From contig OZ244905.1 in NCBI GenBank assembly GCA_965221695.1, forward strand, positions 1,696,001 through 1,760,000: a stretch of DNA of 64,000 nt. The letters are read 5' to 3'. The position numbers and the translations under genes are program-made. Each line of letters begins with the position of its first letter. Within the stretch, counting starts at the first letter, position 1. Shown piece after piece: positions 1-64,000 of the stretch. This DNA comes from Gammaproteobacteria bacterium. GTDB lineage: Bacteria; Pseudomonadota; Gammaproteobacteria; Eutrophobiales; Eutrophobiaceae. The notes below the pieces were generated by a model that searched no databases, was not told the origin of the DNA, and saw only the letters and a list, made by a program, of their open reading frames with translations.

Positions 1-323
1 TGGGGGCCGCCGGCGAGTTCTTCCAGGTAACGCAGGTTGTCCCGGTCCATGGCCACGATCAGGTCGAATTCGTCCAGGTCTTCGAATATGACCTGGCGCG
101 AGATGGACGTCAGTGTATAACCGCGCTCAGATGCGGCTGCGCGCATACGCGGGTCGGCGGGCCTGCCGCTGTGGTAGTCGATGATACCCGCAGAATCGAT
201 GTGAAAATCCTCCGCCGCGCGTTGCTGTTCGGCGTAATGCCTGAATACGCCTTCCGCCGCCGGTGATCGGCAGATATTTCCCATACAGACAAACAGGACG
301 GTTGACTTGGTTTGCTGCACCAT
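1..323 (-). CDS. Low-molecular-weight protein-tyrosine phosphatase (3'-partial, runs off window)
   Basis: Manual translation from ATG at 323: MVQQTKSTVLFVCMGNICRSPAAEGVF...IDSAG...DLIVAMDRDNL; CxGNxCRS P-loop. Not in the ORF track because it is truncated. Confidence 0.93.
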   Translation of the reverse strand, partial: MVQQTKSTVLFVCMGNICRSPAAEGVFRHYAEQQRAAEDFHIDSAGIIDYHSGRPADPRMRAAASERGYTLTSISRQVIFEDLDEFDLIVAMDRDNLRYLEELAGGP

Positions 324-324
324 A

Positions 325-1179
325 TTACTGACTCAGACCTAGTGCAGCCCATATTGCTTCGGATGCGTCGGCTTTGTTCATCGTATAGATATGCAGACCG
401 GGCGCGCCGTTATCCAGCAATCGGGCGCACAGGCTGGTGGCAACGTCAATGCCGAAACTGCGGATCGCGGCGAGGTCATCGCCGAAGTCCTCCAGGCGTT
501 TCAGGATCCAGCGCGGAATTTCAGCGCCGCACATGGTCGAGAAGCGGACAAGCTGGTCGCGGTTGCTGATAGGCATGATCCCGGGAACGATAGGGATATC
601 TATTCCCAGCGCCGAACAACTGTCCAGGAAGCGAAAATAGGCATCGATATTGTAAAAATACTGGGTGATTGCGCTGTCGGCGCCGGCATCCACTTTCCTC
701 CTGAAATTATCCAGGTCTTTTTCTGCGCTATGGGCCTGGGGATGGAATTCCGGATAGCATCCCACATCAATATGGAAGTGGCGGCCGGTCTCAGCGCGGA
801 TAAACTCAACCAGTTCGTTCGCAAAACGCAGCGCGCCTGTTCCGGCAAGACCGGAAGGCCGGTCGCCACGCAGGGCTACCAGGTGATCAAACCCGTGATT
901 CTTATAATTTTGCAGTATTTCCCTGAGGTCTTCCGCGGAAGAATCAATACAGGACACATGCGGCGCCGCTTCTATCCCGGTCGTGTCATTGATAAACCGG
1001 GCTGTTTCAAAGGTCTTGTCCCGAGTACTGCCGCCGGCGCCGAACGTGACCGAAAAATAATCCGGTTGCAATCGCCGCAGCCGGGCCACGGTCGCGTGCA
1101 GGGACTGCTCCGCAGCCGGCGTCCTGGGAGGGAAAAACTCGAAACTGAGTTTAAGGGTATTACGGTCCGGCCGGCTCAA
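325..1179 (-). CDS. metF: 5,10-methylenetetrahydrofolate reductase
   Basis: [35 protein letters not shown] motifs; overlaps ahcY stop. Confidence 0.97.
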
Positions 1180-2591
1180 TAGCGATAATGTTCCGGCTTG
1201 TAAGGGCCGCTCGCCGGGATTCCCAGGTACTCTGCCTGCTGCTCGGTGAGCGTGGTCAGTTTGGCGCCGATACGGTCAAGGTGCAGGCTGGCCACCTTCT
1301 CATCCAGGCGCTTGGGCAACACATAGACATCTGCCTGGTAGTTATCCCGGTGGCGAAACAGCTCAATCTGCGCCAGCGCCTGATTGGTAAACGAGTTGGA
1401 CATGACAAAACTGGGGTGGCCGGTGGCGCAACCCAGGTTTACCAGGCGTCCCTTTGCCAACAGGATGATGCGCTTGCCGTCCGGGAAGATAACATGGTCC
1501 ACCTGCGCTTTGATCTCTTCCCAGCGGTAGTCCTGTAACGCGGCCACATCGATCTCATTGTCGAAATGGCCGATGTTGCAGACGATCGCCTGATCCTTCA
1601 TGGCAAGCATATGCTCATGCGTGATCACCTGAAAATTGCCGGTGGCGGTGACAAAGATGTCTGCCTCAGCGCAGACATCGTCCATTCTGACCACGCGGTA
1701 ACCTTCCATGGCCGCTTGCAACGCGCAGATCGGGTCGACTTCAGTGACGCAGACCGTTGCGCCCAGCCCGCGCAAGGATTGCGCGCAGCCCTTGCCCACA
1801 TCGCCGTAACCCAGGACCACTGCGGTCTTGCCGGCAATCATCACATCGGTGGCGCGCTTGATACCGTCTACCAGGGATTCCCGGCATCCGTACAGGTTGT
1901 CGAACTTGGACTTGGTCACTGAATCATTCACGTTGATCGCGGAGAACGGCAGCGTGCCGTTCTGTTTCATCTGGTAGAGGCGGTTCACGCCCGTGGTGGT
2001 TTCTTCGGTCACGCCGATGATGTTATCCCGAATCCGGCTATACCAGCCGGGTTTTGTTTCAAGCCGCTGTTTGATCGCGGCAAACAGATGCTGCTCTTCT
2101 TCGCTGCTCGGATTATCCAGTATTGACGGGTCCTGCTCAGCGCTGGCGCCAAGGGTCACCAGCAGCGTCGCGTCGCCGCCGTCATCCAGGATCATATTAG
2201 GCGCTTCCCCATCGGGCCACTGCATGATTTTGTGAGTAAATTCCCAGTACTCCTCCAGGGTCTCCCCTTTGTGGGCAAACACGGGAATGCCTTGATCAGC
2301 GATTGCCGCCGCGGCATGGTCCTGGGTGGAAAAGATATTACAGGACGCCCAGCGCACTTCCGCGCCCAGGGCTACCAGGGTTTCGATCAATACGGCCGTC
2401 TGTATGGTCATGTGCAGCGAACCGGCGATACGCGCGCCCTTCAAGGGCTGCTGCGGAGCGAACTCTTCCCGCACCGAGATCAGGCCCGGCATCTCGGTTT
2501 CGGCAATGCGGATCTCCTTGTGCCCCCATTCAGCCAGGGACAGGTCGGCAACCTGGTAATCGGAAAATAGATTTCGGACTGCAACGCTCAT
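1176..2591 (-). CDS. ahcY: S-adenosylhomocysteine hydrolase
   Basis: [48 protein letters not shown]. Confidence 0.98.
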
Positions 2592-2611
2592 CTTGTTCTC
2601 CTAAAAGTCAA

Positions 2612-2682
2612 GCGAGCGCCGTTATAAAACAGAGGTGGTCTGAGCCTGGTGGGGCAACCCCATCGCAGCGCTCCTCAGACCT
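2612..2682 (-). ncRNA. SAH riboswitch in ahcY leader
   Basis: Minus strand reads GGTCTGAGGAGCGCTGCGATGGGGTTGCCCCACCAGGCTCAGACC...AACGGCGCTCGC. It has the GAGGAGCGCUGC / AGGCUC / AACGGCGCUC elements of the SAH riboswitch class, just upstream of the AGGAGA RBS of ahcY. Confidence 0.9.
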
Positions 2683-2802
2683 GAATCGCAGGTTTGTCAG
2701 TCTAGCACAACACCTGTCGCAAATGAAAGAGGAAGGGAGAGGGGAAAAATTTCCCTGCCTTTGCGAATTATTAGGTGCGCAAAGTTTATACTGGAGCCTT
2801 AA

Positions 2803-2831
2803 GGAACCTCTGATTAAGTCTCAGAGGTTCC
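2803..2831. repeat. Family A short palindrome (29 bp) with TTAA duplication
   Basis: TTAA-GGAACCTCTGA-TTAAGTC-TCAGAGGTTCC-TTAA. Confidence 0.9.
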
Positions 2832-2855
2832 TTAATATCCACTATCGATAACTAG

Positions 2856-3094
2856 CCCGAATATCTCACCAATTCGCTTGTTAGCATCGGATAGATGTTT
2901 ACTGTCAATGAGTTATGGTAATCTGTCGAGTATGTCGCCATTACACACTGCGCTTGATGCGCCCTCGCTGGTCTTTTTTGCGTTAGCGGGCACATGCTCC
3001 CTCAACCAGAAGAACCACTATGCTTTCGGTCGCGAGTACCCGCTAACGCAAAAAATCCTCAGCGATCATCGCATCAATTGGTGAGATATTCGGG
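2856..3094. mobile_element. Family B MITE, 239 bp, copy 1
   Basis: TIR CCCGAATATCTCACCAATT / AATTGGTGAGATATTCGGG; CTAG on both flanks; long internal hairpin; near-identical copy at 36657-36895. Confidence 0.88.
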
Positions 3095-3136
3095 CTAGTA
3101 CTCTTTCAAGAAACTCTACTGAAAGGAGATTGTGAA

Positions 3137-3664
3137 ATGAAATATTTTATTTTTGCGTTTTTCCTGCCAATGCTGATCAGCTTGTCAGTTTTCTCCGAAG
3201 AGGGAAGCTATGATGAAAGCCATATGAGCAAGTGTGCGATGGTGGGTCCCGAGGAGAAAAAACTTGCTAGGGACGATGACAAAGTCAGCGCAGACGAGAA
3301 GGAAATTATGCGACTTGAGCGCGTGTTGTGCTATGCATATCAGGCCGGCAACATGGATCCCATCATGGACATCACCCATGAAAACGCATTTCTGTTCCCG
3401 CCTGGCTATGGTATCGTTTCCGGCAAGGCCGCAATAGGAGAAGCGTATTCATCCTTCAGCGCCGCGAACACGGGCGCAGAAGGCTTTGAACTGGCCTGGG
3501 AGCCTATTGATGCGTTTGTGTCCGGAGACATGGGTTGGGCTTTTGGCATGGTAAGTGTTAAAACGCCCGGCGCCGATGAAGAACTTGGCAAATATGTGTC
3601 TGTATGGGTGAAAGAAAACGGACAGTGGTTCTACGTCGCAGAAATCCGTAATTCCAATAATTAG
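3137..3664 (+). CDS. Secreted NTF2/SnoaL-like (DUF4440-type) protein
   Basis: AAGGAG RBS, signal peptide, SGDMGWAFG...GKYVSVWVKENGQW typical of the family. Confidence 0.75.
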   Translation: MKYFIFAFFLPMLISLSVFSEEGSYDESHMSKCAMVGPEEKKLARDDDKVSADEKEIMRLERVLCYAYQAGNMDPIMDITHENAFLFPPGYGIVSGKAAIGEAYSSFSAANTGAEGFELAWEPIDAFVSGDMGWAFGMVSVKTPGADEELGKYVSVWVKENGQWFYVAEIRNSNN

Positions 3665-3693
3665 GGAACCTCTGAGACTTAATCATAGGTTTC
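3665..3693. repeat. Family A short palindrome (opposite orientation to the 2803 copy)
   Basis: TTAG-GGAACCTCTGA-GACTTAA-TCATAGGTTTC; the flanking TTAG contains the stop of the upstream gene. Confidence 0.85.
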
Positions 3694-3723
3694 TTGCCAG
3701 CACCGCAGAAAACCATACAAAAT

Positions 3724-3996
3724 TCACGAAGATACAGCTTTGTGCAAAATGGACTTTATCCAGGTCTGATAAGGCATCCCCTCACGAATAGCCTGGGCTT
3801 TGAGGCGCACAAGATCAGCTTGCGACACTCTGAGGGTAATCTGAATTGTCTTTTCGTTCAGCGTGTTCTTTGCCGCCGCACGAAACATTTTTAAACGCTC
3901 AGGTGTAAGATTGCTTACGGGAACAAAATCATCTTTGCCTATAGCATTTTCCATACTTTCGATGAGTTCTTTCTCTTCGGGAGGAAATTCAAGCAA
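3724..3996 (-). CDS. Ribbon-helix-helix antitoxin-like protein (BrnA/CopG-like)
   Basis: EEKELIES...AAKNTL...ITLRVSQADLVRLKAQAIREGMPYQTWIKSILHK; start uncertain. Confidence 0.75.
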   Translation of the reverse strand: MLEFPPEEKELIESMENAIGKDDFVPVSNLTPERLKMFRAAAKNTLNEKTIQITLRVSQADLVRLKAQAIREGMPYQTWIKSILHKAVSS

Positions 3997-5635
3997 CAGA
4001 CGCTGCTCTGGTCCGGCTGATCTCGACCGTGGCGATCGGTTTAAGGTCGTTTATCTCGCTTAGTGGTTGTGGAGGCCGCCATGCGAACAGGCGGAACGTC
4101 ATTTTCTCCGGGGTGAGATCTATGATTGTGAAACCATTCTTTTCCAATGGCTCAAGTGTGGCGTTGAGTTCCAGCGCTGTCGGCGCCCGCGCCGGCGTGC
4201 CCCTGAATGTAGATGGGAACCCCGGGCCGGCGCTACCCAGCGGGCCTACACAAAATGTATTGACCGGGTGATGTTCGAGTTCCAAGCCGCCACTTCTTGT
4301 AATCTTTGCGGCGGCAAACGCATGCAGGTCGCCATTGATGATCACGGGCGCCCTGCTCTGCTGAGAGGCTAGTGTTTGTAAAATCCGCTGATGTTGTTCC
4401 CACCACCCTGAAGGCCAGTATGGTTTGGGTCTGTCTGTGCCCAGGGCGCCATTTTTTTGTAACACGTCCGGGTACCACTCTCCCCATTTGCCGGCGGACC
4501 AACCGATCGGAGTGGACGGGATATGCAGAAGATGCGCGGTCTCTTCATCGATGGTGCGCGCGGTCAGCCAGGACTCTACCGGTTCAGGCACCATGGTTGC
4601 GGCGGCTCCGTCCAGGCTGACATAACGCTTGGTGTCATACAGCAGGGCTTCCAACAGTTGGCCATAACGGATCGTGCCGAATACCTCAGACAGGCTCGGA
4701 GAACGGTCGGCCGCCGATGAGCCGGGCAGGTTCTCCGGCCGGTTGCGGTCGGGCAGGAATTCAGGGTAATACAGATGTTGCACGGCCCGCGCTGCCGCAA
4801 GATTATGGGCGGTCGGGGGCAAGGTGATGTACTGATCATTGGCCTCGTCATTTTCAAACAGGTCATGGTCATCGGTGAGCATGAATGCCGGTGTTGAACG
4901 CAGACGAGCGCCGTATAAATCGGCAATTTGCGGGTCGCCAATCCGTTTCAGTACCTGCTGGTTTTCAGGCGCTGACACGGGGCGGGTTTTATCCAGCACG
5001 CCGACCCTGGCAAATATTTTTCGCCAGGCATCGGCAAACGGTTTCGGTTTGTTCAGCGCTGTGATCTGGTCCCAGTAGATATGATCACCATTGGCAATCA
5101 CCAGGTCGGGGTTGAAACTCAAGCCTTTTTCCAGCAACTGTTGCCTGGCCTGCAGGGGCAGAAAAAAGAGCGTGCCGTCCGCATAGGCGACATCCTGGTG
5201 GCCGCCGGCGCAGGTAAAAGCAAGGATACGGCACTTGTCAGCCAGTGCATCCGGATGCGGAAACGTCTTGAGTTGCCAGGGATCGCAGAGTAATTCACCT
5301 GCGGCTGACAGAAGTTGCAGACGGCAAGTCCTGTCGGGCGTCAGCCCGTTAGCACGAAACGACCAGAAATAACCCTCGTCATCTCCCTTCACCCCTTGGA
5401 CAATACGGTCATCAACAGCCAAAACCGGCGCCTGCTGCAAGGGTCTGAGGAATGAACTCTTGAGTAAAATCTGCTCATGGCTGACTGCGGGAATCAGGTG
5501 TTTGACCTTGCCCGCAGACCAGTGCGTGCGCGCATCAGCAAGGAGCCGGCTCTGTTTGATAAACAATGCCGGCGGTATCGCAGCCGCGGTTTTGATAAAT
5601 TGCCGGCGTGATGGCGTAAACCTGTTGGCGCTCAT
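3989..5635 (-). CDS. Tat-exported PhoD-like metallophosphoesterase
   Basis: SRRQFIK Tat motif; NGDHIYWDQ, DDHD, NGDLH metal motifs. Confidence 0.7.
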   Translation of the reverse strand: MSANRFTPSRRQFIKTAAAIPPALFIKQSRLLADARTHWSAGKVKHLIPAVSHEQILLKSSFLRPLQQAPVLAVDDRIVQGVKGDDEGYFWSFRANGLTPDRTCRLQLLSAAGELLCDPWQLKTFPHPDALADKCRILAFTCAGGHQDVAYADGTLFFLPLQARQQLLEKGLSFNPDLVIANGDHIYWDQITALNKPKPFADAWRKIFARVGVLDKTRPVSAPENQQVLKRIGDPQIADLYGARLRSTPAFMLTDDHDLFENDEANDQYITLPPTAHNLAAARAVQHLYYPEFLPDRNRPENLPGSSAADRSPSLSEVFGTIRYGQLLEALLYDTKRYVSLDGAAATMVPEPVESWLTARTIDEETAHLLHIPSTPIGWSAGKWGEWYPDVLQKNGALGTDRPKPYWPSGWWEQHQRILQTLASQQSRAPVIINGDLHAFAAAKITRSGGLELEHHPVNTFCVGPLGSAGPGFPSTFRGTPARAPTALELNATLEPLEKNGFTIIDLTPEKMTFRLFAWRPPQPLSEINDLKPIATVEISRTRAASVA

Positions 5636-6477
5636 TGCGCGATCACCGTCAGCAGGTCGGTCAAATCATCGGGAGCCAGGATCATCGCATCATGATGCGT
5701 GTCCAATGTGAGGTAGCGCCAACGTGTGTCCGCTTTTATCTTTTCTGCTATCTCGATAAATACCGGGTTCGGATTTTGCGTAGACTTGATGTAAATATAT
5801 TCTACGCCGGGCTGGCCAAAAGGTTCCCAATATACCGGCTCCAGGAAGGTCAGCGGCGGATGGGGATGGATAAGCGCACGGGCGTAGTCAAGGTGGTCCG
5901 GAGTAAGGCCCCAGCGCTTCTCCCAGGTATCTTCGGGCGGTGGAAGTACCGGCAGCCCGCTGCCGGCCAGTCGCTCAAAGTCGGCCTTTATCGCCGGGGT
6001 GACGTCACTCACAGCGGTTGCCAGGGACTGGCCGTTTTCTATTACCAGCGCGTCCAGGTATACCGCCTTGGCAACCCGGCCCGTATTTCTCCCCAACACA
6101 CCGGATATCACGATGCCGCCGTAGCTGTGTCCAACCAGTATGATGTCGGCAAGCCGGCGCTCTTCTATCAGGGAGATCACGTCATCAATATGAGAACTCA
6201 GGTTTATCTCTGCCATCGGTATGACGTTATCAGCGCTCATACCCGTGAGCGTTGGCGCGAAAACAACGTGGCCCCGTTGCTCGAGGCGCGTCACGACAGG
6301 GTCCCAGGCCCGGCCTTCATGCCAGGCGCCGTGCACCAGCACGAATGTTTTTGCTTCCGCATGTACTTTGCCGGCGATCACGAGTGGAAGCGCGGAAAGG
6401 CAAAAAATGGTCAGCGCCATGACACACGAAGGCCTGTGATTACGGCATGTCCTGTTGAAATAGTATTGCAGTGTCAT
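5632..6477 (-). CDS. Alpha/beta hydrolase (methylesterase/salicylate-esterase-like), probably exported
   Basis: FVLVHGAWH, GHSYGG, YLDA, HDAM; true start may be downstream at MALTIF. Confidence 0.85.
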   Translation of the reverse strand: MTLQYYFNRTCRNHRPSCVMALTIFCLSALPLVIAGKVHAEAKTFVLVHGAWHEGRAWDPVVTRLEQRGHVVFAPTLTGMSADNVIPMAEINLSSHIDDVISLIEERRLADIILVGHSYGGIVISGVLGRNTGRVAKAVYLDALVIENGQSLATAVSDVTPAIKADFERLAGSGLPVLPPPEDTWEKRWGLTPDHLDYARALIHPHPPLTFLEPVYWEPFGQPGVEYIYIKSTQNPNPVFIEIAEKIKADTRWRYLTLDTHHDAMILAPDDLTDLLTVIAQ

Positions 6478-7641
6478 CTAGCGCATGAACGGTTTGCTGA
6501 GTTGGACAGTGGCTTCTGCCTCCTCGTACCAACCGGGATAGTAGTAATCATTGGTGTGCAGGTAATATTGTACTCGCAATTGATCGGAGCCTTCAGTAAA
6601 GGTCAGCAGGCGGCTGCTCGGCGGTACGACCAACGGATTATGGCGCTTGCTCAGCGCGGCGGCATTAATGAAAGTGACACCCCATTTCTGCTCCAGGTAG
6701 CCGCGTCCGTCAGTCGAACGCGCCAGGCTCAGGTGCGTGTGCGCACCCAGCCAGACATCAATGGCGCCGGTGTGTTGCTCGAGGTAATGCTCAAATACCT
6801 GCGCATCGGGCTTGTCATCAAGGAAATAAAGATAGGACGCGCCTATGGGCGCGCCGGATGTATTGTACCCATGATAAAGCGGGCGTTTGCTGCCGTCCGC
6901 CTGCGTAGTAAACCCGCCCCATTCACCGGAGGCCGAGGTCGTGTCCTTGAGCATGTGGTGATGCCCGGAGATGATGATCGAATCCGGGTTCTGTTCGACT
7001 TGCTGTTGCCACCAGTTGAAGGTTGCCGAGGTTACCGCGCCGGCCGGATACCCGCCGCGATTGATGGTATCGTCTATCGGACCACGCCCAACCGGAGGAG
7101 GGAAGTCGTTGCGATCTGACATCAACAGGAACAGGATGTTGCCCACCCGGAAGGAATAGCGTTCCCATGAGCCGCTGATCGGATAGGGTCGGCGGCTGGC
7201 ATCGACGCCTGAATGCCGGGTGTTTTCACCTGTCGGGTCAATCCATTTCCTGAACCACCATTGTGTTTGTTCGTCATGCTTGGTGGCATCATGGTTGCCG
7301 GCGATGGAATAAACCTGTTCGCGCCGGTGATATTTCAGCGCCTGGAATTGGCGTACCACTTCTGCCCCTTCCTGGTCCTCCGGCGCTTCAAACCCGCCGG
7401 CAAAATCACCCAGGCACAACGCAATGTCCCAGTCAAAAGCGGGGCTACTGTTGTGCCCTGTCTTACCCGTTTCGCTTTGCCGTAACGCCTCAGCCAGGCT
7501 TTCATAGCCTTCTTCGATATCAGTGCCCACATGAGGGTCAGAAAACACCCATACCTTGAAAGTACGCTCCTCGTCTGCCTGCGCGATGGCAAGCAGCGGC
7601 AAACAGAATACAACAGACAAGCAATACAAGCGCAAGAGCAT
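6478..7641 (-). CDS. Secreted calcineurin-like metallophosphoesterase
   Basis: SDPH, LGDF, GNHD, GAHTH motifs; signal peptide. Confidence 0.82.
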   Translation of the reverse strand: MLLRLYCLSVVFCLPLLAIAQADEERTFKVWVFSDPHVGTDIEEGYESLAEALRQSETGKTGHNSSPAFDWDIALCLGDFAGGFEAPEDQEGAEVVRQFQALKYHRREQVYSIAGNHDATKHDEQTQWWFRKWIDPTGENTRHSGVDASRRPYPISGSWERYSFRVGNILFLLMSDRNDFPPPVGRGPIDDTINRGGYPAGAVTSATFNWWQQQVEQNPDSIIISGHHHMLKDTTSASGEWGGFTTQADGSKRPLYHGYNTSGAPIGASYLYFLDDKPDAQVFEHYLEQHTGAIDVWLGAHTHLSLARSTDGRGYLEQKWGVTFINAAALSKRHNPLVVPPSSRLLTFTEGSDQLRVQYYLHTNDYYYPGWYEEAEATVQLSKPFMR

Positions 7642-7675
7642 TATCTGTGATTACCTCCTGGGCGCGGTCAAACTG

Positions 7676-9283
7676 TTACCGGACAAAGGGTTTTTTCCAA
7701 TCCTGGAAATGCTGTTCGAATACCTCATTTTTGCCCCCGTACATCAGTACCGCCTTGGCCGTGCCGCCCTGCCAAACATCGAACTCCGGGTCCGCGTAGG
7801 TTGCAAAGAAACCGCCAAGCTTGTGCGCCAGCATTTCGATAACGTCCTGGTATTGTTCGTTTTCGACCAGGTTCTGTGTTTCTCCGGGATCATTCTGCAG
7901 ATCGTATAACTCATTGGGCCCCGTCAGAAAACGCTGGATATATTTCCACTCGGGTGTGCGCAGCGCGCGCGTCAGAATATATTCGAAATAGACTTCATTC
8001 GACCAATCAGGCTGACGCTCGCCCAACAGTGTGCGCGCGAAACTGCGGCCGGGAGAAGCAGGCACAACGGCATCTTGCAGACCGATATAATCCAGCAGTG
8101 TCGGAAAAACATCGAACTGGTTGACCATCACGTCAGCGGATGCGCCGGACGGAACAGATTGTGGATGCCTGACGATGAAAGGGATGCGCATATTCTGGTC
8201 AAAGGCGACGGTGGGCGCTGCCTGTGAGCTGTTGCCCCACAGGCCATGTTGGCCATATGCTGCGCCTTGGTCTGCGGTAAAAATAACCAGCGTGTTTTGC
8301 GCCAGGCCCTGCGCATCCAGCGCGTCCAGCACTGCGCCGATTCCATCGTCGATCATCGCAGTCTCTGAAGCGACATTGATCATTGCAGTCCTGTTATTCA
8401 ACGCGCTGACCGTTGCCCAGGCGAGGTCCAGCAGCTTGCTGGTATGCGCTGCGGTTTTTTCATCGTCGCGCTTGCCTTCGCCAATACGCCAACCTTGCAA
8501 CAGGTCTCCACCGTTGTTTACGCCCTGCATTAAAAATTCCTTCAGGTAGTCATGGATAGGCTCCTGCGGCATGGATGGGGTATGCGCCTGATAATATGCG
8601 GCATGCCTGTTGTTGGGTTGCTGTAACACCAGCGGCGCCAGGTTATAAGGACCGTTATAGGATAAGTAAAGGAAAAACGGAGTTTTTTGATCAGCTTTTT
8701 CTATGAACTCCAGGGCTTTTTGCGTCCAGAAGTCGGTTAAGTGTATGTTGTCCTGCCGGTATATGTTGCCATTATCGATGATCGTCTCATCATAAAAACC
8801 GGTGGTGTGCCCGCTCGGGAAAGTGACCCAGTAGTCGAAACCCAGTTGCGCCCGGTCTGGTTGGCCCAGGTGATATTTGCCGACCATCGCGGTCTGGTAA
8901 CCGGCGTCAGCCAGGGTTTGCGGTAGATTTTTAAATTCTCCTATAGCCGACCAGTTGTCGATGGCAAAATTCGATGGCAGCCCATTATGCACACCGGTTT
9001 GTGACGGAATTAACCCGGTCAGCAAGGTGGCTCTGGTCGGGGAGCAGACTCCGCTTGCCGCATACGCATGATGAAAAGTCATCCCCTCTGCCGCAAGCCG
9101 GTCCAGGTGAGGCGTTTTAATTTCCCGATTCCCGTAAGGGCCAAGCAACGACGCGTTCAGGTTATCGGCAAGAATAACAATGATGTTCGGCGGAACGTCA
9201 TCCGGCTTTGCGTGGATGACTGCTACCGGCAGCAGCAATATACACGCATATAAGAAGCGGCAGAACCGGGATTTTTGCAGCAT
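7676..9283 (-). CDS. Sulfatase (Cys-type, formylglycine-dependent)
   Basis: PNIIVILADN, CSPTRATLLTG, GKYHLG, ELYDLQNDPGE. Confidence 0.93.
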   Translation of the reverse strand: MLQKSRFCRFLYACILLLPVAVIHAKPDDVPPNIIVILADNLNASLLGPYGNREIKTPHLDRLAAEGMTFHHAYAASGVCSPTRATLLTGLIPSQTGVHNGLPSNFAIDNWSAIGEFKNLPQTLADAGYQTAMVGKYHLGQPDRAQLGFDYWVTFPSGHTTGFYDETIIDNGNIYRQDNIHLTDFWTQKALEFIEKADQKTPFFLYLSYNGPYNLAPLVLQQPNNRHAAYYQAHTPSMPQEPIHDYLKEFLMQGVNNGGDLLQGWRIGEGKRDDEKTAAHTSKLLDLAWATVSALNNRTAMINVASETAMIDDGIGAVLDALDAQGLAQNTLVIFTADQGAAYGQHGLWGNSSQAAPTVAFDQNMRIPFIVRHPQSVPSGASADVMVNQFDVFPTLLDYIGLQDAVVPASPGRSFARTLLGERQPDWSNEVYFEYILTRALRTPEWKYIQRFLTGPNELYDLQNDPGETQNLVENEQYQDVIEMLAHKLGGFFATYADPEFDVWQGGTAKAVLMYGGKNEVFEQHFQDWKKPFVR

Positions 9284-9352
9284 CTATCGAAACACCCCTC
9301 TCATCACAGCGGCTCGGAGAGCATGTGACGTTAAAATTGCACTGTAGACTCG

Positions 9353-11572
9353 CTAAAAACTCAACTCCAGTTTAACGCCGCCTTCACGTCCGCGTCCGGG
9401 AGTGCCCTGGGCATAACCGAATGGCGCCACAGCCTGAAAATTCAAGGCCTGGTTAAAATAGTCCTTGTCTGTCAGGTTACTCCCGTAGGCCGCGATAGAC
9501 CAGCGTTCGCTTGCGGTGGTGTATTTGACGGTCGCGCTCAGCAGTCCGTAGCTTTCCACATTGATCCTGTTTAACGTGCTTGGGTTGCCGATAAACCCGC
9601 CGGTCCAGCCGTAATCCAACCGGGTATCCACCATCCCGTTGCCCAAATCCTGCGAATACTCGGCGCCGATGTTGTATTTGAAGTTGGGCGCTGTTCCCAG
9701 TTTATCGCCTTTCGTCAGGGTTACACCTTCTTCCACGTCGGTAATTTCCGTATGCATCAATCCCAGGCTGCCATCAAGCTGGAAATTGTCCGCTATCGCC
9801 CAGATAATCTCCGACTCCAAACCATAGGCCTCAGCGCCGGCGGCGCTCTGGACCACGGTCCGATTGGTGCCCTGAATGGAACGGGCAAATTGCAGGTCTT
9901 TGAAGTCCTGGTAGAACACTGTCATGTTCAGGCGCATACGCTGATCCATCAGGTCGCCCCGAAAGCCGATCTCGTACAGGTCGATGGTTTCTTCATCAAA
10001 CGGGGTAAGGCCGTAGTCATTTAACGGCAGGTTATTGCGCACCCGATCATTGATGCCGCCCGACCTGAACCCGCGCGCATACGCTGCGTACAGGAAAATA
10101 TCATCGGTGACTTGCAGTTCCAGGGACGCGCGGCCACTGATGGCTGACCAGGAATGGCTGTTGCTCTCCACCAGGTCGCCACTGTTGCCATTGGGGTCGT
10201 CGCCACGGTATTGCACTGATCTGCCGAGAAAGTTGGTTTCGGTGATGGTGATATCTTTTTCATCCCGGGTCCACCTGATACCGCCGGTGAATGACAACCG
10301 ATCAGTCAGGTCAAAAGTCCCCTGACCGTAGGCCGCATAGCTTTCTAGTTCATGGGGAAGTGTGTAGCGACCGCTGCTAATCGAAGCGCCGGGGACCGGT
10401 ATGCCCGGGTTGAAAACCGCCCCTTGAAAACGGCTGTCGTAGGATTCTTCGTGATAATAGAAAAAACCCGCGACCCAGTTCAGGCGGCTGTTCAATGAGA
10501 CCCCGTTAAGCTGAAGTTCCTGCGACCATATTTCGATATCGCGCTCGACTTCATGATTCTCGAACAGCGTTGCTTCCGTTGCGTCAAAATCATATTGTGA
10601 CTCCACATCCAGCTCCCGATATGTACTGGCGGACTTCACCGAGAGATTATCGGCAACATCCCAGTTCAGGGTGATCGCCGCGCCAAAACTTTGTGTGTCA
10701 TTGTAGGCTTCCAGGGTTGAGCCACTTTTTTCCGTGTCATAAAGCGGATCATCGGTAGGGTCGGTCCCAGCCGCAATCGCTTGTCTTATACCCGGCGAAT
10801 TGGGATTAATGCCCAGTAGCGAATTGGGCGATCCGTTGGTATCTGTATCGCTGTAATCCAATGAGACAAGCACTTCCAATTGATCGCTTGCATCCCAGCG
10901 CAGGTAAGCTCTTACCATGTCCGTCCCGCGGTCACCGAGGTCCTGGCCAAGCGCGTTTTTCTGGTAACCGTCCTGGTTCAGGGTTGCCGCGGATAGGCGC
11001 ACAGCCGCGGTATCGGAGATGGGCAGGTTAACACTGCCTTTCACATCTATACGTTCGTCAGAACCGATGGTCGCCTGGACTTTCCCGGCAAATTCGTCAT
11101 CGGGTTTTTGGGTGATATAACGCACCGCGCCGGCGGTCGCGTTACGACCGAACAGCGTGCCTTGAGGCCCGCGTAACACTTCTATCCGTTCCACATCCAA
11201 CAGGTGCAACAGGGAGCCGTCGCTGCGTCCGTAATAGGCATCGTCGATGTACAGCGCTACGGCCTGTTCCTGGTTAACCGCATTGCGATCAGCGCCCAGT
11301 CCGCGGATGATAATATTGCCGTTATTTGCGCCCAACCCGCCGCCTGCGCCGATGTGCACGTTCGGCAACTTGATGCTGAGTTGTTCCAGATCAGCGACAT
11401 TTTGCGCCTCCAGCGCTTCCGGACCGAAAGCAACCACGGACAGCGGTGTTTCCTGCAAACTTTCTGCGCGTTTACGTGCGGTAACAGTAACTTCTTCCAG
11501 CACGGACTGAGCAGGCACGACATTGCTCAGCAGAAAAGATAAACCGACCAGGACGATAGTTCGGATGTTCAT
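9353..11572 (-). CDS. TonB-dependent receptor
   Basis: LEEVTVTARKR, IEVLRGPQGTLFGRN, C-terminal Phe. Confidence 0.95.
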   Translation of the reverse strand: MNIRTIVLVGLSFLLSNVVPAQSVLEEVTVTARKRAESLQETPLSVVAFGPEALEAQNVADLEQLSIKLPNVHIGAGGGLGANNGNIIIRGLGADRNAVNQEQAVALYIDDAYYGRSDGSLLHLLDVERIEVLRGPQGTLFGRNATAGAVRYITQKPDDEFAGKVQATIGSDERIDVKGSVNLPISDTAAVRLSAATLNQDGYQKNALGQDLGDRGTDMVRAYLRWDASDQLEVLVSLDYSDTDTNGSPNSLLGINPNSPGIRQAIAAGTDPTDDPLYDTEKSGSTLEAYNDTQSFGAAITLNWDVADNLSVKSASTYRELDVESQYDFDATEATLFENHEVERDIEIWSQELQLNGVSLNSRLNWVAGFFYYHEESYDSRFQGAVFNPGIPVPGASISSGRYTLPHELESYAAYGQGTFDLTDRLSFTGGIRWTRDEKDITITETNFLGRSVQYRGDDPNGNSGDLVESNSHSWSAISGRASLELQVTDDIFLYAAYARGFRSGGINDRVRNNLPLNDYGLTPFDEETIDLYEIGFRGDLMDQRMRLNMTVFYQDFKDLQFARSIQGTNRTVVQSAAGAEAYGLESEIIWAIADNFQLDGSLGLMHTEITDVEEGVTLTKGDKLGTAPNFKYNIGAEYSQDLGNGMVDTRLDYGWTGGFIGNPSTLNRINVESYGLLSATVKYTTASERWSIAAYGSNLTDKDYFNQALNFQAVAPFGYAQGTPGRGREGGVKLELSF

Positions 11573-11659
11573 TTGTATTGTCTCCCCCGCTAATATTCCA
11601 GCTTACAATCATATTGGATGAAATAAGAGTTTTCTTATTATATGACGCCATTAAATTAA

Positions 11660-11810
11660 GGAACCTCTGATTAAGTCAGAGGTTCCTACGATACAAGGAT
11701 GTATCGTCAATATCAATGACTGTAAGGCATTGATATTGTGAGGAAAACAAAAATCGCATTTTTGTTTTCCGTACTCTGACAAGTCCAGGATGGACTTGTT
11801 CAGAGTTTTC
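11660..11810 (+). mobile_element. Family A long element, 151 bp, copy 1 (MITE-like, five hairpins)
   Basis: Flanked by TTAA/TTAA; ends GGAACCTCTGA...TCAGAGTTTTC; homologous 151-bp copies at 34589 and 57202. Confidence 0.9.
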
Positions 11811-11858
11811 TTAAATTATTATGCCATAATTCCCTTGTTTCCTCGGAGGCGTTAGATT

Positions 11859-12692
11859 TCAATAGTTTCGTAAAAATGACAGGGATGCTGCCGTAAATTC
11901 CGCCGGTTTTTCGATCATGGCCCAGTGGCCGCAGGCCGGAATGATATAGCCCCAGGATCGTTCAATCAGTTCCAGCAACCTGTAAGCGCAGTTCAAGGGC
12001 ACGACTTTGTCCAGTTTGCCGTTTACTACCAGGGTCTTATGGCTGACGCGGGCCATGTATTCATCGTCGTAGTAAAGACCGCCCTGTTCCCGTATCCAGC
12101 CCATCACCGCGTTATAGGCCTGTTTAGTATCCTCCCGTATCGAGAGACTGTGACGATAATTGACGAGTTCGTCATCGAACACGAAGTCCGGATTGGTCAA
12201 ACCGCGCACGATACGGACCATCCCGGCCGTGCTGTAATCGTAATTCATTATCGCTTTCAGTTCCTCGGTGATCGGCGCGCGCACCCCGGCGCTACCCATC
12301 AACACCAGCTTGTTCACCAGGTCCGGACGTTCTATCGCCACTCCCATCGCGGTGCAGCCGCCCATGGAATTACCGATCAGGTTAACTGGAGACAGGCCGA
12401 GCGTCTCGATAACGGCGATGATATGTTCGTTACGCGCTTGCTGGGTGTAGGAATACTCTGACGGATCCGGTTTGTCGGTAAAACCGAAACCGACCATATC
12501 GATGGCGTAGACGTGGAAGCGCTCGGCGAAACCGGCCATACAGCCGCGCCAGTTGCCGAAACTATCAGCGCCGGCGCCGCCGCCATGTAACAGGATCAGC
12601 GCCTCGCCGACGCCCGCCTCGTAATAATGGGTGTTGACCCCGTTAACGTCGATATATCTGTTGGTTGCGCCGGTTATAACTCGCGCCTTCAT
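11859..12692 (-). CDS. Meta-cleavage-product C-C hydrolase (BphD/CarC-like)
   Basis: LHGGGAG, GNSMGG, CGHWAMIE. Confidence 0.85.
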   Translation of the reverse strand: MKARVITGATNRYIDVNGVNTHYYEAGVGEALILLHGGGAGADSFGNWRGCMAGFAERFHVYAIDMVGFGFTDKPDPSEYSYTQQARNEHIIAVIETLGLSPVNLIGNSMGGCTAMGVAIERPDLVNKLVLMGSAGVRAPITEELKAIMNYDYSTAGMVRIVRGLTNPDFVFDDELVNYRHSLSIREDTKQAYNAVMGWIREQGGLYYDDEYMARVSHKTLVVNGKLDKVVPLNCAYRLLELIERSWGYIIPACGHWAMIEKPAEFTAASLSFLRNY

Positions 12693-12701
12693 AGTCTGCT
12701 C

Positions 12702-13919
12702 TCAATTCTGTCTGCGTGGTGTTTGTATGCCACGGGCGTGATTCACGACCAGTTTGCGCCATTCCACGACGAACTGGTCCAGGGAAAACAGGGTTTCCTC
12801 CTCCCAACCCCGCTCATCCTCGTAAAACGGTTCCATCGCTTCTCTGGCAAAGATATCATCGTCATTGAAACCGGACTTCAACGCAAGTTCTTCCCAACAG
12901 TTTTCGTATTGTATCCGGAAGTCCCGGCGATCTTCAGCGGTTTTACAGATTTTTGCTATCACCTGCCAGTAGACATGGTGTTTATCATCCGCCGGGACAT
13001 ACCATTCATACTGGGCCAGTCCATACTGCGGCCAGTTCTCCACGAATAACACTCCGGGCAGATACATCGTGACATTCAGTCCTTCACGGATGGTATTTCC
13101 GTAGGTTTTCACTCCCAAGCGTTTATTTTCAATGACATGCTCCAGTTTGGTGTAATCCAGCCCGATGCCTTTCGGCCAGCCACTGTCTTTGACGAGGATG
13201 GAGTCTTTATCCTTTAATTTTACTGACAAGGGGAAAGAGAGGTTTTGTGATAATAACAAGGGAGACAAACGATGAATCATCACATGACCCGGATCGCCTC
13301 CGCTTTCAGCAGCCAGACGCCAGTTGCCGACACAATGGCGCCGGATACCCAGTAATACCGTGTCTGCATCGAGCAAATATGCGGTCCTGTGTTGATAGTC
13401 ATCGGCAACACGATGCGGCAAATCGTATTCCAGTGGCTGTCTCGGGTAGTCTTCATCACCGACAAAAATGAAAATCATCCCGTTTACTTCCTCTACCGGG
13501 TAGGTACGCAAGGATATTTTCCCGATTAACGGGTCATCCTGCGATGCGATAATGTCGCTCAGAGCGCCGCTCTCGAGGTCATAGGTAAACCCGTGGTACC
13601 AGCACGATATGGTGTCCCTGGTCAGACAGGTGGGGCGAGCGGAAAGCCGCACACCACGGTGTAAACATTCATCCTGCAATGCGTAGACCTTACCGTTGGC
13701 GCGGCGCAACGCGATATATTCACCTGCAATCTGCACCCCCACTACATCATCATCCTTGATTTCATGGCTGAACAAGGCCGGATACCAGTGGTTTTTTATA
13801 CCCCATCTGGCATCGATGTAGGACTGCAGAAATTTTAACGGTTTACGGTTCCTGGAATGATCGGGACACATGTTCTGTGACGATTTAACCGGATATTGAA
13901 ATCTCCAGTCTCTATTCAA
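12702..13919 (-). CDS. Rieske oxygenase, CarAa/OxoO-like (N-heteroaromatic) family
   Basis: NHWYPALFS, CLHRG...CWYHG Rieske ligands, NWRLAAE..DPGHVMIH, GFNDDDIFARE. Confidence 0.85.
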   Translation of the reverse strand: MNRDWRFQYPVKSSQNMCPDHSRNRKPLKFLQSYIDARWGIKNHWYPALFSHEIKDDDVVGVQIAGEYIALRRANGKVYALQDECLHRGVRLSARPTCLTRDTISCWYHGFTYDLESGALSDIIASQDDPLIGKISLRTYPVEEVNGMIFIFVGDEDYPRQPLEYDLPHRVADDYQHRTAYLLDADTVLLGIRRHCVGNWRLAAESGGDPGHVMIHRLSPLLLSQNLSFPLSVKLKDKDSILVKDSGWPKGIGLDYTKLEHVIENKRLGVKTYGNTIREGLNVTMYLPGVLFVENWPQYGLAQYEWYVPADDKHHVYWQVIAKICKTAEDRRDFRIQYENCWEELALKSGFNDDDIFAREAMEPFYEDERGWEEETLFSLDQFVVEWRKLVVNHARGIQTPRRQN

Positions 13920-16218
13920 ACCTTATCGCTGCGGTAACCCCATACGTAGGTTCGGACAGGTTGGCCAGGCAGAGGTTGGATTCCACCAGGCCCTCCAGGC
14001 TGGTCATCCCCCGGCAGTACTCTTCGCCGTTCAGGTTCTTGCCCCAGGCGGCCACCTCATAACGCTCGCCGGGGCCGAAGCGGAAGGCGGCGCGCGCGTC
14101 AAGGTTCCAGACTCCCTCCTGCTGGCTCAAGTTGGGCGCGTTGAGAAGGTCATAAGTGACCTCGTCTTTATACCACCAGTTGGTCTGCACCGAGAACACG
14201 CCGCCGCTCACGGCGAACTCTTTTCTGACCAGACCGTTGAAGGTCAGGTCCGGTGTATTCGGCAGCTTGTTGCCTTCAAATAGCCCCACTATCTCGCCCG
14301 GGTTGTCGATCTCGCCATCCAGCAGTCCGACACCCGCGATCAACAGCCAACCCCCTTCAGGCGCCCATTGCAGTTCCACTTCCCCGCCTTTCAGACTGGC
14401 TTCGGGCACGTTCAGCAAACGCGGTATCGCCACGCCGATTTCAGGATGAACCAGGGGCTGGAATGAATGCAGGTTGCTCCAGTCGTAATAGAAGATCGCG
14501 CCGTTCAGTTGCAGGGAATTATTCATCCATGAAGTTTTGGCCCCGACCTCGTAGGCCCATAGAACTTCCGGTTCCACGCTTTCCGCGGCGTTGCCGAACA
14601 AGGCTTGCAAGGCAGCCAGACTGAAACCGCCGCCCTTGAAGCCGCGGGAGATACTGCCATACAGCAGCACATCATCGCTGGCCTGCCAGTCCAGGGCAAA
14701 ACGCGCGCCCCAATCCGTTGAATCATAATCCAGAATCTCCGCGGGCAGGAGCGATAAACCCGGCAGGTTCGGAATCTCATCCAGACCGGGCAGGAAATCG
14801 TTGCTCGCTGGCGTGCAGCCCGCGCCGACACAACGCACTGAAGGATTGTTCTGGCCTTGCTTGGTTTCCTTGGTCCATCTCAAGCCGACTGTGGCTGTCA
14901 GGTTGGACTGCATATCATATTCGGCCTGACCGTAAACGGAATAGACCTCGTTATCCTGGGTAACAATGGTATTCGGCACCAGGTTGAAATCTCTCGGTCC
15001 GGCCGGGGCCAGCGGGACCGGTGGTATCCTGCGCACCGCGGTAGCGTATTCACCTTCCTCGAAGAACCAGTAAAACCCGGCAATCCAGCGCAGGTCACCT
15101 TCGTCCGCGGACTGCAGTCGCAGTTCCTGGGACCATTGTTCGTATTCCCCGTCCTGGTAAAACTGGAAACCCATGTTGGGACTGGCATCCGAATCCTCTG
15201 CGAATTCCACTTCAAATTCCTCGTAGGCCGTGACCGATATTACCGTGAACGCATCCAGGTCCCATTCCGCCCTGAACGAGGTACCCCACAAATCGACGTT
15301 CTCCTTCATTTCCAGGTTGCCGAAAGTATCTTCCCAATCCTGGTACTGGTGGTTGAAACCGGTCGAATCGACACAGTTGGGGTTGTTCTGGGGAACAAGA
15401 TCATCAGCAGGAACGGAACAGCGCTGCAACCGATTGGCGGGGTCTTGCAGCCCGACATTCTTATAGGGATCCGGGTTGCTGCGGGAAATGCCGCCGTGGA
15501 CATTGAACAGCAGGTCCAGGCTGTCGCTGGGTTGCACGCGGAATTGGCCACGCATCGCCTGACGCTGGTAATTCCCGGTATCCTTGCCCAGGGTCTGGTT
15601 GTTCCACACGCCATCCCGGATGTTGCTGGAAAACGCAATACGCGCCGCCGCGTTCTCGCCCAGCGCCACACCGCCGCCGGCCTCTATGTCGAATTGATCA
15701 TAACGTCCATAGCCGGCCTCAAGATAACCGTTCAACCCGTCATCCACGTTCGGTTTGCGGCTGATATAGTTCACCGCGCCGGCCGTGGTATTACGCCCGA
15801 ACAACGTGTTCTGGGGACCGCGCAAAACCTCTACCCGCTCCATGTCGAAGGTGTTGAAGGTCACGGCAAAAGGCGAGTTCAGAGCCACATCGTCCAGGTA
15901 CACACCCACTGCGCCGACCACGTTCAGGTGAAAGTCCGCAGTGCCCACGCCGCGGATAAAATAATTTATCTTTGAGCCGCCCTGGGGCAGAATCGCTGCA
16001 TTGGGCACGTGCAGCATGATCTCCTCAGCGCTTTGCACGCCCAGCTCATCCAGGTTGTCACCGGTGAATGCTTGTACGGAGATGGGCACATCCTGCAGGG
16101 ATTCAGCCCGTTTCTGGGCAGTTACCACGATTTCCTCGAGTTGTGCGCTGACAAGCGACGGATTAAGAATAACGACTAAAAAAACAGTTAGTGATCGTAC
16201 AATAAACTTGGCTCTCAC
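13912..16218 (-). CDS. TonB-dependent receptor
   Basis: LEEIVVTAQKR, VEVLRGPQNTLFGRN; overlaps the oxygenase start. Confidence 0.94.
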   Translation of the reverse strand: MRAKFIVRSLTVFLVVILNPSLVSAQLEEIVVTAQKRAESLQDVPISVQAFTGDNLDELGVQSAEEIMLHVPNAAILPQGGSKINYFIRGVGTADFHLNVVGAVGVYLDDVALNSPFAVTFNTFDMERVEVLRGPQNTLFGRNTTAGAVNYISRKPNVDDGLNGYLEAGYGRYDQFDIEAGGGVALGENAAARIAFSSNIRDGVWNNQTLGKDTGNYQRQAMRGQFRVQPSDSLDLLFNVHGGISRSNPDPYKNVGLQDPANRLQRCSVPADDLVPQNNPNCVDSTGFNHQYQDWEDTFGNLEMKENVDLWGTSFRAEWDLDAFTVISVTAYEEFEVEFAEDSDASPNMGFQFYQDGEYEQWSQELRLQSADEGDLRWIAGFYWFFEEGEYATAVRRIPPVPLAPAGPRDFNLVPNTIVTQDNEVYSVYGQAEYDMQSNLTATVGLRWTKETKQGQNNPSVRCVGAGCTPASNDFLPGLDEIPNLPGLSLLPAEILDYDSTDWGARFALDWQASDDVLLYGSISRGFKGGGFSLAALQALFGNAAESVEPEVLWAYEVGAKTSWMNNSLQLNGAIFYYDWSNLHSFQPLVHPEIGVAIPRLLNVPEASLKGGEVELQWAPEGGWLLIAGVGLLDGEIDNPGEIVGLFEGNKLPNTPDLTFNGLVRKEFAVSGGVFSVQTNWWYKDEVTYDLLNAPNLSQQEGVWNLDARAAFRFGPGERYEVAAWGKNLNGEEYCRGMTSLEGLVESNLCLANLSEPTYGVTAAIRFE

Positions 16219-16282
16219 TGGCTTTTCTCCCCATTTTGCAAAGTTGTCATACTTCGGCCAAAGGCCGTGTTTTATATTTCTT

Positions 16283-16309
16283 GGAAGCTCTGACTTAATC
16301 AGAGTTTCC
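16283..16309. repeat. Family A short palindrome (27 bp)
   Basis: GGAAGCTCTGA-CTTAA-TCAGAGTTTCC. Confidence 0.85.
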
Positions 16310-16370
16310 TTCTTTTATATCAATTACGCATTGTAAACAATTTTTTACAAAAAAGTTATTTATATAAGGG

Positions 16371-17951
16371 CTAAAACAATCCGGACTTTATGTCCCGGTG
16401 CGGGTATTTCCGTATCAGGTCCATGTGTGACCCGACCAGTCTCTGAAATGGCACAACCGCCCACAGGTGGTTGTACATAGCGCCGAATTTTTCTGCCGGG
16501 TCGCGGGCGATATTGTACAGTTCATAGTTGGGCAGGCCACCTTTGGAACCGGGGATGATGTGCAGTTTGTGGTCATCCATGCGCGCCGCCTTAAGATCCT
16601 TGCCGCTGTAATGGAACAGGTAATTCCTGCGCCCGCTGCCTTCTCCATTGAGAAGCAGGGGCAACTGGTCGATACTGTCAATAACACGGTCAACGGGGAT
16701 ATGCTCCTCGGCGCCGGCAATTCTGGCCGCGGTGACAAACAGGTCGGTCACCGAGATCAGGTCCAGTGGTTGCTGTCCGGGTTCTATCATGCCGGGCCAT
16801 ACGGCAAACCCCGGCGTGCGCACGCCGCCCTCATAGACTTCTCCCTTGGCGCCGCGCAGCCAGGAATAACCGGCGTTGGGCCAGAAAGAATACATGGGGC
16901 CGTTATCACTCACCCATATGATCAGCGTATTTTCCTCAACGCCGGCTGCTTTCACCGTATCCAGCAACTGGCGGATATAGTCATCGTGCTGGGCCAGTTG
17001 CGCGGCCTGGTTGTTGCGGTAATCCTGCCCTTCACCGAATCGGTATTCCTGCGGCGAGGAGGCCATCTGCTGGGCATAGCTCGCCCAGTATACAAAGAAA
17101 GGCTGGTCCGACTTGGCCTTATCCGTGATAAATGCCTTGATTTTCATGATGGACTGCCGCTCCATTTCCACCATGGATTCAGAGGACATGGGCGCAACCT
17201 CCCGACGCCCTTTGCCCTTAATGCCTTCCAGCGCGCCCAGTATTTCGATGCCGTACTTGTCCCGATAGTCCTCAAAGGAGCCGGGAAAGTCATAAAAGTG
17301 ACCAACGCCGTCAACGGTTTGCGCCTGGTAGAACGCGTCCTGGTTGACCCAGGAATAGATGGCGCCGTTGTAAAGGCCATAATAAGCATAATCAAAGCCC
17401 TGGTTCTCCGGAGCGTGCCGCTCCAGGTCGCCCACATGCCACTTGCCAAACATCGCGGTATGATAACCTGCCGCAGACAGCATCTCGGCGACCGTCAATT
17501 CCTCCGGCGCCAGTCCTTGCGTCTGTCCTGGCCAGAGCACAATATCCACGCCAGTCCGCACCGGATGACGCCCGGTCAGCAACGCCAGCCGCGTAGGCGT
17601 GCAGGACGGCTCAGCGTAATGGGACAGAAACTGCATCCCCTGCTGCGCCAGGCCATCCAGGTTGGGGGTGGGCGTGCCGCGCAGCTTGCCGCCCAGGTAT
17701 GAACCCAGTTCGCCCCAGCCCACGTCATCGCCGAGCACGTAAATAATATTAGGCTTTTTTCCGAAACGCTGTTCGAGTTGCGCCAGTTTTTCATCAATGG
17801 CTCGGTTTTCCTGTTGCCATGCTTCGGCATTTTCCTGCATGGCTTTTTGGAATGGCGCGTCGGGTTGATATGCGTTGCTCTGGCTTGCGATCAGTAGCAT
17901 CGACAATAATACGGACAGTTTTAAGATGTCCGGTTTAATGAACGTATACAT
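16371..17951 (-). CDS. Arylsulfatase-family sulfatase (Cys-type)
   Basis: KPNIIYVLGDD, CTPTRLALLTG, GKWHVG, SDNG; signal peptide. Confidence 0.93.
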   Translation of the reverse strand: MYTFIKPDILKLSVLLSMLLIASQSNAYQPDAPFQKAMQENAEAWQQENRAIDEKLAQLEQRFGKKPNIIYVLGDDVGWGELGSYLGGKLRGTPTPNLDGLAQQGMQFLSHYAEPSCTPTRLALLTGRHPVRTGVDIVLWPGQTQGLAPEELTVAEMLSAAGYHTAMFGKWHVGDLERHAPENQGFDYAYYGLYNGAIYSWVNQDAFYQAQTVDGVGHFYDFPGSFEDYRDKYGIEILGALEGIKGKGRREVAPMSSESMVEMERQSIMKIKAFITDKAKSDQPFFVYWASYAQQMASSPQEYRFGEGQDYRNNQAAQLAQHDDYIRQLLDTVKAAGVEENTLIIWVSDNGPMYSFWPNAGYSWLRGAKGEVYEGGVRTPGFAVWPGMIEPGQQPLDLISVTDLFVTAARIAGAEEHIPVDRVIDSIDQLPLLLNGEGSGRRNYLFHYSGKDLKAARMDDHKLHIIPGSKGGLPNYELYNIARDPAEKFGAMYNHLWAVVPFQRLVGSHMDLIRKYPHRDIKSGLF

Positions 17952-18049
17952 GATTCTCCCCTGGAAATATTTGCCGCAGTTTATAATAATACTCGGTGGT
18001 CAGCGTCTATTTTAATCACGTTGGAGCACAAACGGAGGAATTTTATCTC

Positions 18050-18742
18050 ATGTCTATCGCTCATTTTCTTATCTTCAGCGCCAACAAGCCGGCAGCAACT
18101 GGCAAAGACGGGGAATTTCCCGAACAGGAAATAGCCGGGCTGGCAACTATTCCCGGGGTAGAACGTATTGATCGTTATGAACCCACGGAGTTTGCGGACG
18201 ACCCATATAAGGACGACCGCCAGGAGCAGGTTCTCACCATACAGACCGTTTACCGCGATATTGCCGCGCTTGAACAAGGCTTGGCTGCGCCAGCATTCCA
18301 GGATCTGGTGAAAACCGTCGCCGGCAAAGCAACGCACAGATTAAGCCACGAGGCCATGGAGATGCTGTTTTATCCGGTTGCGGATGAGAGTGAAGCGCGA
18401 GAATTGCGCGCGCCGGTCTCTTATGTGGTGCGCTACCATTATCCGGCTAATGACGTAAATCATTTCATCGATTATTACGTCAACCATCATCCTCAAGTGG
18501 AAAGAGGGTTTCCGGCAATCGCCAATATCATGTGCTACCTGCCGATAAAATGGCGCGACCCCACCGACCTGCCCGGCTTGGGATACATGCTTGGCAACGA
18601 GGTGGTGTTCGAATCTGTGGAGGATTTGAGCAATGCTTTGAAGTCACCTGTGATGGTCGATATGGCAGCAGATTTCGATCTGTTCCCGACCTTTCATGGA
18701 CACAGCACCCATTACCCTATGCGCCGGACGCGTATCGGTTAG
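18050..18742 (+). CDS. EthD-like dimeric alpha/beta barrel protein
   Basis: GGAGG RBS before ATG 18050; FIDYYVNHHP...FESVEDLSNALKSP resembles EthD repeats. Confidence 0.6.
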   Translation: MSIAHFLIFSANKPAATGKDGEFPEQEIAGLATIPGVERIDRYEPTEFADDPYKDDRQEQVLTIQTVYRDIAALEQGLAAPAFQDLVKTVAGKATHRLSHEAMEMLFYPVADESEARELRAPVSYVVRYHYPANDVNHFIDYYVNHHPQVERGFPAIANIMCYLPIKWRDPTDLPGLGYMLGNEVVFESVEDLSNALKSPVMVDMAADFDLFPTFHGHSTHYPMRRTRIG

Positions 18743-18775
18743 CCCGAATTTCTCTAAACTCTGATGAGCTGTTCT

Positions 18776-18888
18776 CCGCACACTCCCGATTGCATGTAAC
18801 TGTTGATATCAGCCAAGTCATGCCTGCATACCACTCCCGTGCAAACGGGAGTCCAGCCAAATACGTGCCGCCTGAAAGGCGACACTTT
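18776..18888 (+). repeat. Family C REP/REPIN-like element, partial copy
   Basis: CGATTGCATGTAACTGTTG...CCACTCCCGTGCAAACGGGAGTCCAG matches the copies at 24335-24495 (-) and 53783-53998 (+); boundaries approximate. Confidence 0.75.
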
Positions 18889-18902
18889 AATTGGCGAATA
18901 GC

Positions 18903-18935
18903 TCAAGAAGCTCTGACTTAATCAGAGCTTCTTGA
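18903..18935. repeat. Family A short palindrome
   Basis: TCAAGAAGCTCTGA-CTTAA-TCAGAGCTTCTTGA, perfect arms, about 30 bp downstream of the metK stop. Confidence 0.85.
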
Positions 18936-18967
18936 ACTTGAACGCGGTCTTGTCTGAGACTGGAGTA

Positions 18968-20125
18968 TCAAGCGGCAGCATCTTTCAGTTGTTCCACCTT
19001 GTCTGTTGTCTCCCAGGTGAAATCCGGTTCCTCGCGACCGAAATGGCCGTAGGCCGCGGTCCGCTTGTAGATGGGTTTTAACAAGTCCAGTTCCCGGATG
19101 ATAGCCTTGGGGCGCAAGTCGAAGGTATCCCGTACCAAGGCTTCGAGTCGGGTTTCCGGCAAGACGCCCGTGCCAAAGGTGTTGACCATCAGGCTCACCG
19201 GCCTGGCGACACCGATGGCATAGGCGATTTGTATCTCGCATTTGTCAGCCAGGCCGGCAGCGACGATGTGCTTGGCAACATAGCGCGCCGCGTACGCAGC
19301 GGAGCGATCAACCTTAGACGGATCTTTGCCAGAAAACGCCCCGCCACCATGGTGCGCGACGCCGCCGTAGGTATCAACGATGATCTTTCTGCCGGTAAGG
19401 CCGGTATCGCCTACCGGGCCGCCAATGACAAAGCGGCCGGTGGGATTGACCAGATAACGGGTTTTAGCGGAAAGCGTCCCGGCGGGTAGCGCCGGTTTGA
19501 TGATCTCCTCGATTACCGCTTCGGTCACATCATCATGGCCGATATCGGCGTCATGCTGGGTCGAGAGAATCACCGTATCTACCGCGACCGGCTTGCCGTC
19601 CTCATACTGGACGCTGACCTGTGACTTCGCGTCGGGCCTAAGCCAGGGCAACCGTCCTGATTTCCTGAGTTCAGCCTGTTTTTCCACCAGACGGTGCGCG
19701 TAGGTAATAGGAAACGGCATCAGCACATCCGTTTCATTACAGGCGTAGCCAAACATGAGGCCCTGGTCGCCGGCGCCCTGGTCCAGGTCGATCCCCTCTC
19801 CTTCATTCACACCCTGGGCGATATCCTGGGATTGTTTGTCCAATGACAAGATCACCGAACAACCGTTGGCGTCAAAGCCCATCTCCGAAGATGTATAACC
19901 GATATCCCGGATGGTCTGCCTGACCACTTCAGGGTAGTCGATGTTTACCTGCGAGGAAATCTCGCCAGACAACATTACCATGCCTGTTGTGACCAGGGTT
20001 TCACAGGCCACCCGCGCATCGGGGTCAAGCAGCAGCAATGCATCAAGAATCGCATCGGATATCTGGTCGGCGACCTTGTCAGGATGGCCTTCCGAAACGG
20101 ATTCAGAGGTAAACAAGTAACTCAT
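18968..20125 (-). CDS. metK: S-adenosylmethionine synthetase
   Basis: [39 protein letters not shown]. Confidence 0.98.
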
Positions 20126-20209
20126 AATCGGACCTCAAGGTTGGTTAAACAGGCATTCTAACTAGTTCTAAGGTAATTTTACAGCCCCCGAATTCTCCGC
20201 TCCTGGATG

Positions 20210-23200
20210 TTACCTGTATCCCATAAACGTCTTATACAACAAGGGGATGACGAACAGGGTCAGGAGAGTGGAAAACACCAACCCCCACACAATCGCGGTG
20301 GCCACAGGCCCCCAGATCAACGATTCGCCAGCCAGGCCGGTCGCGAGCGAGAACAGCCCCGCCACCGTGGTGGCGGAAGTAATAACTATAGGCACGACCC
20401 GGCGCCGGGCGGCATATACCGTGGCATGCAGCAGGCTCATACCACTCTCCAAGCGGGCGTTTGCCGCGGAGATCAGGACAATGGCAGCGTTGACTGAAAT
20501 CCCTGTCAATGCCACCACACCATACAGGGTAAACAGGCTCAGGGGATTCCCGGTCACCAACAGACCCAGAGTCACACCGGTGAATGTCAGCGGGACGGTC
20601 ACCAACACCATGAAGGGCTGAAAATAACTTCGGAACTGCGTCCCCAGGATGATATAGATAATACCTACGCCGAGGAGCAGCAACATCCAGATTGCCTCCA
20701 GACTTTCATCAATGTCGTCAAGTTCGCCGGTCTGGTCCAGTACCAACTCGGGATACCGGGTCTGCAAACCGCGCCATTTTTCCGTAATGAGACGATTGGC
20801 CTGCAAGGTGTCAATCCGGTCTTTATCGATGTCGGCTTCCAACGTGATGGCCCGGCGGAAGTTATAGTGCCGAATATTTTGCCGGCCGATTCCCGGCTCG
20901 CTGAGCAGCAGTTCGCCCAGGGCGATGGAACGGCCATCGGGCAGGGATATAGTCTGACGCATTAGATTGTCCGTATTAATATGCCGGTCTTTCTTTGCCA
21001 ACACTCGAACTTTTACTTCTTCGCCTTCGTCCTGGAAGTCAGTCACAATCTCACCATCCACAAAAGCCTGCAACGCGCGTCCTATCGTAACCGGATTCAA
21101 GCCTGTCCTTTGTATCGCCTCGCCATCCAGGCGCAGAACCAGTTCCGGGTTGCCTGGACGATAATCCAGCGTGATATTCCGATATATTTGTTGCTCTTCA
21201 AGAAACGCTCGCAGGTCATTGACGGCCCGCAACATGGTCGGGTAGTCGCTACCCAGCACCTTGGCGCTAATGGCCTTACGCGCCGGCGGTCCCCCCTTTA
21301 TTTCCAGAATGGAGACTTCTATGGGGCCCGGCATGTTTCTCACGCGCAGTAATACCGCAGCGGAAACTTCCGAAACATGACGGCCATCACTGGCCTGCGG
21401 ATTCAGGCTGAACATGACCTGACCCACGGCGTCACCGAATAACGGCGATGTCTCGGTAAACTGCTGTCCCGCAAAACTGACCGAGGCGCGCAACTCGCCC
21501 GGAAGAAATTCCATCAGGGCCTGTTCCTCTGCGGCTCGCAATGCCCTGCTGGTATCTTCCAGGGAGGTTCCCTGAGGCATCTCGAGATTTACGTAAAATA
21601 TGCGTTCGGCATCAGACTCAAAGAAATTGAAACGAATCAGGCCGCTGGCCAAGGTGCCCGCGGCGAGAGAAAGGGTCAGCAAAATGCAAATCAGGGTAAT
21701 AATCGGGTGGCGTAGGGACCTGAGCAGCGCTTGAGTATAACGCAAGCGCAACCAGAAGCTGATCGTTTCCCTTTTCCTGCTTATGAAGCCAGGTTTTTTA
21801 AAGTTGACTTTAAAAGCCAACACATGGGCCGGCAGAATCCAATAGGCTTCAAACAGGCTAACGAGCAGGGCAATGGTTACTACCAGCGGGATGACCTTCA
21901 TGAACTCTCCAAGAATACCGGGCAGCAACACAAGCGGCAAAAAGGCGGCGATAGTGGTCATGACCGAGGTGGTAACCGGGGCAAACACCTCCCGAAACGA
22001 AGCAATAATGGCAGACATGGTCTCGGTCCCACGTTGCAAGCGGTAGTACACGGCCTCGACAACGACCACGGCATCGTCGACGATCATGCCCAGGACGATG
22101 ACCACGGCAAGCAACACGGTATTATTCAGGGTGAAACCCGTGGCGTTGAGGACCAAAAAAGTACCGGACAGGGTAAACGGGATGCCGATGGTGGTCAGGA
22201 AGGAGATCCGGGTCCCCAGAAAAAGCCATGTGACCAGCAACACCAGGAACAGGCCTATCAGCGCGTTGGTCTGCATGATTGTCAGGGCCTCACGGGTGCT
22301 CACGGTCTGGTCGTCCACCAGGACCAGTTCGGCGCCGGTTGCGTCTTTGAAGCGGTTGCGCTCGTCGATATACTGGTTGACGATATCCACCAGCTCCAGC
22401 ACGTTGGCATCCGGATTTTTTGTGACCGCGAGCAGGGTGGCGGGTTTGCCTTCATAAGTGACAATCTGTGCTGCCTCTTCCCGGGCGCGGGCCAATTCCG
22501 CAATGGACCCAAGCGGCACTATGCCGGCAGCGGTAACGATGGGAAAATCCTTCAGGGTCGAAGGGTCGGGGCTGGTGCCCTGCAGACGAACTACCCACTT
22601 GCCGTCAGAGGTCTCCAGGTCGCCAGCGGATATGTCCCGGAAATAAGCCCGAATGGTCTCGGAAATATCCGCCGGGGTCAATCCCAGTCCCTCCAGACGG
22701 TCGGGGAAAAATGCAACCTGCAACTCCGGGTCGGTAATGCCGATATCTTCCACCCGGTCCACGCCTTTGATCCGCTCCAGGTCTTTCTTCACAAAACGGG
22801 TCTGGCGCCTGAGGTTTTCATCATCGCCGGCGCTGGTCACCACCACCATAGCGCTGGGGAACGCATTGGAAGTGCTGATTTCATAGACTACCGGGTCTTC
22901 CACATCTTCCGGCAATTCGTCGCTGTAGGTGTTCTGCACCTCCCGCCGCAGATCGATCATCCGTTTGTCAAACACTTCCTGCTCGATCTGCTGGAAGCGC
23001 ACCAGGATAGTGGAAATATTATCCCTGCTGGTACTATTGACGAACTTGATATCCCTGACACTGCGTCGCAGGGAATCTTCAAGGGGCTCGGTCACGCGTT
23101 TTTCGACATCTATGGCGGCGGCGCCAGGGAAAACGGTAACGATGTTGACCCAGTTGAAGTTGAGTTCCGGGTCCTTGGCCCTGGGCATTTCCAGGTAGGC

Positions 23201-23281
23201 AAGGATCCCAAGCATGATGACCAGACCGAAAGTCAGGTTTGCCAATACATGGTTGGATAAAAACCGCTTGATAAAATTCAT
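20210..23281 (-). CDS. RND efflux transporter permease (AcrB family)
   Basis: 1023 aa, two periplasmic halves, GMIVDDAVVVVE, PIVITSATT. Confidence 0.92.
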   Translation of the reverse strand: MNFIKRFLSNHVLANLTFGLVIMLGILAYLEMPRAKDPELNFNWVNIVTVFPGAAAIDVEKRVTEPLEDSLRRSVRDIKFVNSTSRDNISTILVRFQQIEQEVFDKRMIDLRREVQNTYSDELPEDVEDPVVYEISTSNAFPSAMVVVTSAGDDENLRRQTRFVKKDLERIKGVDRVEDIGITDPELQVAFFPDRLEGLGLTPADISETIRAYFRDISAGDLETSDGKWVVRLQGTSPDPSTLKDFPIVTAAGIVPLGSIAELARAREEAAQIVTYEGKPATLLAVTKNPDANVLELVDIVNQYIDERNRFKDATGAELVLVDDQTVSTREALTIMQTNALIGLFLVLLVTWLFLGTRISFLTTIGIPFTLSGTFLVLNATGFTLNNTVLLAVVIVLGMIVDDAVVVVEAVYYRLQRGTETMSAIIASFREVFAPVTTSVMTTIAAFLPLVLLPGILGEFMKVIPLVVTIALLVSLFEAYWILPAHVLAFKVNFKKPGFISRKRETISFWLRLRYTQALLRSLRHPIITLICILLTLSLAAGTLASGLIRFNFFESDAERIFYVNLEMPQGTSLEDTSRALRAAEEQALMEFLPGELRASVSFAGQQFTETSPLFGDAVGQVMFSLNPQASDGRHVSEVSAAVLLRVRNMPGPIEVSILEIKGGPPARKAISAKVLGSDYPTMLRAVNDLRAFLEEQQIYRNITLDYRPGNPELVLRLDGEAIQRTGLNPVTIGRALQAFVDGEIVTDFQDEGEEVKVRVLAKKDRHINTDNLMRQTISLPDGRSIALGELLLSEPGIGRQNIRHYNFRRAITLEADIDKDRIDTLQANRLITEKWRGLQTRYPELVLDQTGELDDIDESLEAIWMLLLLGVGIIYIILGTQFRSYFQPFMVLVTVPLTFTGVTLGLLVTGNPLSLFTLYGVVALTGISVNAAIVLISAANARLESGMSLLHATVYAARRRVVPIVITSATTVAGLFSLATGLAGESLIWGPVATAIVWGLVFSTLLTLFVIPLLYKTFMGYR

Positions 23282-23310
23282 GGTGACGGTCGCCGGGAAT
23301 CGAGCCCCTG

Positions 23311-24354
23311 TCAGCGCGGGTCATACAGGACGACCGCTTGACCGTCCTCTAACCGGTATTGACCTTCCGTGATCACGACCGTATCCAAGGACAGGTCTAC
23401 CGGCGTTGCCCGGCCTTGCTGCGCGCCGGGAATGGCATAAAATCTGGCTTTGCCGCTGACAATGATGAAGATACCGAAATCATTACCGCGCCGTACCAGC
23501 AGCTTGGCGGACACGTGGGGCTGGCTGTCCTGCCAGACGAGTTTGCCTGCGGCGCCGGGCAGAGCCGACCCGTTGCTGAACAGCAGTCTCACTTCCCGGT
23601 TGCGGGTTTGTGTATTGACTACCGGCGTTAGCGTGCGCAGCGTCAGCGCATAGCGGTTTGTTGTATCCTCGAAATAGAGCGCTTCGGCCGCTTCGACTGT
23701 CTTAATGTCAAGAGTCGGAACCTGGGCTGAAATTTCAAGTTGTTCGATATCCAGTATTTCCACCAGCCTCGTTCCCATATCGGCGAATTCCCCAACTGCA
23801 GCCAGGCGGTCGGTGACGACAGCCCGGTATGGACTTGTAATGACGCAACGGGAGATATTGATTTGCGCATTTTCCAATTGTGTCATGGCGCCCTGACGCT
23901 GCGCGCGCAGCGTCGCCAGATCAGCTTCGCGCTGATCCAGCAACTCTTCCGACACAGTCTGCTTCTGTTCCAGCTTTCTGGTTCGTTCCAGCCGCCGTTC
24001 AGCCAGTCGGATACGGGCATCCAACGCGGCAATATCCGCTTGCACAAGCTGTTGCGCGATGTGGTAATCAGTACAATCCAGCTTGACCAGCACACTGCCA
24101 GGCTCGACAATTTCGCCCACCTTCACGGCGACCTCGTCGACGCGCGCTTTGATTTGCGCAGCGACAGAGGTGTTGTTCAAGCTGACCACTGTTGCCGGCG
24201 CGGATTTCCAGAGATAGAGCGCGAGATCTTTGACGCGCGCGGTCTTCACCGCGATGGCGTCCTGCCCACTTGAGAGTAGCGGAAAAATGAAAAGCAGTAA
24301 TGTCAGGATCGTTTGCCGTGTTAATTTTACTAACTGAGCTGTGTCCCATACCAT
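23311..24354 (-). CDS. RND membrane fusion protein
   Basis: VKVGEIVEPGSVLVKLD, coiled coil, ITSPYRAVV. The ORF-track extension to 24507 lies inside repeat C; start uncertain. Confidence 0.85.
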   Translation of the reverse strand: MVWDTAQLVKLTRQTILTLLLFIFPLLSSGQDAIAVKTARVKDLALYLWKSAPATVVSLNNTSVAAQIKARVDEVAVKVGEIVEPGSVLVKLDCTDYHIAQQLVQADIAALDARIRLAERRLERTRKLEQKQTVSEELLDQREADLATLRAQRQGAMTQLENAQINISRCVITSPYRAVVTDRLAAVGEFADMGTRLVEILDIEQLEISAQVPTLDIKTVEAAEALYFEDTTNRYALTLRTLTPVVNTQTRNREVRLLFSNGSALPGAAGKLVWQDSQPHVSAKLLVRRGNDFGIFIIVSGKARFYAIPGAQQGRATPVDLSLDTVVITEGQYRLEDGQAVVLYDPR

Positions 24355-24495
24355 TCCGATGCAAGCAGGAAGCCAGTGGAACAACGGGGCGCCCTGCGGG
24401 CGACAAAGTATTCGACTGGACTCCCGCTGTTGCGGGAGTGGCACAGGGGAATGTCCTGACCTATGCCAACAGTTACATGCAATCGAGGTGTGCAG
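24335..24495 (-). repeat. Family C REPIN-like element
   Basis: Two inverted REP-like palindromes (CCACTCCCGCAACAGCGGGAGTCCAG and CCATTCCGATGCAAGCAGGAAGCCAG); boundaries approximate. Confidence 0.78.
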
Positions 24496-24652
24496 AAACC
24501 TGATCATGAGGGTCTGGAAAAAAATCTGTTTACCATAATTATTTGCTTGATGAAGGATTGACCCGGAACAGAATCAGTCCCGATTACGGTGACTTCTATT
24601 GGTTTCAGAGCGGGCCCGTAAGGTATTACGGCTTTGAAAATCCCTCCTGCGA

Positions 24653-25870
24653 TTATAACAATTCCTTAATGGGAAAGTCTGCGTCGGCCAATCTTTTTTT
24701 ATCCAACTCCTTTTGCAGCGGGATCAGTTTTTTACTGAACATGAACTCTTGTGGTTTGTTTACCGCGTCAACTGCAATCACCCTGTCATTTTTAAAATAG
24801 AATGCCGCAAAACTGCGGTCGTTGACAGGGTCGCCGCGGATGATGATCTCATCGTAGCCTTGGGAGAGACCGGCGATCTGCAGCATCAGGTCATATTGTT
24901 CGGACCAGAACCAGGGAACGGCACTATAACTGACTTGCTTGCCACAGGCTGCGCCGGCGGCTACCCTGGATTGGTCCGTGGCGTTCTGCACCGACTCCAA
25001 CCGGAGGCGGCGATCATAGATTGGGTTGTGGTGGTTGGCGCAATCCCCGGCTGCGAAAATATCCGGGTCTGAGGTCTGCGCCCGCTCGTTGACTACGATG
25101 CCATTATCGACTTTCAGTCCCGCCGCCTCAGCCAGAGCCGTATTCGGCAATATGCCCACTCCGATGATCACCAGGTCAGCCGCAAGTTCACTACCGTCAC
25201 TGCAGATAACTTTGGTGACCATCCCGTCGCCCTTGAACCCATCCACACCGACGCCGCAACGGATGCTGACACCCTCTTCCTCGTGTATGCGCTGATAGAA
25301 TTCCGATACCACGGGAGCCGTGACCCGCTGCAACACCCGATCCATCATCTCCAGCACGGTGACATTCATTCCTTTTTTATTCAGAACCGCGGCGGTCTCA
25401 AGACCGATATATCCGGCGCCGACGATGACCGCGTTAGCTCCCGGGCTGATATGGGGTTTTATGCGCTCGACATCGTTCAGGTCGCGCAGGTAGAAGAGCC
25501 GATCAAGATCAGCCCCCGGCAAGTTCACTTTGCGGACTTTCGACCCGACTGCCAGCGCCATTTTGTCATAGGACAACAGTTCCTTATTACTGAGTAGCGC
25601 TGTCTTGTCTTTCCGGTTGATGGCTTCCACAGAGGTTCCAAGAATAAATTCCACTTCCGACTTCTCATACACACTGGCCGGGCGGATCAGGATTTCATCC
25701 AGGTTCTTGGCGCCGGCCAAGTAGTCTTTCGACAGGGGCGGACGGTGATAAGGGATAGAGGCTTCGGCCCCGACCACGACAATACGCCCCTGCCAGCCCT
25801 GCTGGCGCAGACTGGGAGCCAGCATGGACGCGGCATGGCTGGCGCCAGCGATGATGAAAGTTTCAGTCAT
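24653..25870 (-). CDS. FAD-dependent ferredoxin reductase (putidaredoxin-reductase type)
   Basis: PYHRPPLSK, GAGYIGLE, TSDPDIFAAGD, RLESVQNA, VPWFWSEQY. Confidence 0.92.
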   Translation of the reverse strand: MTETFIIAGASHAASMLAPSLRQQGWQGRIVVVGAEASIPYHRPPLSKDYLAGAKNLDEILIRPASVYEKSEVEFILGTSVEAINRKDKTALLSNKELLSYDKMALAVGSKVRKVNLPGADLDRLFYLRDLNDVERIKPHISPGANAVIVGAGYIGLETAAVLNKKGMNVTVLEMMDRVLQRVTAPVVSEFYQRIHEEEGVSIRCGVGVDGFKGDGMVTKVICSDGSELAADLVIIGVGILPNTALAEAAGLKVDNGIVVNERAQTSDPDIFAAGDCANHHNPIYDRRLRLESVQNATDQSRVAAGAACGKQVSYSAVPWFWSEQYDLMLQIAGLSQGYDEIIIRGDPVNDRSFAAFYFKNDRVIAVDAVNKPQEFMFSKKLIPLQKELDKKRLADADFPIKELL

Positions 25871-25913
25871 ATTATTAGTCAATGTGACAAGTATGGGATG
25901 GCCTTTTATTGAA

Positions 25914-27203
25914 TCATAGTTTACCTATAACGTGATAAATTGCATCCGTCAGTTGAGTTAAGTCGGATTGTTCTATGATGTAGGGCGGCATAATATAGAT
26001 AAGCCTGCCAAACGGCCTGATCCAAACTCCCTGTTCTACAAACCAATGCGGAACTACACGCATGTCCACGGACCGGTCCACCTCCACCACGCCAATGGCG
26101 CCCAGCGCTCTAACGTCTACAACGTTAGCCAATTCCCGGCACGCGGCGAGTTCAGCCTTAAGCTGCTTTTCTATTGCATCCACCCGGCTCTGCCAGCCGC
26201 TTTGCTCGAGCTGATGGATACTGGCCAATGCCACCGAACAGGCCAGCGGATTAGCCATAAAGGTGGGACCATGCATGAATACTCCCTCGCCGCCTGCGGA
26301 GATGGTCTCAGCAACCTTTGTTGATGTGAGCGTTGCCGCCAGGGTCATATAACCACCGGTTAATGCCTTGCCCAGGCACATGATGTCCGGCGCGACTCGG
26401 CTGTGTTCGCACGCAAACAGTTTGCCGGTCCTGCCGAAGCCGGTGGCGATCTCGTCGAAAATCAACAGCAGGTCGAAGCGGTCGCAGATTTCTCTTAGTC
26501 TTTTCAGGTACTCAGGGGAATAGAACCACATGCCGCCGGCGCCCTGAACCACGGGTTCCAGGATGACTGCGGCAATTTCATCATGATGTTTTTCAGCCAG
26601 TGATGCAAGCGCCGCAATATCATCGTCCTTCCATTCCTCGTGGAAGCGAACACGCGGTGTGTCGGCAAAGAAATGGCTCGGTAGCGCTTGCTTGAACATT
26701 GAGTGCATCCCGGTCACGGGGTCGCAAACTGCCATGGCGCCAAAGGTGTCGCCGTGGTAACCACCGCGCACGGTCAGCAGCTTTTGTTTGTCAGGGCGTC
26801 CGACTGCAAACCAGTATTGAATGGCCATCTTGATGGCGACTTCCACGGAAACAGATCCGGAATCGGCAAAGAAGACCTTCTGCAACGCAGTCGGGGTGAG
26901 GTCCACCAGTTTCTGCGCCAGGCTGACGGCCGGTTCATGGGTGAGGCCACCGAACATCACATGGGCCATATCCTCTAACTGTGTGGTAATGGCTTCATTC
27001 AGTACCGGGTGGTTATACCCGTGGATGGCGCACCACCAGGACGCCATGCCGTCAATCAACTCTTTTCCGTCCGCCAGTTTGAGTCTGACACCATTGGCGG
27101 AAGTAACGGGAAACACCGGCGGCGGGTCAGTCATGGACGCGTAGGGATGCCAAAGCAAAGCTCGATCTGCTTCAAGCAAAGAGTCAGAATCCAAATATTT
27201 CAT
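25914..27203 (-). CDS. bioA: Adenosylmethionine-8-amino-7-oxononanoate aminotransferase
   Basis: [53 protein letters not shown]. Confidence 0.97.
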
Positions 27204-27274
27204 CTATCCCTTGGTTACAAGCGAATTGGCAAGCCCGCATTTCTCACCAAATGATGCGACGCTGCGCTTGTGAA

Positions 27275-28930
27275 TCAATAGCCCGCTGCCTGCCCGTCGC
27301 TGCGCGGTTCCGAGGCGCCATGGTAGATGCCATTGCCGGCCCGCATAATTGCCTGGTATCCGCCGAACATATCTGACCCACGCTGGATACGGTGGCCGCG
27401 TTTGGCCAACTCCTTAATCACCTGGTCGGAAAATCCTGATTCCAACAACACCGTTCCACCGTCTTCGAGATGTTCATCCATTTCCGCGGTCGGTTCCGTC
27501 GAGCCATCATGACGCCAGCGCGGCGCATTCCCGGCCTGCTGCGCGTCCATGCCAAAGTCGATGATATTCGTCAATACCTGTAATTGGCCTTGGGGTTGCA
27601 TATCGCCACCGACAACACCGAAGCTCATGAAGGGCTTGTCATCTTTCATCACGAAGGCGGGAATGATAGTGTGGAACGGCCGTTTGCCTGGCGCGTAGAC
27701 ATTGGCATGGGATGAATCCATGGAAAACAGCATGCCGCGATTCTGCAAAGCAAAACCGGTTTCCGGAACGACAACACCGGAACCGAAAAAATGATAGATA
27801 CTCTGGATCAATGACACCATGTTGCCGTCAGCATCAGCGCTGGTTAAATAAATGGTGTCGCCGTTGCGTAATATGCTCTCCCCGGACCTGACCTGGCGCG
27901 CGGCGTCGTTGCCAATCAGGGCGCGTCGTTGTTTATTGTAGCGCCGGCTGATCAGTTCTGAGGTACGCAGCTCGGCAAAATCCGGATCAGCATAGAATTT
28001 GGCCCGGTCTTCAAACACCAGTTTTTTTGTCTCCAGCATCAGGTGCAGACAATCTACGCTCATGAAGCCCATGGAAGCCAGGTCATCATCGACAAGCATC
28101 TGCAACATCTGCAAGACAGCGACACCCTGTCCGCTGGGTGGCAGTTCAAACACTTCATAACCGCGGTAGTTGACGGAAACCGGCGTGACCCAGTCAGAGC
28201 GGTGCGAGGCCAAGTCGGCGCGATCGATATGGCCCCCGTTGTCTTGCATGAAACCGCTGATTCGTTCTGCCAGCTCACCCTCATAAAACGCCTTTGCGCC
28301 GTCTTTGGCAAGCAGGCGGTAGGAGCGGGCCAGCGCTTTATTGATAAAAATATCGCCGACAGCCGGCGACTGACCGGCAGGGGCATAAAGAGAATGGAGC
28401 GCCCCTGGAATGGTCGGCGCCATCATGGCAACCGCGCCTTGCCATTGCTGCGCAATCACGGGCGAAACAGGGAAACCGTTTTCCGCATAGCGGATCGCCG
28501 GTTCCAGCAATTCGGCAAACGGCAATTTACCGAACTTCTCATGTAAAGTGGACCAACCATGCGCCGCGCCGGGCACGGATACCGAGAGAATGCTGTATTC
28601 AGGAATGCGGCGCGTGCCGAGCGCGTGTAACAGCCGGGACAATTCCCTATGCTCAAGCGCGGCAGGCGATCGTCCGCTGGCGTTGAGTCCGTGCAAGCGC
28701 TGTTCTTTAGCATCCCAGACAATGGCAAACAAATCGCCGCCCAGGCCACACATATGGGGCTCCATCAACCCCAGCGCCGCATTTGTGGCAATGGCGGCAT
28801 CCACCGCGTTACCACCTTTTTTCAATACGCTTAAACCGACATTCGCTGCAATCGGCTGACTGGTAGCTACCATGCCGTTGCCGGCTACGATCGCGGATCG
28901 ACTTCCTCTTAGATTCATGATCTCTGCCAA
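27275..28930 (-). CDS. ggt: Gamma-glutamyltranspeptidase-family Ntn hydrolase
   Basis: GGNAVDAAIA, GLGGD, GDTIYL (Thr nucleophile), PGKRPFHTIIP, GGDMQPQG; start may be ATG 28918. Confidence 0.9.
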   Translation of the reverse strand: MAEIMNLRGSRSAIVAGNGMVATSQPIAANVGLSVLKKGGNAVDAAIATNAALGLMEPHMCGLGGDLFAIVWDAKEQRLHGLNASGRSPAALEHRELSRLLHALGTRRIPEYSILSVSVPGAAHGWSTLHEKFGKLPFAELLEPAIRYAENGFPVSPVIAQQWQGAVAMMAPTIPGALHSLYAPAGQSPAVGDIFINKALARSYRLLAKDGAKAFYEGELAERISGFMQDNGGHIDRADLASHRSDWVTPVSVNYRGYEVFELPPSGQGVAVLQMLQMLVDDDLASMGFMSVDCLHLMLETKKLVFEDRAKFYADPDFAELRTSELISRRYNKQRRALIGNDAARQVRSGESILRNGDTIYLTSADADGNMVSLIQSIYHFFGSGVVVPETGFALQNRGMLFSMDSSHANVYAPGKRPFHTIIPAFVMKDDKPFMSFGVVGGDMQPQGQLQVLTNIIDFGMDAQQAGNAPRWRHDGSTEPTAEMDEHLEDGGTVLLESGFSDQVIKELAKRGHRIQRGSDMFGGYQAIMRAGNGIYHGASEPRSDGQAAGY

Positions 28931-29142
28931 ATCAATATTTCTACAGAATTATACGCCCAGACCATTACTGTGTATATTTTGCTGTGTAAATTTCATTAGC
29001 TGACCTACACCCTGTGCCATTCCCGCCCCTGCTCAACGCCATACAGGGCAGGCTTATAATTTACCTGAGCGTCCTGTTATGAAACCACTTGCCAGTTGAC
29101 CGGTAATTTATCAATATGTTGCTGATTGATCGGAATGGGCTG

Positions 29143-30060
29143 ATGAGTGACCACATCATAATAGCTGAGAACCTGAAGAAGTCGTTTAACGGCGAATTTG
29201 TCGTCAAGGGTATCGACTTGCAGGTGCCGTTCGGCGGCTGTTTCGGCCTGCTGGGACCCAACGGCGCGGGCAAAACGACCACACTGCGAATGATACTGGG
29301 GCAATCTCCGCTGTCTGCGGGCAGACTGGAGGTGCTGGGACTGGATGTGCCGACACATGCCTCCCGAATACGCCAGGAGATCGGTGTGGTCCCGCAGTTG
29401 GACAATCTCGACCCGGATTTCACCGTGGTGGAAAACCTGAAAGTCTACGCCGGTTTTTTCAACCTCGGACGCGCGGGGTTGCAACAACGGATTGCCGAAT
29501 TGTTGAAGTTCGTCGAATTGAGTGAAAAAGCCAATGTCCGCATCAATCAACTGTCAGGAGGGATGAAACGGCGTCTCAGCATCGCCCGCGCCCTGGTCAA
29601 CAGCCCCAGGTTATTGGTGTTGGACGAACCGACTACCGGGCTGGACCCACAGGTCAGGCACCTGATCTGGGGCAGGCTGCGGGAATTGAAGCAATCCGGC
29701 ACAACCCTGTTGCTGACCACGCATTTTATGGAAGAGGCGGAGCGCTTGTGTGACGATATTGTTATTATGGATCACGGCGTGATTCTCAGCCGGGGGCATC
29801 CGAAACAGTTGATCAAGGAGCATGTGGAGCCTGAGGTGGTTGAAATTCACGGTGAAATGGATGCGCTGCCGGGTATTCTGACAGAGCAGGATATACACCG
29901 GGTGGAGATAGTGGGAGAGACGATTTACTATTTTACCAACGCCCCGGAAGAGATCATCCGGCGCGTGGAACACAAACCGAATGTGCACTACCTGCATCGT
30001 CCCGCCAACCTTGAAGACGTGTTCCTGCGTCTGACCGGCAGGGAGCTGAGAGAAGGATGA
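29143..30060 (+). CDS. ABC-2 exporter ATP-binding subunit (NodI-like)
   Basis: GPNGAGKTT, VVPQLDNLDPDFTV, LSGGMKRR, DEPTTGLD. Confidence 0.9.
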   Translation: MSDHIIIAENLKKSFNGEFVVKGIDLQVPFGGCFGLLGPNGAGKTTTLRMILGQSPLSAGRLEVLGLDVPTHASRIRQEIGVVPQLDNLDPDFTVVENLKVYAGFFNLGRAGLQQRIAELLKFVELSEKANVRINQLSGGMKRRLSIARALVNSPRLLVLDEPTTGLDPQVRHLIWGRLRELKQSGTTLLLTTHFMEEAERLCDDIVIMDHGVILSRGHPKQLIKEHVEPEVVEIHGEMDALPGILTEQDIHRVEIVGETIYYFTNAPEEIIRRVEHKPNVHYLHRPANLEDVFLRLTGRELREG

Positions 30061-30839
30061 TGATGGACTGGCGCGCGCCGCGTATGCGCCGCGGTATGAT
30101 CCATGTCTGGCGCCGCAACCTGCTGGTATGGCGGAAACTGCTGGTACCCAGCCTGTTGCTGAATTTCGGTGAACCGTTCCTCTACCTGCTGGGACTGGGT
30201 CTCGGACTGGGCAGGTTTGTGGGCGAACTGGGTGGGTTGCCGTACCTGACTTTCCTCGCCAGCGGCCTGCTCGCATCGTCTTCCATGAACACGGCTACAT
30301 TCGAAGGACTGTTTTCAGTCTACACCCGCATGGTCCCGCAGCAGACCTATGAAGGCATGCTGGCCACGCCGCTGGAAGTCGATGACATTGTTGCCGGCGA
30401 GATGCTGTGGTGCGCAACCAAGGGACTGTTCAGCAGTTCGGCGATCCTGCTGGTATCCTTCCTGCTTGGCGCGATCTCCCATTGGCAAGCGCTGTTATGT
30501 ATCCCACTGTTTTTCCTGACCGGATTGTGCTTCGCCGGCCCGGCAATCATGGTTGCCTCATTCTCCCGCTCCTATGATTTCTTCAACTACTATGTCACCC
30601 TGATACTGACGCCGATGTTCATCTTCTGCGGTGTTTTCTACCCTGTGACTACCTTGCCTGATTTTGCGCAATCACTGGTGCAGGTATTGCCGCTGAGTCA
30701 TTCCATCTCCCTGATCAGGCCGCTGGCAACGGGTCAGGAACCATCCCAGGTCATTGTCCACCTCAGCGTATTGCTCGCATTTGCCCTGATCAGCTTTTAC
30801 TGGGCGACAGTGCTGGTGCGCAGACGCCTGGTGCAATAG
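30057..30839 (+). CDS. ABC-2 exporter permease (NodJ-like)
   Basis: VWRRNLLVWRKL...EPFLYLLGLGLGLG; overlaps the ATPase stop. Confidence 0.9.
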   Translation: MMMDWRAPRMRRGMIHVWRRNLLVWRKLLVPSLLLNFGEPFLYLLGLGLGLGRFVGELGGLPYLTFLASGLLASSSMNTATFEGLFSVYTRMVPQQTYEGMLATPLEVDDIVAGEMLWCATKGLFSSSAILLVSFLLGAISHWQALLCIPLFFLTGLCFAGPAIMVASFSRSYDFFNYYVTLILTPMFIFCGVFYPVTTLPDFAQSLVQVLPLSHSISLIRPLATGQEPSQVIVHLSVLLAFALISFYWATVLVRRRLVQ

Positions 30840-30856
30840 AACCGGACACTGCCCAT

Positions 30857-31888
30857 ATGGCACACCCGGTCTTAAGCAGATACTTACGGACAGTATTCCT
30901 GGCAGCCCTCACCGCCGGCAGTCTGCTCTGCAGCGCTGTTGCATTCGCCCATGACAGCCGGCCGCTGTTTATCAATATCAGTGAATATGGCGAGGGTGCG
31001 CTGACGCTCAGGTGGAAGACGCCGCCCTCCGTTAATCCGGATAATGTCCCGCGCATTGCGTTGGCGGGTTGCGATGCGGCTCGGCAACAACCGGCGCCGG
31101 TGCGGCCGGTGGGGTCGGAGATTTACGCTTGCGACAGCGGCCTGTCCGGGAAGTCCGTGATCATCGACTATCCGCTGTTCAATCCATCCATTTCATCCTT
31201 GCTGCGCATTGAGTTCAGGAGCGGGGAAGCGCGTAGCGTGATGCTTGATCCCGGCATGACGGAGTGGCGTATTCCGGCGCCGGAGACATTCGAGGGAGTA
31301 ATCAGGGACTATTTTGTGCTCGGGATTGAGCACATATTCGGCGGCATAGACCACTTGCTGTTTCTTGCCGGCCTGCTTTACATCGCCCGCACGCTACGCC
31401 GGATATTGATCACCGTTACCGGTTTTACCCTTGCCCACTCGATAACCCTGTTCCTGGTGGCGCTGGACATGTTACGCGTCGCTGTGCCGGCTGTGGAAAC
31501 AGTGATTGCCCTGTCCATCGTGATGCTTGCCACCGAGATCGCCCGCAATGATCGTTCCACGCTCACCTGGCGCCGCCCGGTCCTGGTCGCCTGCGGTTTT
31601 GGCCTGGTACATGGCGCCGGTTTTGCCTCGGCCCTGACGGAAACGGGTCTGCCGCAGACGGAGAAAATCAGCGCGCTATTATTCTTCAACCTGGGCGTGG
31701 AAGCGGGTCAGTTGCTTATCATAACAGCCTTGTTCAGCGCTCTGTGGTTACTTGCGCGTCTCCCCCACCCACTGCCGATCGCGTATGATAACCAACCTTT
31801 GCGCCTGGCGTTCAGCTATGCGCTCGGCATAATCTCTTGCTTCTGGTTTATCGAACGTTTCAGCGCATCGTTTATTGCAAATGTGTGA
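30857..31888 (+). CDS. HupE/UreJ-family membrane protein
   Basis: AFAHD, LGIEHIFGGIDHLLF, TGFTLAHSIT, FGLVHGAGFA, FNLGVEAGQ. Confidence 0.88.
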   Translation: MAHPVLSRYLRTVFLAALTAGSLLCSAVAFAHDSRPLFINISEYGEGALTLRWKTPPSVNPDNVPRIALAGCDAARQQPAPVRPVGSEIYACDSGLSGKSVIIDYPLFNPSISSLLRIEFRSGEARSVMLDPGMTEWRIPAPETFEGVIRDYFVLGIEHIFGGIDHLLFLAGLLYIARTLRRILITVTGFTLAHSITLFLVALDMLRVAVPAVETVIALSIVMLATEIARNDRSTLTWRRPVLVACGFGLVHGAGFASALTETGLPQTEKISALLFFNLGVEAGQLLIITALFSALWLLARLPHPLPIAYDNQPLRLAFSYALGIISCFWFIERFSASFIANV

Positions 31889-32181
31889 TCATATCCTTCG
31901 GGTAGATATTCCAGGCGCTAATCGTTGTTATCTTTGACATGCTGCAGTTCCCGGTATATATCTTCCGCTATATCTTCTGTTGGCGCCGCGGTATAGACGG
32001 CATTCGCTGCCACCGACGAATAACCACGCGCTTCTGTTCTGACCTGTTCACGATTGTCAGACACGGCACACGCCAACCTCTGATAGAGCGTCAGGTCTTT
32101 CATATCACGCCCGTCGGATATTTCCATCGAGAGTGGCAGAACTCTTAGCCAGGACAGCGGGGTGGCGCGTCAAAGGGTTCG

Positions 32182-32994
32182 TTACTCCGACTTTACATCG
32201 CTCATTTGCAGGTACACAGCCGAGTCATTGCCTTCAACAAACAGTTTGCTCATCCGGCCGGTTTGTTCAAACCGTTTGATCGCGTCGTAAATTCCAACAA
32301 TAGCTTCCCGGATTGAGGCGGTGTTGATCTCATGCACCAGCAGCAGGTGAGGTATTTCATCAGGCCCCACCGACACGACTTCCATGATGCGATACAGCGA
32401 GTAGACCTTGACTCCGGTAACGCCGTTGACCGCCGATACGCCTGGTATGTAGACGCTTGCCAACCAATCCAGGAACTGTTGCTGATCTTGCTCATCGGCA
32501 CAACAAAGCGCCTTCTGCACATACACATATTGGTTATCCGCAACGTCCTGCTGTTCCGGGCGGTCTCCGGCAATAAGTGCGCGGTAATAATTCGCTTCCG
32601 TGACTTTCAGCAGGTTGGTGATACGGCCCAGCGCGACCATCTTGCGCGCCCCCACATACAGGTCGATGATGGTCTTGTCGATATCAGTGGTTTCGATATC
32701 GTAAAGCGCCACATAGTTGCCTTCAGCTTTTTGCAGGTCCAACTGCGGGAACTCCGCAACGGCTTGCTGCAACCCGCGGCGGGCGCGCATAAACCCTGGC
32801 ACGGCCAGCACATCCGGGATGTCAATATCGTCATACCAGGCATTGAACTCGGCTTCGCGGGCCGGATCCGCGCTGCGGGTCTTGACCATGTAGAGCCAAT
32901 GCTCCGACGTGACATCAGCCTCCCCTTGGGCCGGAACAGATATGCCATGGGAGAGGAACAGCGCCAGGCACAGGCAGATGGCAATATTTTTCAT
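32182..32994 (-). CDS. Secreted EthD/DUF4286-like protein
   Basis: Signal peptide; REAEFNAWYDDIDIPDVLAVPGFMRARR...YVALYDIE, with a second degenerate repeat. Confidence 0.6.
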   Translation of the reverse strand: MKNIAICLCLALFLSHGISVPAQGEADVTSEHWLYMVKTRSADPAREAEFNAWYDDIDIPDVLAVPGFMRARRGLQQAVAEFPQLDLQKAEGNYVALYDIETTDIDKTIIDLYVGARKMVALGRITNLLKVTEANYYRALIAGDRPEQQDVADNQYVYVQKALCCADEQDQQQFLDWLASVYIPGVSAVNGVTGVKVYSLYRIMEVVSVGPDEIPHLLLVHEINTASIREAIVGIYDAIKRFEQTGRMSKLFVEGNDSAVYLQMSDVKSE

Positions 32995-33042
32995 GGGTAT
33001 TCTTTTTGAAAGATTACTGTTCGTTATCCCGATCCCTGCGAT

Positions 33043-34542
33043 TCAACGCTGATAAAACGGTGGTATTTGCGCATCGTAATTGATCCATACGGCCTTGGGC
33101 GTGGTGTAGTCATGCAGACATTCGATGCCCATGTCCCTGCCGTAGCCGGACTCGCCGACACCGCCGAAGGGGGAGGCGGGGTGTACCCGCTTGTAGCAAT
33201 TCACCCAGACCATGCCGGCCCGGATGCCCTCGGAAAACCTGTGCGCCCGTTGCAGATTATTGGTCCACAATCCGCTGCCCAGCCCGTATTCGGTGGCATT
33301 CGCCAGTTCCAGCGCCTCGGAATCATCCCTGAACCGGGTCACTGATACGAACGGGCCGAACACTTCCTCCTTGAAGACCGTAGAGTCCGGCCCGGCCTCG
33401 ACAACGGTTGGTTCAAGATAATATCCTTGTTTGAGTTCATCGTTTTCCGGCTGTTTGCCCCCGGTCACTATGGTATTGCCCTCCTTGCGACAAACATCGA
33501 TATAGCTGAGCACCCGCTCTAGGTGTGTCTTCGAGGTGAGCGGCCCCATCTCGGTGTCCGGGTCCAGCGGATTACCCAACCTGATGGATTGTGCCAAACC
33601 GATGAACTTTTCCAGGAACTCATCGGCGATAGCCTCGTGCAGCAACAGGCGAGAACCGGCGATGCAGGCCTGGCCCTGGTTGTGGAAGATGGCAAATGCC
33701 GATCCGCCAACTGCCGCGGGCAGGGTTGCATCTTCAAAGACGATGTTGGGGCCTTTACCGCCCATCTCCAGCGAGACCCGCTTCAGGTTGCCGGCGGAAG
33801 CCTGCACGATCTTGCGCCCAGTTACCGTGGAGCCGGTAAACGCGATCTTGTCGATGTCCGGGTGTTCTGCAATGTGCTGGCCGGCTGTATGACCGTAGCC
33901 GGGGACGATATTGACGACACCGGGCGGAAAACCCACTTCATTCATCAGGTCAACCAATCGTAGCGTTGACAACGGTGTGATCTCGGACGGTTTCATTACC
34001 ACGGTATTGCCCGCGGCCAGCGCCGGTCCCAGTTTCCAGCTACAGAACATGATAGGGAAGTTCCAGGGAACGATCTGGCCCACCACCCCGACCGGTTTGC
34101 GCTTGACGATGCTCAGAAAGCCCGGCTCGACCGGTACTTCCCGACCGTCTATCTTGTCCGCGATACCACCGAAATAACGCAGGTTGAGCAGCGTGCGCGG
34201 CAAATCCAGACGTCGGGTATCCTTCAGCGGATGGCCGGTGTCCAGGCTCTCCAGTTCGGTGAACTCGTCAAAATGCTGTTCCAACCTGTCCGCCAGTTTC
34301 ATGATGAGCCGGCCCCGGTCCGAGGCAAAGGTATTGCTCCAGTCAGGGAACGCGGCCCGCGCCGCGGCCACCGCCTTGTCCACATCTGCCGGCCCGGCTC
34401 CGGCGATGCGGGTAATCAGGCTACCATCATGGGGGTTGATGACATCAATGAGGCTGCCATCCTCGGCATCGACGAACTCGCCGTTGATGAATAATTGGTT
34501 ACGGATGTCATCCAGCGGATGGGCGGGCGCATTTTCTGGCAT
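33043..34542 (-). CDS. NAD(P)-dependent aldehyde dehydrogenase
   Basis: PWNFP, FTGST, LEMGGK, GQACIAG, EEVFGP. Confidence 0.95.
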   Translation of the reverse strand: MPENAPAHPLDDIRNQLFINGEFVDAEDGSLIDVINPHDGSLITRIAGAGPADVDKAVAAARAAFPDWSNTFASDRGRLIMKLADRLEQHFDEFTELESLDTGHPLKDTRRLDLPRTLLNLRYFGGIADKIDGREVPVEPGFLSIVKRKPVGVVGQIVPWNFPIMFCSWKLGPALAAGNTVVMKPSEITPLSTLRLVDLMNEVGFPPGVVNIVPGYGHTAGQHIAEHPDIDKIAFTGSTVTGRKIVQASAGNLKRVSLEMGGKGPNIVFEDATLPAAVGGSAFAIFHNQGQACIAGSRLLLHEAIADEFLEKFIGLAQSIRLGNPLDPDTEMGPLTSKTHLERVLSYIDVCRKEGNTIVTGGKQPENDELKQGYYLEPTVVEAGPDSTVFKEEVFGPFVSVTRFRDDSEALELANATEYGLGSGLWTNNLQRAHRFSEGIRAGMVWVNCYKRVHPASPFGGVGESGYGRDMGIECLHDYTTPKAVWINYDAQIPPFYQR

Positions 34543-34588
34543 GATTGAATTCCTTGCCTGTTGGCATAATTCGTATTGATAGATTACA

Positions 34589-34739
34589 GGAACATCTGAT
34601 TATGTCAGATGTTCCTACGATACAAGGATGTATCGGCAAAATCAATGACTGTAAGGCATTGTTTTTATGGGGAAAACAAAAATCACATTTTTGTTTTCCG
34701 TACTCTGACAAGTCCAGGATGGACTTGTTCAGAGTTTCC
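34589..34739 (+). mobile_element. Family A long element, 151 bp, copy 2
   Basis: Colinear with the 11660 copy; flanks TACA/TATA; a further degenerate short palindrome at about 34750-34777. Confidence 0.9.
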
Positions 34740-34817
34740 TATATGATACGGGATGCCCTGATTTATCAGAGCTTCCTGAATTTTACGTTCGCTGACTACC
34801 TGCATCGGAGAAAAAAA

Positions 34818-36656
34818 ATGGACCAGGCGCTGGAGATTCTGCGCGCTACTTTTGGATATCGGGACTTTCGCGGCGAGCAACAGCCTATCATCAACCATAT
34901 CATCGCAGGCAACGATGCCTTGGTACTGATGCCGACCGGCGGTGGTAAGTCACTGTGCTACCAGATTCCTGCGATGATCCGTCCCGGCACGGCCATCATC
35001 ATTTCGCCTCTGATTGCCCTGATGCAGGATCAGGTCGGCGCGTTGTTGCAGTTCGGGGTAAGGGCTGCCTACCTCAATTCGACCCTGCCGATACAAACGG
35101 CCCAGGAAACGGAACAGGCGCTGCTGAGTAATGATATAGACCTGCTTTATATTGCGCCGGAACGCTTGCTCCAGGAACGTACCCTGACATTGTTGGAACG
35201 GACACAGCTTGCCCTGTTTGCGATTGACGAGGCGCATTGCGTCTCCCAATGGGGGCATGATTTTCGCAAAGACTACCTGGCGCTGGAACAATTACACCAG
35301 CGCTTTCCGGCAACGCCCCGCATCGCCCTGACCGCGACCGCGGATGAACGGACCCGGCATGAAATTCGGGAACGCCTGGGACTGAAACAGGCAAAAGTGT
35401 TTATCAGCGGGTTTAACCGCCCGAATATCCAGTACCGGATTACGGCCAAGCTGCAAGAACGCAAGCAACTACTGAGTTTCCTGGAGACGGAGCACAAAGG
35501 AGATGCCGGGATCGTCTATTGCCTGTCCCGAAAAAAGACCGAAGCCATTGCTGAATGGTTAAGCCAGCAGGGACGCACAGCCCTGCCCTACCATGCAGGA
35601 CTTGGAACGACCACACGCTCCCGGCACCAGCAACGCTTCCTGCAGGAAGAAGGGGTCATTATCGTCGCCACGATCGCCTTCGGTATGGGTATCGACAAAC
35701 CGGATGTGCGTTTTGTTGCCCACCTGGACCTGCCCAAGAGTATTGAGGCCTATTACCAGGAAACCGGGCGCGCAGGACGGGATGGCAGCGCCGCCGATGC
35801 CTGGATGGTGTATGGGCTGGAAGACGTGGTAAAACTGCGACAAATGCTGGAAATGTCAGATGCGGATGAAAGCCACAAACGGATTGAGAGATATAAACTG
35901 GATTCCATGCTGGGGCTGTGCGAGCTCACCAGTTGCCGGCGTCATGCGTTGTTGCAGTACTTTGGAGAAGAGTCGCCATCCCGTTGTGAAAATTGCGATA
36001 CCTGTCTGCGCCCGGTCGAAACCTGGGACGGCACAACCGCGGCCCGCAAAGCCTTGTCCTGTGTTTACCGCAGCGGCCAGCGTTTTGGCGCCAGGCACCT
36101 CATCGACATACTGCTGGGAAAAGAAAACGACAAAGTGAGAAAGTTTCACCATCAACGGCTGAGCACCTTTGGTATTGGCGAAGAACTGAGCATAGAGCAG
36201 TGGCGCTCCGTGTTCAGACAACTGATTGCGCGGCGTTTTCTGACTGTGGATATGAAAGGTTTTGGTTCCCTGCAACTGACCGAGCTGAGCAGACCGTTAT
36301 TGCAGGGCGAGACGGAAGTTCACTTCCGCAAAGATGAGAAGGTTAAATCAACGCCGCGAAAACAACGTAAATCGCTTGGAGAAGCCGGCGACGCAGCGCT
36401 ACTGGAAAAACTCAAGGCGCATCGGAAGCAGTTGGCTGTGGAGCAGAGCCTGCCGCCTTATGTGATCTTCCATGATACAACCCTGGTCGAAATGGCGCTG
36501 AGTCTGCCTTCCAACCCGGATGAATTGTTACAGGTCAGCGGAGTGGGTGAGCACAAGCTGAAGAAATACGGTGACAGCTTTCTCGCAGTCATTGTATCGC
36601 ACCGGGATGGGCTGTCTGACAAACAAAATGAAGTGAACAGGTCCCGCCAGAGCTAA
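34818..36656 (+). CDS. recQ: ATP-dependent DNA helicase RecQ
   Basis: [49 protein letters not shown] and HRDC domains; GGAG RBS. Confidence 0.97.
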
Positions 36657-36895
36657 CCCGAAAATCTCACCAATACACTTGTTAGCATTAGATAGATGTT
36701 TGCTGTCAATGAGTTATGATAATCTGCCGAGTATGTTGCCATTACACACTGCGCTTGATGCGCCCTCGCTGGTCTTTTTTGCGTTAGCGGGCACATGCTC
36801 CCTCAACCAGAAGAACCACTATGCTTTCGGTCGCGAGCACCCGCTAACGCAAAAAATCCTCAGCGATCATCGCATCAATTGGTGAGATTTTCGGG
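36657..36895. mobile_element. Family B MITE, 239 bp, copy 2
   Basis: TIR CCCGAAAATCTCACCAAT / ATTGGTGAGATTTTCGGG; CTAA direct repeat on both flanks. Confidence 0.88.
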
Positions 36896-37450
36896 CTAAA
36901 AGAAAAAGCCGATCCCTCCACCAAGCATGGTAGTTTCGTCCAGGAGAATTTCCCGCTTGACGATCTCCCAACCGAGTGAGTTCGTCGCGCGCCGCAACAC
37001 ATCTATCTTTTCACCGCTGTAGATATCCTTGAAACGCGTATGCCGCAAGCGGGTTACGATAAAGTACGAGCGTACCCGGTAGGTATCTGCCGCATCCAAT
37101 GGCTCGATCTGCACATTGCTCACGTGATGTCGCAGCATGGAATGGGGTCGCTCGATATGGTCCCGGCCGGTGAGCAATTTGCGCACCCGAAGGCCCATGC
37201 GTTCCTTGTCATCATCAAAATTGGAGCCGCCGAATCCGGCGCTGAAACCCTCGCGCACCTGCTCCTCATAGACGAAGCTGCGCGCAGGCATGTAGTAGTG
37301 TATTTCGTCTGCCAGCAATTCATACCATTGCTCGAACTCGCGGTTGTCGAGCAGGCGCGCCTCGGCATACAGGAATTGCTCGACCTCCCATTGCAGTTCC
37401 GGCGTTACGCTAACAGGAGTATGGACAGGGACTGGTTGCGGATTATTCAT
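36896..37450 (-). CDS. Aromatic ring-hydroxylating dioxygenase beta subunit
   Basis: VEQFLYAEARLLD...IHYYMP...RHHVSNV...IVKREILLD. Confidence 0.92.
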   Translation of the reverse strand: MNNPQPVPVHTPVSVTPELQWEVEQFLYAEARLLDNREFEQWYELLADEIHYYMPARSFVYEEQVREGFSAGFGGSNFDDDKERMGLRVRKLLTGRDHIERPHSMLRHHVSNVQIEPLDAADTYRVRSYFIVTRLRHTRFKDIYSGEKIDVLRRATNSLGWEIVKREILLDETTMLGGGIGFFF

Positions 37451-37482
37451 AAGCGGCTCTCCCGGATAATCTGTTCATATTG

Positions 37483-38817
37483 TCAGTCGGCTAACAACTC
37501 GAGCCAACGCCGGTAAAATCCGCGCAGCGCATACTCGGAATACACGTAGGAAATGTCGCCCGGACCTTCAAAATCGCCCGGATCCACCTGCTCGCCCATC
37601 TGGATATTGAGTTGTGTGCGCGCCGCGACATGGCCCCTGACACCGAGTTGCGCCATTGCCGTGTTCTCGGTGTCGTCCTGCTCCAGGCATCCAGCCACCG
37701 AAAACACCCGGGCCATGGACTTCTGCCAGGCATCTTTGATCTCATCCGGCCAGGCCTTGTCGACAAACAGGTAATTCCATACCTCTGTTTCATCCGGCCC
37801 CCGAGGCTGCCAAAGACGCATATAACCCTGGCCGCGGTTGAAGGTCAGGTTGGGAAAAATATTGGTATGTATGACCGCCATTTTGTCAGTACGGGTATCG
37901 CCCAGGCGATCACGCATGTTCGGCCAGGAGACACCTACCATGTACTCGAACACTTCCTTGGGATGGGTCTGCAACGCCATACCCAGTTCCGCCTCATTGG
38001 GATAGGTCATCCAGCCCGCCCCGTGACCAAGTTTGGGCGACGAATATTGCAGACCGTACTCGGGCTCACCGATCGGCTTCAGCCGGTTAATGTTCGCTTG
38101 CGGAAAATGGACGGAAGAATATGACACATGCGAGACCTGTGCATGGTAAAAATCACTGGCGTGCTGCTCCGCGCCCCACTTCCAGTTACCGCGCAATGTC
38201 CACTTCTGCAAACCAATCAGTTCAATGCCGCCCTCGTCACGGTCCAGTATCGAATCCAGGTACCAGGTGGACTCGCCCAGGTAATCCGTCAACGATGGCG
38301 CGTTCCCGTCCCAGGTAGCGAATATCAGGCCCCGGTAAGTGTCCACCTTGGCAACCTTGTTCAACCCCCACTCCGCCTGCTTGAAATGCTTCTTGGGTTG
38401 TTCCTTGTGGGGCATGCCCAGCAGGCTGCCATCAGTGCCGTAGCACCAGCCGTGGTATGAGCAGGTGAACGACGGCGCATTGCCGTAGTCTCCCCGGCAC
38501 AGCCGCAAACCGCGATGCCGGCATTGGTTCAGCATGACGTGAATCGTATTATCGCGGTGGCGGGTGACGATGACCGGGTCTTCGCCAATGGTCGTGGTGA
38601 AATAATCACCCGGCTTGGGAATCTGGCTATCATGCCCCACACAGATCCAGCACCGGGCAAAAATCCGCTCAAGTTCGCGCCGATACACTGTTTCATCGGT
38701 GTAACAACGGGAATCCTGCGTGCCCGTTTCCGGATCAACCAGGTGAATGATGTGTTCCGGGGACCACTTGTCTTCAAGAGTTTCCCAGCGATTGAAATAT
38801 TCAGGTTGTGCGGCCAT
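37483..38817 (-). CDS. Aromatic ring-hydroxylating dioxygenase alpha subunit (BphA/HcaE-like)
   Basis: CRHRG...CSYHGW, NWKWGAEQHASDFYH, EQDDTEN. Confidence 0.92.
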   Translation of the reverse strand: MAAQPEYFNRWETLEDKWSPEHIIHLVDPETGTQDSRCYTDETVYRRELERIFARCWICVGHDSQIPKPGDYFTTTIGEDPVIVTRHRDNTIHVMLNQCRHRGLRLCRGDYGNAPSFTCSYHGWCYGTDGSLLGMPHKEQPKKHFKQAEWGLNKVAKVDTYRGLIFATWDGNAPSLTDYLGESTWYLDSILDRDEGGIELIGLQKWTLRGNWKWGAEQHASDFYHAQVSHVSYSSVHFPQANINRLKPIGEPEYGLQYSSPKLGHGAGWMTYPNEAELGMALQTHPKEVFEYMVGVSWPNMRDRLGDTRTDKMAVIHTNIFPNLTFNRGQGYMRLWQPRGPDETEVWNYLFVDKAWPDEIKDAWQKSMARVFSVAGCLEQDDTENTAMAQLGVRGHVAARTQLNIQMGEQVDPGDFEGPGDISYVYSEYALRGFYRRWLELLAD

Positions 38818-39008
38818 GGCAATTACCTTCTATCACAGGTTGACGATATGTAACACTTTACTGGTTACAATACAGAATTCAGAGCAGTAAAAAATATTAA
38901 CCAAAAATTGTTACAAGCTCTGGTTCAAGCGTACTATATTATAATTTGACAGTCTGTCCTTGGCAGTTGGTTTTCATACTATTCGGGACTATATTACATA
39001 ATAGTTAA

Positions 39009-39035
39009 GGAAACTCTGATTAAGTCAGAGGTTGC
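39009..39035. repeat. Family A short palindrome (27 bp) with TTAA duplication
   Basis: TTAA-GGAAACTCTGA-TTAAG-TCAGAGGTTGC-TTAA, 11 bp before the sulfatase ATG. Confidence 0.88.
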
Positions 39036-39046
39036 TTAAATCGAAA

Positions 39047-40765
39047 ATGAAACAAATTTCCATCGTGTTTTGCAGCGTCCTGCTGCTATCCGGATGCGGC
39101 CAATCCGATATCTCTCCTCCACTGGTCGACGGACCCAATCCTTTTGCCGGTACTGACCTGGCCGGAGCGCCCAATATCCTGCTGATTGTTGCCGACGACC
39201 TGGGCTACAGTGATGTCGGCGCCTTCGGTGGCGAGGTCGACACGCCGAACATCAATGCGCTGGCCCGTTCCGGGATCGCTTTTACCAATTTTCATACCGC
39301 CTCAACCTGCGCGCCGACACGGGCCATGCTGTTGAGTGGCGTGGACAACCACCTTGCGGGGTACGGATCGATGCATTTCCTCGCCCCGAACCAACTGGGC
39401 AAACCGGGTTACGAGGACCGCATGAACGAACAGGTGGTCAGCGTCGCCAGGTTGCTGGGAGATGCCGGTTACCGAACCGGCATGGCGGGTAAATGGCATC
39501 TTGGCAACAAGCCGGGACAATGGCCGGTGGACCGCGGCTTTCAGCGCAGTTTTGCATTCGTCGGCGGCATGGACAGACATTTTGGGGGGCACGGTATTCC
39601 GCGGGTGCAATATGTGTCCGACGCCGGCAAGGCTGAAATACCCGATGATTTCTTTTCCACCGATTATTACACGGACCGCCTGATTGAGTTTATCGGCGGG
39701 TCAGATGAGGCCAGTCCGTTCTTCGCGTATGCCGCCTACAGCGCGCCGCACTGGCCGTTGCAGGCGCCTGACGAGTTTATCGAAAAATATGATGGTAACT
39801 ATGACCAGGGCTGGGACAGGTTACGCCGCACACGATTTGAACGCATGCAGGCAATGGGGCTCATCCCCGCGCAGGTGCGTTTCCCACCGCGTCTTGATGA
39901 GGCGCCGGCCTGGGATGATCTCTCCACAGAAGAACAGCGTATCGAAGCCAGGGAAATGGCCGTCTACGCAGCCATGATCGACAATATGGATGTGAACATC
40001 GGGCGCCTGGTTACGCATCTGAAATCCATCGGCAAATACGACAACACCTTGATTATCTTCATGTCGGACAACGGGGCCGATGCCTTCGACCCGTGGATCC
40101 TGCAAGGCCCGATGTTCAGATTGATGACCCTGGGCGCGGACAACAGTCTCGATAACCTGGGCCGGAAAGGCTCCTGGGTGGCATACGGCGCGGGCTGGGC
40201 ACAGGTCAGCGCAACGCCATATAAATTCTACAAATCGGTCGCGAGTGAGGGTGGGATTCGCGCGCCGATGATCATTTCCTACCCGCAGCATTTCAGCAGC
40301 GGCCTGCTAAGCAGCGCATTCACCTCCGTGATGGACATCACGCCCACATTACTGGAAGTTACAGGGATAGAACACCCTGGCAATCACTACCGGGGGCGGG
40401 ACGTTCACCCACCGGACGGCCTCTCGCTGCTACCGGTCCTGAATGGCGCGTCACCCTCCGTACATGACGATAATGAAGGTATCGGTTTTGAGTTGTACGG
40501 CCAGCGCGCCCTGATCGCCGGCGACTGGAAGATAGTAAGTTTGCGCCCGCCGCACGGCAACGCTGAATGGGAGTTGTTCAACATCAGGCAGGACCCGGCA
40601 GAGATGACGAACCTGGCATCCGTGGAACCGGAACGCCTGCAATCCATGATCGATATGTACGAATCCTACAGCCGTGAAAAAGGCATCATCGACCCGCCGC
40701 CGGATTTTGATCCGCTGGACGGCAGCCTGAGGACACTGTTTAAGATGATGCGGGCAATGCGCTGA
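39047..40765 (+). CDS. Arylsulfatase (AtsA-like), predicted lipoprotein
   Basis: LLSGC lipobox; PNILLIVADDLG, CAPTRAMLLSG, GKWHLG, APHWPLQA. Confidence 0.93.
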   Translation: MKQISIVFCSVLLLSGCGQSDISPPLVDGPNPFAGTDLAGAPNILLIVADDLGYSDVGAFGGEVDTPNINALARSGIAFTNFHTASTCAPTRAMLLSGVDNHLAGYGSMHFLAPNQLGKPGYEDRMNEQVVSVARLLGDAGYRTGMAGKWHLGNKPGQWPVDRGFQRSFAFVGGMDRHFGGHGIPRVQYVSDAGKAEIPDDFFSTDYYTDRLIEFIGGSDEASPFFAYAAYSAPHWPLQAPDEFIEKYDGNYDQGWDRLRRTRFERMQAMGLIPAQVRFPPRLDEAPAWDDLSTEEQRIEAREMAVYAAMIDNMDVNIGRLVTHLKSIGKYDNTLIIFMSDNGADAFDPWILQGPMFRLMTLGADNSLDNLGRKGSWVAYGAGWAQVSATPYKFYKSVASEGGIRAPMIISYPQHFSSGLLSSAFTSVMDITPTLLEVTGIEHPGNHYRGRDVHPPDGLSLLPVLNGASPSVHDDNEGIGFELYGQRALIAGDWKIVSLRPPHGNAEWELFNIRQDPAEMTNLASVEPERLQSMIDMYESYSREKGIIDPPPDFDPLDGSLRTLFKMMRAMR

Positions 40766-40793
40766 GTTCTTCCCTGGTACGTATTTTCCAGGT

Positions 40794-42212
40794 TCAGCGC
40801 AAAAACACTGCTCTTAATGCCTTAAAGAGCAGATCCCGATATTTCAGAATCAGGCGGTTCTTCGGAAGCCAAGTTGGTGAATGCAGGACGGTTTTGGCTT
40901 TTGAAAAGGTCAAAAATCCCTCATGGCCGTGATAATGCCCAATGCCGGAATTCCCGATGCCGCCAAAGGGGGCGTCATCTGCCATCACATGCATCGCGGT
41001 ATCATTGATGGATACGCCGCCACTATGCGTGTGTTTCAGGATGTGATCTATGACACGGCGATTATTGGACATGATGTACAGAGCCAATGGGCGCGGGCGG
41101 TCATTGATATAAGAAATTACCTGATCAAGATTCTTGTAAACCATTACCGGCAAGATCGAACCAAAGATTTCTTCCTGCAAAACCTTCATCTCCTCAGTCA
41201 CATTGGTAATCAGATGCGGATAGATTAAACGCCCATCACTTTCCTGGTAGTCTTTGACCGCATCAATCTTTGCGCCTTTATTTTCGGCATCTTCCAAAAA
41301 CCCTCTAAGGCGTTCAAACTGTCTGTCAGATACAATATGCGTTTGAGTGTTTTTGTTCCCTCCGGACAGGTGATACTCGGCATATCGCTGCTTAAACGTA
41401 TCCACAAATTCCTGTTCTCTGGTTTGCGGCACAAAAATATAATCCGGCGCAACACAAATTTGCCCTGAATTGGTGGACTTTCCGAGGATTACGGCATCCA
41501 CCGCGATGTTCATGTTGGCATCTTCGGCAATAATCGTTGGAGATTTACCACCCATTTCCAAAGTAACCGGAGTGAGATTATCCGCCGCAGCTTTTGCCAC
41601 AAGTTTACCGACAACAGTTGAGCCTGTGAAAATCAAATGATCAAAGGGGAGCGCAGAAAATGCGGCGCCGGTTTCCGCCTCACCTTCAACAATGATGACG
41701 TGGTCTGAAACATCGTCAACAATCTTGCGCATCACTTGGCCGGCATGGGGGGTGAACTCGCTTAATTTGATCATCACGCGATTTCCTGCTGCGAGCGCTT
41801 GGATAGTCGGGCTGAGCGCAAGAAAAAACGGGAAGTTCCAAGGTGTAATCACTCCCACCACACCCAAAGGCTGGTAATGCACGGTAACGCTTGAAGGTGT
41901 CAGCATCAATCCTGCATGGCGCCTGGAAGGTTTCATCCATTTTTTAAGATGTTTCAGCGCGTAATTCAGCGACATCACACTAGGCAACAGATCCGAAATC
42001 AGGGAATCAAATTCACTGCGATAGCCGTAATCCTGTATCAACGCAGCATACATGGCCTGCTCATTGGCAATCAGGGATTTTTTCAGACGCAACAGAACGT
42101 CTTTACGATCTTTATAACTGGGATATGGCGCGTTGTTAAACGCGGCCTTCATTGCCTCAAAGTCAGCCTGCAACTGTGCTTTGGTGGTAGTTTCTTCTGT
42201 ATATCTCTTCAC
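40794..42212 (-). CDS. Coniferyl-aldehyde/fatty aldehyde dehydrogenase (ALDH3-like)
   Basis: YQPLGVVGVITPWNFP, LTPVTLEMGGKSP, GQICVAPDY, GHYHGHEGF. Confidence 0.9.
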   Translation of the reverse strand: MKRYTEETTTKAQLQADFEAMKAAFNNAPYPSYKDRKDVLLRLKKSLIANEQAMYAALIQDYGYRSEFDSLISDLLPSVMSLNYALKHLKKWMKPSRRHAGLMLTPSSVTVHYQPLGVVGVITPWNFPFFLALSPTIQALAAGNRVMIKLSEFTPHAGQVMRKIVDDVSDHVIIVEGEAETGAAFSALPFDHLIFTGSTVVGKLVAKAAADNLTPVTLEMGGKSPTIIAEDANMNIAVDAVILGKSTNSGQICVAPDYIFVPQTREQEFVDTFKQRYAEYHLSGGNKNTQTHIVSDRQFERLRGFLEDAENKGAKIDAVKDYQESDGRLIYPHLITNVTEEMKVLQEEIFGSILPVMVYKNLDQVISYINDRPRPLALYIMSNNRRVIDHILKHTHSGGVSINDTAMHVMADDAPFGGIGNSGIGHYHGHEGFLTFSKAKTVLHSPTWLPKNRLILKYRDLLFKALRAVFLR

Positions 42213-42231
42213 GGGTTTGCTCGCTCATAAA

Positions 42232-43167
42232 CTAAAGACCCGGTTCCAGTCCGTGCAGGCTGCGGTGAAAGATATCCTTATGGGCGCCAAAATAGCCATG
42301 GGCCATTTTCTTATGGTGTTGTTTGATCTCATTATATAATGCCGGCAGCGCATGGAAAGGAACTGATGGAGATAAATGATGTTCCGCGTGATACGGCATA
42401 TTCCAAGCGAGCCAGCGAAACAGCGGATTGACCAATGTTGTCCGGGTATTCTCCAGTAAGTCAGTGTTATTTACCGGCCGCCCGACATGCTCGGACATGC
42501 GTATCATACGCATATAGGGTTCGGCCAGTAACCTCGGCAAAAGCCAGTAATACCATGGCGCGGTGGTATCGTAAATTACCATACAAGCTCCTATCGACGT
42601 ATATATCAACAACATGGCCCAGGCCTCAACAATGACTTTCCAGCGTTCCGTCTCAGGCAGAAATAATTTTTCTTCACGAGTAATAATGCCGCAGAGGTGA
42701 ATGACAAATGGCTTTAAAAACCCCCACCAATAGGGCAGGGTGGACAGGTAAAGAAAATAACCGAACAGGTTTTTGGGTTGCGCAATCAATTCCGGGTCGC
42801 GCAACCTGTTTTGTGTATAGGTATGGTGTGCCGTATGCTCCCAGCGAAAATAAATGTTCGGCAGCAGGATGAGCACACCAAAAATCCAGCCGAAGAAGTC
42901 ATTCAGCCAACGCGTTCTGAAGGCGGTGCGATGCGCAAATTCATGCTGCGGAGAAAACAGGTGCACGATACCCACTCCGTGCAGAAACAAGGCAGGCGCG
43001 AGGAATATCGAGCCAAGAGACAAGTAAATCAGGTAACCGGTGAGAGCAAGAATAACAACATGCCGTAACAGGTACATCCATGCATGCCTGTCTGTCCTGC
43101 GCATAAGCGCTCGCAGGCGTTTTCGGTCCACTATTTTCTTGACTTGGTGTACGTGTTCCAGGGACAT
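42232..43167 (-). CDS. Membrane di-iron desaturase/hydroxylase, MocD-like
   Basis: His boxes HEFAH, HTAHH, WNMPYHAEHH. Confidence 0.85.
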   Translation of the reverse strand: MSLEHVHQVKKIVDRKRLRALMRRTDRHAWMYLLRHVVILALTGYLIYLSLGSIFLAPALFLHGVGIVHLFSPQHEFAHRTAFRTRWLNDFFGWIFGVLILLPNIYFRWEHTAHHTYTQNRLRDPELIAQPKNLFGYFLYLSTLPYWWGFLKPFVIHLCGIITREEKLFLPETERWKVIVEAWAMLLIYTSIGACMVIYDTTAPWYYWLLPRLLAEPYMRMIRMSEHVGRPVNNTDLLENTRTTLVNPLFRWLAWNMPYHAEHHLSPSVPFHALPALYNEIKQHHKKMAHGYFGAHKDIFHRSLHGLEPGL

Positions 43168-43263
43168 TATCAGTTACATTACATTACCAAATGTTGCATA
43201 ATAATAAACTAATTTGTATATTATACAACATACCACTATCTATATAATCAGGCACACGATCAG

Positions 43264-43578
43264 ATGTCAGGACAATGGCACATTGTAGCCGGTTGTGATG
43301 AAATTGAGGATGGCGACGGCATTGCGGTAGTCATTGAAAATAAGGAAATTGCCGTATTTCGCTGCGGGCGGAATTATTATGCAACAGACAGTTGCTGCAC
43401 CCATGCCAGGGCGCCGCTGGTCGATGGTTATCTCGATGGGCAAATTATCGAATGCCCTCTACACCAGGGAAGATTTAACATCAGCAACGGTAAAGCGTTG
43501 TGTTCACCGGCAACGGTTGACCTGAAAACCTATGCGACCAGGACCGTAAACGGTGAGATACAGGTCAACATTCAATGA
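43264..43578 (+). CDS. Rieske ferredoxin (MocE-like)
   Basis: CTH...IECPLHQGRF. Confidence 0.92.
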   Translation: MSGQWHIVAGCDEIEDGDGIAVVIENKEIAVFRCGRNYYATDSCCTHARAPLVDGYLDGQIIECPLHQGRFNISNGKALCSPATVDLKTYATRTVNGEIQVNIQ

Positions 43579-43590
43579 AACAGCAGACAA

Positions 43591-44181
43591 TCAGTTCAGC
43601 GCCCCGATCACCGTTACCATTTTTACCGGAACTGCAATCAGTTCCACGGGACCATGGGGTGATGAAGGGTCGAAATAGAGCGAATCACCAGGATGCATGT
43701 GGTAAGTACGGTCACCTTCCTGGTATTTCAATTCTCCTTCAAGAATATACATGAACTCAATACCCTCATGAAATATCAGCGGAATTTCTTCGGACTTTTC
43801 CGTCAAGGTAATCAGGTAGGGTTCAAGTTTTATGTCGGAATGAAAGGTATGGCCCAGGAGTTGATATTGATGACCGATTCGATTGTCATGACGTTGCACG
43901 ATTAATCCCTGACCGGACTTGACGAAAGTCGATTCATGACTATGACGCACATTCTGAAACAGGTTTGCGAGTGAGATGCCGAGCGCATCACTCAGCGATT
44001 TAAGCGTAGACAGGGACGCGGAGGTATGCCCGTTTTCTATTCTCGACAGCATGGAAACAGAAATATTGGCTATTTCGGATAATTCATGTACAGAATAGTT
44101 TTTTTTCTTTCTGGCGCGGCGAATCGTTTCGCCAAGCATCTGCTCCAGGTGTCCGGCATCCTCTGAAGATCGTGTATTCAT
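43591..44181 (-). CDS. XRE-family regulator with cupin domain (PuuR-like)
   Basis: SVSMLSRIENG HTH; HEGIEFMYILEG...PGDSLYFD..PH; alternative start at 44139. Confidence 0.9.
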   Translation of the reverse strand: MNTRSSEDAGHLEQMLGETIRRARKKKNYSVHELSEIANISVSMLSRIENGHTSASLSTLKSLSDALGISLANLFQNVRHSHESTFVKSGQGLIVQRHDNRIGHQYQLLGHTFHSDIKLEPYLITLTEKSEEIPLIFHEGIEFMYILEGELKYQEGDRTYHMHPGDSLYFDPSSPHGPVELIAVPVKMVTVIGALN

Positions 44182-44184
44182 GTT

Positions 44185-45420
44185 ATGAGTTATTCCCTCT
44201 TAAGTCTTGTCCGAAATGCGATAGATTATCACCAAAACTGGCCAAAAGCCTGGCGCAGTCCCGATCCGAAACGTGAGTATGATGTCATTATCATCGGAGG
44301 TGGCGGTCACGGTCTTGGCGCAGCATATTACCTCGCCAAAGACCATGGTATCACCAATGTCGCAGTTCTGGAAAAAGGCTGGCTCGGAGGGGGTAACACG
44401 GCCAGAAATACGATGACGATACGGGATAATTATATCCGTGCTCCCAGCGTGCCCTTCCACCGCGAGGCCATGAAGCTGTGGCGCGGGTTAACCCGGGAAT
44501 TGAACTATAACATTATGCTGCATGAGCGGGGGATGATCACGTTTTTGCAAAGCGGCAGCGGGGTCAGCCACGCGCGGCGCATGGCCAATACCATGAGCGT
44601 ATTCAATTCGGAATATATCATGCTGTCACTGGATGAATTGAAGCGGCGTGTGCCTTTTTTCAATGACACGGCAAGGATGCCAATAATCGGCGGCGTCTAC
44701 CACAGGAAGATTGCCATGGCGCGCCACGATGCCGTAGCCTGGGGATACGCCCGCGCCGCCGATAACCGGGGTGTCGATATTATCCAGAACTGTGAAGTCA
44801 CCGGCATACTGCGGGAAGGCAACCGGGTTGCCGGTGTTGACACCAGCCGGGGTGTGATCAGGGCGAAAAAAGTCGGTATGGCAGTTGCCGGGCACGGCAG
44901 TGAGGTGGCGGCAATGGCAGGAATACGGCTGCCGTTGGAAACCTGGCCGTTGCAGGCGCTGGTCTCAACACCTGTGAAGCCGGTTTTGAATGAAATTTTT
45001 GTCGTCGACGGTTTTCACAATTACTTTATGCAATCGGACAAGGGTGAACTGGTGGTCGGCGGTGTCACCGATCCCTACCCTTCCTATGCGCAACGCGGGT
45101 CGCCCCAAATTATGGAGCAAGTGATTGAGGGCCTGGTGGATGTCTTTCCCGTATTCAAACGGATGAAATTCATGCGCCAATGGGCTGGCATGCTGGATAT
45201 CGTCTACGACAACAGCCCAATCATTTCCGGGACCGACCTGAAAGGCTTTTATATCGATGTGGCCGGCTCCGGCGGGTTCAAGACGACACCGATTGCTGCA
45301 AAGATGCATGCCGACCTCATAGCCAATGAACGGCCTCATCCCTTGATTGAGGAATTCAGCCTGAAACGGTTCCAGACCGGCAGGCTGATCGTAGAGGGAG
45401 GCGTTGATGCCAACCGTTGA
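44185..45420 (+). CDS. soxB: Heterotetrameric sarcosine-oxidase-family beta subunit (divergent)
   Basis: GGGGHGLGAAYYLAK, ARHDAVAWGYARAA; substrate uncertain. Confidence 0.85.
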   Translation: MSYSLLSLVRNAIDYHQNWPKAWRSPDPKREYDVIIIGGGGHGLGAAYYLAKDHGITNVAVLEKGWLGGGNTARNTMTIRDNYIRAPSVPFHREAMKLWRGLTRELNYNIMLHERGMITFLQSGSGVSHARRMANTMSVFNSEYIMLSLDELKRRVPFFNDTARMPIIGGVYHRKIAMARHDAVAWGYARAADNRGVDIIQNCEVTGILREGNRVAGVDTSRGVIRAKKVGMAVAGHGSEVAAMAGIRLPLETWPLQALVSTPVKPVLNEIFVVDGFHNYFMQSDKGELVVGGVTDPYPSYAQRGSPQIMEQVIEGLVDVFPVFKRMKFMRQWAGMLDIVYDNSPIISGTDLKGFYIDVAGSGGFKTTPIAAKMHADLIANERPHPLIEEFSLKRFQTGRLIVEGGVDANR

Positions 45421-45438
45421 CCCGGGAGAGAAGAGAAC

Positions 45439-45705
45439 ATGTTGTTAATCCCCTGTCCCTGGTGCGGGGCGCGCAACGAGGACGAATTCCTGAACGGCGG
45501 CGAAGCGGAAAAGCGCCGGCCAACCGACCCGGCGCAGGTTGGCAGTGAGGAGTGGTATGAATATCTCTACACGCCGGCAAATACGAAAGGCTGGCTGCGT
45601 GAACGCTGGTTGCATCTGCGGGGATGCCGGCGCTGGTTCAAGATAGACCGCAACACCCACACCCATGAAATAAAACAGGTCGAGGAAGGGGAGCAATGGC
45701 GCTGA
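45439..45705 (+). CDS. soxD: Sarcosine-oxidase-family delta subunit
   Basis: IPCPWCGAR...WLHLRGCRRW zinc motif. Confidence 0.9.
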   Translation: MLLIPCPWCGARNEDEFLNGGEAEKRRPTDPAQVGSEEWYEYLYTPANTKGWLRERWLHLRGCRRWFKIDRNTHTHEIKQVEEGEQWR

Positions 45706-48671
45706 GCGGAAACCGGTACCGGCTAACTGAGATCGGACGCATTGACCGGGATAAACCTGTCACATTCAAGTTCAACGGCAAAACCCTGTGCGGTTATGCG
45801 GGTGATACGCTTGCATCGGCGCTGTTGGCCAACGGTGTAAGACTTGTCGGTCGCAGTCTGAAATACCACCGCCCGCGCGGCATTATGAGCGCCGGCATCG
45901 AAGAGACCAATGCTATTGTTCAACTCGCCGGCAGGGAAGATGAGCCGGGAGTCATGGCGACGGTCACGCCTTTATCTGAGGGACTGGAGGCGGTAAGCGT
46001 CAAAGGCTGGCCGGGGGTAAAATGGGACCTCGGCAGGCTTAACGACTGGTTACACCGCCTGATTCCCGCAGGGTTTTATTACAAGACCTTCATGTGGCCC
46101 GACAACTGGTGGAACGTGTACGGTTACTTCATCCGCCGTATGGCCGGTCTGGGAACGGCGCCCGCAACTTATAAGCCGGAGGAACGCTACGAAAAACGCT
46201 ACCACCACTGCGATGTGCTGGTGATCGGCGCCGGGCCGGCAGGGCTTGCGGCGGCATTGGCAGCCGGCAACAGCGGCGCTCGGGTTATGCTGGTGGACGA
46301 GCAGGTGGAAGCGGGAGGAACATTGCTGAGCGCTGCAACGCAAATCGATGGAAAACCTGCCCTGGACTGGGTAGCCGCAACGGTAGACAGTCTGCGGCAG
46401 TTGCCGCAAGTCCTGCATTTACAGCGCACGACGGCCATAGGGTACTATGATCACAACATGGTTTATGCGCTTGAGCATGAACCAGCAGACTCGTGGATAC
46501 GCGAAAGGCTCTGGCGAATAAGAGCAAAGCGGGTCATTATTGCCGCCGGCGCCATCGAGCGTCCTTTGGTCTTCCCGGACAACGACCGGCCGGGAGTTAT
46601 ACTGGCAAGCGCTGCCGCAACCTATGTCTTACGGTACGGCGTGCGGCCGGGGACACGGGCTGTTGTTATTACCAACAACAACAGCGCTTATGAGTCGGCC
46701 TTTATTCTTGCCCGTCATCAGATCGATATCGCCGCCTTGCTCGATACGCGCCGGCAGATCAGCAATGAATTGCGCCGGCAGGCTGAACAACTCGGTATCC
46801 CGGTGTTAACCCATTACGGGATTAATGCAGTCAAAGGAAAAAGATCCGTGTCAGGCGTGACGGTTGCTCCGTTGGACGACCTGTCCCGGGAGCAATATTA
46901 TCGCTGTGACCTGGTCTGTGTCTCGGGTGGTTGGAACCCGACATTACACCTGCAATCGCAATCCGGCGCAACACCGGTCTATTCAGAGAGTATAGCCGGA
47001 TTTGTTCCAGGCAAGTCCGTGCAGGCCGAGACAACGGTGGGTGCGGCCAACGGGAATTTTGGTCTGCATGAATGTTTGACGGACGGGGTCGAGGCAGGAG
47101 TACAGGCCGCGCGCCTAACCGGACATGTGCCGGCCGCAGCGAAACCGCCCGTTGCCGGACCTGAGATTGAATTCTTGATTGATCCCTTGTGGGAAATATC
47201 AGCCGGTGGCAGCAACGGGCGCGCCTTCCTGGATTATCAAAATGACGTCACCAGCGACGACATACGGCTTGCGTTGCGTGAAAACTACGCCTCGGTAGAG
47301 CTGGTGAAACGCTATACCACGACAGGCATGGGCATTGACCAGGGCAAAACAAGCAATGTCAATACGATTGGCCTGATTGCCGAACTGACCGGAGGCAAGC
47401 CCGGCGACATCGGCACGACGACTTATCGGCCGCTATACAGCCTGGCCAGTTTTGCCGCGTGGGCCGGGATAAACCAGGGAGACATCATCCTCCCGGCACG
47501 GCGCACCCCGATTACGCAGTGGTTTGAGACACACCAGGCAAATTTCGACGAGGCCGGCGCGCACTGGCGCAGGCCGTTTCAGATTCCCCACAACGGCGAG
47601 ACACCGGCAGAAGCGGTTAACCGGGAAGCATTGGCGGTACGCAACGGTGTCGGAATTTATGATGGCACACCGCTGGGTAAAATTGAAATCAACGGTCCTG
47701 ATGCGCAGATGTTCCTGAACAAAATCTACACCAATAGCTGGGATAATCTGCCCATCGGCATGGGCAAATTCGGGTACATGCTGTTCGAGGACGGCAGGAT
47801 GTTTGATGATGGCGTAACGTTTCGCCTCGGCGAAAACCACTATCTGATGACAACCGGCTCTGCCGTTGCCGCCGCTGTCCATACCCGTCTGGAGCAGTTG
47901 TTGCAGTGTGAATGGCGCGACCTTCGGGTCTACCTGACCGAAGTGACGGAACAATGGGCGAACATCTGTGTCTGCGGGCCCTGGGCCAGAGAGGTCTTAG
48001 CCGAAACCGGGACAGATATCGATTTGGACAGAGAGGCATTCCCCTTCATGGCTATCCGTACCGGCAAAGTGGCTGGGTTTGACGCGCGCGTCGCAAGGGT
48101 CAGTTATACCGGTGAACTCAGTTTCGAGGTCAATGTCAGGGCAGGAAATGGACTGGCCATGTGGGAGGCATTAATGGAACGCGGCAAGAAATACGATATT
48201 ACCCCGGTTGGATCGGAAACAAGCCTGCTGCTCCGGCTGGAAAAAGGTTTCATCTCAGCCTGGGCGGAAGGTGATGGTTATGCAAACCTTTATGATGCCG
48301 GCATGGGATGGGTCATCGATGAGACGAAACCGGACTTTATCGGCAAACGCGCGCTGGAGCAAGCCCGGCTATCGGGCGGAGACCGACCCCATATCGTCGG
48401 TCTGATTCCCGAAGATCGCAACTTCATCCCACCGGACGGCGCGCCATTGATCGAACCGGCTGAAACCAATGAGGCAAAAAAAATGATCGGCCATGTTACC
48501 GCCGGCGGCTACAGTCCCAATCTCGGTCATGCCATCGCCCTGGCGCAGTTGCGGAACGGCAGGGAGCGGAGAGACGCTACGGTCACTATTTCAACGGTAG
48601 ACAGAGCCGTGGCCGCGAGGGTCACCGATCCGGTGTTTATCGATCCTGCCGGTGAACGGATGCGGGGTTGA
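45696..48671 (+). CDS. soxA: Sarcosine-oxidase-family alpha subunit
   Basis: GDTLASALLANG, KYHRPRG, KRYTTTGMGIDQGK, C-terminal GcvT-like folate domain. Confidence 0.92.
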   Translation: MALSGNRYRLTEIGRIDRDKPVTFKFNGKTLCGYAGDTLASALLANGVRLVGRSLKYHRPRGIMSAGIEETNAIVQLAGREDEPGVMATVTPLSEGLEAVSVKGWPGVKWDLGRLNDWLHRLIPAGFYYKTFMWPDNWWNVYGYFIRRMAGLGTAPATYKPEERYEKRYHHCDVLVIGAGPAGLAAALAAGNSGARVMLVDEQVEAGGTLLSAATQIDGKPALDWVAATVDSLRQLPQVLHLQRTTAIGYYDHNMVYALEHEPADSWIRERLWRIRAKRVIIAAGAIERPLVFPDNDRPGVILASAAATYVLRYGVRPGTRAVVITNNNSAYESAFILARHQIDIAALLDTRRQISNELRRQAEQLGIPVLTHYGINAVKGKRSVSGVTVAPLDDLSREQYYRCDLVCVSGGWNPTLHLQSQSGATPVYSESIAGFVPGKSVQAETTVGAANGNFGLHECLTDGVEAGVQAARLTGHVPAAAKPPVAGPEIEFLIDPLWEISAGGSNGRAFLDYQNDVTSDDIRLALRENYASVELVKRYTTTGMGIDQGKTSNVNTIGLIAELTGGKPGDIGTTTYRPLYSLASFAAWAGINQGDIILPARRTPITQWFETHQANFDEAGAHWRRPFQIPHNGETPAEAVNREALAVRNGVGIYDGTPLGKIEINGPDAQMFLNKIYTNSWDNLPIGMGKFGYMLFEDGRMFDDGVTFRLGENHYLMTTGSAVAAAVHTRLEQLLQCEWRDLRVYLTEVTEQWANICVCGPWAREVLAETGTDIDLDREAFPFMAIRTGKVAGFDARVARVSYTGELSFEVNVRAGNGLAMWEALMERGKKYDITPVGSETSLLLRLEKGFISAWAEGDGYANLYDAGMGWVIDETKPDFIGKRALEQARLSGGDRPHIVGLIPEDRNFIPPDGAPLIEPAETNEAKKMIGHVTAGGYSPNLGHAIALAQLRNGRERRDATVTISTVDRAVAARVTDPVFIDPAGERMRG

Positions 48672-48675
48672 ACAA

Positions 48676-49182
48676 ATGCCTTATGACGTGAATATAAAGC
48701 AAAGTTCGCCATCTGGTCTGTTGAACCTGCGCGGAAACGAAACCATTTGCACGCTATTCAACACTGTGCTTGGTCTTGAATTACCGCAAACACCGAATAC
48801 CACGGCCGCTATCGATGACGTTATCGCAATGTGGCTGGGTCCCGACGAATGGCTGGTCAAAACGGGCGACGGCAAGGAAGCGGCGTTGTCTGCAGCGCTA
48901 CTGCAAGCGGTCGAGGGAAAACATGCGGCGGTTACGGTAATTTCCGACGCTTACATGATTTTCACAATTTCGGGAAAAGACGCAAGAGCCGTGCTGAACC
49001 AGGGCACAGGTATCGATTTGCACCCGCGTTCATTCAGCCCTGGCGCGTGTGCGCGCACCAACCTCGGCAAAACGGGGATCATTCTTTACCAGGTCGATGA
49101 TACGCCTGCTTATGATGTGTATGTCTGGCGCAGTTATGCGCAGTATTTGGGCTTGTGGATGAATAAAGCTACGGGGTCATGA
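48676..49182 (+). CDS. soxG: Sarcosine-oxidase-family gamma subunit
   Basis: LNLRG, WLGPDEWL, DLHPRSF, RSYAQYL. Confidence 0.88.
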   Translation: MPYDVNIKQSSPSGLLNLRGNETICTLFNTVLGLELPQTPNTTAAIDDVIAMWLGPDEWLVKTGDGKEAALSAALLQAVEGKHAAVTVISDAYMIFTISGKDARAVLNQGTGIDLHPRSFSPGACARTNLGKTGIILYQVDDTPAYDVYVWRSYAQYLGLWMNKATGS

Positions 49183-50026
49183 ACCGGGCAAGCCCGCGGT
49201 TGAATTTTTGAGGTTCTTCCCGGAACGGCATGTGAGCTGATTGTTCAAATATTGACAGCGTTGCGCGAGAGCATAACTCACGCAACCGCTGTGCCGCATC
49301 GGTAAGGATAAACGGATCATGCAGGCCGTGGATAATCAGCGCAGGTTTACCGAACGCGGCCAGAACATCAGAATTGTCGATTACCCGGTTCATCAGTGCG
49401 GCCCGGACCGCAGGTGCGGTCATCATGGCCTGGGCTGTCAGCAGTTGCAGTTGTGCCGGCGTAACATCTACCACCATGTCCCGAGTACATCTTTGCATAG
49501 CGCGAAATTGTGTGTCCGTATCATCAGCAAATGTATCAGGCATATACTCTGCCGGTCCTGTCCCCAACATGCCGGCCATTTCTTCAATGCCAAGAGCGTG
49601 CATCCCGCTGACCAGAACGATACCTGAAACGTTCTCCTGCCCGTGCCGCCGCAAGTAATCACCGATGATAAGCGCCCCATATGACCAGCCTACCAGCGTC
49701 AGCGAATCCAAGTTGTAGTGATTGATTACCGCCTGCAGATCATCGGCGTACAGACTGCCGTTCGAGTAGTGTTCTTCGCCCACAGGGCATTCCGAGTAAC
49801 CATGCCCGCGCAAGTCAAAGGCTATCAGGTGAAATTGATCTGCCAGCGCGCTGTTGAATTGCTTAACCCACGCTGCATGCGTCTGCGACCAGCCGTGGAT
49901 GAACAGGATAGCCGGCGCATCCGTATTGCCGTTGTCCTTACAATAAAGCCGGATGCCGTCAGCGCCATGCAGGTAGCCATGATTCAACAATACAGTATCC
50001 GACATGTTTTTCTGTGCCGACATATG
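49169..50026 (-). CDS. Alpha/beta hydrolase (non-heme haloperoxidase/arylesterase-like)
   Basis: FIHGWSQ, DLRGHG, GWSYG, HG..D, H.PF.E.P; start uncertain. Confidence 0.85.
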   Translation of the reverse strand, partial: HMSAQKNMSDTVLLNHGYLHGADGIRLYCKDNGNTDAPAILFIHGWSQTHAAWVKQFNSALADQFHLIAFDLRGHGYSECPVGEEHYSNGSLYADDLQAVINHYNLDSLTLVGWSYGALIIGDYLRRHGQENVSGIVLVSGMHALGIEEMAGMLGTGPAEYMPDTFADDTDTQFRAMQRCTRDMVVDVTPAQLQLLTAQAMMTAPAVRAALMNRVIDNSDVLAAFGKPALIIHGLHDPFILTDAAQRLRELCSRATLSIFEQSAHMPFREEPQKFNRGLARFMTP

Positions 50027-50048
50027 GAATGTGATCCGGGCTATGGAT

Positions 50049-50082
50049 AAAAAAACAGGCAACCGGCGCTACCGGTTACCTG
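50049..50082 (-). terminator. Putative intrinsic terminator downstream of TonB receptor
   Basis: Minus strand CAGGTAACCGG-TAGCG-CCGGTTGCCTG followed by a T7 tract. Confidence 0.65.
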
Positions 50083-50118
50083 CCAACACAGTGGCGAGAA
50101 TACATTCGCACCACTTAA

Positions 50119-50147
50119 GAAAACTCTGACTTATTCTCAGAGGTTCC
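50119..50147. repeat. Family A short palindrome (29 bp)
   Basis: TTAA-GAAAACTCTGA-CTTATTC-TCAGAGGTTCC-TAA; abuts the receptor stop codon. Confidence 0.82.
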
Positions 50148-52396
50148 TAAAAATTATATCTTACGTTGGCGCCCCAGGTACGCGGCGGTTGATAAGTGCG
50201 CAAATTTCCGAACGTTGTAGAGCGAAAGCCGTTGCTTTCGGCATCCTCATCGAGCAGGTTGCGGGCATAAGCCGCTATGCTCCACTTGCCGCTGCTGTGG
50301 TCGAATTGCAACCTGGCATTGACGCGCGTGTAGGAATCGCCGCTGTTCAACGGGTCTTTGAAGACTGACCAGTAGCGCTCATCGTCCATGTAATAGTAAT
50401 CGCCGCGCAAGGTTATATTGCCGGACGGCGCCGGCATGGTATACGCAGCCCCGAAACCGAATATGAATTCCGGCGAGCGGGGCAAGGGGTTGCCGCGCTG
50501 GTCGATACTCGGGTTTTGCGGTACGTTGAGGTCAGGCGCCATCAGATCCTTCAGTTCCGTGTCCAGGTAGGAAAACATGCCATCGATCACGAACTGGTCA
50601 GTCACGGCCAGAACCATATCCGCTTCGATGCCGAATACTTCCGCATCGCCGGCGTTGCGCACATTGGCGTAACCCTGGGCGTTGTCGGCCAGGTCTACAT
50701 TCTGGTGGATATTCTCATAATCATAGTAGAAAGCGCTCGCGTTCAAGCGCAGTTTTCCATCTGCCAGGGTGGACTTGAAGCCGCCCTCGAAAGACCAGAT
50801 AGTCTCAGGTTTCACCGCCTCGGGCACAGGACCAAACAGTACGGTATTATAGCCGCCGGATTTGAAGCCGCGGGTGGCGCCGAAGAAAATCATCACGTCC
50901 TCATTCAGGAAAAAATCGATGCCGAACCTGGGGGTAACGCTGTCACTGTCGGTCTCCCCCTGGTAGGCAACCGTTGGCGGGCCACTGGGTTTCGTCGGTC
51001 GGTCGGCAACCAGTTCCGGGCCGGTCATGGCCGGGGTGATGGGTACGAACGAATAACTCTCGAAGTCGATCTCTTTCTCTTCGTCACTGTAACGGATACC
51101 CACATGCGCGCGCAGATGATCGTTGAAGCGGTAGCTGGCCTGGCCAAAGAGCGCCCAGGCAAAGGTATCCAGGTAGGAAAAACCGTGAATAAAGACCGAG
51201 TCGTAAGTGCCGCCTACCGTCGGCCCGACTGCAAATTGACCGAGGCTGAAGGGAAACGGATAGTCATGCAACGCTTCATCATCAAACAGGAACGCTCCGA
51301 CCACCCAGTTCAAGGGCCCATCGCCGGTGGAAGACACCTGGAACTCCTGTTGCAAGAACTCAGAATCGGTAATGGGGTCGTTAAACCCGCCGGCGTTGAT
51401 CTCGGTGAGATCAAAATCCACCTGGTAGCGGTTTTCATCCTCCCGGTAACTGGTCAGGGATTTTATCTCCACGCTGCCCAGGTCCCAGGTAATTTCAGCG
51501 CCCAAGCCCCAGGCTTCCGTTTTGTTATTGGCTGTGACATCGCGGTATGTATCCCTGATATCCGGTAACACCGTGCCGCCGGAAAAAGCGACATACGGGT
51601 TATCGGTTAATGGCGGACTCACGTGGGAAGCGGTGCCGCGGCTGGATTGATCGTCCGTGTAATCGCCGAACAAGCGTATGCTGACAGCATCCGATACCTG
51701 GAACAGCAACTGGGTTCGGAACGACTTCACGTCAGTGGTATCCTCCCCTTTACCGGTAAAACTGTTATCCGTATAACCGTTATTGTCATGGAACAGGCCG
51801 GCAACACGAAACGCGGCGTGCGAGCTGATAGGGACATTCAGCGCGCCCTCTACCCGGACGGTACCATAATTGCCGCCGCCAACATCAATATAACCACCGG
51901 TTTCCTGTTCAGGTTTCCGGCTCAGGAAGTGAATCACGCCGCCGGTCGCGTTTCTGCCGAACAGGGTGCCTTGCGGACCCTTAATCACTTCCACCCGCTC
52001 GGCATCGTAAAAGTCGCTGATAATGGAAGACAGTCTTGGCAAATAAACGCCGTCGATATGCACCGCGGTGGTGGGTTCGAGGCCCGGTGTCAAGGTGTCG
52101 GTGCCGACGCCGCGCACATAAGCGAAACCATGGCCGGCCAGCGGCTCAAGGTGTAGTCCCGGGACCTTGAGTTGAATATCCAGTGTTGACTCGATCCCGA
52201 CTGCTTTCAGTTGCGCATCAGTAAAGGCATTAATGGCGATGGGAACATCCTGCACGGATTCAGCGCGTCTTTGCGCCGTGACAACAATCTCTTCCAGCAG
52301 AGCGGAACGCTGTGCTGATACCGATGAAGCGCCGGAAACCGCTGCTACAATACACAATATCTGAAACAAGCTATTGTTTGACATAGGTTTTAACAT
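50147..52396 (-). CDS. TonB-dependent receptor
   Basis: LEEIVVTAQRR, VIKGPQGTLFGRN, C-terminal YNF; start 52396 or 52384. Confidence 0.94.
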   Translation of the reverse strand: MLKPMSNNSLFQILCIVAAVSGASSVSAQRSALLEEIVVTAQRRAESVQDVPIAINAFTDAQLKAVGIESTLDIQLKVPGLHLEPLAGHGFAYVRGVGTDTLTPGLEPTTAVHIDGVYLPRLSSIISDFYDAERVEVIKGPQGTLFGRNATGGVIHFLSRKPEQETGGYIDVGGGNYGTVRVEGALNVPISSHAAFRVAGLFHDNNGYTDNSFTGKGEDTTDVKSFRTQLLFQVSDAVSIRLFGDYTDDQSSRGTASHVSPPLTDNPYVAFSGGTVLPDIRDTYRDVTANNKTEAWGLGAEITWDLGSVEIKSLTSYREDENRYQVDFDLTEINAGGFNDPITDSEFLQQEFQVSSTGDGPLNWVVGAFLFDDEALHDYPFPFSLGQFAVGPTVGGTYDSVFIHGFSYLDTFAWALFGQASYRFNDHLRAHVGIRYSDEEKEIDFESYSFVPITPAMTGPELVADRPTKPSGPPTVAYQGETDSDSVTPRFGIDFFLNEDVMIFFGATRGFKSGGYNTVLFGPVPEAVKPETIWSFEGGFKSTLADGKLRLNASAFYYDYENIHQNVDLADNAQGYANVRNAGDAEVFGIEADMVLAVTDQFVIDGMFSYLDTELKDLMAPDLNVPQNPSIDQRGNPLPRSPEFIFGFGAAYTMPAPSGNITLRGDYYYMDDERYWSVFKDPLNSGDSYTRVNARLQFDHSSGKWSIAAYARNLLDEDAESNGFRSTTFGNLRTYQPPRTWGANVRYNF

Positions 52397-52554
52397 AACT
52401 GCTTTCCCCAGGCTGAAAATGAATAAAAAACCGTTGAAATAATTTGTAAGTAAGTACCTGTCTATATAAACTAATTGTACAGGTTTATTGCTTGAAATGC
52501 AACATTGTTGCATAATATTCCAATTTTTTGGATCAATAATAATAGGAATTCCAA

Positions 52555-53175
52555 GTGTCACACCGAGCAAACGCTGTTCTTCCAAGCCCTCTGGCCCATG
52601 ATGACTGGCAATATGTTGAAAAACGTCGCCTGGATGATTATCGGGCGGAAGATTGGGAGATTTTGGACCGTCAGCGTAAACAGTATTACGATGAGCAGAT
52701 GGTGGACCAGATATTACGTATGCTGACCTGCCAGAAAGACGATCAGGGTTATGTATATACGGTGAACAACTACCTTCATTGCCTGCAAACAGCGACCCGT
52801 ATGCTGCGTGACCAACGATCAGAAGAGGACATTGTTGTCGGCCTGTTTCACGATGTCGGATTTATTACCTGTAACCAAACCCATGGGGAGTTTGCCGCCA
52901 CCTTGTTGCGTCCCTATATCTCGGAGCGAAATTACTGGATGCTGGTGCGTCACGCGGTTTTTCAGCAATATCATTTCTACGAACTCGACGGTTGTGATCG
53001 GAACGAACGGGATAAGTGGAAAGGTCATCCCCACTTTGCATGGACAGCGGAATTTGTCGACAAATATGACCAGACGACGATTAACTATGATGAAGAGATA
53101 TTGCCTATCGATGCCTTCGATACGATGGTAAGACGGCTTTTTGCAAAACCGCCGCGTAACATAGTTTACGACTGA
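52555..53175 (+). CDS. HD-domain metalloprotein (predicted phosphohydrolase/PhnZ-like)
   Basis: HCLQTA...LFHDVG...THG...RHAVFQ...KYDQ. Confidence 0.8.
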   Translation: MSHRANAVLPSPLAHDDWQYVEKRRLDDYRAEDWEILDRQRKQYYDEQMVDQILRMLTCQKDDQGYVYTVNNYLHCLQTATRMLRDQRSEEDIVVGLFHDVGFITCNQTHGEFAATLLRPYISERNYWMLVRHAVFQQYHFYELDGCDRNERDKWKGHPHFAWTAEFVDKYDQTTINYDEEILPIDAFDTMVRRLFAKPPRNIVYD

Positions 53176-53747
53176 TGAGCGCGTGGATAAAAATGATCCC
53201 TGAAAATGAGGCGGCAGGGGTATTGAAGGAGATGTACGCTGAAGCCATGACGCCGCATGGAACGGTTGATAACGTAATGAAAGTGCATTCGCTGCGACCG
53301 CATACCCTGCACGGCCACGTAACCCTGTACAAAAGCGTGTTGCACCATCCTGATATAACCCTTCCCCTGTGGTTCCTGGAAGTGGTTGCCTCGTATACCA
53401 GTATCAAAAACCACTGTGATTACAGCCTGGCCCACCACTTCATGAACGCACGCAAACTGATCAATGACCCACCGCGCGCCGAAGACATCTATAATGCCCT
53501 CAAGGAAGACCGGCCGGAGGCGGTATTTACCGGGAAAGAACTGGCCTTGCTCCGGTATGCGGCAAAACTGACGACAGGTGTCGCAACCATGACCGAGGAT
53601 GATGTTATAACATTACGCAATGCCGGTTGTGATGACGGTGAAATTCTGGAAGTCAACCAGGTTGTTGCGTATTTCAATTATTCAAACCGGTTACTCAACG
53701 GCCTGGGGGTGACTACAGAAGGAGATGCCATTGGTTACTATAAATAA
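53175..53747 (+). CDS. AhpD/CMD-like peroxidase-related protein
   Basis: VHSLRPH, NHCDYSLAHH, VVAYFNYSNR; translationally coupled to the HD gene. Confidence 0.85.
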   Translation: MSAWIKMIPENEAAGVLKEMYAEAMTPHGTVDNVMKVHSLRPHTLHGHVTLYKSVLHHPDITLPLWFLEVVASYTSIKNHCDYSLAHHFMNARKLINDPPRAEDIYNALKEDRPEAVFTGKELALLRYAAKLTTGVATMTEDDVITLRNAGCDDGEILEVNQVVAYFNYSNRLLNGLGVTTEGDAIGYYK

Positions 53748-53782
53748 CCCGGTTTAAACATAAATGAACAGCGCCCTGCTTA

Positions 53783-53998
53783 CCCCGTCGGTATGTAGCT
53801 GTTGGCTCAAGGCCAGGTCATGCCTCCGTACCACTCCCATAACAGCGGGAATCCTGTCAAATTCCGTGTCGCCCGGAGGGCAGCCCTTTACCACTCCCGC
53901 GAAAGCGGGAGTCCAGTCAAATGCTGTGTCGCCCAAAGGGCGACCCTTTGTTTCACTGGCTTCCCGTTTGCACAGGAATGGTACGGAGCATAGGTCAG
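53783..53998 (+). repeat. Family C REPIN-like element (two direct units plus one inverted)
   Basis: CCACTCCCATAACAGCGGGAATCCTG, CCACTCCCGCGAAAGCGGGAGTCCAG (53891-53916), inverted CTGGCTTCCCGTTTGCACAGGAATGG. Confidence 0.8.
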
Positions 53999-54029
53999 CC
54001 AATATAATTTGCACAGCAAATTCATAACA

Positions 54030-55064
54030 GTGTATCTGAGAAACACCTGGTATGTCGCTGCGCTGAGCGGTGAAGTCAACCGCAATTTGAAACCCTTGCG
54101 CATTCTCGGCGAGGACATCGTGATTTACCGCACCCAGGCGGGAAAACCTGTGGCCCTGGAGGATGCCTGCCCACATCGCAAACTACCTTTATCGAAAGGC
54201 GTTTTGCAAGAAGATGACGTGCAATGCGGTTATCACGGCCTGACGTTTCATCCTACCGGCAAGTGTGTCGCCGCGCCGACCCAGGACAGGATCCCGCCAT
54301 CAGCGGCAGTACGCAGCTATCCGGCCACCGATAAATGGGGCCTGGTTTGGATCTGGATGGGTAATCCTGCCCTTGTCGATGAGACAAAAATTCTTGAGAT
54401 CGACAACTATGACAACCCGAGCTGGAAGATCACCGCCGGCGATATGTTGGCCTGCCAATGCCACTATTTATACCTTGTCGATAACCTGCTGGATCCATCT
54501 CATGTCGCCTGGGTGCATCAATCGTCTTTTGCTGCGCCGGGCACGGACGTTACCCCGCTGGAAACACAGGAAACCGATAGCGGGTTAATCGTGTCCAGGT
54601 GGATATATGACTGCAAGCCGCCGCCGTTTTATGCGCCGCTGGTTAAATTCAATGGGAACTGCGACCGCTTGCAACATTATGAGGTCCGTTACCCTTCCAT
54701 TGCCATCAACAAGTCGGTATTTTCACCCGCCGGACAGGGAGGCCATGACAAACCTCTGACCGACCACTCTTACGTAATGATTTCTTACAACTTCCTGACG
54801 CCTGTGGATGAGAACGCCACCCGTTACCATTGGCTGCAACACCGCAATACCGATCCCGCTGATGAAGAGGTAACCCGGAATATTGCTGAGGGAGCCAGAA
54901 AAGCATTCCTTGAGGACCGGGAAATCCTCGAAGCCGTGCACAAGGGGATAGCCAATGAAACCAGCCGGCATATCAACCTGGGTCTGGACGCTGGTCCGTT
55001 GAGATTCCGCAGGATGCTGGACAGCATGATCTGCGCGGAACAGGCGGGCACGCCAGCGCAATGA
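54030..55064 (+). CDS. Rieske monooxygenase, VanA-like O/N-demethylase family
   Basis: YLRNTWY, CPHRKLPLS, CGYHG, DNLLDPSHVAWVH, FLEDREILE; GTG start inferred. Confidence 0.9.
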   Translation: MYLRNTWYVAALSGEVNRNLKPLRILGEDIVIYRTQAGKPVALEDACPHRKLPLSKGVLQEDDVQCGYHGLTFHPTGKCVAAPTQDRIPPSAAVRSYPATDKWGLVWIWMGNPALVDETKILEIDNYDNPSWKITAGDMLACQCHYLYLVDNLLDPSHVAWVHQSSFAAPGTDVTPLETQETDSGLIVSRWIYDCKPPPFYAPLVKFNGNCDRLQHYEVRYPSIAINKSVFSPAGQGGHDKPLTDHSYVMISYNFLTPVDENATRYHWLQHRNTDPADEEVTRNIAEGARKAFLEDREILEAVHKGIANETSRHINLGLDAGPLRFRRMLDSMICAEQAGTPAQ

Positions 55065-55107
55065 AAACTGCCACAGGCGTGATGAAATAAACAGGGAAAG
55101 ATAAATC

Positions 55108-55830
55108 ATGAAAGTCAATATCGGGAACGCGGTGGGTCCCATATACCAGCGGATTAAATCCCATATCATTGCGCGCATAAAAGATGGCGACTGGCCGCCG
55201 GCGTACCAACTCCCGTCCGAAAACGAGCTGGTCAGCAGTCTCCAGATATCAAGGATGACGATAAACCGCGCATTGCGCGAACTTGCCAATGAAGGTTACC
55301 TGACCCGAATTCCGGGTGTCGGCACCTTCGTTGCGGAGATACACAGCCGCAGTCACTTCCTTGAAATCAATAACATTGCTGATGAAGTCCGGGAACGCAA
55401 ACATGACTATTCCGCGAAAGTCATTCTGAACAGGCGAGACAAGTTGACCAATGAAACCGCTGAACGAATCCAGATGGCGCCTGGCAGCATGGCATTTCAT
55501 TCGATCATCGTGCATGAGGAAAACAATATCCCGATCCAGGTGGAAGACCGTTACGTGAATCCACAAGTTGTCCCCGGTTATAGCGAGGTTGATTTTACCC
55601 GGACCACGCCGACCGAATACCTGTTGAAAACTGCCCCGTTGCAGGAGGTTGAACATACGGTACAGGCGCGTATGCCCGCTGTTAGCATCGGGCAACTGTT
55701 ACAACTGAAAGAAAACGAACCTTGCCTGGTTTTGTTGCGGCGCACCTGGAGTCAGGGGAAAATTGCCTCGATTGCCACACTGTATCACCCCGGAAGCCGG
55801 TATGAACTCAGCGACCATTTCAAGACATGA
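55108..55830 (+). CDS. hutC: Histidine utilization repressor
   Basis: GntR HTH (PSENELV...SRMTINRALREL), UTRA domain, LYHPGSRY. Confidence 0.93.
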   Translation: MKVNIGNAVGPIYQRIKSHIIARIKDGDWPPAYQLPSENELVSSLQISRMTINRALRELANEGYLTRIPGVGTFVAEIHSRSHFLEINNIADEVRERKHDYSAKVILNRRDKLTNETAERIQMAPGSMAFHSIIVHEENNIPIQVEDRYVNPQVVPGYSEVDFTRTTPTEYLLKTAPLQEVEHTVQARMPAVSIGQLLQLKENEPCLVLLRRTWSQGKIASIATLYHPGSRYELSDHFKT

Positions 55831-55899
55831 GATTCATTACAGAAACCTCGAAAAATTCCATTCTTCACATTTCCTTATGCAATACCGCATCTGTCAGAA

Positions 55900-57144
55900 A
55901 TGAATAACGGCGAATATATCCTTCCCGGGATGCCGAACCTGCACAGCCATGCTTTTCAACGGGCCATGGCGGGCCAGGCAGAACAGGCAGTTAAAGGCAG
56001 GAATGATTTCTGGTCGTGGCGAAAAAAAATGTACGACTACGCGAAGCGCGTAACTCCCGAGCAATTACACGCTATTACTGCGCAACTGTTTATGGAAATG
56101 CTGAAAAGCGGTTATACGTCGGTGGCCGAATTTCATTACCTGCATCACACCGGACAACGCCGGCCCGGCGCGCCGTCGACGGAAATGGCGGATGCGGTTA
56201 TCGCTGCAGCCGAGGAGACCGGCATAGGTTTGACTCTGCTGCCGGTACTATACATGACGGCTGATTTTGACCGGCCGGACCCCCTACCGGAACAGGCCAG
56301 GTTTATCAATGACACAGACAGCTTTGTTTCCTTGTTCGCTTCCCTGAGAAGCAAGCAAAGTGGCAACATGAAGACCGGCGTGGCCTTTCACAGCCTGCGC
56401 GCGGCGCCTGAGCAGAGTTTACATGAAGTTCTGAGGCTGCTCGCCGAGGAGAATATCGACTGTCCAATCCACATCCATATCGCAGAAACGCTGGGGGAAG
56501 TCGAGGCCTGCAGGAGGTTTTATGGCCTGACCCCGGTACAGTGGTTGTTTGAAAATATCGATATCGACCGCCGCTGGTGCCTGGTTCATGCTACCCACCT
56601 GTCGGATTGGGAGCTTAAACGGTTGGCCTCGAGCGATTGTGTTGTCGGGTTGTGTCCTACCACTGAAGCCAACCTGGGAGATGGGATTTTCAGGTTCGAG
56701 GAATTTTTATCGAATGATGGAAAATTCGGCATCGGTTCGGACAGCAACATCTCCGTCAGCCCTGTTGAAGAGCTGAGGTGGCTGGAATACGGTCAGCGTC
56801 TCATCACACACAGGAGGAACGTCAGCGTATCCGGCGCTGAATCCCATGTGGGAAATTTTCTCTGGGACAGCGCTGTGCGCGGCGGTGGCCGGGCGCTCGA
56901 TCTCGGAAGCGGCAATCATCACGCGGCGCAGCAATCAGATGTAATCGTACTTAACCGGGAACACCCGTTACTTTATCGCAAATCCGAGTGTGACATGCTT
57001 GATTCATTCGTGTTCAGTGGCAACGACAATCCAATCAGGGACGTGATGGCCGGCGGTAAGTGGGTTGTCAGGGACGGTGTTCATTTCCATGAGCAGGAAA
57101 TTACTGCGCGCTACAAAAAAACCATCAGGGCTATGAACGAATAA
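55900..57144 (+). CDS. hutF: Formiminoglutamate deiminase
   Basis: PGMPNLHSHAFQRAMAG, EFHYLHH, HSLRA, CPTTEANLGDG. Confidence 0.95.
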   Translation: MNNGEYILPGMPNLHSHAFQRAMAGQAEQAVKGRNDFWSWRKKMYDYAKRVTPEQLHAITAQLFMEMLKSGYTSVAEFHYLHHTGQRRPGAPSTEMADAVIAAAEETGIGLTLLPVLYMTADFDRPDPLPEQARFINDTDSFVSLFASLRSKQSGNMKTGVAFHSLRAAPEQSLHEVLRLLAEENIDCPIHIHIAETLGEVEACRRFYGLTPVQWLFENIDIDRRWCLVHATHLSDWELKRLASSDCVVGLCPTTEANLGDGIFRFEEFLSNDGKFGIGSDSNISVSPVEELRWLEYGQRLITHRRNVSVSGAESHVGNFLWDSAVRGGGRALDLGSGNHHAAQQSDVIVLNREHPLLYRKSECDMLDSFVFSGNDNPIRDVMAGGKWVVRDGVHFHEQEITARYKKTIRAMNE

Positions 57145-57201
57145 CAGCCCGTCATGACAAAACCGGACGGAATTCAATACCTTCAGGTTGCGTTATTCTA
57201 A

Positions 57202-57352
57202 GGAAACTCTGACTTAGTCAGAGCTTCCTGCGATACAGGGATGTATCGACAAAATCAGTGACGAAAAGTCATTGATTTTGAGAGCAAAACAAAAATCGCA
57301 TTTTTGTTTTGCGTGCTCTGACAAGTCCAGGATGGACTTGTTCAGAGCTTCC
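57202..57352 (+). mobile_element. Family A long element, 151 bp, copy 3
   Basis: CTAA direct repeat on both flanks; supplies the last codons and stop of hutI. Confidence 0.9.
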
Positions 57353-58580
57353 CTAACTGAATTCTGCCATTCTTGATAATGTGCAGGCAAGGATTGCTGC
57401 CAACCATGTACGCCAGTTCTGCTGGATGTTCGATATCCCAGACGACAAAATCAGCCCTTTTTCCGGATTCCAGCGTCCCCCTGTCATCATGCAAACCCAA
57501 GGCCCGTGCGGCGTTGCGCGTGACTCCCGCGAGGGCCTCCTCTATGGTAAGAGAGAATAACGTGCAGGCCATATTCAGTATCAGTAATAATGACAGTACC
57601 GGTGATGAACCCGGGTTGGCATCTGTCGCGATAGCGATTGGCACCTGATAATGGCGCAACAGTTCGACGGCCGGTTTCCTCGTTTCCTTCAGTATATAAA
57701 ATGCCCCGGGAAGCAGGACTGCAACGACGCCTGAACGGGCAAGCGCAGCGACGCCGGCTTCCGATGTATATTCAAGATGGTCAGCAGACAAAGCCTGATA
57801 ACGCGCCGCCAGAGCCGCACCGTTCAGGTCTGATAATTGATCAGCGTGTAGTTTTATATCCATGCCCAGATCCTTCGCCCTGTCGAAGATCGGCTCAATT
57901 TCTTCCGGGCTGAAAGCTATGGTCTCGCAAAAACCGTCTACCGCATCGGCCAGGTTTTCCCGGGAAACCTGCGGCAACATTTTATCGGCAACAAGCCGGA
58001 CATAGGCGGCGCGATCCGAAGCGTACTCAGGAGGCAGCGCATGAGCGCCCAGGAATGTGGTTTTTACGTCCAACTGAGGGTCCTCGTCTCCGAGCAGCCT
58101 CGCCACCCGCAACATCTTTAACTCGGTTTCAACATTCAGACCGTAGCCCGACTTGATTTCGATTGTCGTGATGCCTTCGCGTTTTAGCGCTGCGGCCCGC
58201 TTTTTCGTTGCAGCCAGCAAGTCTTTTTCTGATGCATTGCGCGTGGCGTTGACCGTAGACAGTATACCGCCGCCCGCCTGTTGTAATTCCTGATAGGTGG
58301 CGCCCTTGAGCCGGAGTTCAAATTCCCTGGCGCGGTTGCCCCCATAGACAAGATGGGTATGGCAGTCGATCAGGCCGGGCGTGATGCAGCGTCTTCTTGC
58401 ATCAATCAGTTCGGGGGTTGTGGTGTGGGCATCTATGGGCAGCTCTTCCATCGGGCCCACCCAGCTTATGCGGTCGCCGGTGACGGCAATAGCCCCATTT
58501 TCGAGCATGCCGTACTCGGCTTTTCCCGTTGTCATGGTAGCCAGCCGGGCATTGACCCACAGGCAATCCCAATCATTCAT
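57342..58580 (-). CDS. hutI: Imidazolonepropionase
   Basis: PGLIDCHTHLV, EIKSGYGL, KLHADQL, SADHLE, ATDANPGSSP. Confidence 0.96.
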   Translation of the reverse strand: MNDWDCLWVNARLATMTTGKAEYGMLENGAIAVTGDRISWVGPMEELPIDAHTTTPELIDARRRCITPGLIDCHTHLVYGGNRAREFELRLKGATYQELQQAGGGILSTVNATRNASEKDLLAATKKRAAALKREGITTIEIKSGYGLNVETELKMLRVARLLGDEDPQLDVKTTFLGAHALPPEYASDRAAYVRLVADKMLPQVSRENLADAVDGFCETIAFSPEEIEPIFDRAKDLGMDIKLHADQLSDLNGAALAARYQALSADHLEYTSEAGVAALARSGVVAVLLPGAFYILKETRKPAVELLRHYQVPIAIATDANPGSSPVLSLLLILNMACTLFSLTIEEALAGVTRNAARALGLHDDRGTLESGKRADFVVWDIEHPAELAYMVGSNPCLHIIKNGRIQLGKL

Positions 58581-58646
58581 TGATATTAACCGATCGGTGT
58601 TTCATATTTGCAGCAATTGTATTATTATTGTATATATGTATGTAAT

Positions 58647-58656
58647 TGTATATACA
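58647..58656. promoter_or_regulatory. HutC operator
   Basis: TGTATATACA palindrome (TGTA-N2-TACA) in the hutI/hutU divergent region; degenerate second site at about 58628-58640. Confidence 0.8.
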
Positions 58657-58709
58657 TTATAGCAAAACAGAAGCAACTCTTGCCCTGTTGGTTTTTTCGG
58701 AGGAAGAAA

Positions 58710-60410
58710 ATGGACATGAACAGCGCTGGTCAGGCCAGCGAGACAAAACGCCGATCACGCGTAATTCGTGCGCCCCGCGGCCCGGAACTCTCGGCAAAAT
58801 GCTGGCAGACCGAAGCGCCGCTGAGAATGATTATGAATAACCTGGATCCGGATGTGGCCGAACGCCCGGAAGACCTGGTTGTATATGGAGGCATCGGTAA
58901 AGCAGCCCGTAACTGGGCCTGTTTTGACAGGATCATCGATACATTGAGGGAACTTAACCGGGACGAGACCCTTCTGATCCAGTCTGGCAAGCCGGTCGGT
59001 GTGGTCAAAACCCATGCCGATGCGCCGCGGGTGCTGATCGCCAACTCCAACCTGGTGCCGGCCTGGGCCAACTGGGATCACTTCAATGAACTGGACCGCA
59101 AGGGACTGATGATGTTCGGGCAAATGACGGCCGGGTCCTGGATCTATATCGCCAGCCAGGGAATTGTCCAGGGCACTTACGAAACCTTCGTGGAAATGGG
59201 AAGGCAACACTATAACGGTGAACTAAAGGGAAAGTGGATACTGTCTGCGGGCCTGGGTGGAATGGGCGGCGCGCAGCCGCTTGCCGCCGTCATGGCCGGC
59301 GCCTCGATTTGTGTTGTCGAATGCCAGGAAAGCCGAATCGACTTCAGGTTGCGCACCGGCTATCTCGATAAAAAGGCGACGACCCTTAAGGAGACAATGG
59401 ATATTCTGAAATACGCAGTTCACAAAGGCCGGGCAGTGTCTGTCGGCCTGGTGGGTAACGCTGCCGAGATCCTACCTGAAATGGTCAAACAGGGCATCCG
59501 GCCGGATGCCGTAACCGACCAGACCTCCGCGCATGATCCGGTGAACGGATACCTGCCCATTGGCTGGTCGGTTGATGACTGGGAAACTCGACGACGCAGT
59601 GACCCAGCCAGGGTGGCAACCGAGGCCAAACGGTCCATAGCCGCACATGTCAAAGCCATGCTGGAGTTCCGAAAATACGGTATTCCCGTATTCGATTACG
59701 GAAACAACATCCGCCAAGTGGCAAAAGATGAAGGTGTTGATAACGCGTTTGACTTCCCGGGGTTCGTGCCGGCCTATATCCGGCCGTTATTTTGCCGGGG
59801 TGTGGGGCCATTCCGCTGGGTCGCCCTGTCCGGCGACCCGGATGATATTTTCAAGACTGATCGAAAGGTCAGGGAACTCATTCCGGATGATCGGCGCTTG
59901 CATAGTTGGCTTGAAATGGCGCAGCAACGCATTCAGTTCCAGGGACTGCCGGCCCGCATCTGCTGGGTTGGTCTGGGACAGCGGCATCGGCTCGGTCTTG
60001 CATTTAATGAAATGGTAAAAACCGGGGAGCTGGCCGGTCCGATTGTCATCGGCCGGGATCACCTGGATTCCGGTTCTGTCGCCAGTCCCAACCGGGAAAC
60101 CGAGGCCATGAGAGACGGCTCCGATGCCGTTGCCGACTGGCCGTTGTTGAATGCCCTGGTGAACACCGCGAGCGGGGCCACCTGGGTATCGATACATCAT
60201 GGCGGCGGCGTGGGCATGGGCTATTCGATTCACGCCGGTCTGGTTGTAGTCTGTGACGGTACCGACGACGCCGCGCAACGTATCGAACGGGTGTTATGGA
60301 ATGACCCGGCCAGCGGCGTCATCCGGCATGCCGACGCCGGTTACGGAATGGCGATCGATTGTGCGAAACAACACGGGTTGTCATTACCTATGCTCGGGCA
60401 TGCGACATAG
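58710..60410 (+). CDS. hutU: Urocanate hydratase
   Basis: [42 protein letters not shown]; GGAGG RBS. Confidence 0.97.
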
Positions 60411-61949
60411 ATGGATAAACTGAAACTTGATCCTGGGGCAGGCAACACACCGTTATCGCTGTTGAGAAGCATTGCTTCCAACCCGGCTGAGGTGGAACTG
60501 CGAAGTTCAACCTATAAAGCCATAGACAGGTCAAGCAAAACGGTTGCAGATTTATGCGCATCTGACCTGGCGGTCTACGGCATTAACACAGGATTCGGAA
60601 AACTGTCCCAAACTCCGATAAGCGCCGACAAACTGGCCGTTCTTCAACATAACCTGTTGCTGTCGCACAGCGCCGGGACGGGACCGTTACTGGGTGATAA
60701 TATTGTGCGTCTGATCATGCTGTTGAAGGTCCTTGGTCTGGCCAGGGGTTATTCGGGAGTGCGTCGTCAGGTCATCGATGCGCTGGTGGCATTGATTAAC
60801 CATCAAGTGTATCCGTGCATTCCCGAAAAAGGTTCGGTCGGGGCATCGGGAGACCTGGCTCCGCTGGCCCATTTGGGCACTGCATTAACCGGCACAGGTG
60901 AAATGCGCCACAAGGATGTAACTGTCAGCGCGTTGGACGGACTCAGCCTCGCGGGTCTGTCTCCGCTGACACTGGCGCCCAAGGAAGGACTTGCCCTGAT
61001 TAACGGGACGCAGGCGTCTACCGCGATTGCGCTCTATCATTTCTTTGAAATTGAAAACCTGTTTGCCGCCGCAATGGTAACCGGTTCGCTTTCAGTTGAT
61101 GCAATGAAAGGGAGTGATACGCCCTTCGACCCCCGCATCCATGAATTACGCGGTCACCAGGGTCAGATCGATGTCGCAAAAATCTATACCAGGCTGTTGT
61201 CAGGCAGCGAAATACGCGCATCACACGTAAATTGTGAAAAAGTGCAGGATCCCTATTCACTTCGCTGCCAGCCCCAAGTAATGGGCGCGGTTCTGGACAA
61301 CATGAGATTCGCGGCCGGCGTGCTGCAGACAGAGGCAAATGCTGTCACCGATAACCCGTTGATTTTCGGCGATACCGGCGAAGCACTGTCGGGTGGGAAT
61401 TTTCATGCCGAACCCGTCGCGCTTGTCGCTGACTTGCTGGCTATTGCCGCCGCGGAGATCGGCGCCATCACGGAGCGAAGAATTGCCAACCTGGTTGACC
61501 CGGCGCTGAGCTTGCTGCCGGCGTTTCTGGTCGATGAACCGGGCCTGAACTCGGGCTTCATGGCCGCACAGGTAACCGCTTCAGCGCTTGCGTCGGAAAA
61601 CAAGACGCTGGCGCATCCGGCCAGCGTGGACAGCCTGCCAACCTCGGCCAACCAGGAGGACCATGTATCGATGGCGACGTTTGCCGCCAGAAAACTGGCT
61701 GGCATTTCCGATAATATTGCCGGGATCGTCGCGATTGAATTTCTGGCGAGCGCGCAGGCGATCGAGTTTCACAGCCCCTGGAAAACCTCTGAACCGCTTC
61801 AGTCAGCAGTATCCAAACTCAGGGCGAGAGTCCCTCGTTACCGCGCGGATCGCTATTTTTCACCGGATATAAAAGCGGCCAAAAAAATTATCACCTCTCG
61901 GGATTTCGCAGATAACATCATTGATATCATGCCGAGCTATGCCGGATAG
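60411..61949 (+). CDS. hutH: Histidine ammonia-lyase
   Basis: YGINTGFG, GSVGASGDLAPL (MIO), VQDPYSLRC, QEDHVSM. Confidence 0.97.
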   Translation: MDKLKLDPGAGNTPLSLLRSIASNPAEVELRSSTYKAIDRSSKTVADLCASDLAVYGINTGFGKLSQTPISADKLAVLQHNLLLSHSAGTGPLLGDNIVRLIMLLKVLGLARGYSGVRRQVIDALVALINHQVYPCIPEKGSVGASGDLAPLAHLGTALTGTGEMRHKDVTVSALDGLSLAGLSPLTLAPKEGLALINGTQASTAIALYHFFEIENLFAAAMVTGSLSVDAMKGSDTPFDPRIHELRGHQGQIDVAKIYTRLLSGSEIRASHVNCEKVQDPYSLRCQPQVMGAVLDNMRFAAGVLQTEANAVTDNPLIFGDTGEALSGGNFHAEPVALVADLLAIAAAEIGAITERRIANLVDPALSLLPAFLVDEPGLNSGFMAAQVTASALASENKTLAHPASVDSLPTSANQEDHVSMATFAARKLAGISDNIAGIVAIEFLASAQAIEFHSPWKTSEPLQSAVSKLRARVPRYRADRYFSPDIKAAKKIITSRDFADNIIDIMPSYAG

Positions 61950-62718
61950 TTTTGAGTATCGCCGGGGGGATGGTCCGATACTTGTCAGCTTTCCCCATGA
62001 TGGCACGGATTTCCCCACCCATATAAAACCTGCGCTAAACGAGATTGGCCTGAAAAACACGGATTGTGACTGGTACATATACGATCTGTATAACAGGATT
62101 CTGGTGCCGGAGAACAGCTACATCAGGGCAAGATATTCCCGCTATGTCGCCGATTTGAATCGCTCGCCGGACGGTGAATTGTTGTATCCCGGTAACATGG
62201 AGACGGGAATTTGCCCGCTGACGACCTTTGACCGGATTCCAATCTATCTGCCCGGGAAACAACCCGATGCGCTGGAAATACGGGAGCGAATAAAGAGCTA
62301 CTGGCATCCGTATCACAACCACATTCAGGCGGAATTAAATCGTATCAAGGACAAGCATGGCTATGCGATTCTTTGGGATGCCCACTCCATTCGCGGAAAA
62401 GCGCCGCAATTGTTTGATGGCGTATTGCCTGATTTGAATTTCGGCACAGATGAAGGCCGTTCATGCGACAAGGAAATCATCGCACCCATTATTGAATATG
62501 CCTCCAATTCATCTGATTACAGTATAACGCTAAACGGACGATTTAAAGGTGGATACATTACCCGGCGCTACGGTGACCCCAAGAATTCTATTCACGCGAT
62601 CCAACTGGAAATCAACCAGAGCAACTATCTTGAAGACTCGAAAGAAGCGATAAAAGACGACAAAAAGATACAACAGCTATCCCGATTGTTACACTCCATG
62701 TTTCGATTACTCAGGTAG
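61939..62718 (+). CDS. hutG: N-formylglutamate deformylase
   Basis: VSFPHDG, SRYVADLNR, YWHPYH, WDAHSI, GRFKGGYITR, HAIQLE. Confidence 0.92.
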   Translation: MPDSFEYRRGDGPILVSFPHDGTDFPTHIKPALNEIGLKNTDCDWYIYDLYNRILVPENSYIRARYSRYVADLNRSPDGELLYPGNMETGICPLTTFDRIPIYLPGKQPDALEIRERIKSYWHPYHNHIQAELNRIKDKHGYAILWDAHSIRGKAPQLFDGVLPDLNFGTDEGRSCDKEIIAPIIEYASNSSDYSITLNGRFKGGYITRRYGDPKNSIHAIQLEINQSNYLEDSKEAIKDDKKIQQLSRLLHSMFRLLR

Positions 62719-62731
62719 TCTGACACAATAA

Positions 62732-64000
62732 TCAAAAATTCCAGCGCGCCTGCAGGTAGAGCTGCCGTCCCGGGCGCAGGATGTACATGTGCGCGCCGGC
62801 GAATGGCGCCAGGTTGTTGGTCACTGAATCGGCGGAATACGTCGCGATCCGGTCTTCATCGCCGAGGTTCTTTGCCTGTACCGAGAGTTCCCAGCGTTCG
62901 CTGAGGGGTTCTAACGCCAGTCGTCCGTTCCATATCCAGTATGAATCCTGCGCGTCAAACGGGTCCCTGTCGATTTGGAAAAGTATATCGTCGGTAAAAT
63001 TACCGTTCACGTGCACTTTCAGCCGGTGGTCTGAACCGAGGGGCATGGTAAAGTCAGCAAACAGGTTCAGGGTCCACTCGGGCGCGAAAGGCAGGGCATC
63101 GCCGTCCAGTGTCTGTCCGACCAGGAAATTGCAGTCGCCTTGGTTTGGCGGGTTGGGGCAATCGACGCCGGTGAAATTGTCAAATTCGGCATCAAGATAA
63201 CCCACAGCGCCGCCTACCCTGAGCTGCTCGCTGATTAAAATCTGCCCGTCCAGTTCGACACCGACAGAGGTCACATTGGCGTTGTCAATGTCGAAACCGC
63301 CTCGCTGTGGGCTGAACGTGATTTGCTGCATATCGTCATATTCTGTATGAAACACTGCCAGGTTGAACTGGGCGCGGTTATCCAGCAGGGTTGCCTTGAT
63401 GCCCCCTTCCACGCTGCGGCCTTCTTCCTCTTCGTACGAAATATCTTCAGGCGCCAACGCGAACGGAGTCGTGATCGAGATCGGGAAGAAATTGTAGCCG
63501 CCGGCTTTACTGCCCTTGCCGTAGGAGATATATGCCATGAGGTTGTCGGTCATATCCCACTTCAGGTTGAAGGCATAATCCACGACTTCCTCACTGCGGC
63601 CCAGAGCATAGTCAGTCAACGGAGGTAACTGATCGCGTGGGGTATCTACACCTAAAAATACAGCACGCAAGTCCGGGTCTGCAGCCGGCCCGCCCAATTG
63701 GGATATCAGTTGGTATATATCTGAGGTAAAGTCTTTATCCTCTTCCGAATAACGAACCTGTGCCGTCGCGCTCAGACGGTCATTGATATTCAGGGTGACA
63801 GAACCAAAGATGGACCAGGTTTGGACTTCCTGGTCAAGATCGAAGACCTTGTTCATCACGGCTCCTGCCGGAAACAATGGGTTGGGCGGCAACACAAGTC
63901 CCAGGCCCTGTTCCAGATGTTCTTCGGAATCCAGATAAAATGCGCCGAGTATGTATTCCAGTTGCCCGCCTGTAGGAGAGGCAATACGCGCCTCCACACT
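62732..64000 (-). CDS. TonB-dependent receptor (5'-partial)
   Basis: Beta-barrel segments, KGSKAGGYN, C-terminal RWNF. Confidence 0.88.
   Translation of the reverse strand, partial: SVEARIASPTGGQLEYILGAFYLDSEEHLEQGLGLVLPPNPLFPAGAVMNKVFDLDQEVQTWSIFGSVTLNINDRLSATAQVRYSEEDKDFTSDIYQLISQLGGPAADPDLRAVFLGVDTPRDQLPPLTDYALGRSEEVVDYAFNLKWDMTDNLMAYISYGKGSKAGGYNFFPISITTPFALAPEDISYEEEEGRSVEGGIKATLLDNRAQFNLAVFHTEYDDMQQITFSPQRGGFDIDNANVTSVGVELDGQILISEQLRVGGAVGYLDAEFDNFTGVDCPNPPNQGDCNFLVGQTLDGDALPFAPEWTLNLFADFTMPLGSDHRLKVHVNGNFTDDILFQIDRDPFDAQDSYWIWNGRLALEPLSERWELSVQAKNLGDEDRIATYSADSVTNNLAPFAGAHMYILRPGRQLYLQARWNF

Follow-up and report, generated by a model that had tools for sequence, protein, structure and literature searches.

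An IS5-family MITE with two conserved GGA hairpin loops, candidate sites for CsrA, in a gammaproteobacterial genome

The Correia elements of Neisseria (CREE/NEMIS), the ERIC elements of enterobacteria and the BOX elements of pneumococci are abundant, hairpin-rich, non-coding intergenic repeats, which are co-transcribed with neighbouring genes and have been reported to alter the processing or stability of transcripts. Correia elements are bounded by a TA duplication and have characteristic 26-bp ends. To our knowledge, REPs have no terminal inverted repeats, target-site duplications or DDE-type insertion sequence (IS) partner, and we know of no CsrA-type GGA loops in the Correia, ERIC or BOX families. 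In a full-text literature search for MITEs in combination with CsrA or RsmA, the sole paper retrieved was that on Rfam 12.0, in which the terms are found in unconnected passages. We describe here a 151-bp element, made up almost wholly of hairpins and with no coding capacity, from a 64-kb stretch of a gammaproteobacterial genome (the whole of this stretch is referred to as the window).

The initial annotation of this DNA had described three copies of 151 bp, all in the same orientation and each with specified 4-bp flanks, and all these features were reproduced in the sequence (Table 1). The count is correct for the window, but it underestimates the number in the genome as a whole, in which 86 full-length copies were found (43 on the + strand and 43 on the − strand). 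A repeat search yielded identities to copy 1 of 93% and 86% for the two other copies in the window. Copy 1 is antisense to both its neighbours, because both flanking ORFs are on the minus strand. Copy 2, previously placed in the leader region of recQ, does lie upstream of this gene in the sense orientation, in a divergent intergenic region and about 80 nt from the likely recQ start. Copy 3 had been placed downstream of hutF, and we found it in the sense orientation, 58 nt 3' of a hutF-like ORF; its right terminal repeat contains the stop codon of a convergent imidazolonepropionase-like ORF.

Table 1. Positions of the element, its parts and the solo end-only palindromes in the window.
Feature	Position	Strand	Remarks
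MITE copy 1	11660..11810	+	151 bp; between two minus-strand ORFs
Left target-site duplication TTAA of copy 1	11656..11659	none	Flank comparison
Right target-site duplication TTAA of copy 1	11811..11814	none	Flank comparison
Hairpin 1 of copy 1	11660..11686	+	Left terminal inverted repeat, then an inverted copy of itself
Hairpin 2 of copy 1	11688..11707	+	8-bp stem, loop AGGA; GGA at 11697-11699
Hairpin 3 of copy 1	11708..11738	+	Covarying stem; loop without GGA
Hairpin 4 of copy 1	11742..11770	+	A/T-rich stem, loop CGC
Hairpin 5 of copy 1	11773..11806	+	Loop GGA at 11788-11790, context CAGGATG
Right terminal inverted repeat of copy 1	11792..11810	-	Matches IS end 16/19 (L081) to 17/19 (L251)
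MITE copy 2	34589..34739	+	151 bp; flanks TACA/TATA
MITE copy 3	57202..57352	+	151 bp; target-site duplication CTAA
Solo 29-bp end-only palindrome (mini-element)	2803..2831	none	Flanked TTAA/TTAA
Degenerate solo 29-bp end-only palindrome	3665..3693	none	
Solo 27-bp end-only palindrome	16283..16309	none	
Solo 27-bp end-only palindrome, degenerate ends	18906..18932	none	
Solo 26-bp end-only palindrome	34751..34776	none	11 bp downstream of copy 2
Solo 27-bp end-only palindrome	39009..39035	none	Flanked TTAA/TTAA
Solo 29-bp end-only palindrome	50119..50147	none	

Identical 4-bp flanks were found for 63 of the 86 copies, with 13 different 4-mers among them, and 49 of these 63 pairs fit YTAR, the site at which the IS5 group produces its 4-bp duplication (ISfinder definition); TTAA was the flank in 33 cases. 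An 11-bp core, GGAANCTCTGA, is present at both ends, and comparison with the IS considered below lengthens the repeated ends to 18-19 bp. The terminal palindrome gave 108 matches per strand in this genome, and the reversed-pattern control gave none in all 61 genomes searched. Palindromes of 26-31 bp consisting of the ends only are also numerous in the genome (52 with identical 4-bp flanks; seven in the window). Expanded variants of about 223 bp are present, four of them with identical flanks, and their 72-bp insert brings three further GGA motifs, for a total of five. Forms of 84, 151 and 223 bp were observed, and partial copies also occur. Contigs assembled from four DNA runs broke at the repeats. 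They revealed shorter forms, in which 70-86 internal bases of the element are skipped at the joints, and a strain variant in which position 11602 is joined to 18993, but they contained no clean empty site. The element was absent from the plasmid and phage collections searched. The proposed MITE identity, with ends like those of IS5 and YTAR as the target site, is thus borne out by the 86 copies, their matching flanks and the fit to YTAR, and we firmly assign the element to the IS5-family MITEs.

Two IS of 1149 and 1151 bp (L251 and L255) with TTAA flanks were identified in a genome from the same genus (G001); the first contains an open ORF of 313 aa and, in the second, the transposase match lies within an open frame of 322 aa. 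The first 18 bases of the MITE agree with the IS ends in L251, L255, L253 and L081, and the IS copies have TTAA or CTAA as flanks. The close homologue in L081, with its in-frame stop read as X, scored 325.6 bits on the IS5-family model NF033581 (cut-off 140) and matched the Pfam domains DDE_Tnp_1 (98 bits) and DUF772 (69.5 bits). The annotated proteins most closely related to the partner transposase are named "IS5 family transposase" and "IS5-like element ISXfu1 family transposase", and no plasmid-borne IS5-family gene in PLSDB is more than 54.9% identical to it; the partner IS itself is therefore undescribed. An IS5-family transposase with matching terminal inverted repeats, as anticipated in the initial annotation, is present in congeners (L251 and L255) but not in the genome under study (G000; one contig, 96.85% complete), in which PF01609 gave no matches, the IS protein query found nothing, and the only multi-copy IS, of 1309 bp, has ends unlike those of the MITE. 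Since the partner IS is missing from this genome, its 86 copies are probably stranded at present. The MITE would be mobilised in trans by the 1.15-kb IS5-group IS with which it has its ends in common, and it inserts at YTAR, mostly TTAA, with a 4-bp duplication, often on or beside TAA stop codons.

The + strand of copy 1 folds into five hairpins (-74.9 kcal/mol, z = -12.35; equalled by none of 200 shuffles), the number claimed for each copy, and the reverse strand folds nearly equally well (-73.9 kcal/mol, z = -13.0). The palindrome of hairpin 1 (26-29 bp) is also the one found alone as the mini-element, and the 3' arm of hairpin 5 is part of the right terminal inverted repeat. Each copy has two GGA sites, separated by 91 nt in the linear sequence; the loop of hairpin 2 is GGGA in copy 3. 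The compensatory differences between copies reported previously (CCTCTGA/TCAGAGG, GGAAAAC/GTTTTCC and CAATATC/GATATTG, with their variants) are all three present, and the A-to-G change said to leave a G-U pair on the + strand only was located in hairpin 3 of copy 3.

The comparative signal lies in the loops: two of the five retain GGA in lineages with no stem sequence in common, and other MITEs that have these ends lack it. For a set of 22 elements selected from other lineages solely on their terminal repeats (eight from four other genomes and 14 from metagenome contigs), GGA was counted by eye in the hairpin-2 loop of 21 and in the hairpin-5 loop of 20. The 14 metagenome elements had GGA in none of the loops of hairpins 1, 3 and 4. 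In lineages only 54-77% identical to copy 1, most of the stem and other loop positions have turned over, and the stems of hairpin 2 are entirely different between families. Nevertheless, G38 and G39 of hairpin 2 were invariant in all 76 aligned elements and, across 15 divergent lineages, 13 internal columns (a count excluding the end stretches fixed by the search patterns) were either invariant or conserved at 85% or more, and six of these make up the hairpin-2 sequence CA.GGA. Among the 86 copies of this genome, the two GGA triplets had 1 and 5 substitutions versus 14-15 in three-base stretches of the loops of hairpins 1, 3 and 4; the six GGA positions thus had 6 substitutions versus about 15 expected. 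One identical 149-mer is common to 10 copies and, since many copies are recent, conservation within the genome is partly a matter of recency. The possibility raised in the initial annotation, that the GGA loops might be no better conserved than the other loops, did not hold either within the genome or across lineages. In a metagenome sample anchored on the terminal inverted repeats, the 14 five-hairpin elements had GGA in 25 of 69 loops on the + strand versus 2 of 67 on the − strand. The other 110 elements with the same ends had it in only 7 of 283 hairpin loops, and the transposase therefore does not need these loops. We conclude from these sequence comparisons that the GGA loops have been under selection and that they are cargo, for which this group of transposases has no general need.

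The stems also vary in a coordinated manner. Both-side changes were found in 38 of 61 pairs across lineages (12 of 13 in hairpin 4), a value reached by none of 500 shuffles, and the covariation score was 0.246 versus at most 0.072 for slid partners; the aligned sequences are related to one another, and the shuffle tests overstate this signal. In the cross-lineage alignment, there were 90 cells with G:U on the + strand and 79 with A:C (equivalent to G:U on the − strand). The stems therefore look like DNA palindromes, and the covariation cannot separate maintenance as RNA from maintenance as a DNA palindrome. The copies of this genome taken by themselves, which are not independent, gave 56 G:U versus 27 A:C. 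An asymmetry of 310 versus 86 obtained with MFE folds was rejected as inflated by consensus G:U pairs; without three consensus positions, the count was 93 versus 45 (99 elements of exactly 151 nt). The strand asymmetry of wobble pairs is not robust. A global MAFFT alignment of 142 distinct elements yielded a poor consensus fold.

The genome contains a single, canonical csrA gene (91 aa, about 90 bits; Pfam CsrA 89.4) encoding the usual N-terminal sequence, and csrA was present in all five of the other element-bearing genomes tested. In PMC4347634, the CsrA SELEX consensus is given as RUACARGGAUGU and the preferred ligand as GGA in a hairpin loop; as proposed in the initial annotation, hairpin 2 matches the consensus given there at 12 of 12 positions, in all three copies of the window. 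Distant lineages keep only CA-N-GGA of this consensus. None of the Rfam Csr/Rsm families reached its cut-off in the window or the genome. The RsmV model gave a weak local match to hairpin 2 (12 bits, E 0.21, cut-off 100); genome-wide, CsrB had no matches, RsmZ reached no more than 14.3 bits and RsmY no more than 20 bits, the latter in a match running from the 3' end of a cold-shock-like ORF into the adjacent downstream sequence. Scans for GGA density and for the GacA/UvrY upstream box yielded no convincing candidate for a native Csr/Rsm sRNA. In a simple scan, the element had one weak promoter-like site on the − strand and no + strand promoter or terminator of its own; its GC-rich variants are devoid of A/T-rich boxes.

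On the basis of the motif and its setting, it is plausible that CsrA binds the GGA hairpins. Hairpins 2 and 5 would display their loop GGA in the context of a high-affinity CsrA/RsmA site, and a + strand transcript of a copy would offer two CsrA-type sites (five in the 223-bp variant), such that the family would act either as a dispersed sponge that titrates CsrA or as a means of recruiting CsrA to the transcripts containing its copies. We infer transcription of the + strand, CsrA binding and any effect on the cell. An IS5-family MITE with a cargo of GGA hairpins offering CsrA sites, acting as a sponge or through local Csr recruitment, is the reading that we prefer, and we hold it tentatively, at a level of confidence a little short of even.

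The random orientation of the copies, both to genes and to replication, counts against an RNA role. Copies were sense in 34 cases and antisense in 46 at adjoining 3' gene ends, and sense in 40 and antisense in 52 at adjoining 5' ends, neither difference being significant with the crude ORF calls used; with the same crude calls, the GGA strand of the 86 copies displayed no preferential co-orientation with the neighbouring genes. Relative to replication, the orientations were 43 versus 43. Also weighing against the preferred reading are the antisense position of copy 1 relative to both neighbours, the comparable folding of the two strands, the lack of a + strand promoter or terminator in the simple scan, the Rfam Csr/Rsm scores below cut-off and the small number of sites (two per copy, 91 nt apart). 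The random orientation, and the behaviour of the stems as DNA palindromes (90 G:U versus 79 A:C), would suit the same MITE with its GGA loops read by a factor other than CsrA, which could be a protein of the host or of the element that acts on DNA hairpins, extruded or single-stranded, or a different RNA-binding factor, with a merely coincidental resemblance to CsrA sites. The core CA(N)GGAT also recurs in another repeat family of this genome, two or three times within each inverted end (41 matches); there it cannot be a free RNA loop, and this allows for an explanation at the level of DNA binding. However, a dimeric site on double-stranded DNA fits poorly, as the centre of hairpin 2 alone is kept and its arms change completely, and we know of no other bacterial reader of GGA loops. 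Moreover, the 110 other elements with the same ends lack such loops, their transposase having no need of them, and the motif agrees at 12 of 12 positions with the CsrA consensus. We consider a reader other than CsrA to be unlikely.

A similarly low probability is assigned to the suggestion that the hairpins of the same MITE are kept as stabilisers of transcript ends or as insulators, harmless or useful in either orientation, with GGA as a passenger. REP, ERIC and Correia elements have been described as transcript-end stabilisers or insulators. The copies here lie in intergenic DNA, 9 of the 86 directly adjoin the stop codon of a called ORF, and a neighbour's stop codon falls within the first or last 12 nt of the element in 7 of the 86. 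The equal folding of the two strands, the lack of orientation bias and the persistence of the five-hairpin plan with wholly different stem sequences are consistent with this suggestion. It leaves unexplained, however, the invariance of GG in the hairpin-2 loop (76 of 76) and the difference between the + loops (GGA in 25 of 69) and the − loops (2 of 67), with loops 1, 3 and 4 varying freely.

The least probable explanation, a purely selfish MITE in which covariation arises from template switching or gene conversion in palindromes and GGA is a functionless inheritance from one ancestor, gains from the capacity of palindrome repair to yield compensatory changes without selection, from the recency of many copies (the 10 with the identical 149-mer) and from the kinship that inflates the shuffle-test signal, but template switching copies arm onto arm and leaves loop bases unprotected, and GGA has survived in 21 and 20 of 22 elements from lineages 54-77% identical and decays less in this genome, with 6 substitutions versus about 15 expected.

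The interpretation in the initial annotation, of a MITE that spreads CsrA-binding modules, is thus partly supported. In a wider form of our preferred reading of the GGA hairpins as CsrA sites, IS5-type MITEs would spread CsrA/RsmA hairpins as selected cargo through many uncultured lineages of Gammaproteobacteria, Csr control at gene ends would be gained or lost through their transposition, and the GGA hairpins of this genome, at least 172 in number, would constitute a distributed sponge; we regard this wider form as possible but more doubtful. MITEs and IS5-family elements are ordinary, but a MITE with the recognition hairpin of a global post-transcriptional regulator as conserved cargo would not be. 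If CsrA does bind these hairpins, transposition could rewire a whole regulon, the copy number of a repeat could serve to tune the free CsrA of a genome, and there would be a candidate explanation for the lack of a recognisable CsrB/Rsm sRNA in the genome studied here. Such a system would be a bacterial counterpart of the eukaryotic transposable elements that spread binding sites for regulators. If CsrA does not bind them, the conservation of the loops would still indicate that hairpin loops of a mobile element are recognised by an unknown factor.

Comparison with described systems places the element closest to the IS5-derived MITEs, with partial likeness to three other types of sequence. Like the REP/BIME sequences associated with RAYT (REPINs), it is a dispersed, palindromic, intergenic repeat maintained within a lineage, but it differs from them in having terminal inverted repeats, target-site duplications and a DDE-type IS partner. 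It has no sequence likeness to the Correia, ERIC and BOX elements, from which its IS5-type ends also distinguish it; the target duplication is of 4 bp rather than TA and the ends differ from those of Correia elements, so it does not belong to the Correia family. BOX elements are modular, and may be compared in this respect with the 84-, 151- and 223-bp forms found here.

The likeness to the sponge RNAs CsrB, CsrC, RsmX, RsmY, RsmZ and RsmV consists of serial short hairpins with GGA in their loops, a hairpin 2 corresponding to the SELEX optimum, a 223-bp variant with five GGA motifs, and the presence of csrA. Unlike these RNAs, the element is present in many copies, and the simple scan showed no + strand promoter or terminator belonging to it; it has GGA in only two of its five loops, is mobile, occurs in both orientations and falls below every Rfam cut-off. 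With the IS5-derived MITEs, it shares its short, non-coding and multicopy nature, its terminal inverted repeats, the 4-bp YTAR duplication, and ends matching those of a 1.15-kb IS with a DDE_Tnp_1/DUF772 transposase. It differs from them in that it starts with a complete end-only palindrome, which also transposes or persists alone, and in that its interior is a conserved five-hairpin cargo.

The three window copies of the 151-bp element, their placement on the + strand and their 4-bp flanks were as the initial annotation had described them, including the proximity of copy 2 to recQ and of copy 3 to hutF (see the table). A repeat search put the other two at 93% and 86% identity with copy 1. BLAST with these three queries against the source genome (a single contig of 3.54 Mb, 55% G+C, of which the window is bases 1696001-1760000) yielded 86 full-length copies, 43 per strand, 10 of which had one identical 149-mer in common. 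The same 4-mer was found at both flanks in 63 of the 86 copies; 13 distinct 4-mers were involved, and 49 of the 63 pairs fitted YTAR, with TTAA accounting for 33. The flanks are therefore a true target duplication. With one mismatch allowed, the genome had 477 left-end and 467 right-end occurrences of the 11-bp end motif, and end pairs with matching flanks spanned 26-31 bp (52 pairs), ~151 bp (62) or ~223 bp (4). In hairpin 1 the left end is followed by an inverted copy of itself, forming a palindrome found solo at seven sites in the window, and the 223-bp variant has a 72-bp insert bringing three further GGA motifs.

Several copies abut the ends of genes. According to our crude ORF calls (longest-first, at least 100 aa), a stop codon immediately precedes 9 of the 86 copies, the ORF there being ended by the TAA of the duplicated target; seven more have the neighbour's stop codon inside the outermost 12 nt at one of their ends. 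In copy 3 the right inverted repeat contains the stop codon of the imidazolonepropionase-like ORF (window 57342-57344). In two public runs, contigs connect window position 11602 to 18993 through 227 letters of other sequence, which points to a strain variant without, or with a replacement of, ~7.4 kb beside copy 1.

Features located in the window and on the single contig of the source genome (G000:C1)
Feature	Position	Strand	Description
Copy 1	window 11660-11810	+	151 bp, flanks TTAA/TTAA; antisense to both neighbouring ORFs
Copy 2	window 34589-34739	+	151 bp, flanks TACA/TATA; sense, ~80 nt upstream of likely recQ start
Copy 3	window 57202-57352	+	151 bp, flanks CTAA/CTAA; sense, 58 nt downstream of hutF-like ORF
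MITE-like third family	window 2852-3097, 36653-36898		~246 bp, 95% identical, 18-bp inverted ends from CCCGAA
Second short repeat	G000:C1, 41 matches		~29 bp, starts TTAACATGGATG, then one or two ACAGGAT units
1309-bp IS	G000:C1 187834-189142, 440967-442275, 2302880-2304188		three copies 99-100% identical, ends start TGAACCGCC
1309-bp IS fragment	G000:C1 1682079		326 bp
SAH riboswitch aptamer	window 2607-2682	-	Rfam RF01057, 64.6 bits vs cut-off 37
98-nt stretch, three times	window 11103-11200, 15752-15849, 51912-52009		inside ORFs, 68-74% identity

An IS5-family transposase with matching terminal repeats, anticipated in the initial annotation, was found in genomes of the same genus but not in the source genome, where a profile search detected no DDE_Tnp_1 gene and the sole multi-copy IS found (1309 bp) has ends unrelated to those of the MITE. 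The same-genus genomes carry an IS of 1149-1151 bp with TTAA or CTAA flanks, the ends of which agree with bases 1-18 of the MITE; at the right end of the MITE, 16-17 of 19 positions are like those of the IS end. One of these genomes (G001) has two copies, one with an open 313-aa ORF (locus L251) and one (L255) in which the match lies within a 322-aa open frame, and those found in G014 and G022 are interrupted. The close homologue at locus L081 (stop read as X) scored 325.6 bits on the IS5-family model NCBIfam NF033581 (cut-off 140) and also matched Pfam DDE_Tnp_1 and DUF772; the intact L251 protein shows no more than 54.9% identity to IS5-family genes annotated on plasmids. Since its ends are shared with the IS5-family IS of congeners and the source genome lacks DDE_Tnp_1, the element is firmly identified as an IS5-family MITE, its autonomous partner being absent from this genome. 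Of the genomes searched for the terminal palindrome, 18 of 22 in the same genus carried it, as did 23 of 36 in the same family and 4 of 24 belonging to the class but to other families; the reversed pattern, used as a control, matched nowhere. The exact 32-mer taken from hairpin 5, a hairpin whose stem is in part the inner portion of the right inverted repeat, occurred at at least 68 loci in at least 13 assemblies titled uncultured Gamma- or Proteobacteria; plasmid and phage collections contained no match to the element.

Copy 1 is predicted to fold into five hairpins (-74.9 kcal/mol, z = -12.35; none of 200 shuffles as stable), and the fold of its reverse strand is nearly equal (-73.9 kcal/mol, z = -13.0). 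The sequences of the hairpins agreed with the first reading, as did the three compensatory differences and the G-U pair confined to the + strand. When the alignment of 76 elements (A1) was scored on the copy 1 fold, 92.2% of cells were paired, a measure favoured by taking the structure from one member, and both sides had changed in 38 of 61 pairs. None of 500 shuffles equalled any of the five measures scored, although related sequences can outscore shuffles without structure; the slid-partner control, immune to that effect, reached at most 0.072, against a score of 0.246. Across lineages, G:U and A:C cells in the stems were about equal (90 vs 79; 32 vs 33 distinct combinations of position and type), and an excess of G:U (56 vs 27) was seen only within the 66 ungapped copies of the source genome.

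Selection on the GGA loops of hairpins 2 and 5 is well supported. A cross-lineage sample of 22 elements was fetched by terminal repeats alone, and hence without selection on the internal loops: eight came from four other genomes, and 14 were those of 124 metagenome loci in which the end palindrome is confined to one end. All 14 had the five-hairpin plan. GGA was present in the hairpin-2 loop of 21 of the 22 elements (the exception being a decayed copy with GGGG) and, with rows read by eye, in the hairpin-5 loop of 20 (the others having CGA and a loop deletion); the loops of hairpins 1, 3 and 4 had it in none of the 14 metagenome elements. The hairpin-2 stems of some families have no sequence in common, and in a G+C-rich family hairpins 2, 3 and 4 are wholly replaced, with the plan and both GGA loops kept. 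Two composite, longer elements from another genus (L109 and L113, in G030) contain nested insertions that split hairpin 2 and hold further GGA-loop hairpins, one in the opposite orientation. In A1, G38 and G39 were invariant, and of the other 14 invariant columns all but three, scattered internally, lay at the ends; the first loop base of hairpin 2 was free (A 21, G 43, T 11, C 1). The 51 of the 76 A1 sequences that were fetched through the hairpin-5 32-mer are uninformative on that hairpin. Among 15 divergent lineages (<80% identity to copy 1, <90% to one another), 13 internal columns outside the search-pattern end stretches were invariant or at least 85% conserved, and the CA.GGA string of hairpin 2 made up six of them.

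The decay of copies within the source genome points the same way. The six GGA positions showed 6 departures from consensus over the 86 copies, against ~15 expected from 128 other non-diagnostic positions (Poisson P = 0.007, which overstates the case because the copies are related). One departure fell in hairpin 2 and five in hairpin 5; for hairpins 1, 3 and 4 the three-base loop stretches had 14-15, contrary to the possibility entertained initially that the GGA loops are no better conserved than the others. Descent without function, which has the relatedness of the copies on its side and the retention of both loops amid replaced hairpins against it, seems the least probable explanation. The loops are cargo of the five-hairpin family and are not required by the transposase group, since GGA occupied 7 of 283 loops, on both strands, in the other 110 same-end elements of the metagenome sample anchored on terminal repeats; in the 14 five-hairpin elements it occupied 25 of 69 predicted + strand loops versus 2 of 67 - strand loops. 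The metagenome loci (L126-L249) include many other, unrelated MITE families of 137-164 bp that have these terminal repeats and YTAR flanks, such as one of 159-161 bp forming a single long imperfect palindrome, and the IS5-type end is thus widely reused.

Orientation was random with respect to genes and replication. Counts from the crude ORF calls were 34 sense vs 46 antisense for copies adjoining 3' gene ends and 40 vs 52 at 5' ends, neither significant; within 60 nt of gene ends they were 21/29 (3') and 14/21 (5'), again not significant. The GGA strand was divided evenly between leading and lagging (43 copies each; origin and terminus from GC skew). Since orientation is random, selection seems to act on the element lineage and not on each insertion. 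This randomness, the parity of G:U and A:C across lineages, the failure of a simple scan to find a + strand promoter or terminator in the element and the antisense position of copy 1 all count against an RNA role. Modules for transcript ends, working in either orientation, would accommodate the first of these observations; they would make GGA a passenger, against the conservation of both loops, and we consider them unlikely.

Other repeats were noticed. Matches to the ~29-bp repeat (for example at 780611/780652, 1190876/1190961 and 1395230-1395483 on the source contig) usually form inverted pairs 25-200 bp apart and once form arrays flanking a ~100-bp core; one pair brackets a 151-bp MITE at 831782-831983. 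The flanks of the ~246-bp family (CTAG/CTAG and CTAA/CTAA) indicate that it is also a YTAR-type inserter, and in four metagenome runs contig depth over it was far above that of its neighbours. Large blocks at ~1.03-1.11 Mb and 2.32-2.34 Mb, where long repeats (0.4-3.6 kb, 85-99% identity) are both tandem and dispersed, are probably giant repetitive genes, and the 98-nt stretches probably belong to paralogous genes. The CA(N)GGAT core of hairpin 2 recurs in the ~29-bp repeat, which leaves room for a reader of the motif at the DNA level. A reader of the hairpin loops other than CsrA is improbable, to much the same degree as the transcript-end modules; we know of no other reader of GGA loops.

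CsrA is accordingly the best candidate reader, since the motif, its presentation in a hairpin and the free first loop base fit, but we put it forward tentatively, at slightly less than an even chance. The csrA gene on which the initial proposal depended is present once in the source genome (90 bits in a profile search), encoding a 91-aa product whose N-terminal sequence is the usual one and whose tail is acidic, and all five other element-bearing genomes tested have csrA. The CsrA dimer bridges sites up to ~60 nt apart; in linear sequence, 91 nt separate the GGA of hairpin 2 from that of hairpin 5. The loop context retained in the different lineages agrees with the RsmE-hcnA structural consensus. 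No CsrB, RsmZ or RsmY model reached cut-off anywhere in the source genome. The Rfam check proposed for the element returned only the SAH riboswitch, elsewhere in the window, at gathering threshold, and within the Csr/Rsm clan the one match was of RsmV to hairpin 2, with a score of 12 bits where the cut-off is 100. A search of openly accessible full text for work linking MITEs with CsrA or RsmA gave only the Rfam 12.0 paper, where the terms stand in unrelated passages. As the initial annotation held, hairpin 2 equals RUACARGGAUGU in all three window copies; this is the CsrA SELEX consensus, in which ACA and GGA are fully conserved and a GGA in a hairpin loop is preferred (PMC4347634, citing Dubey 2005).
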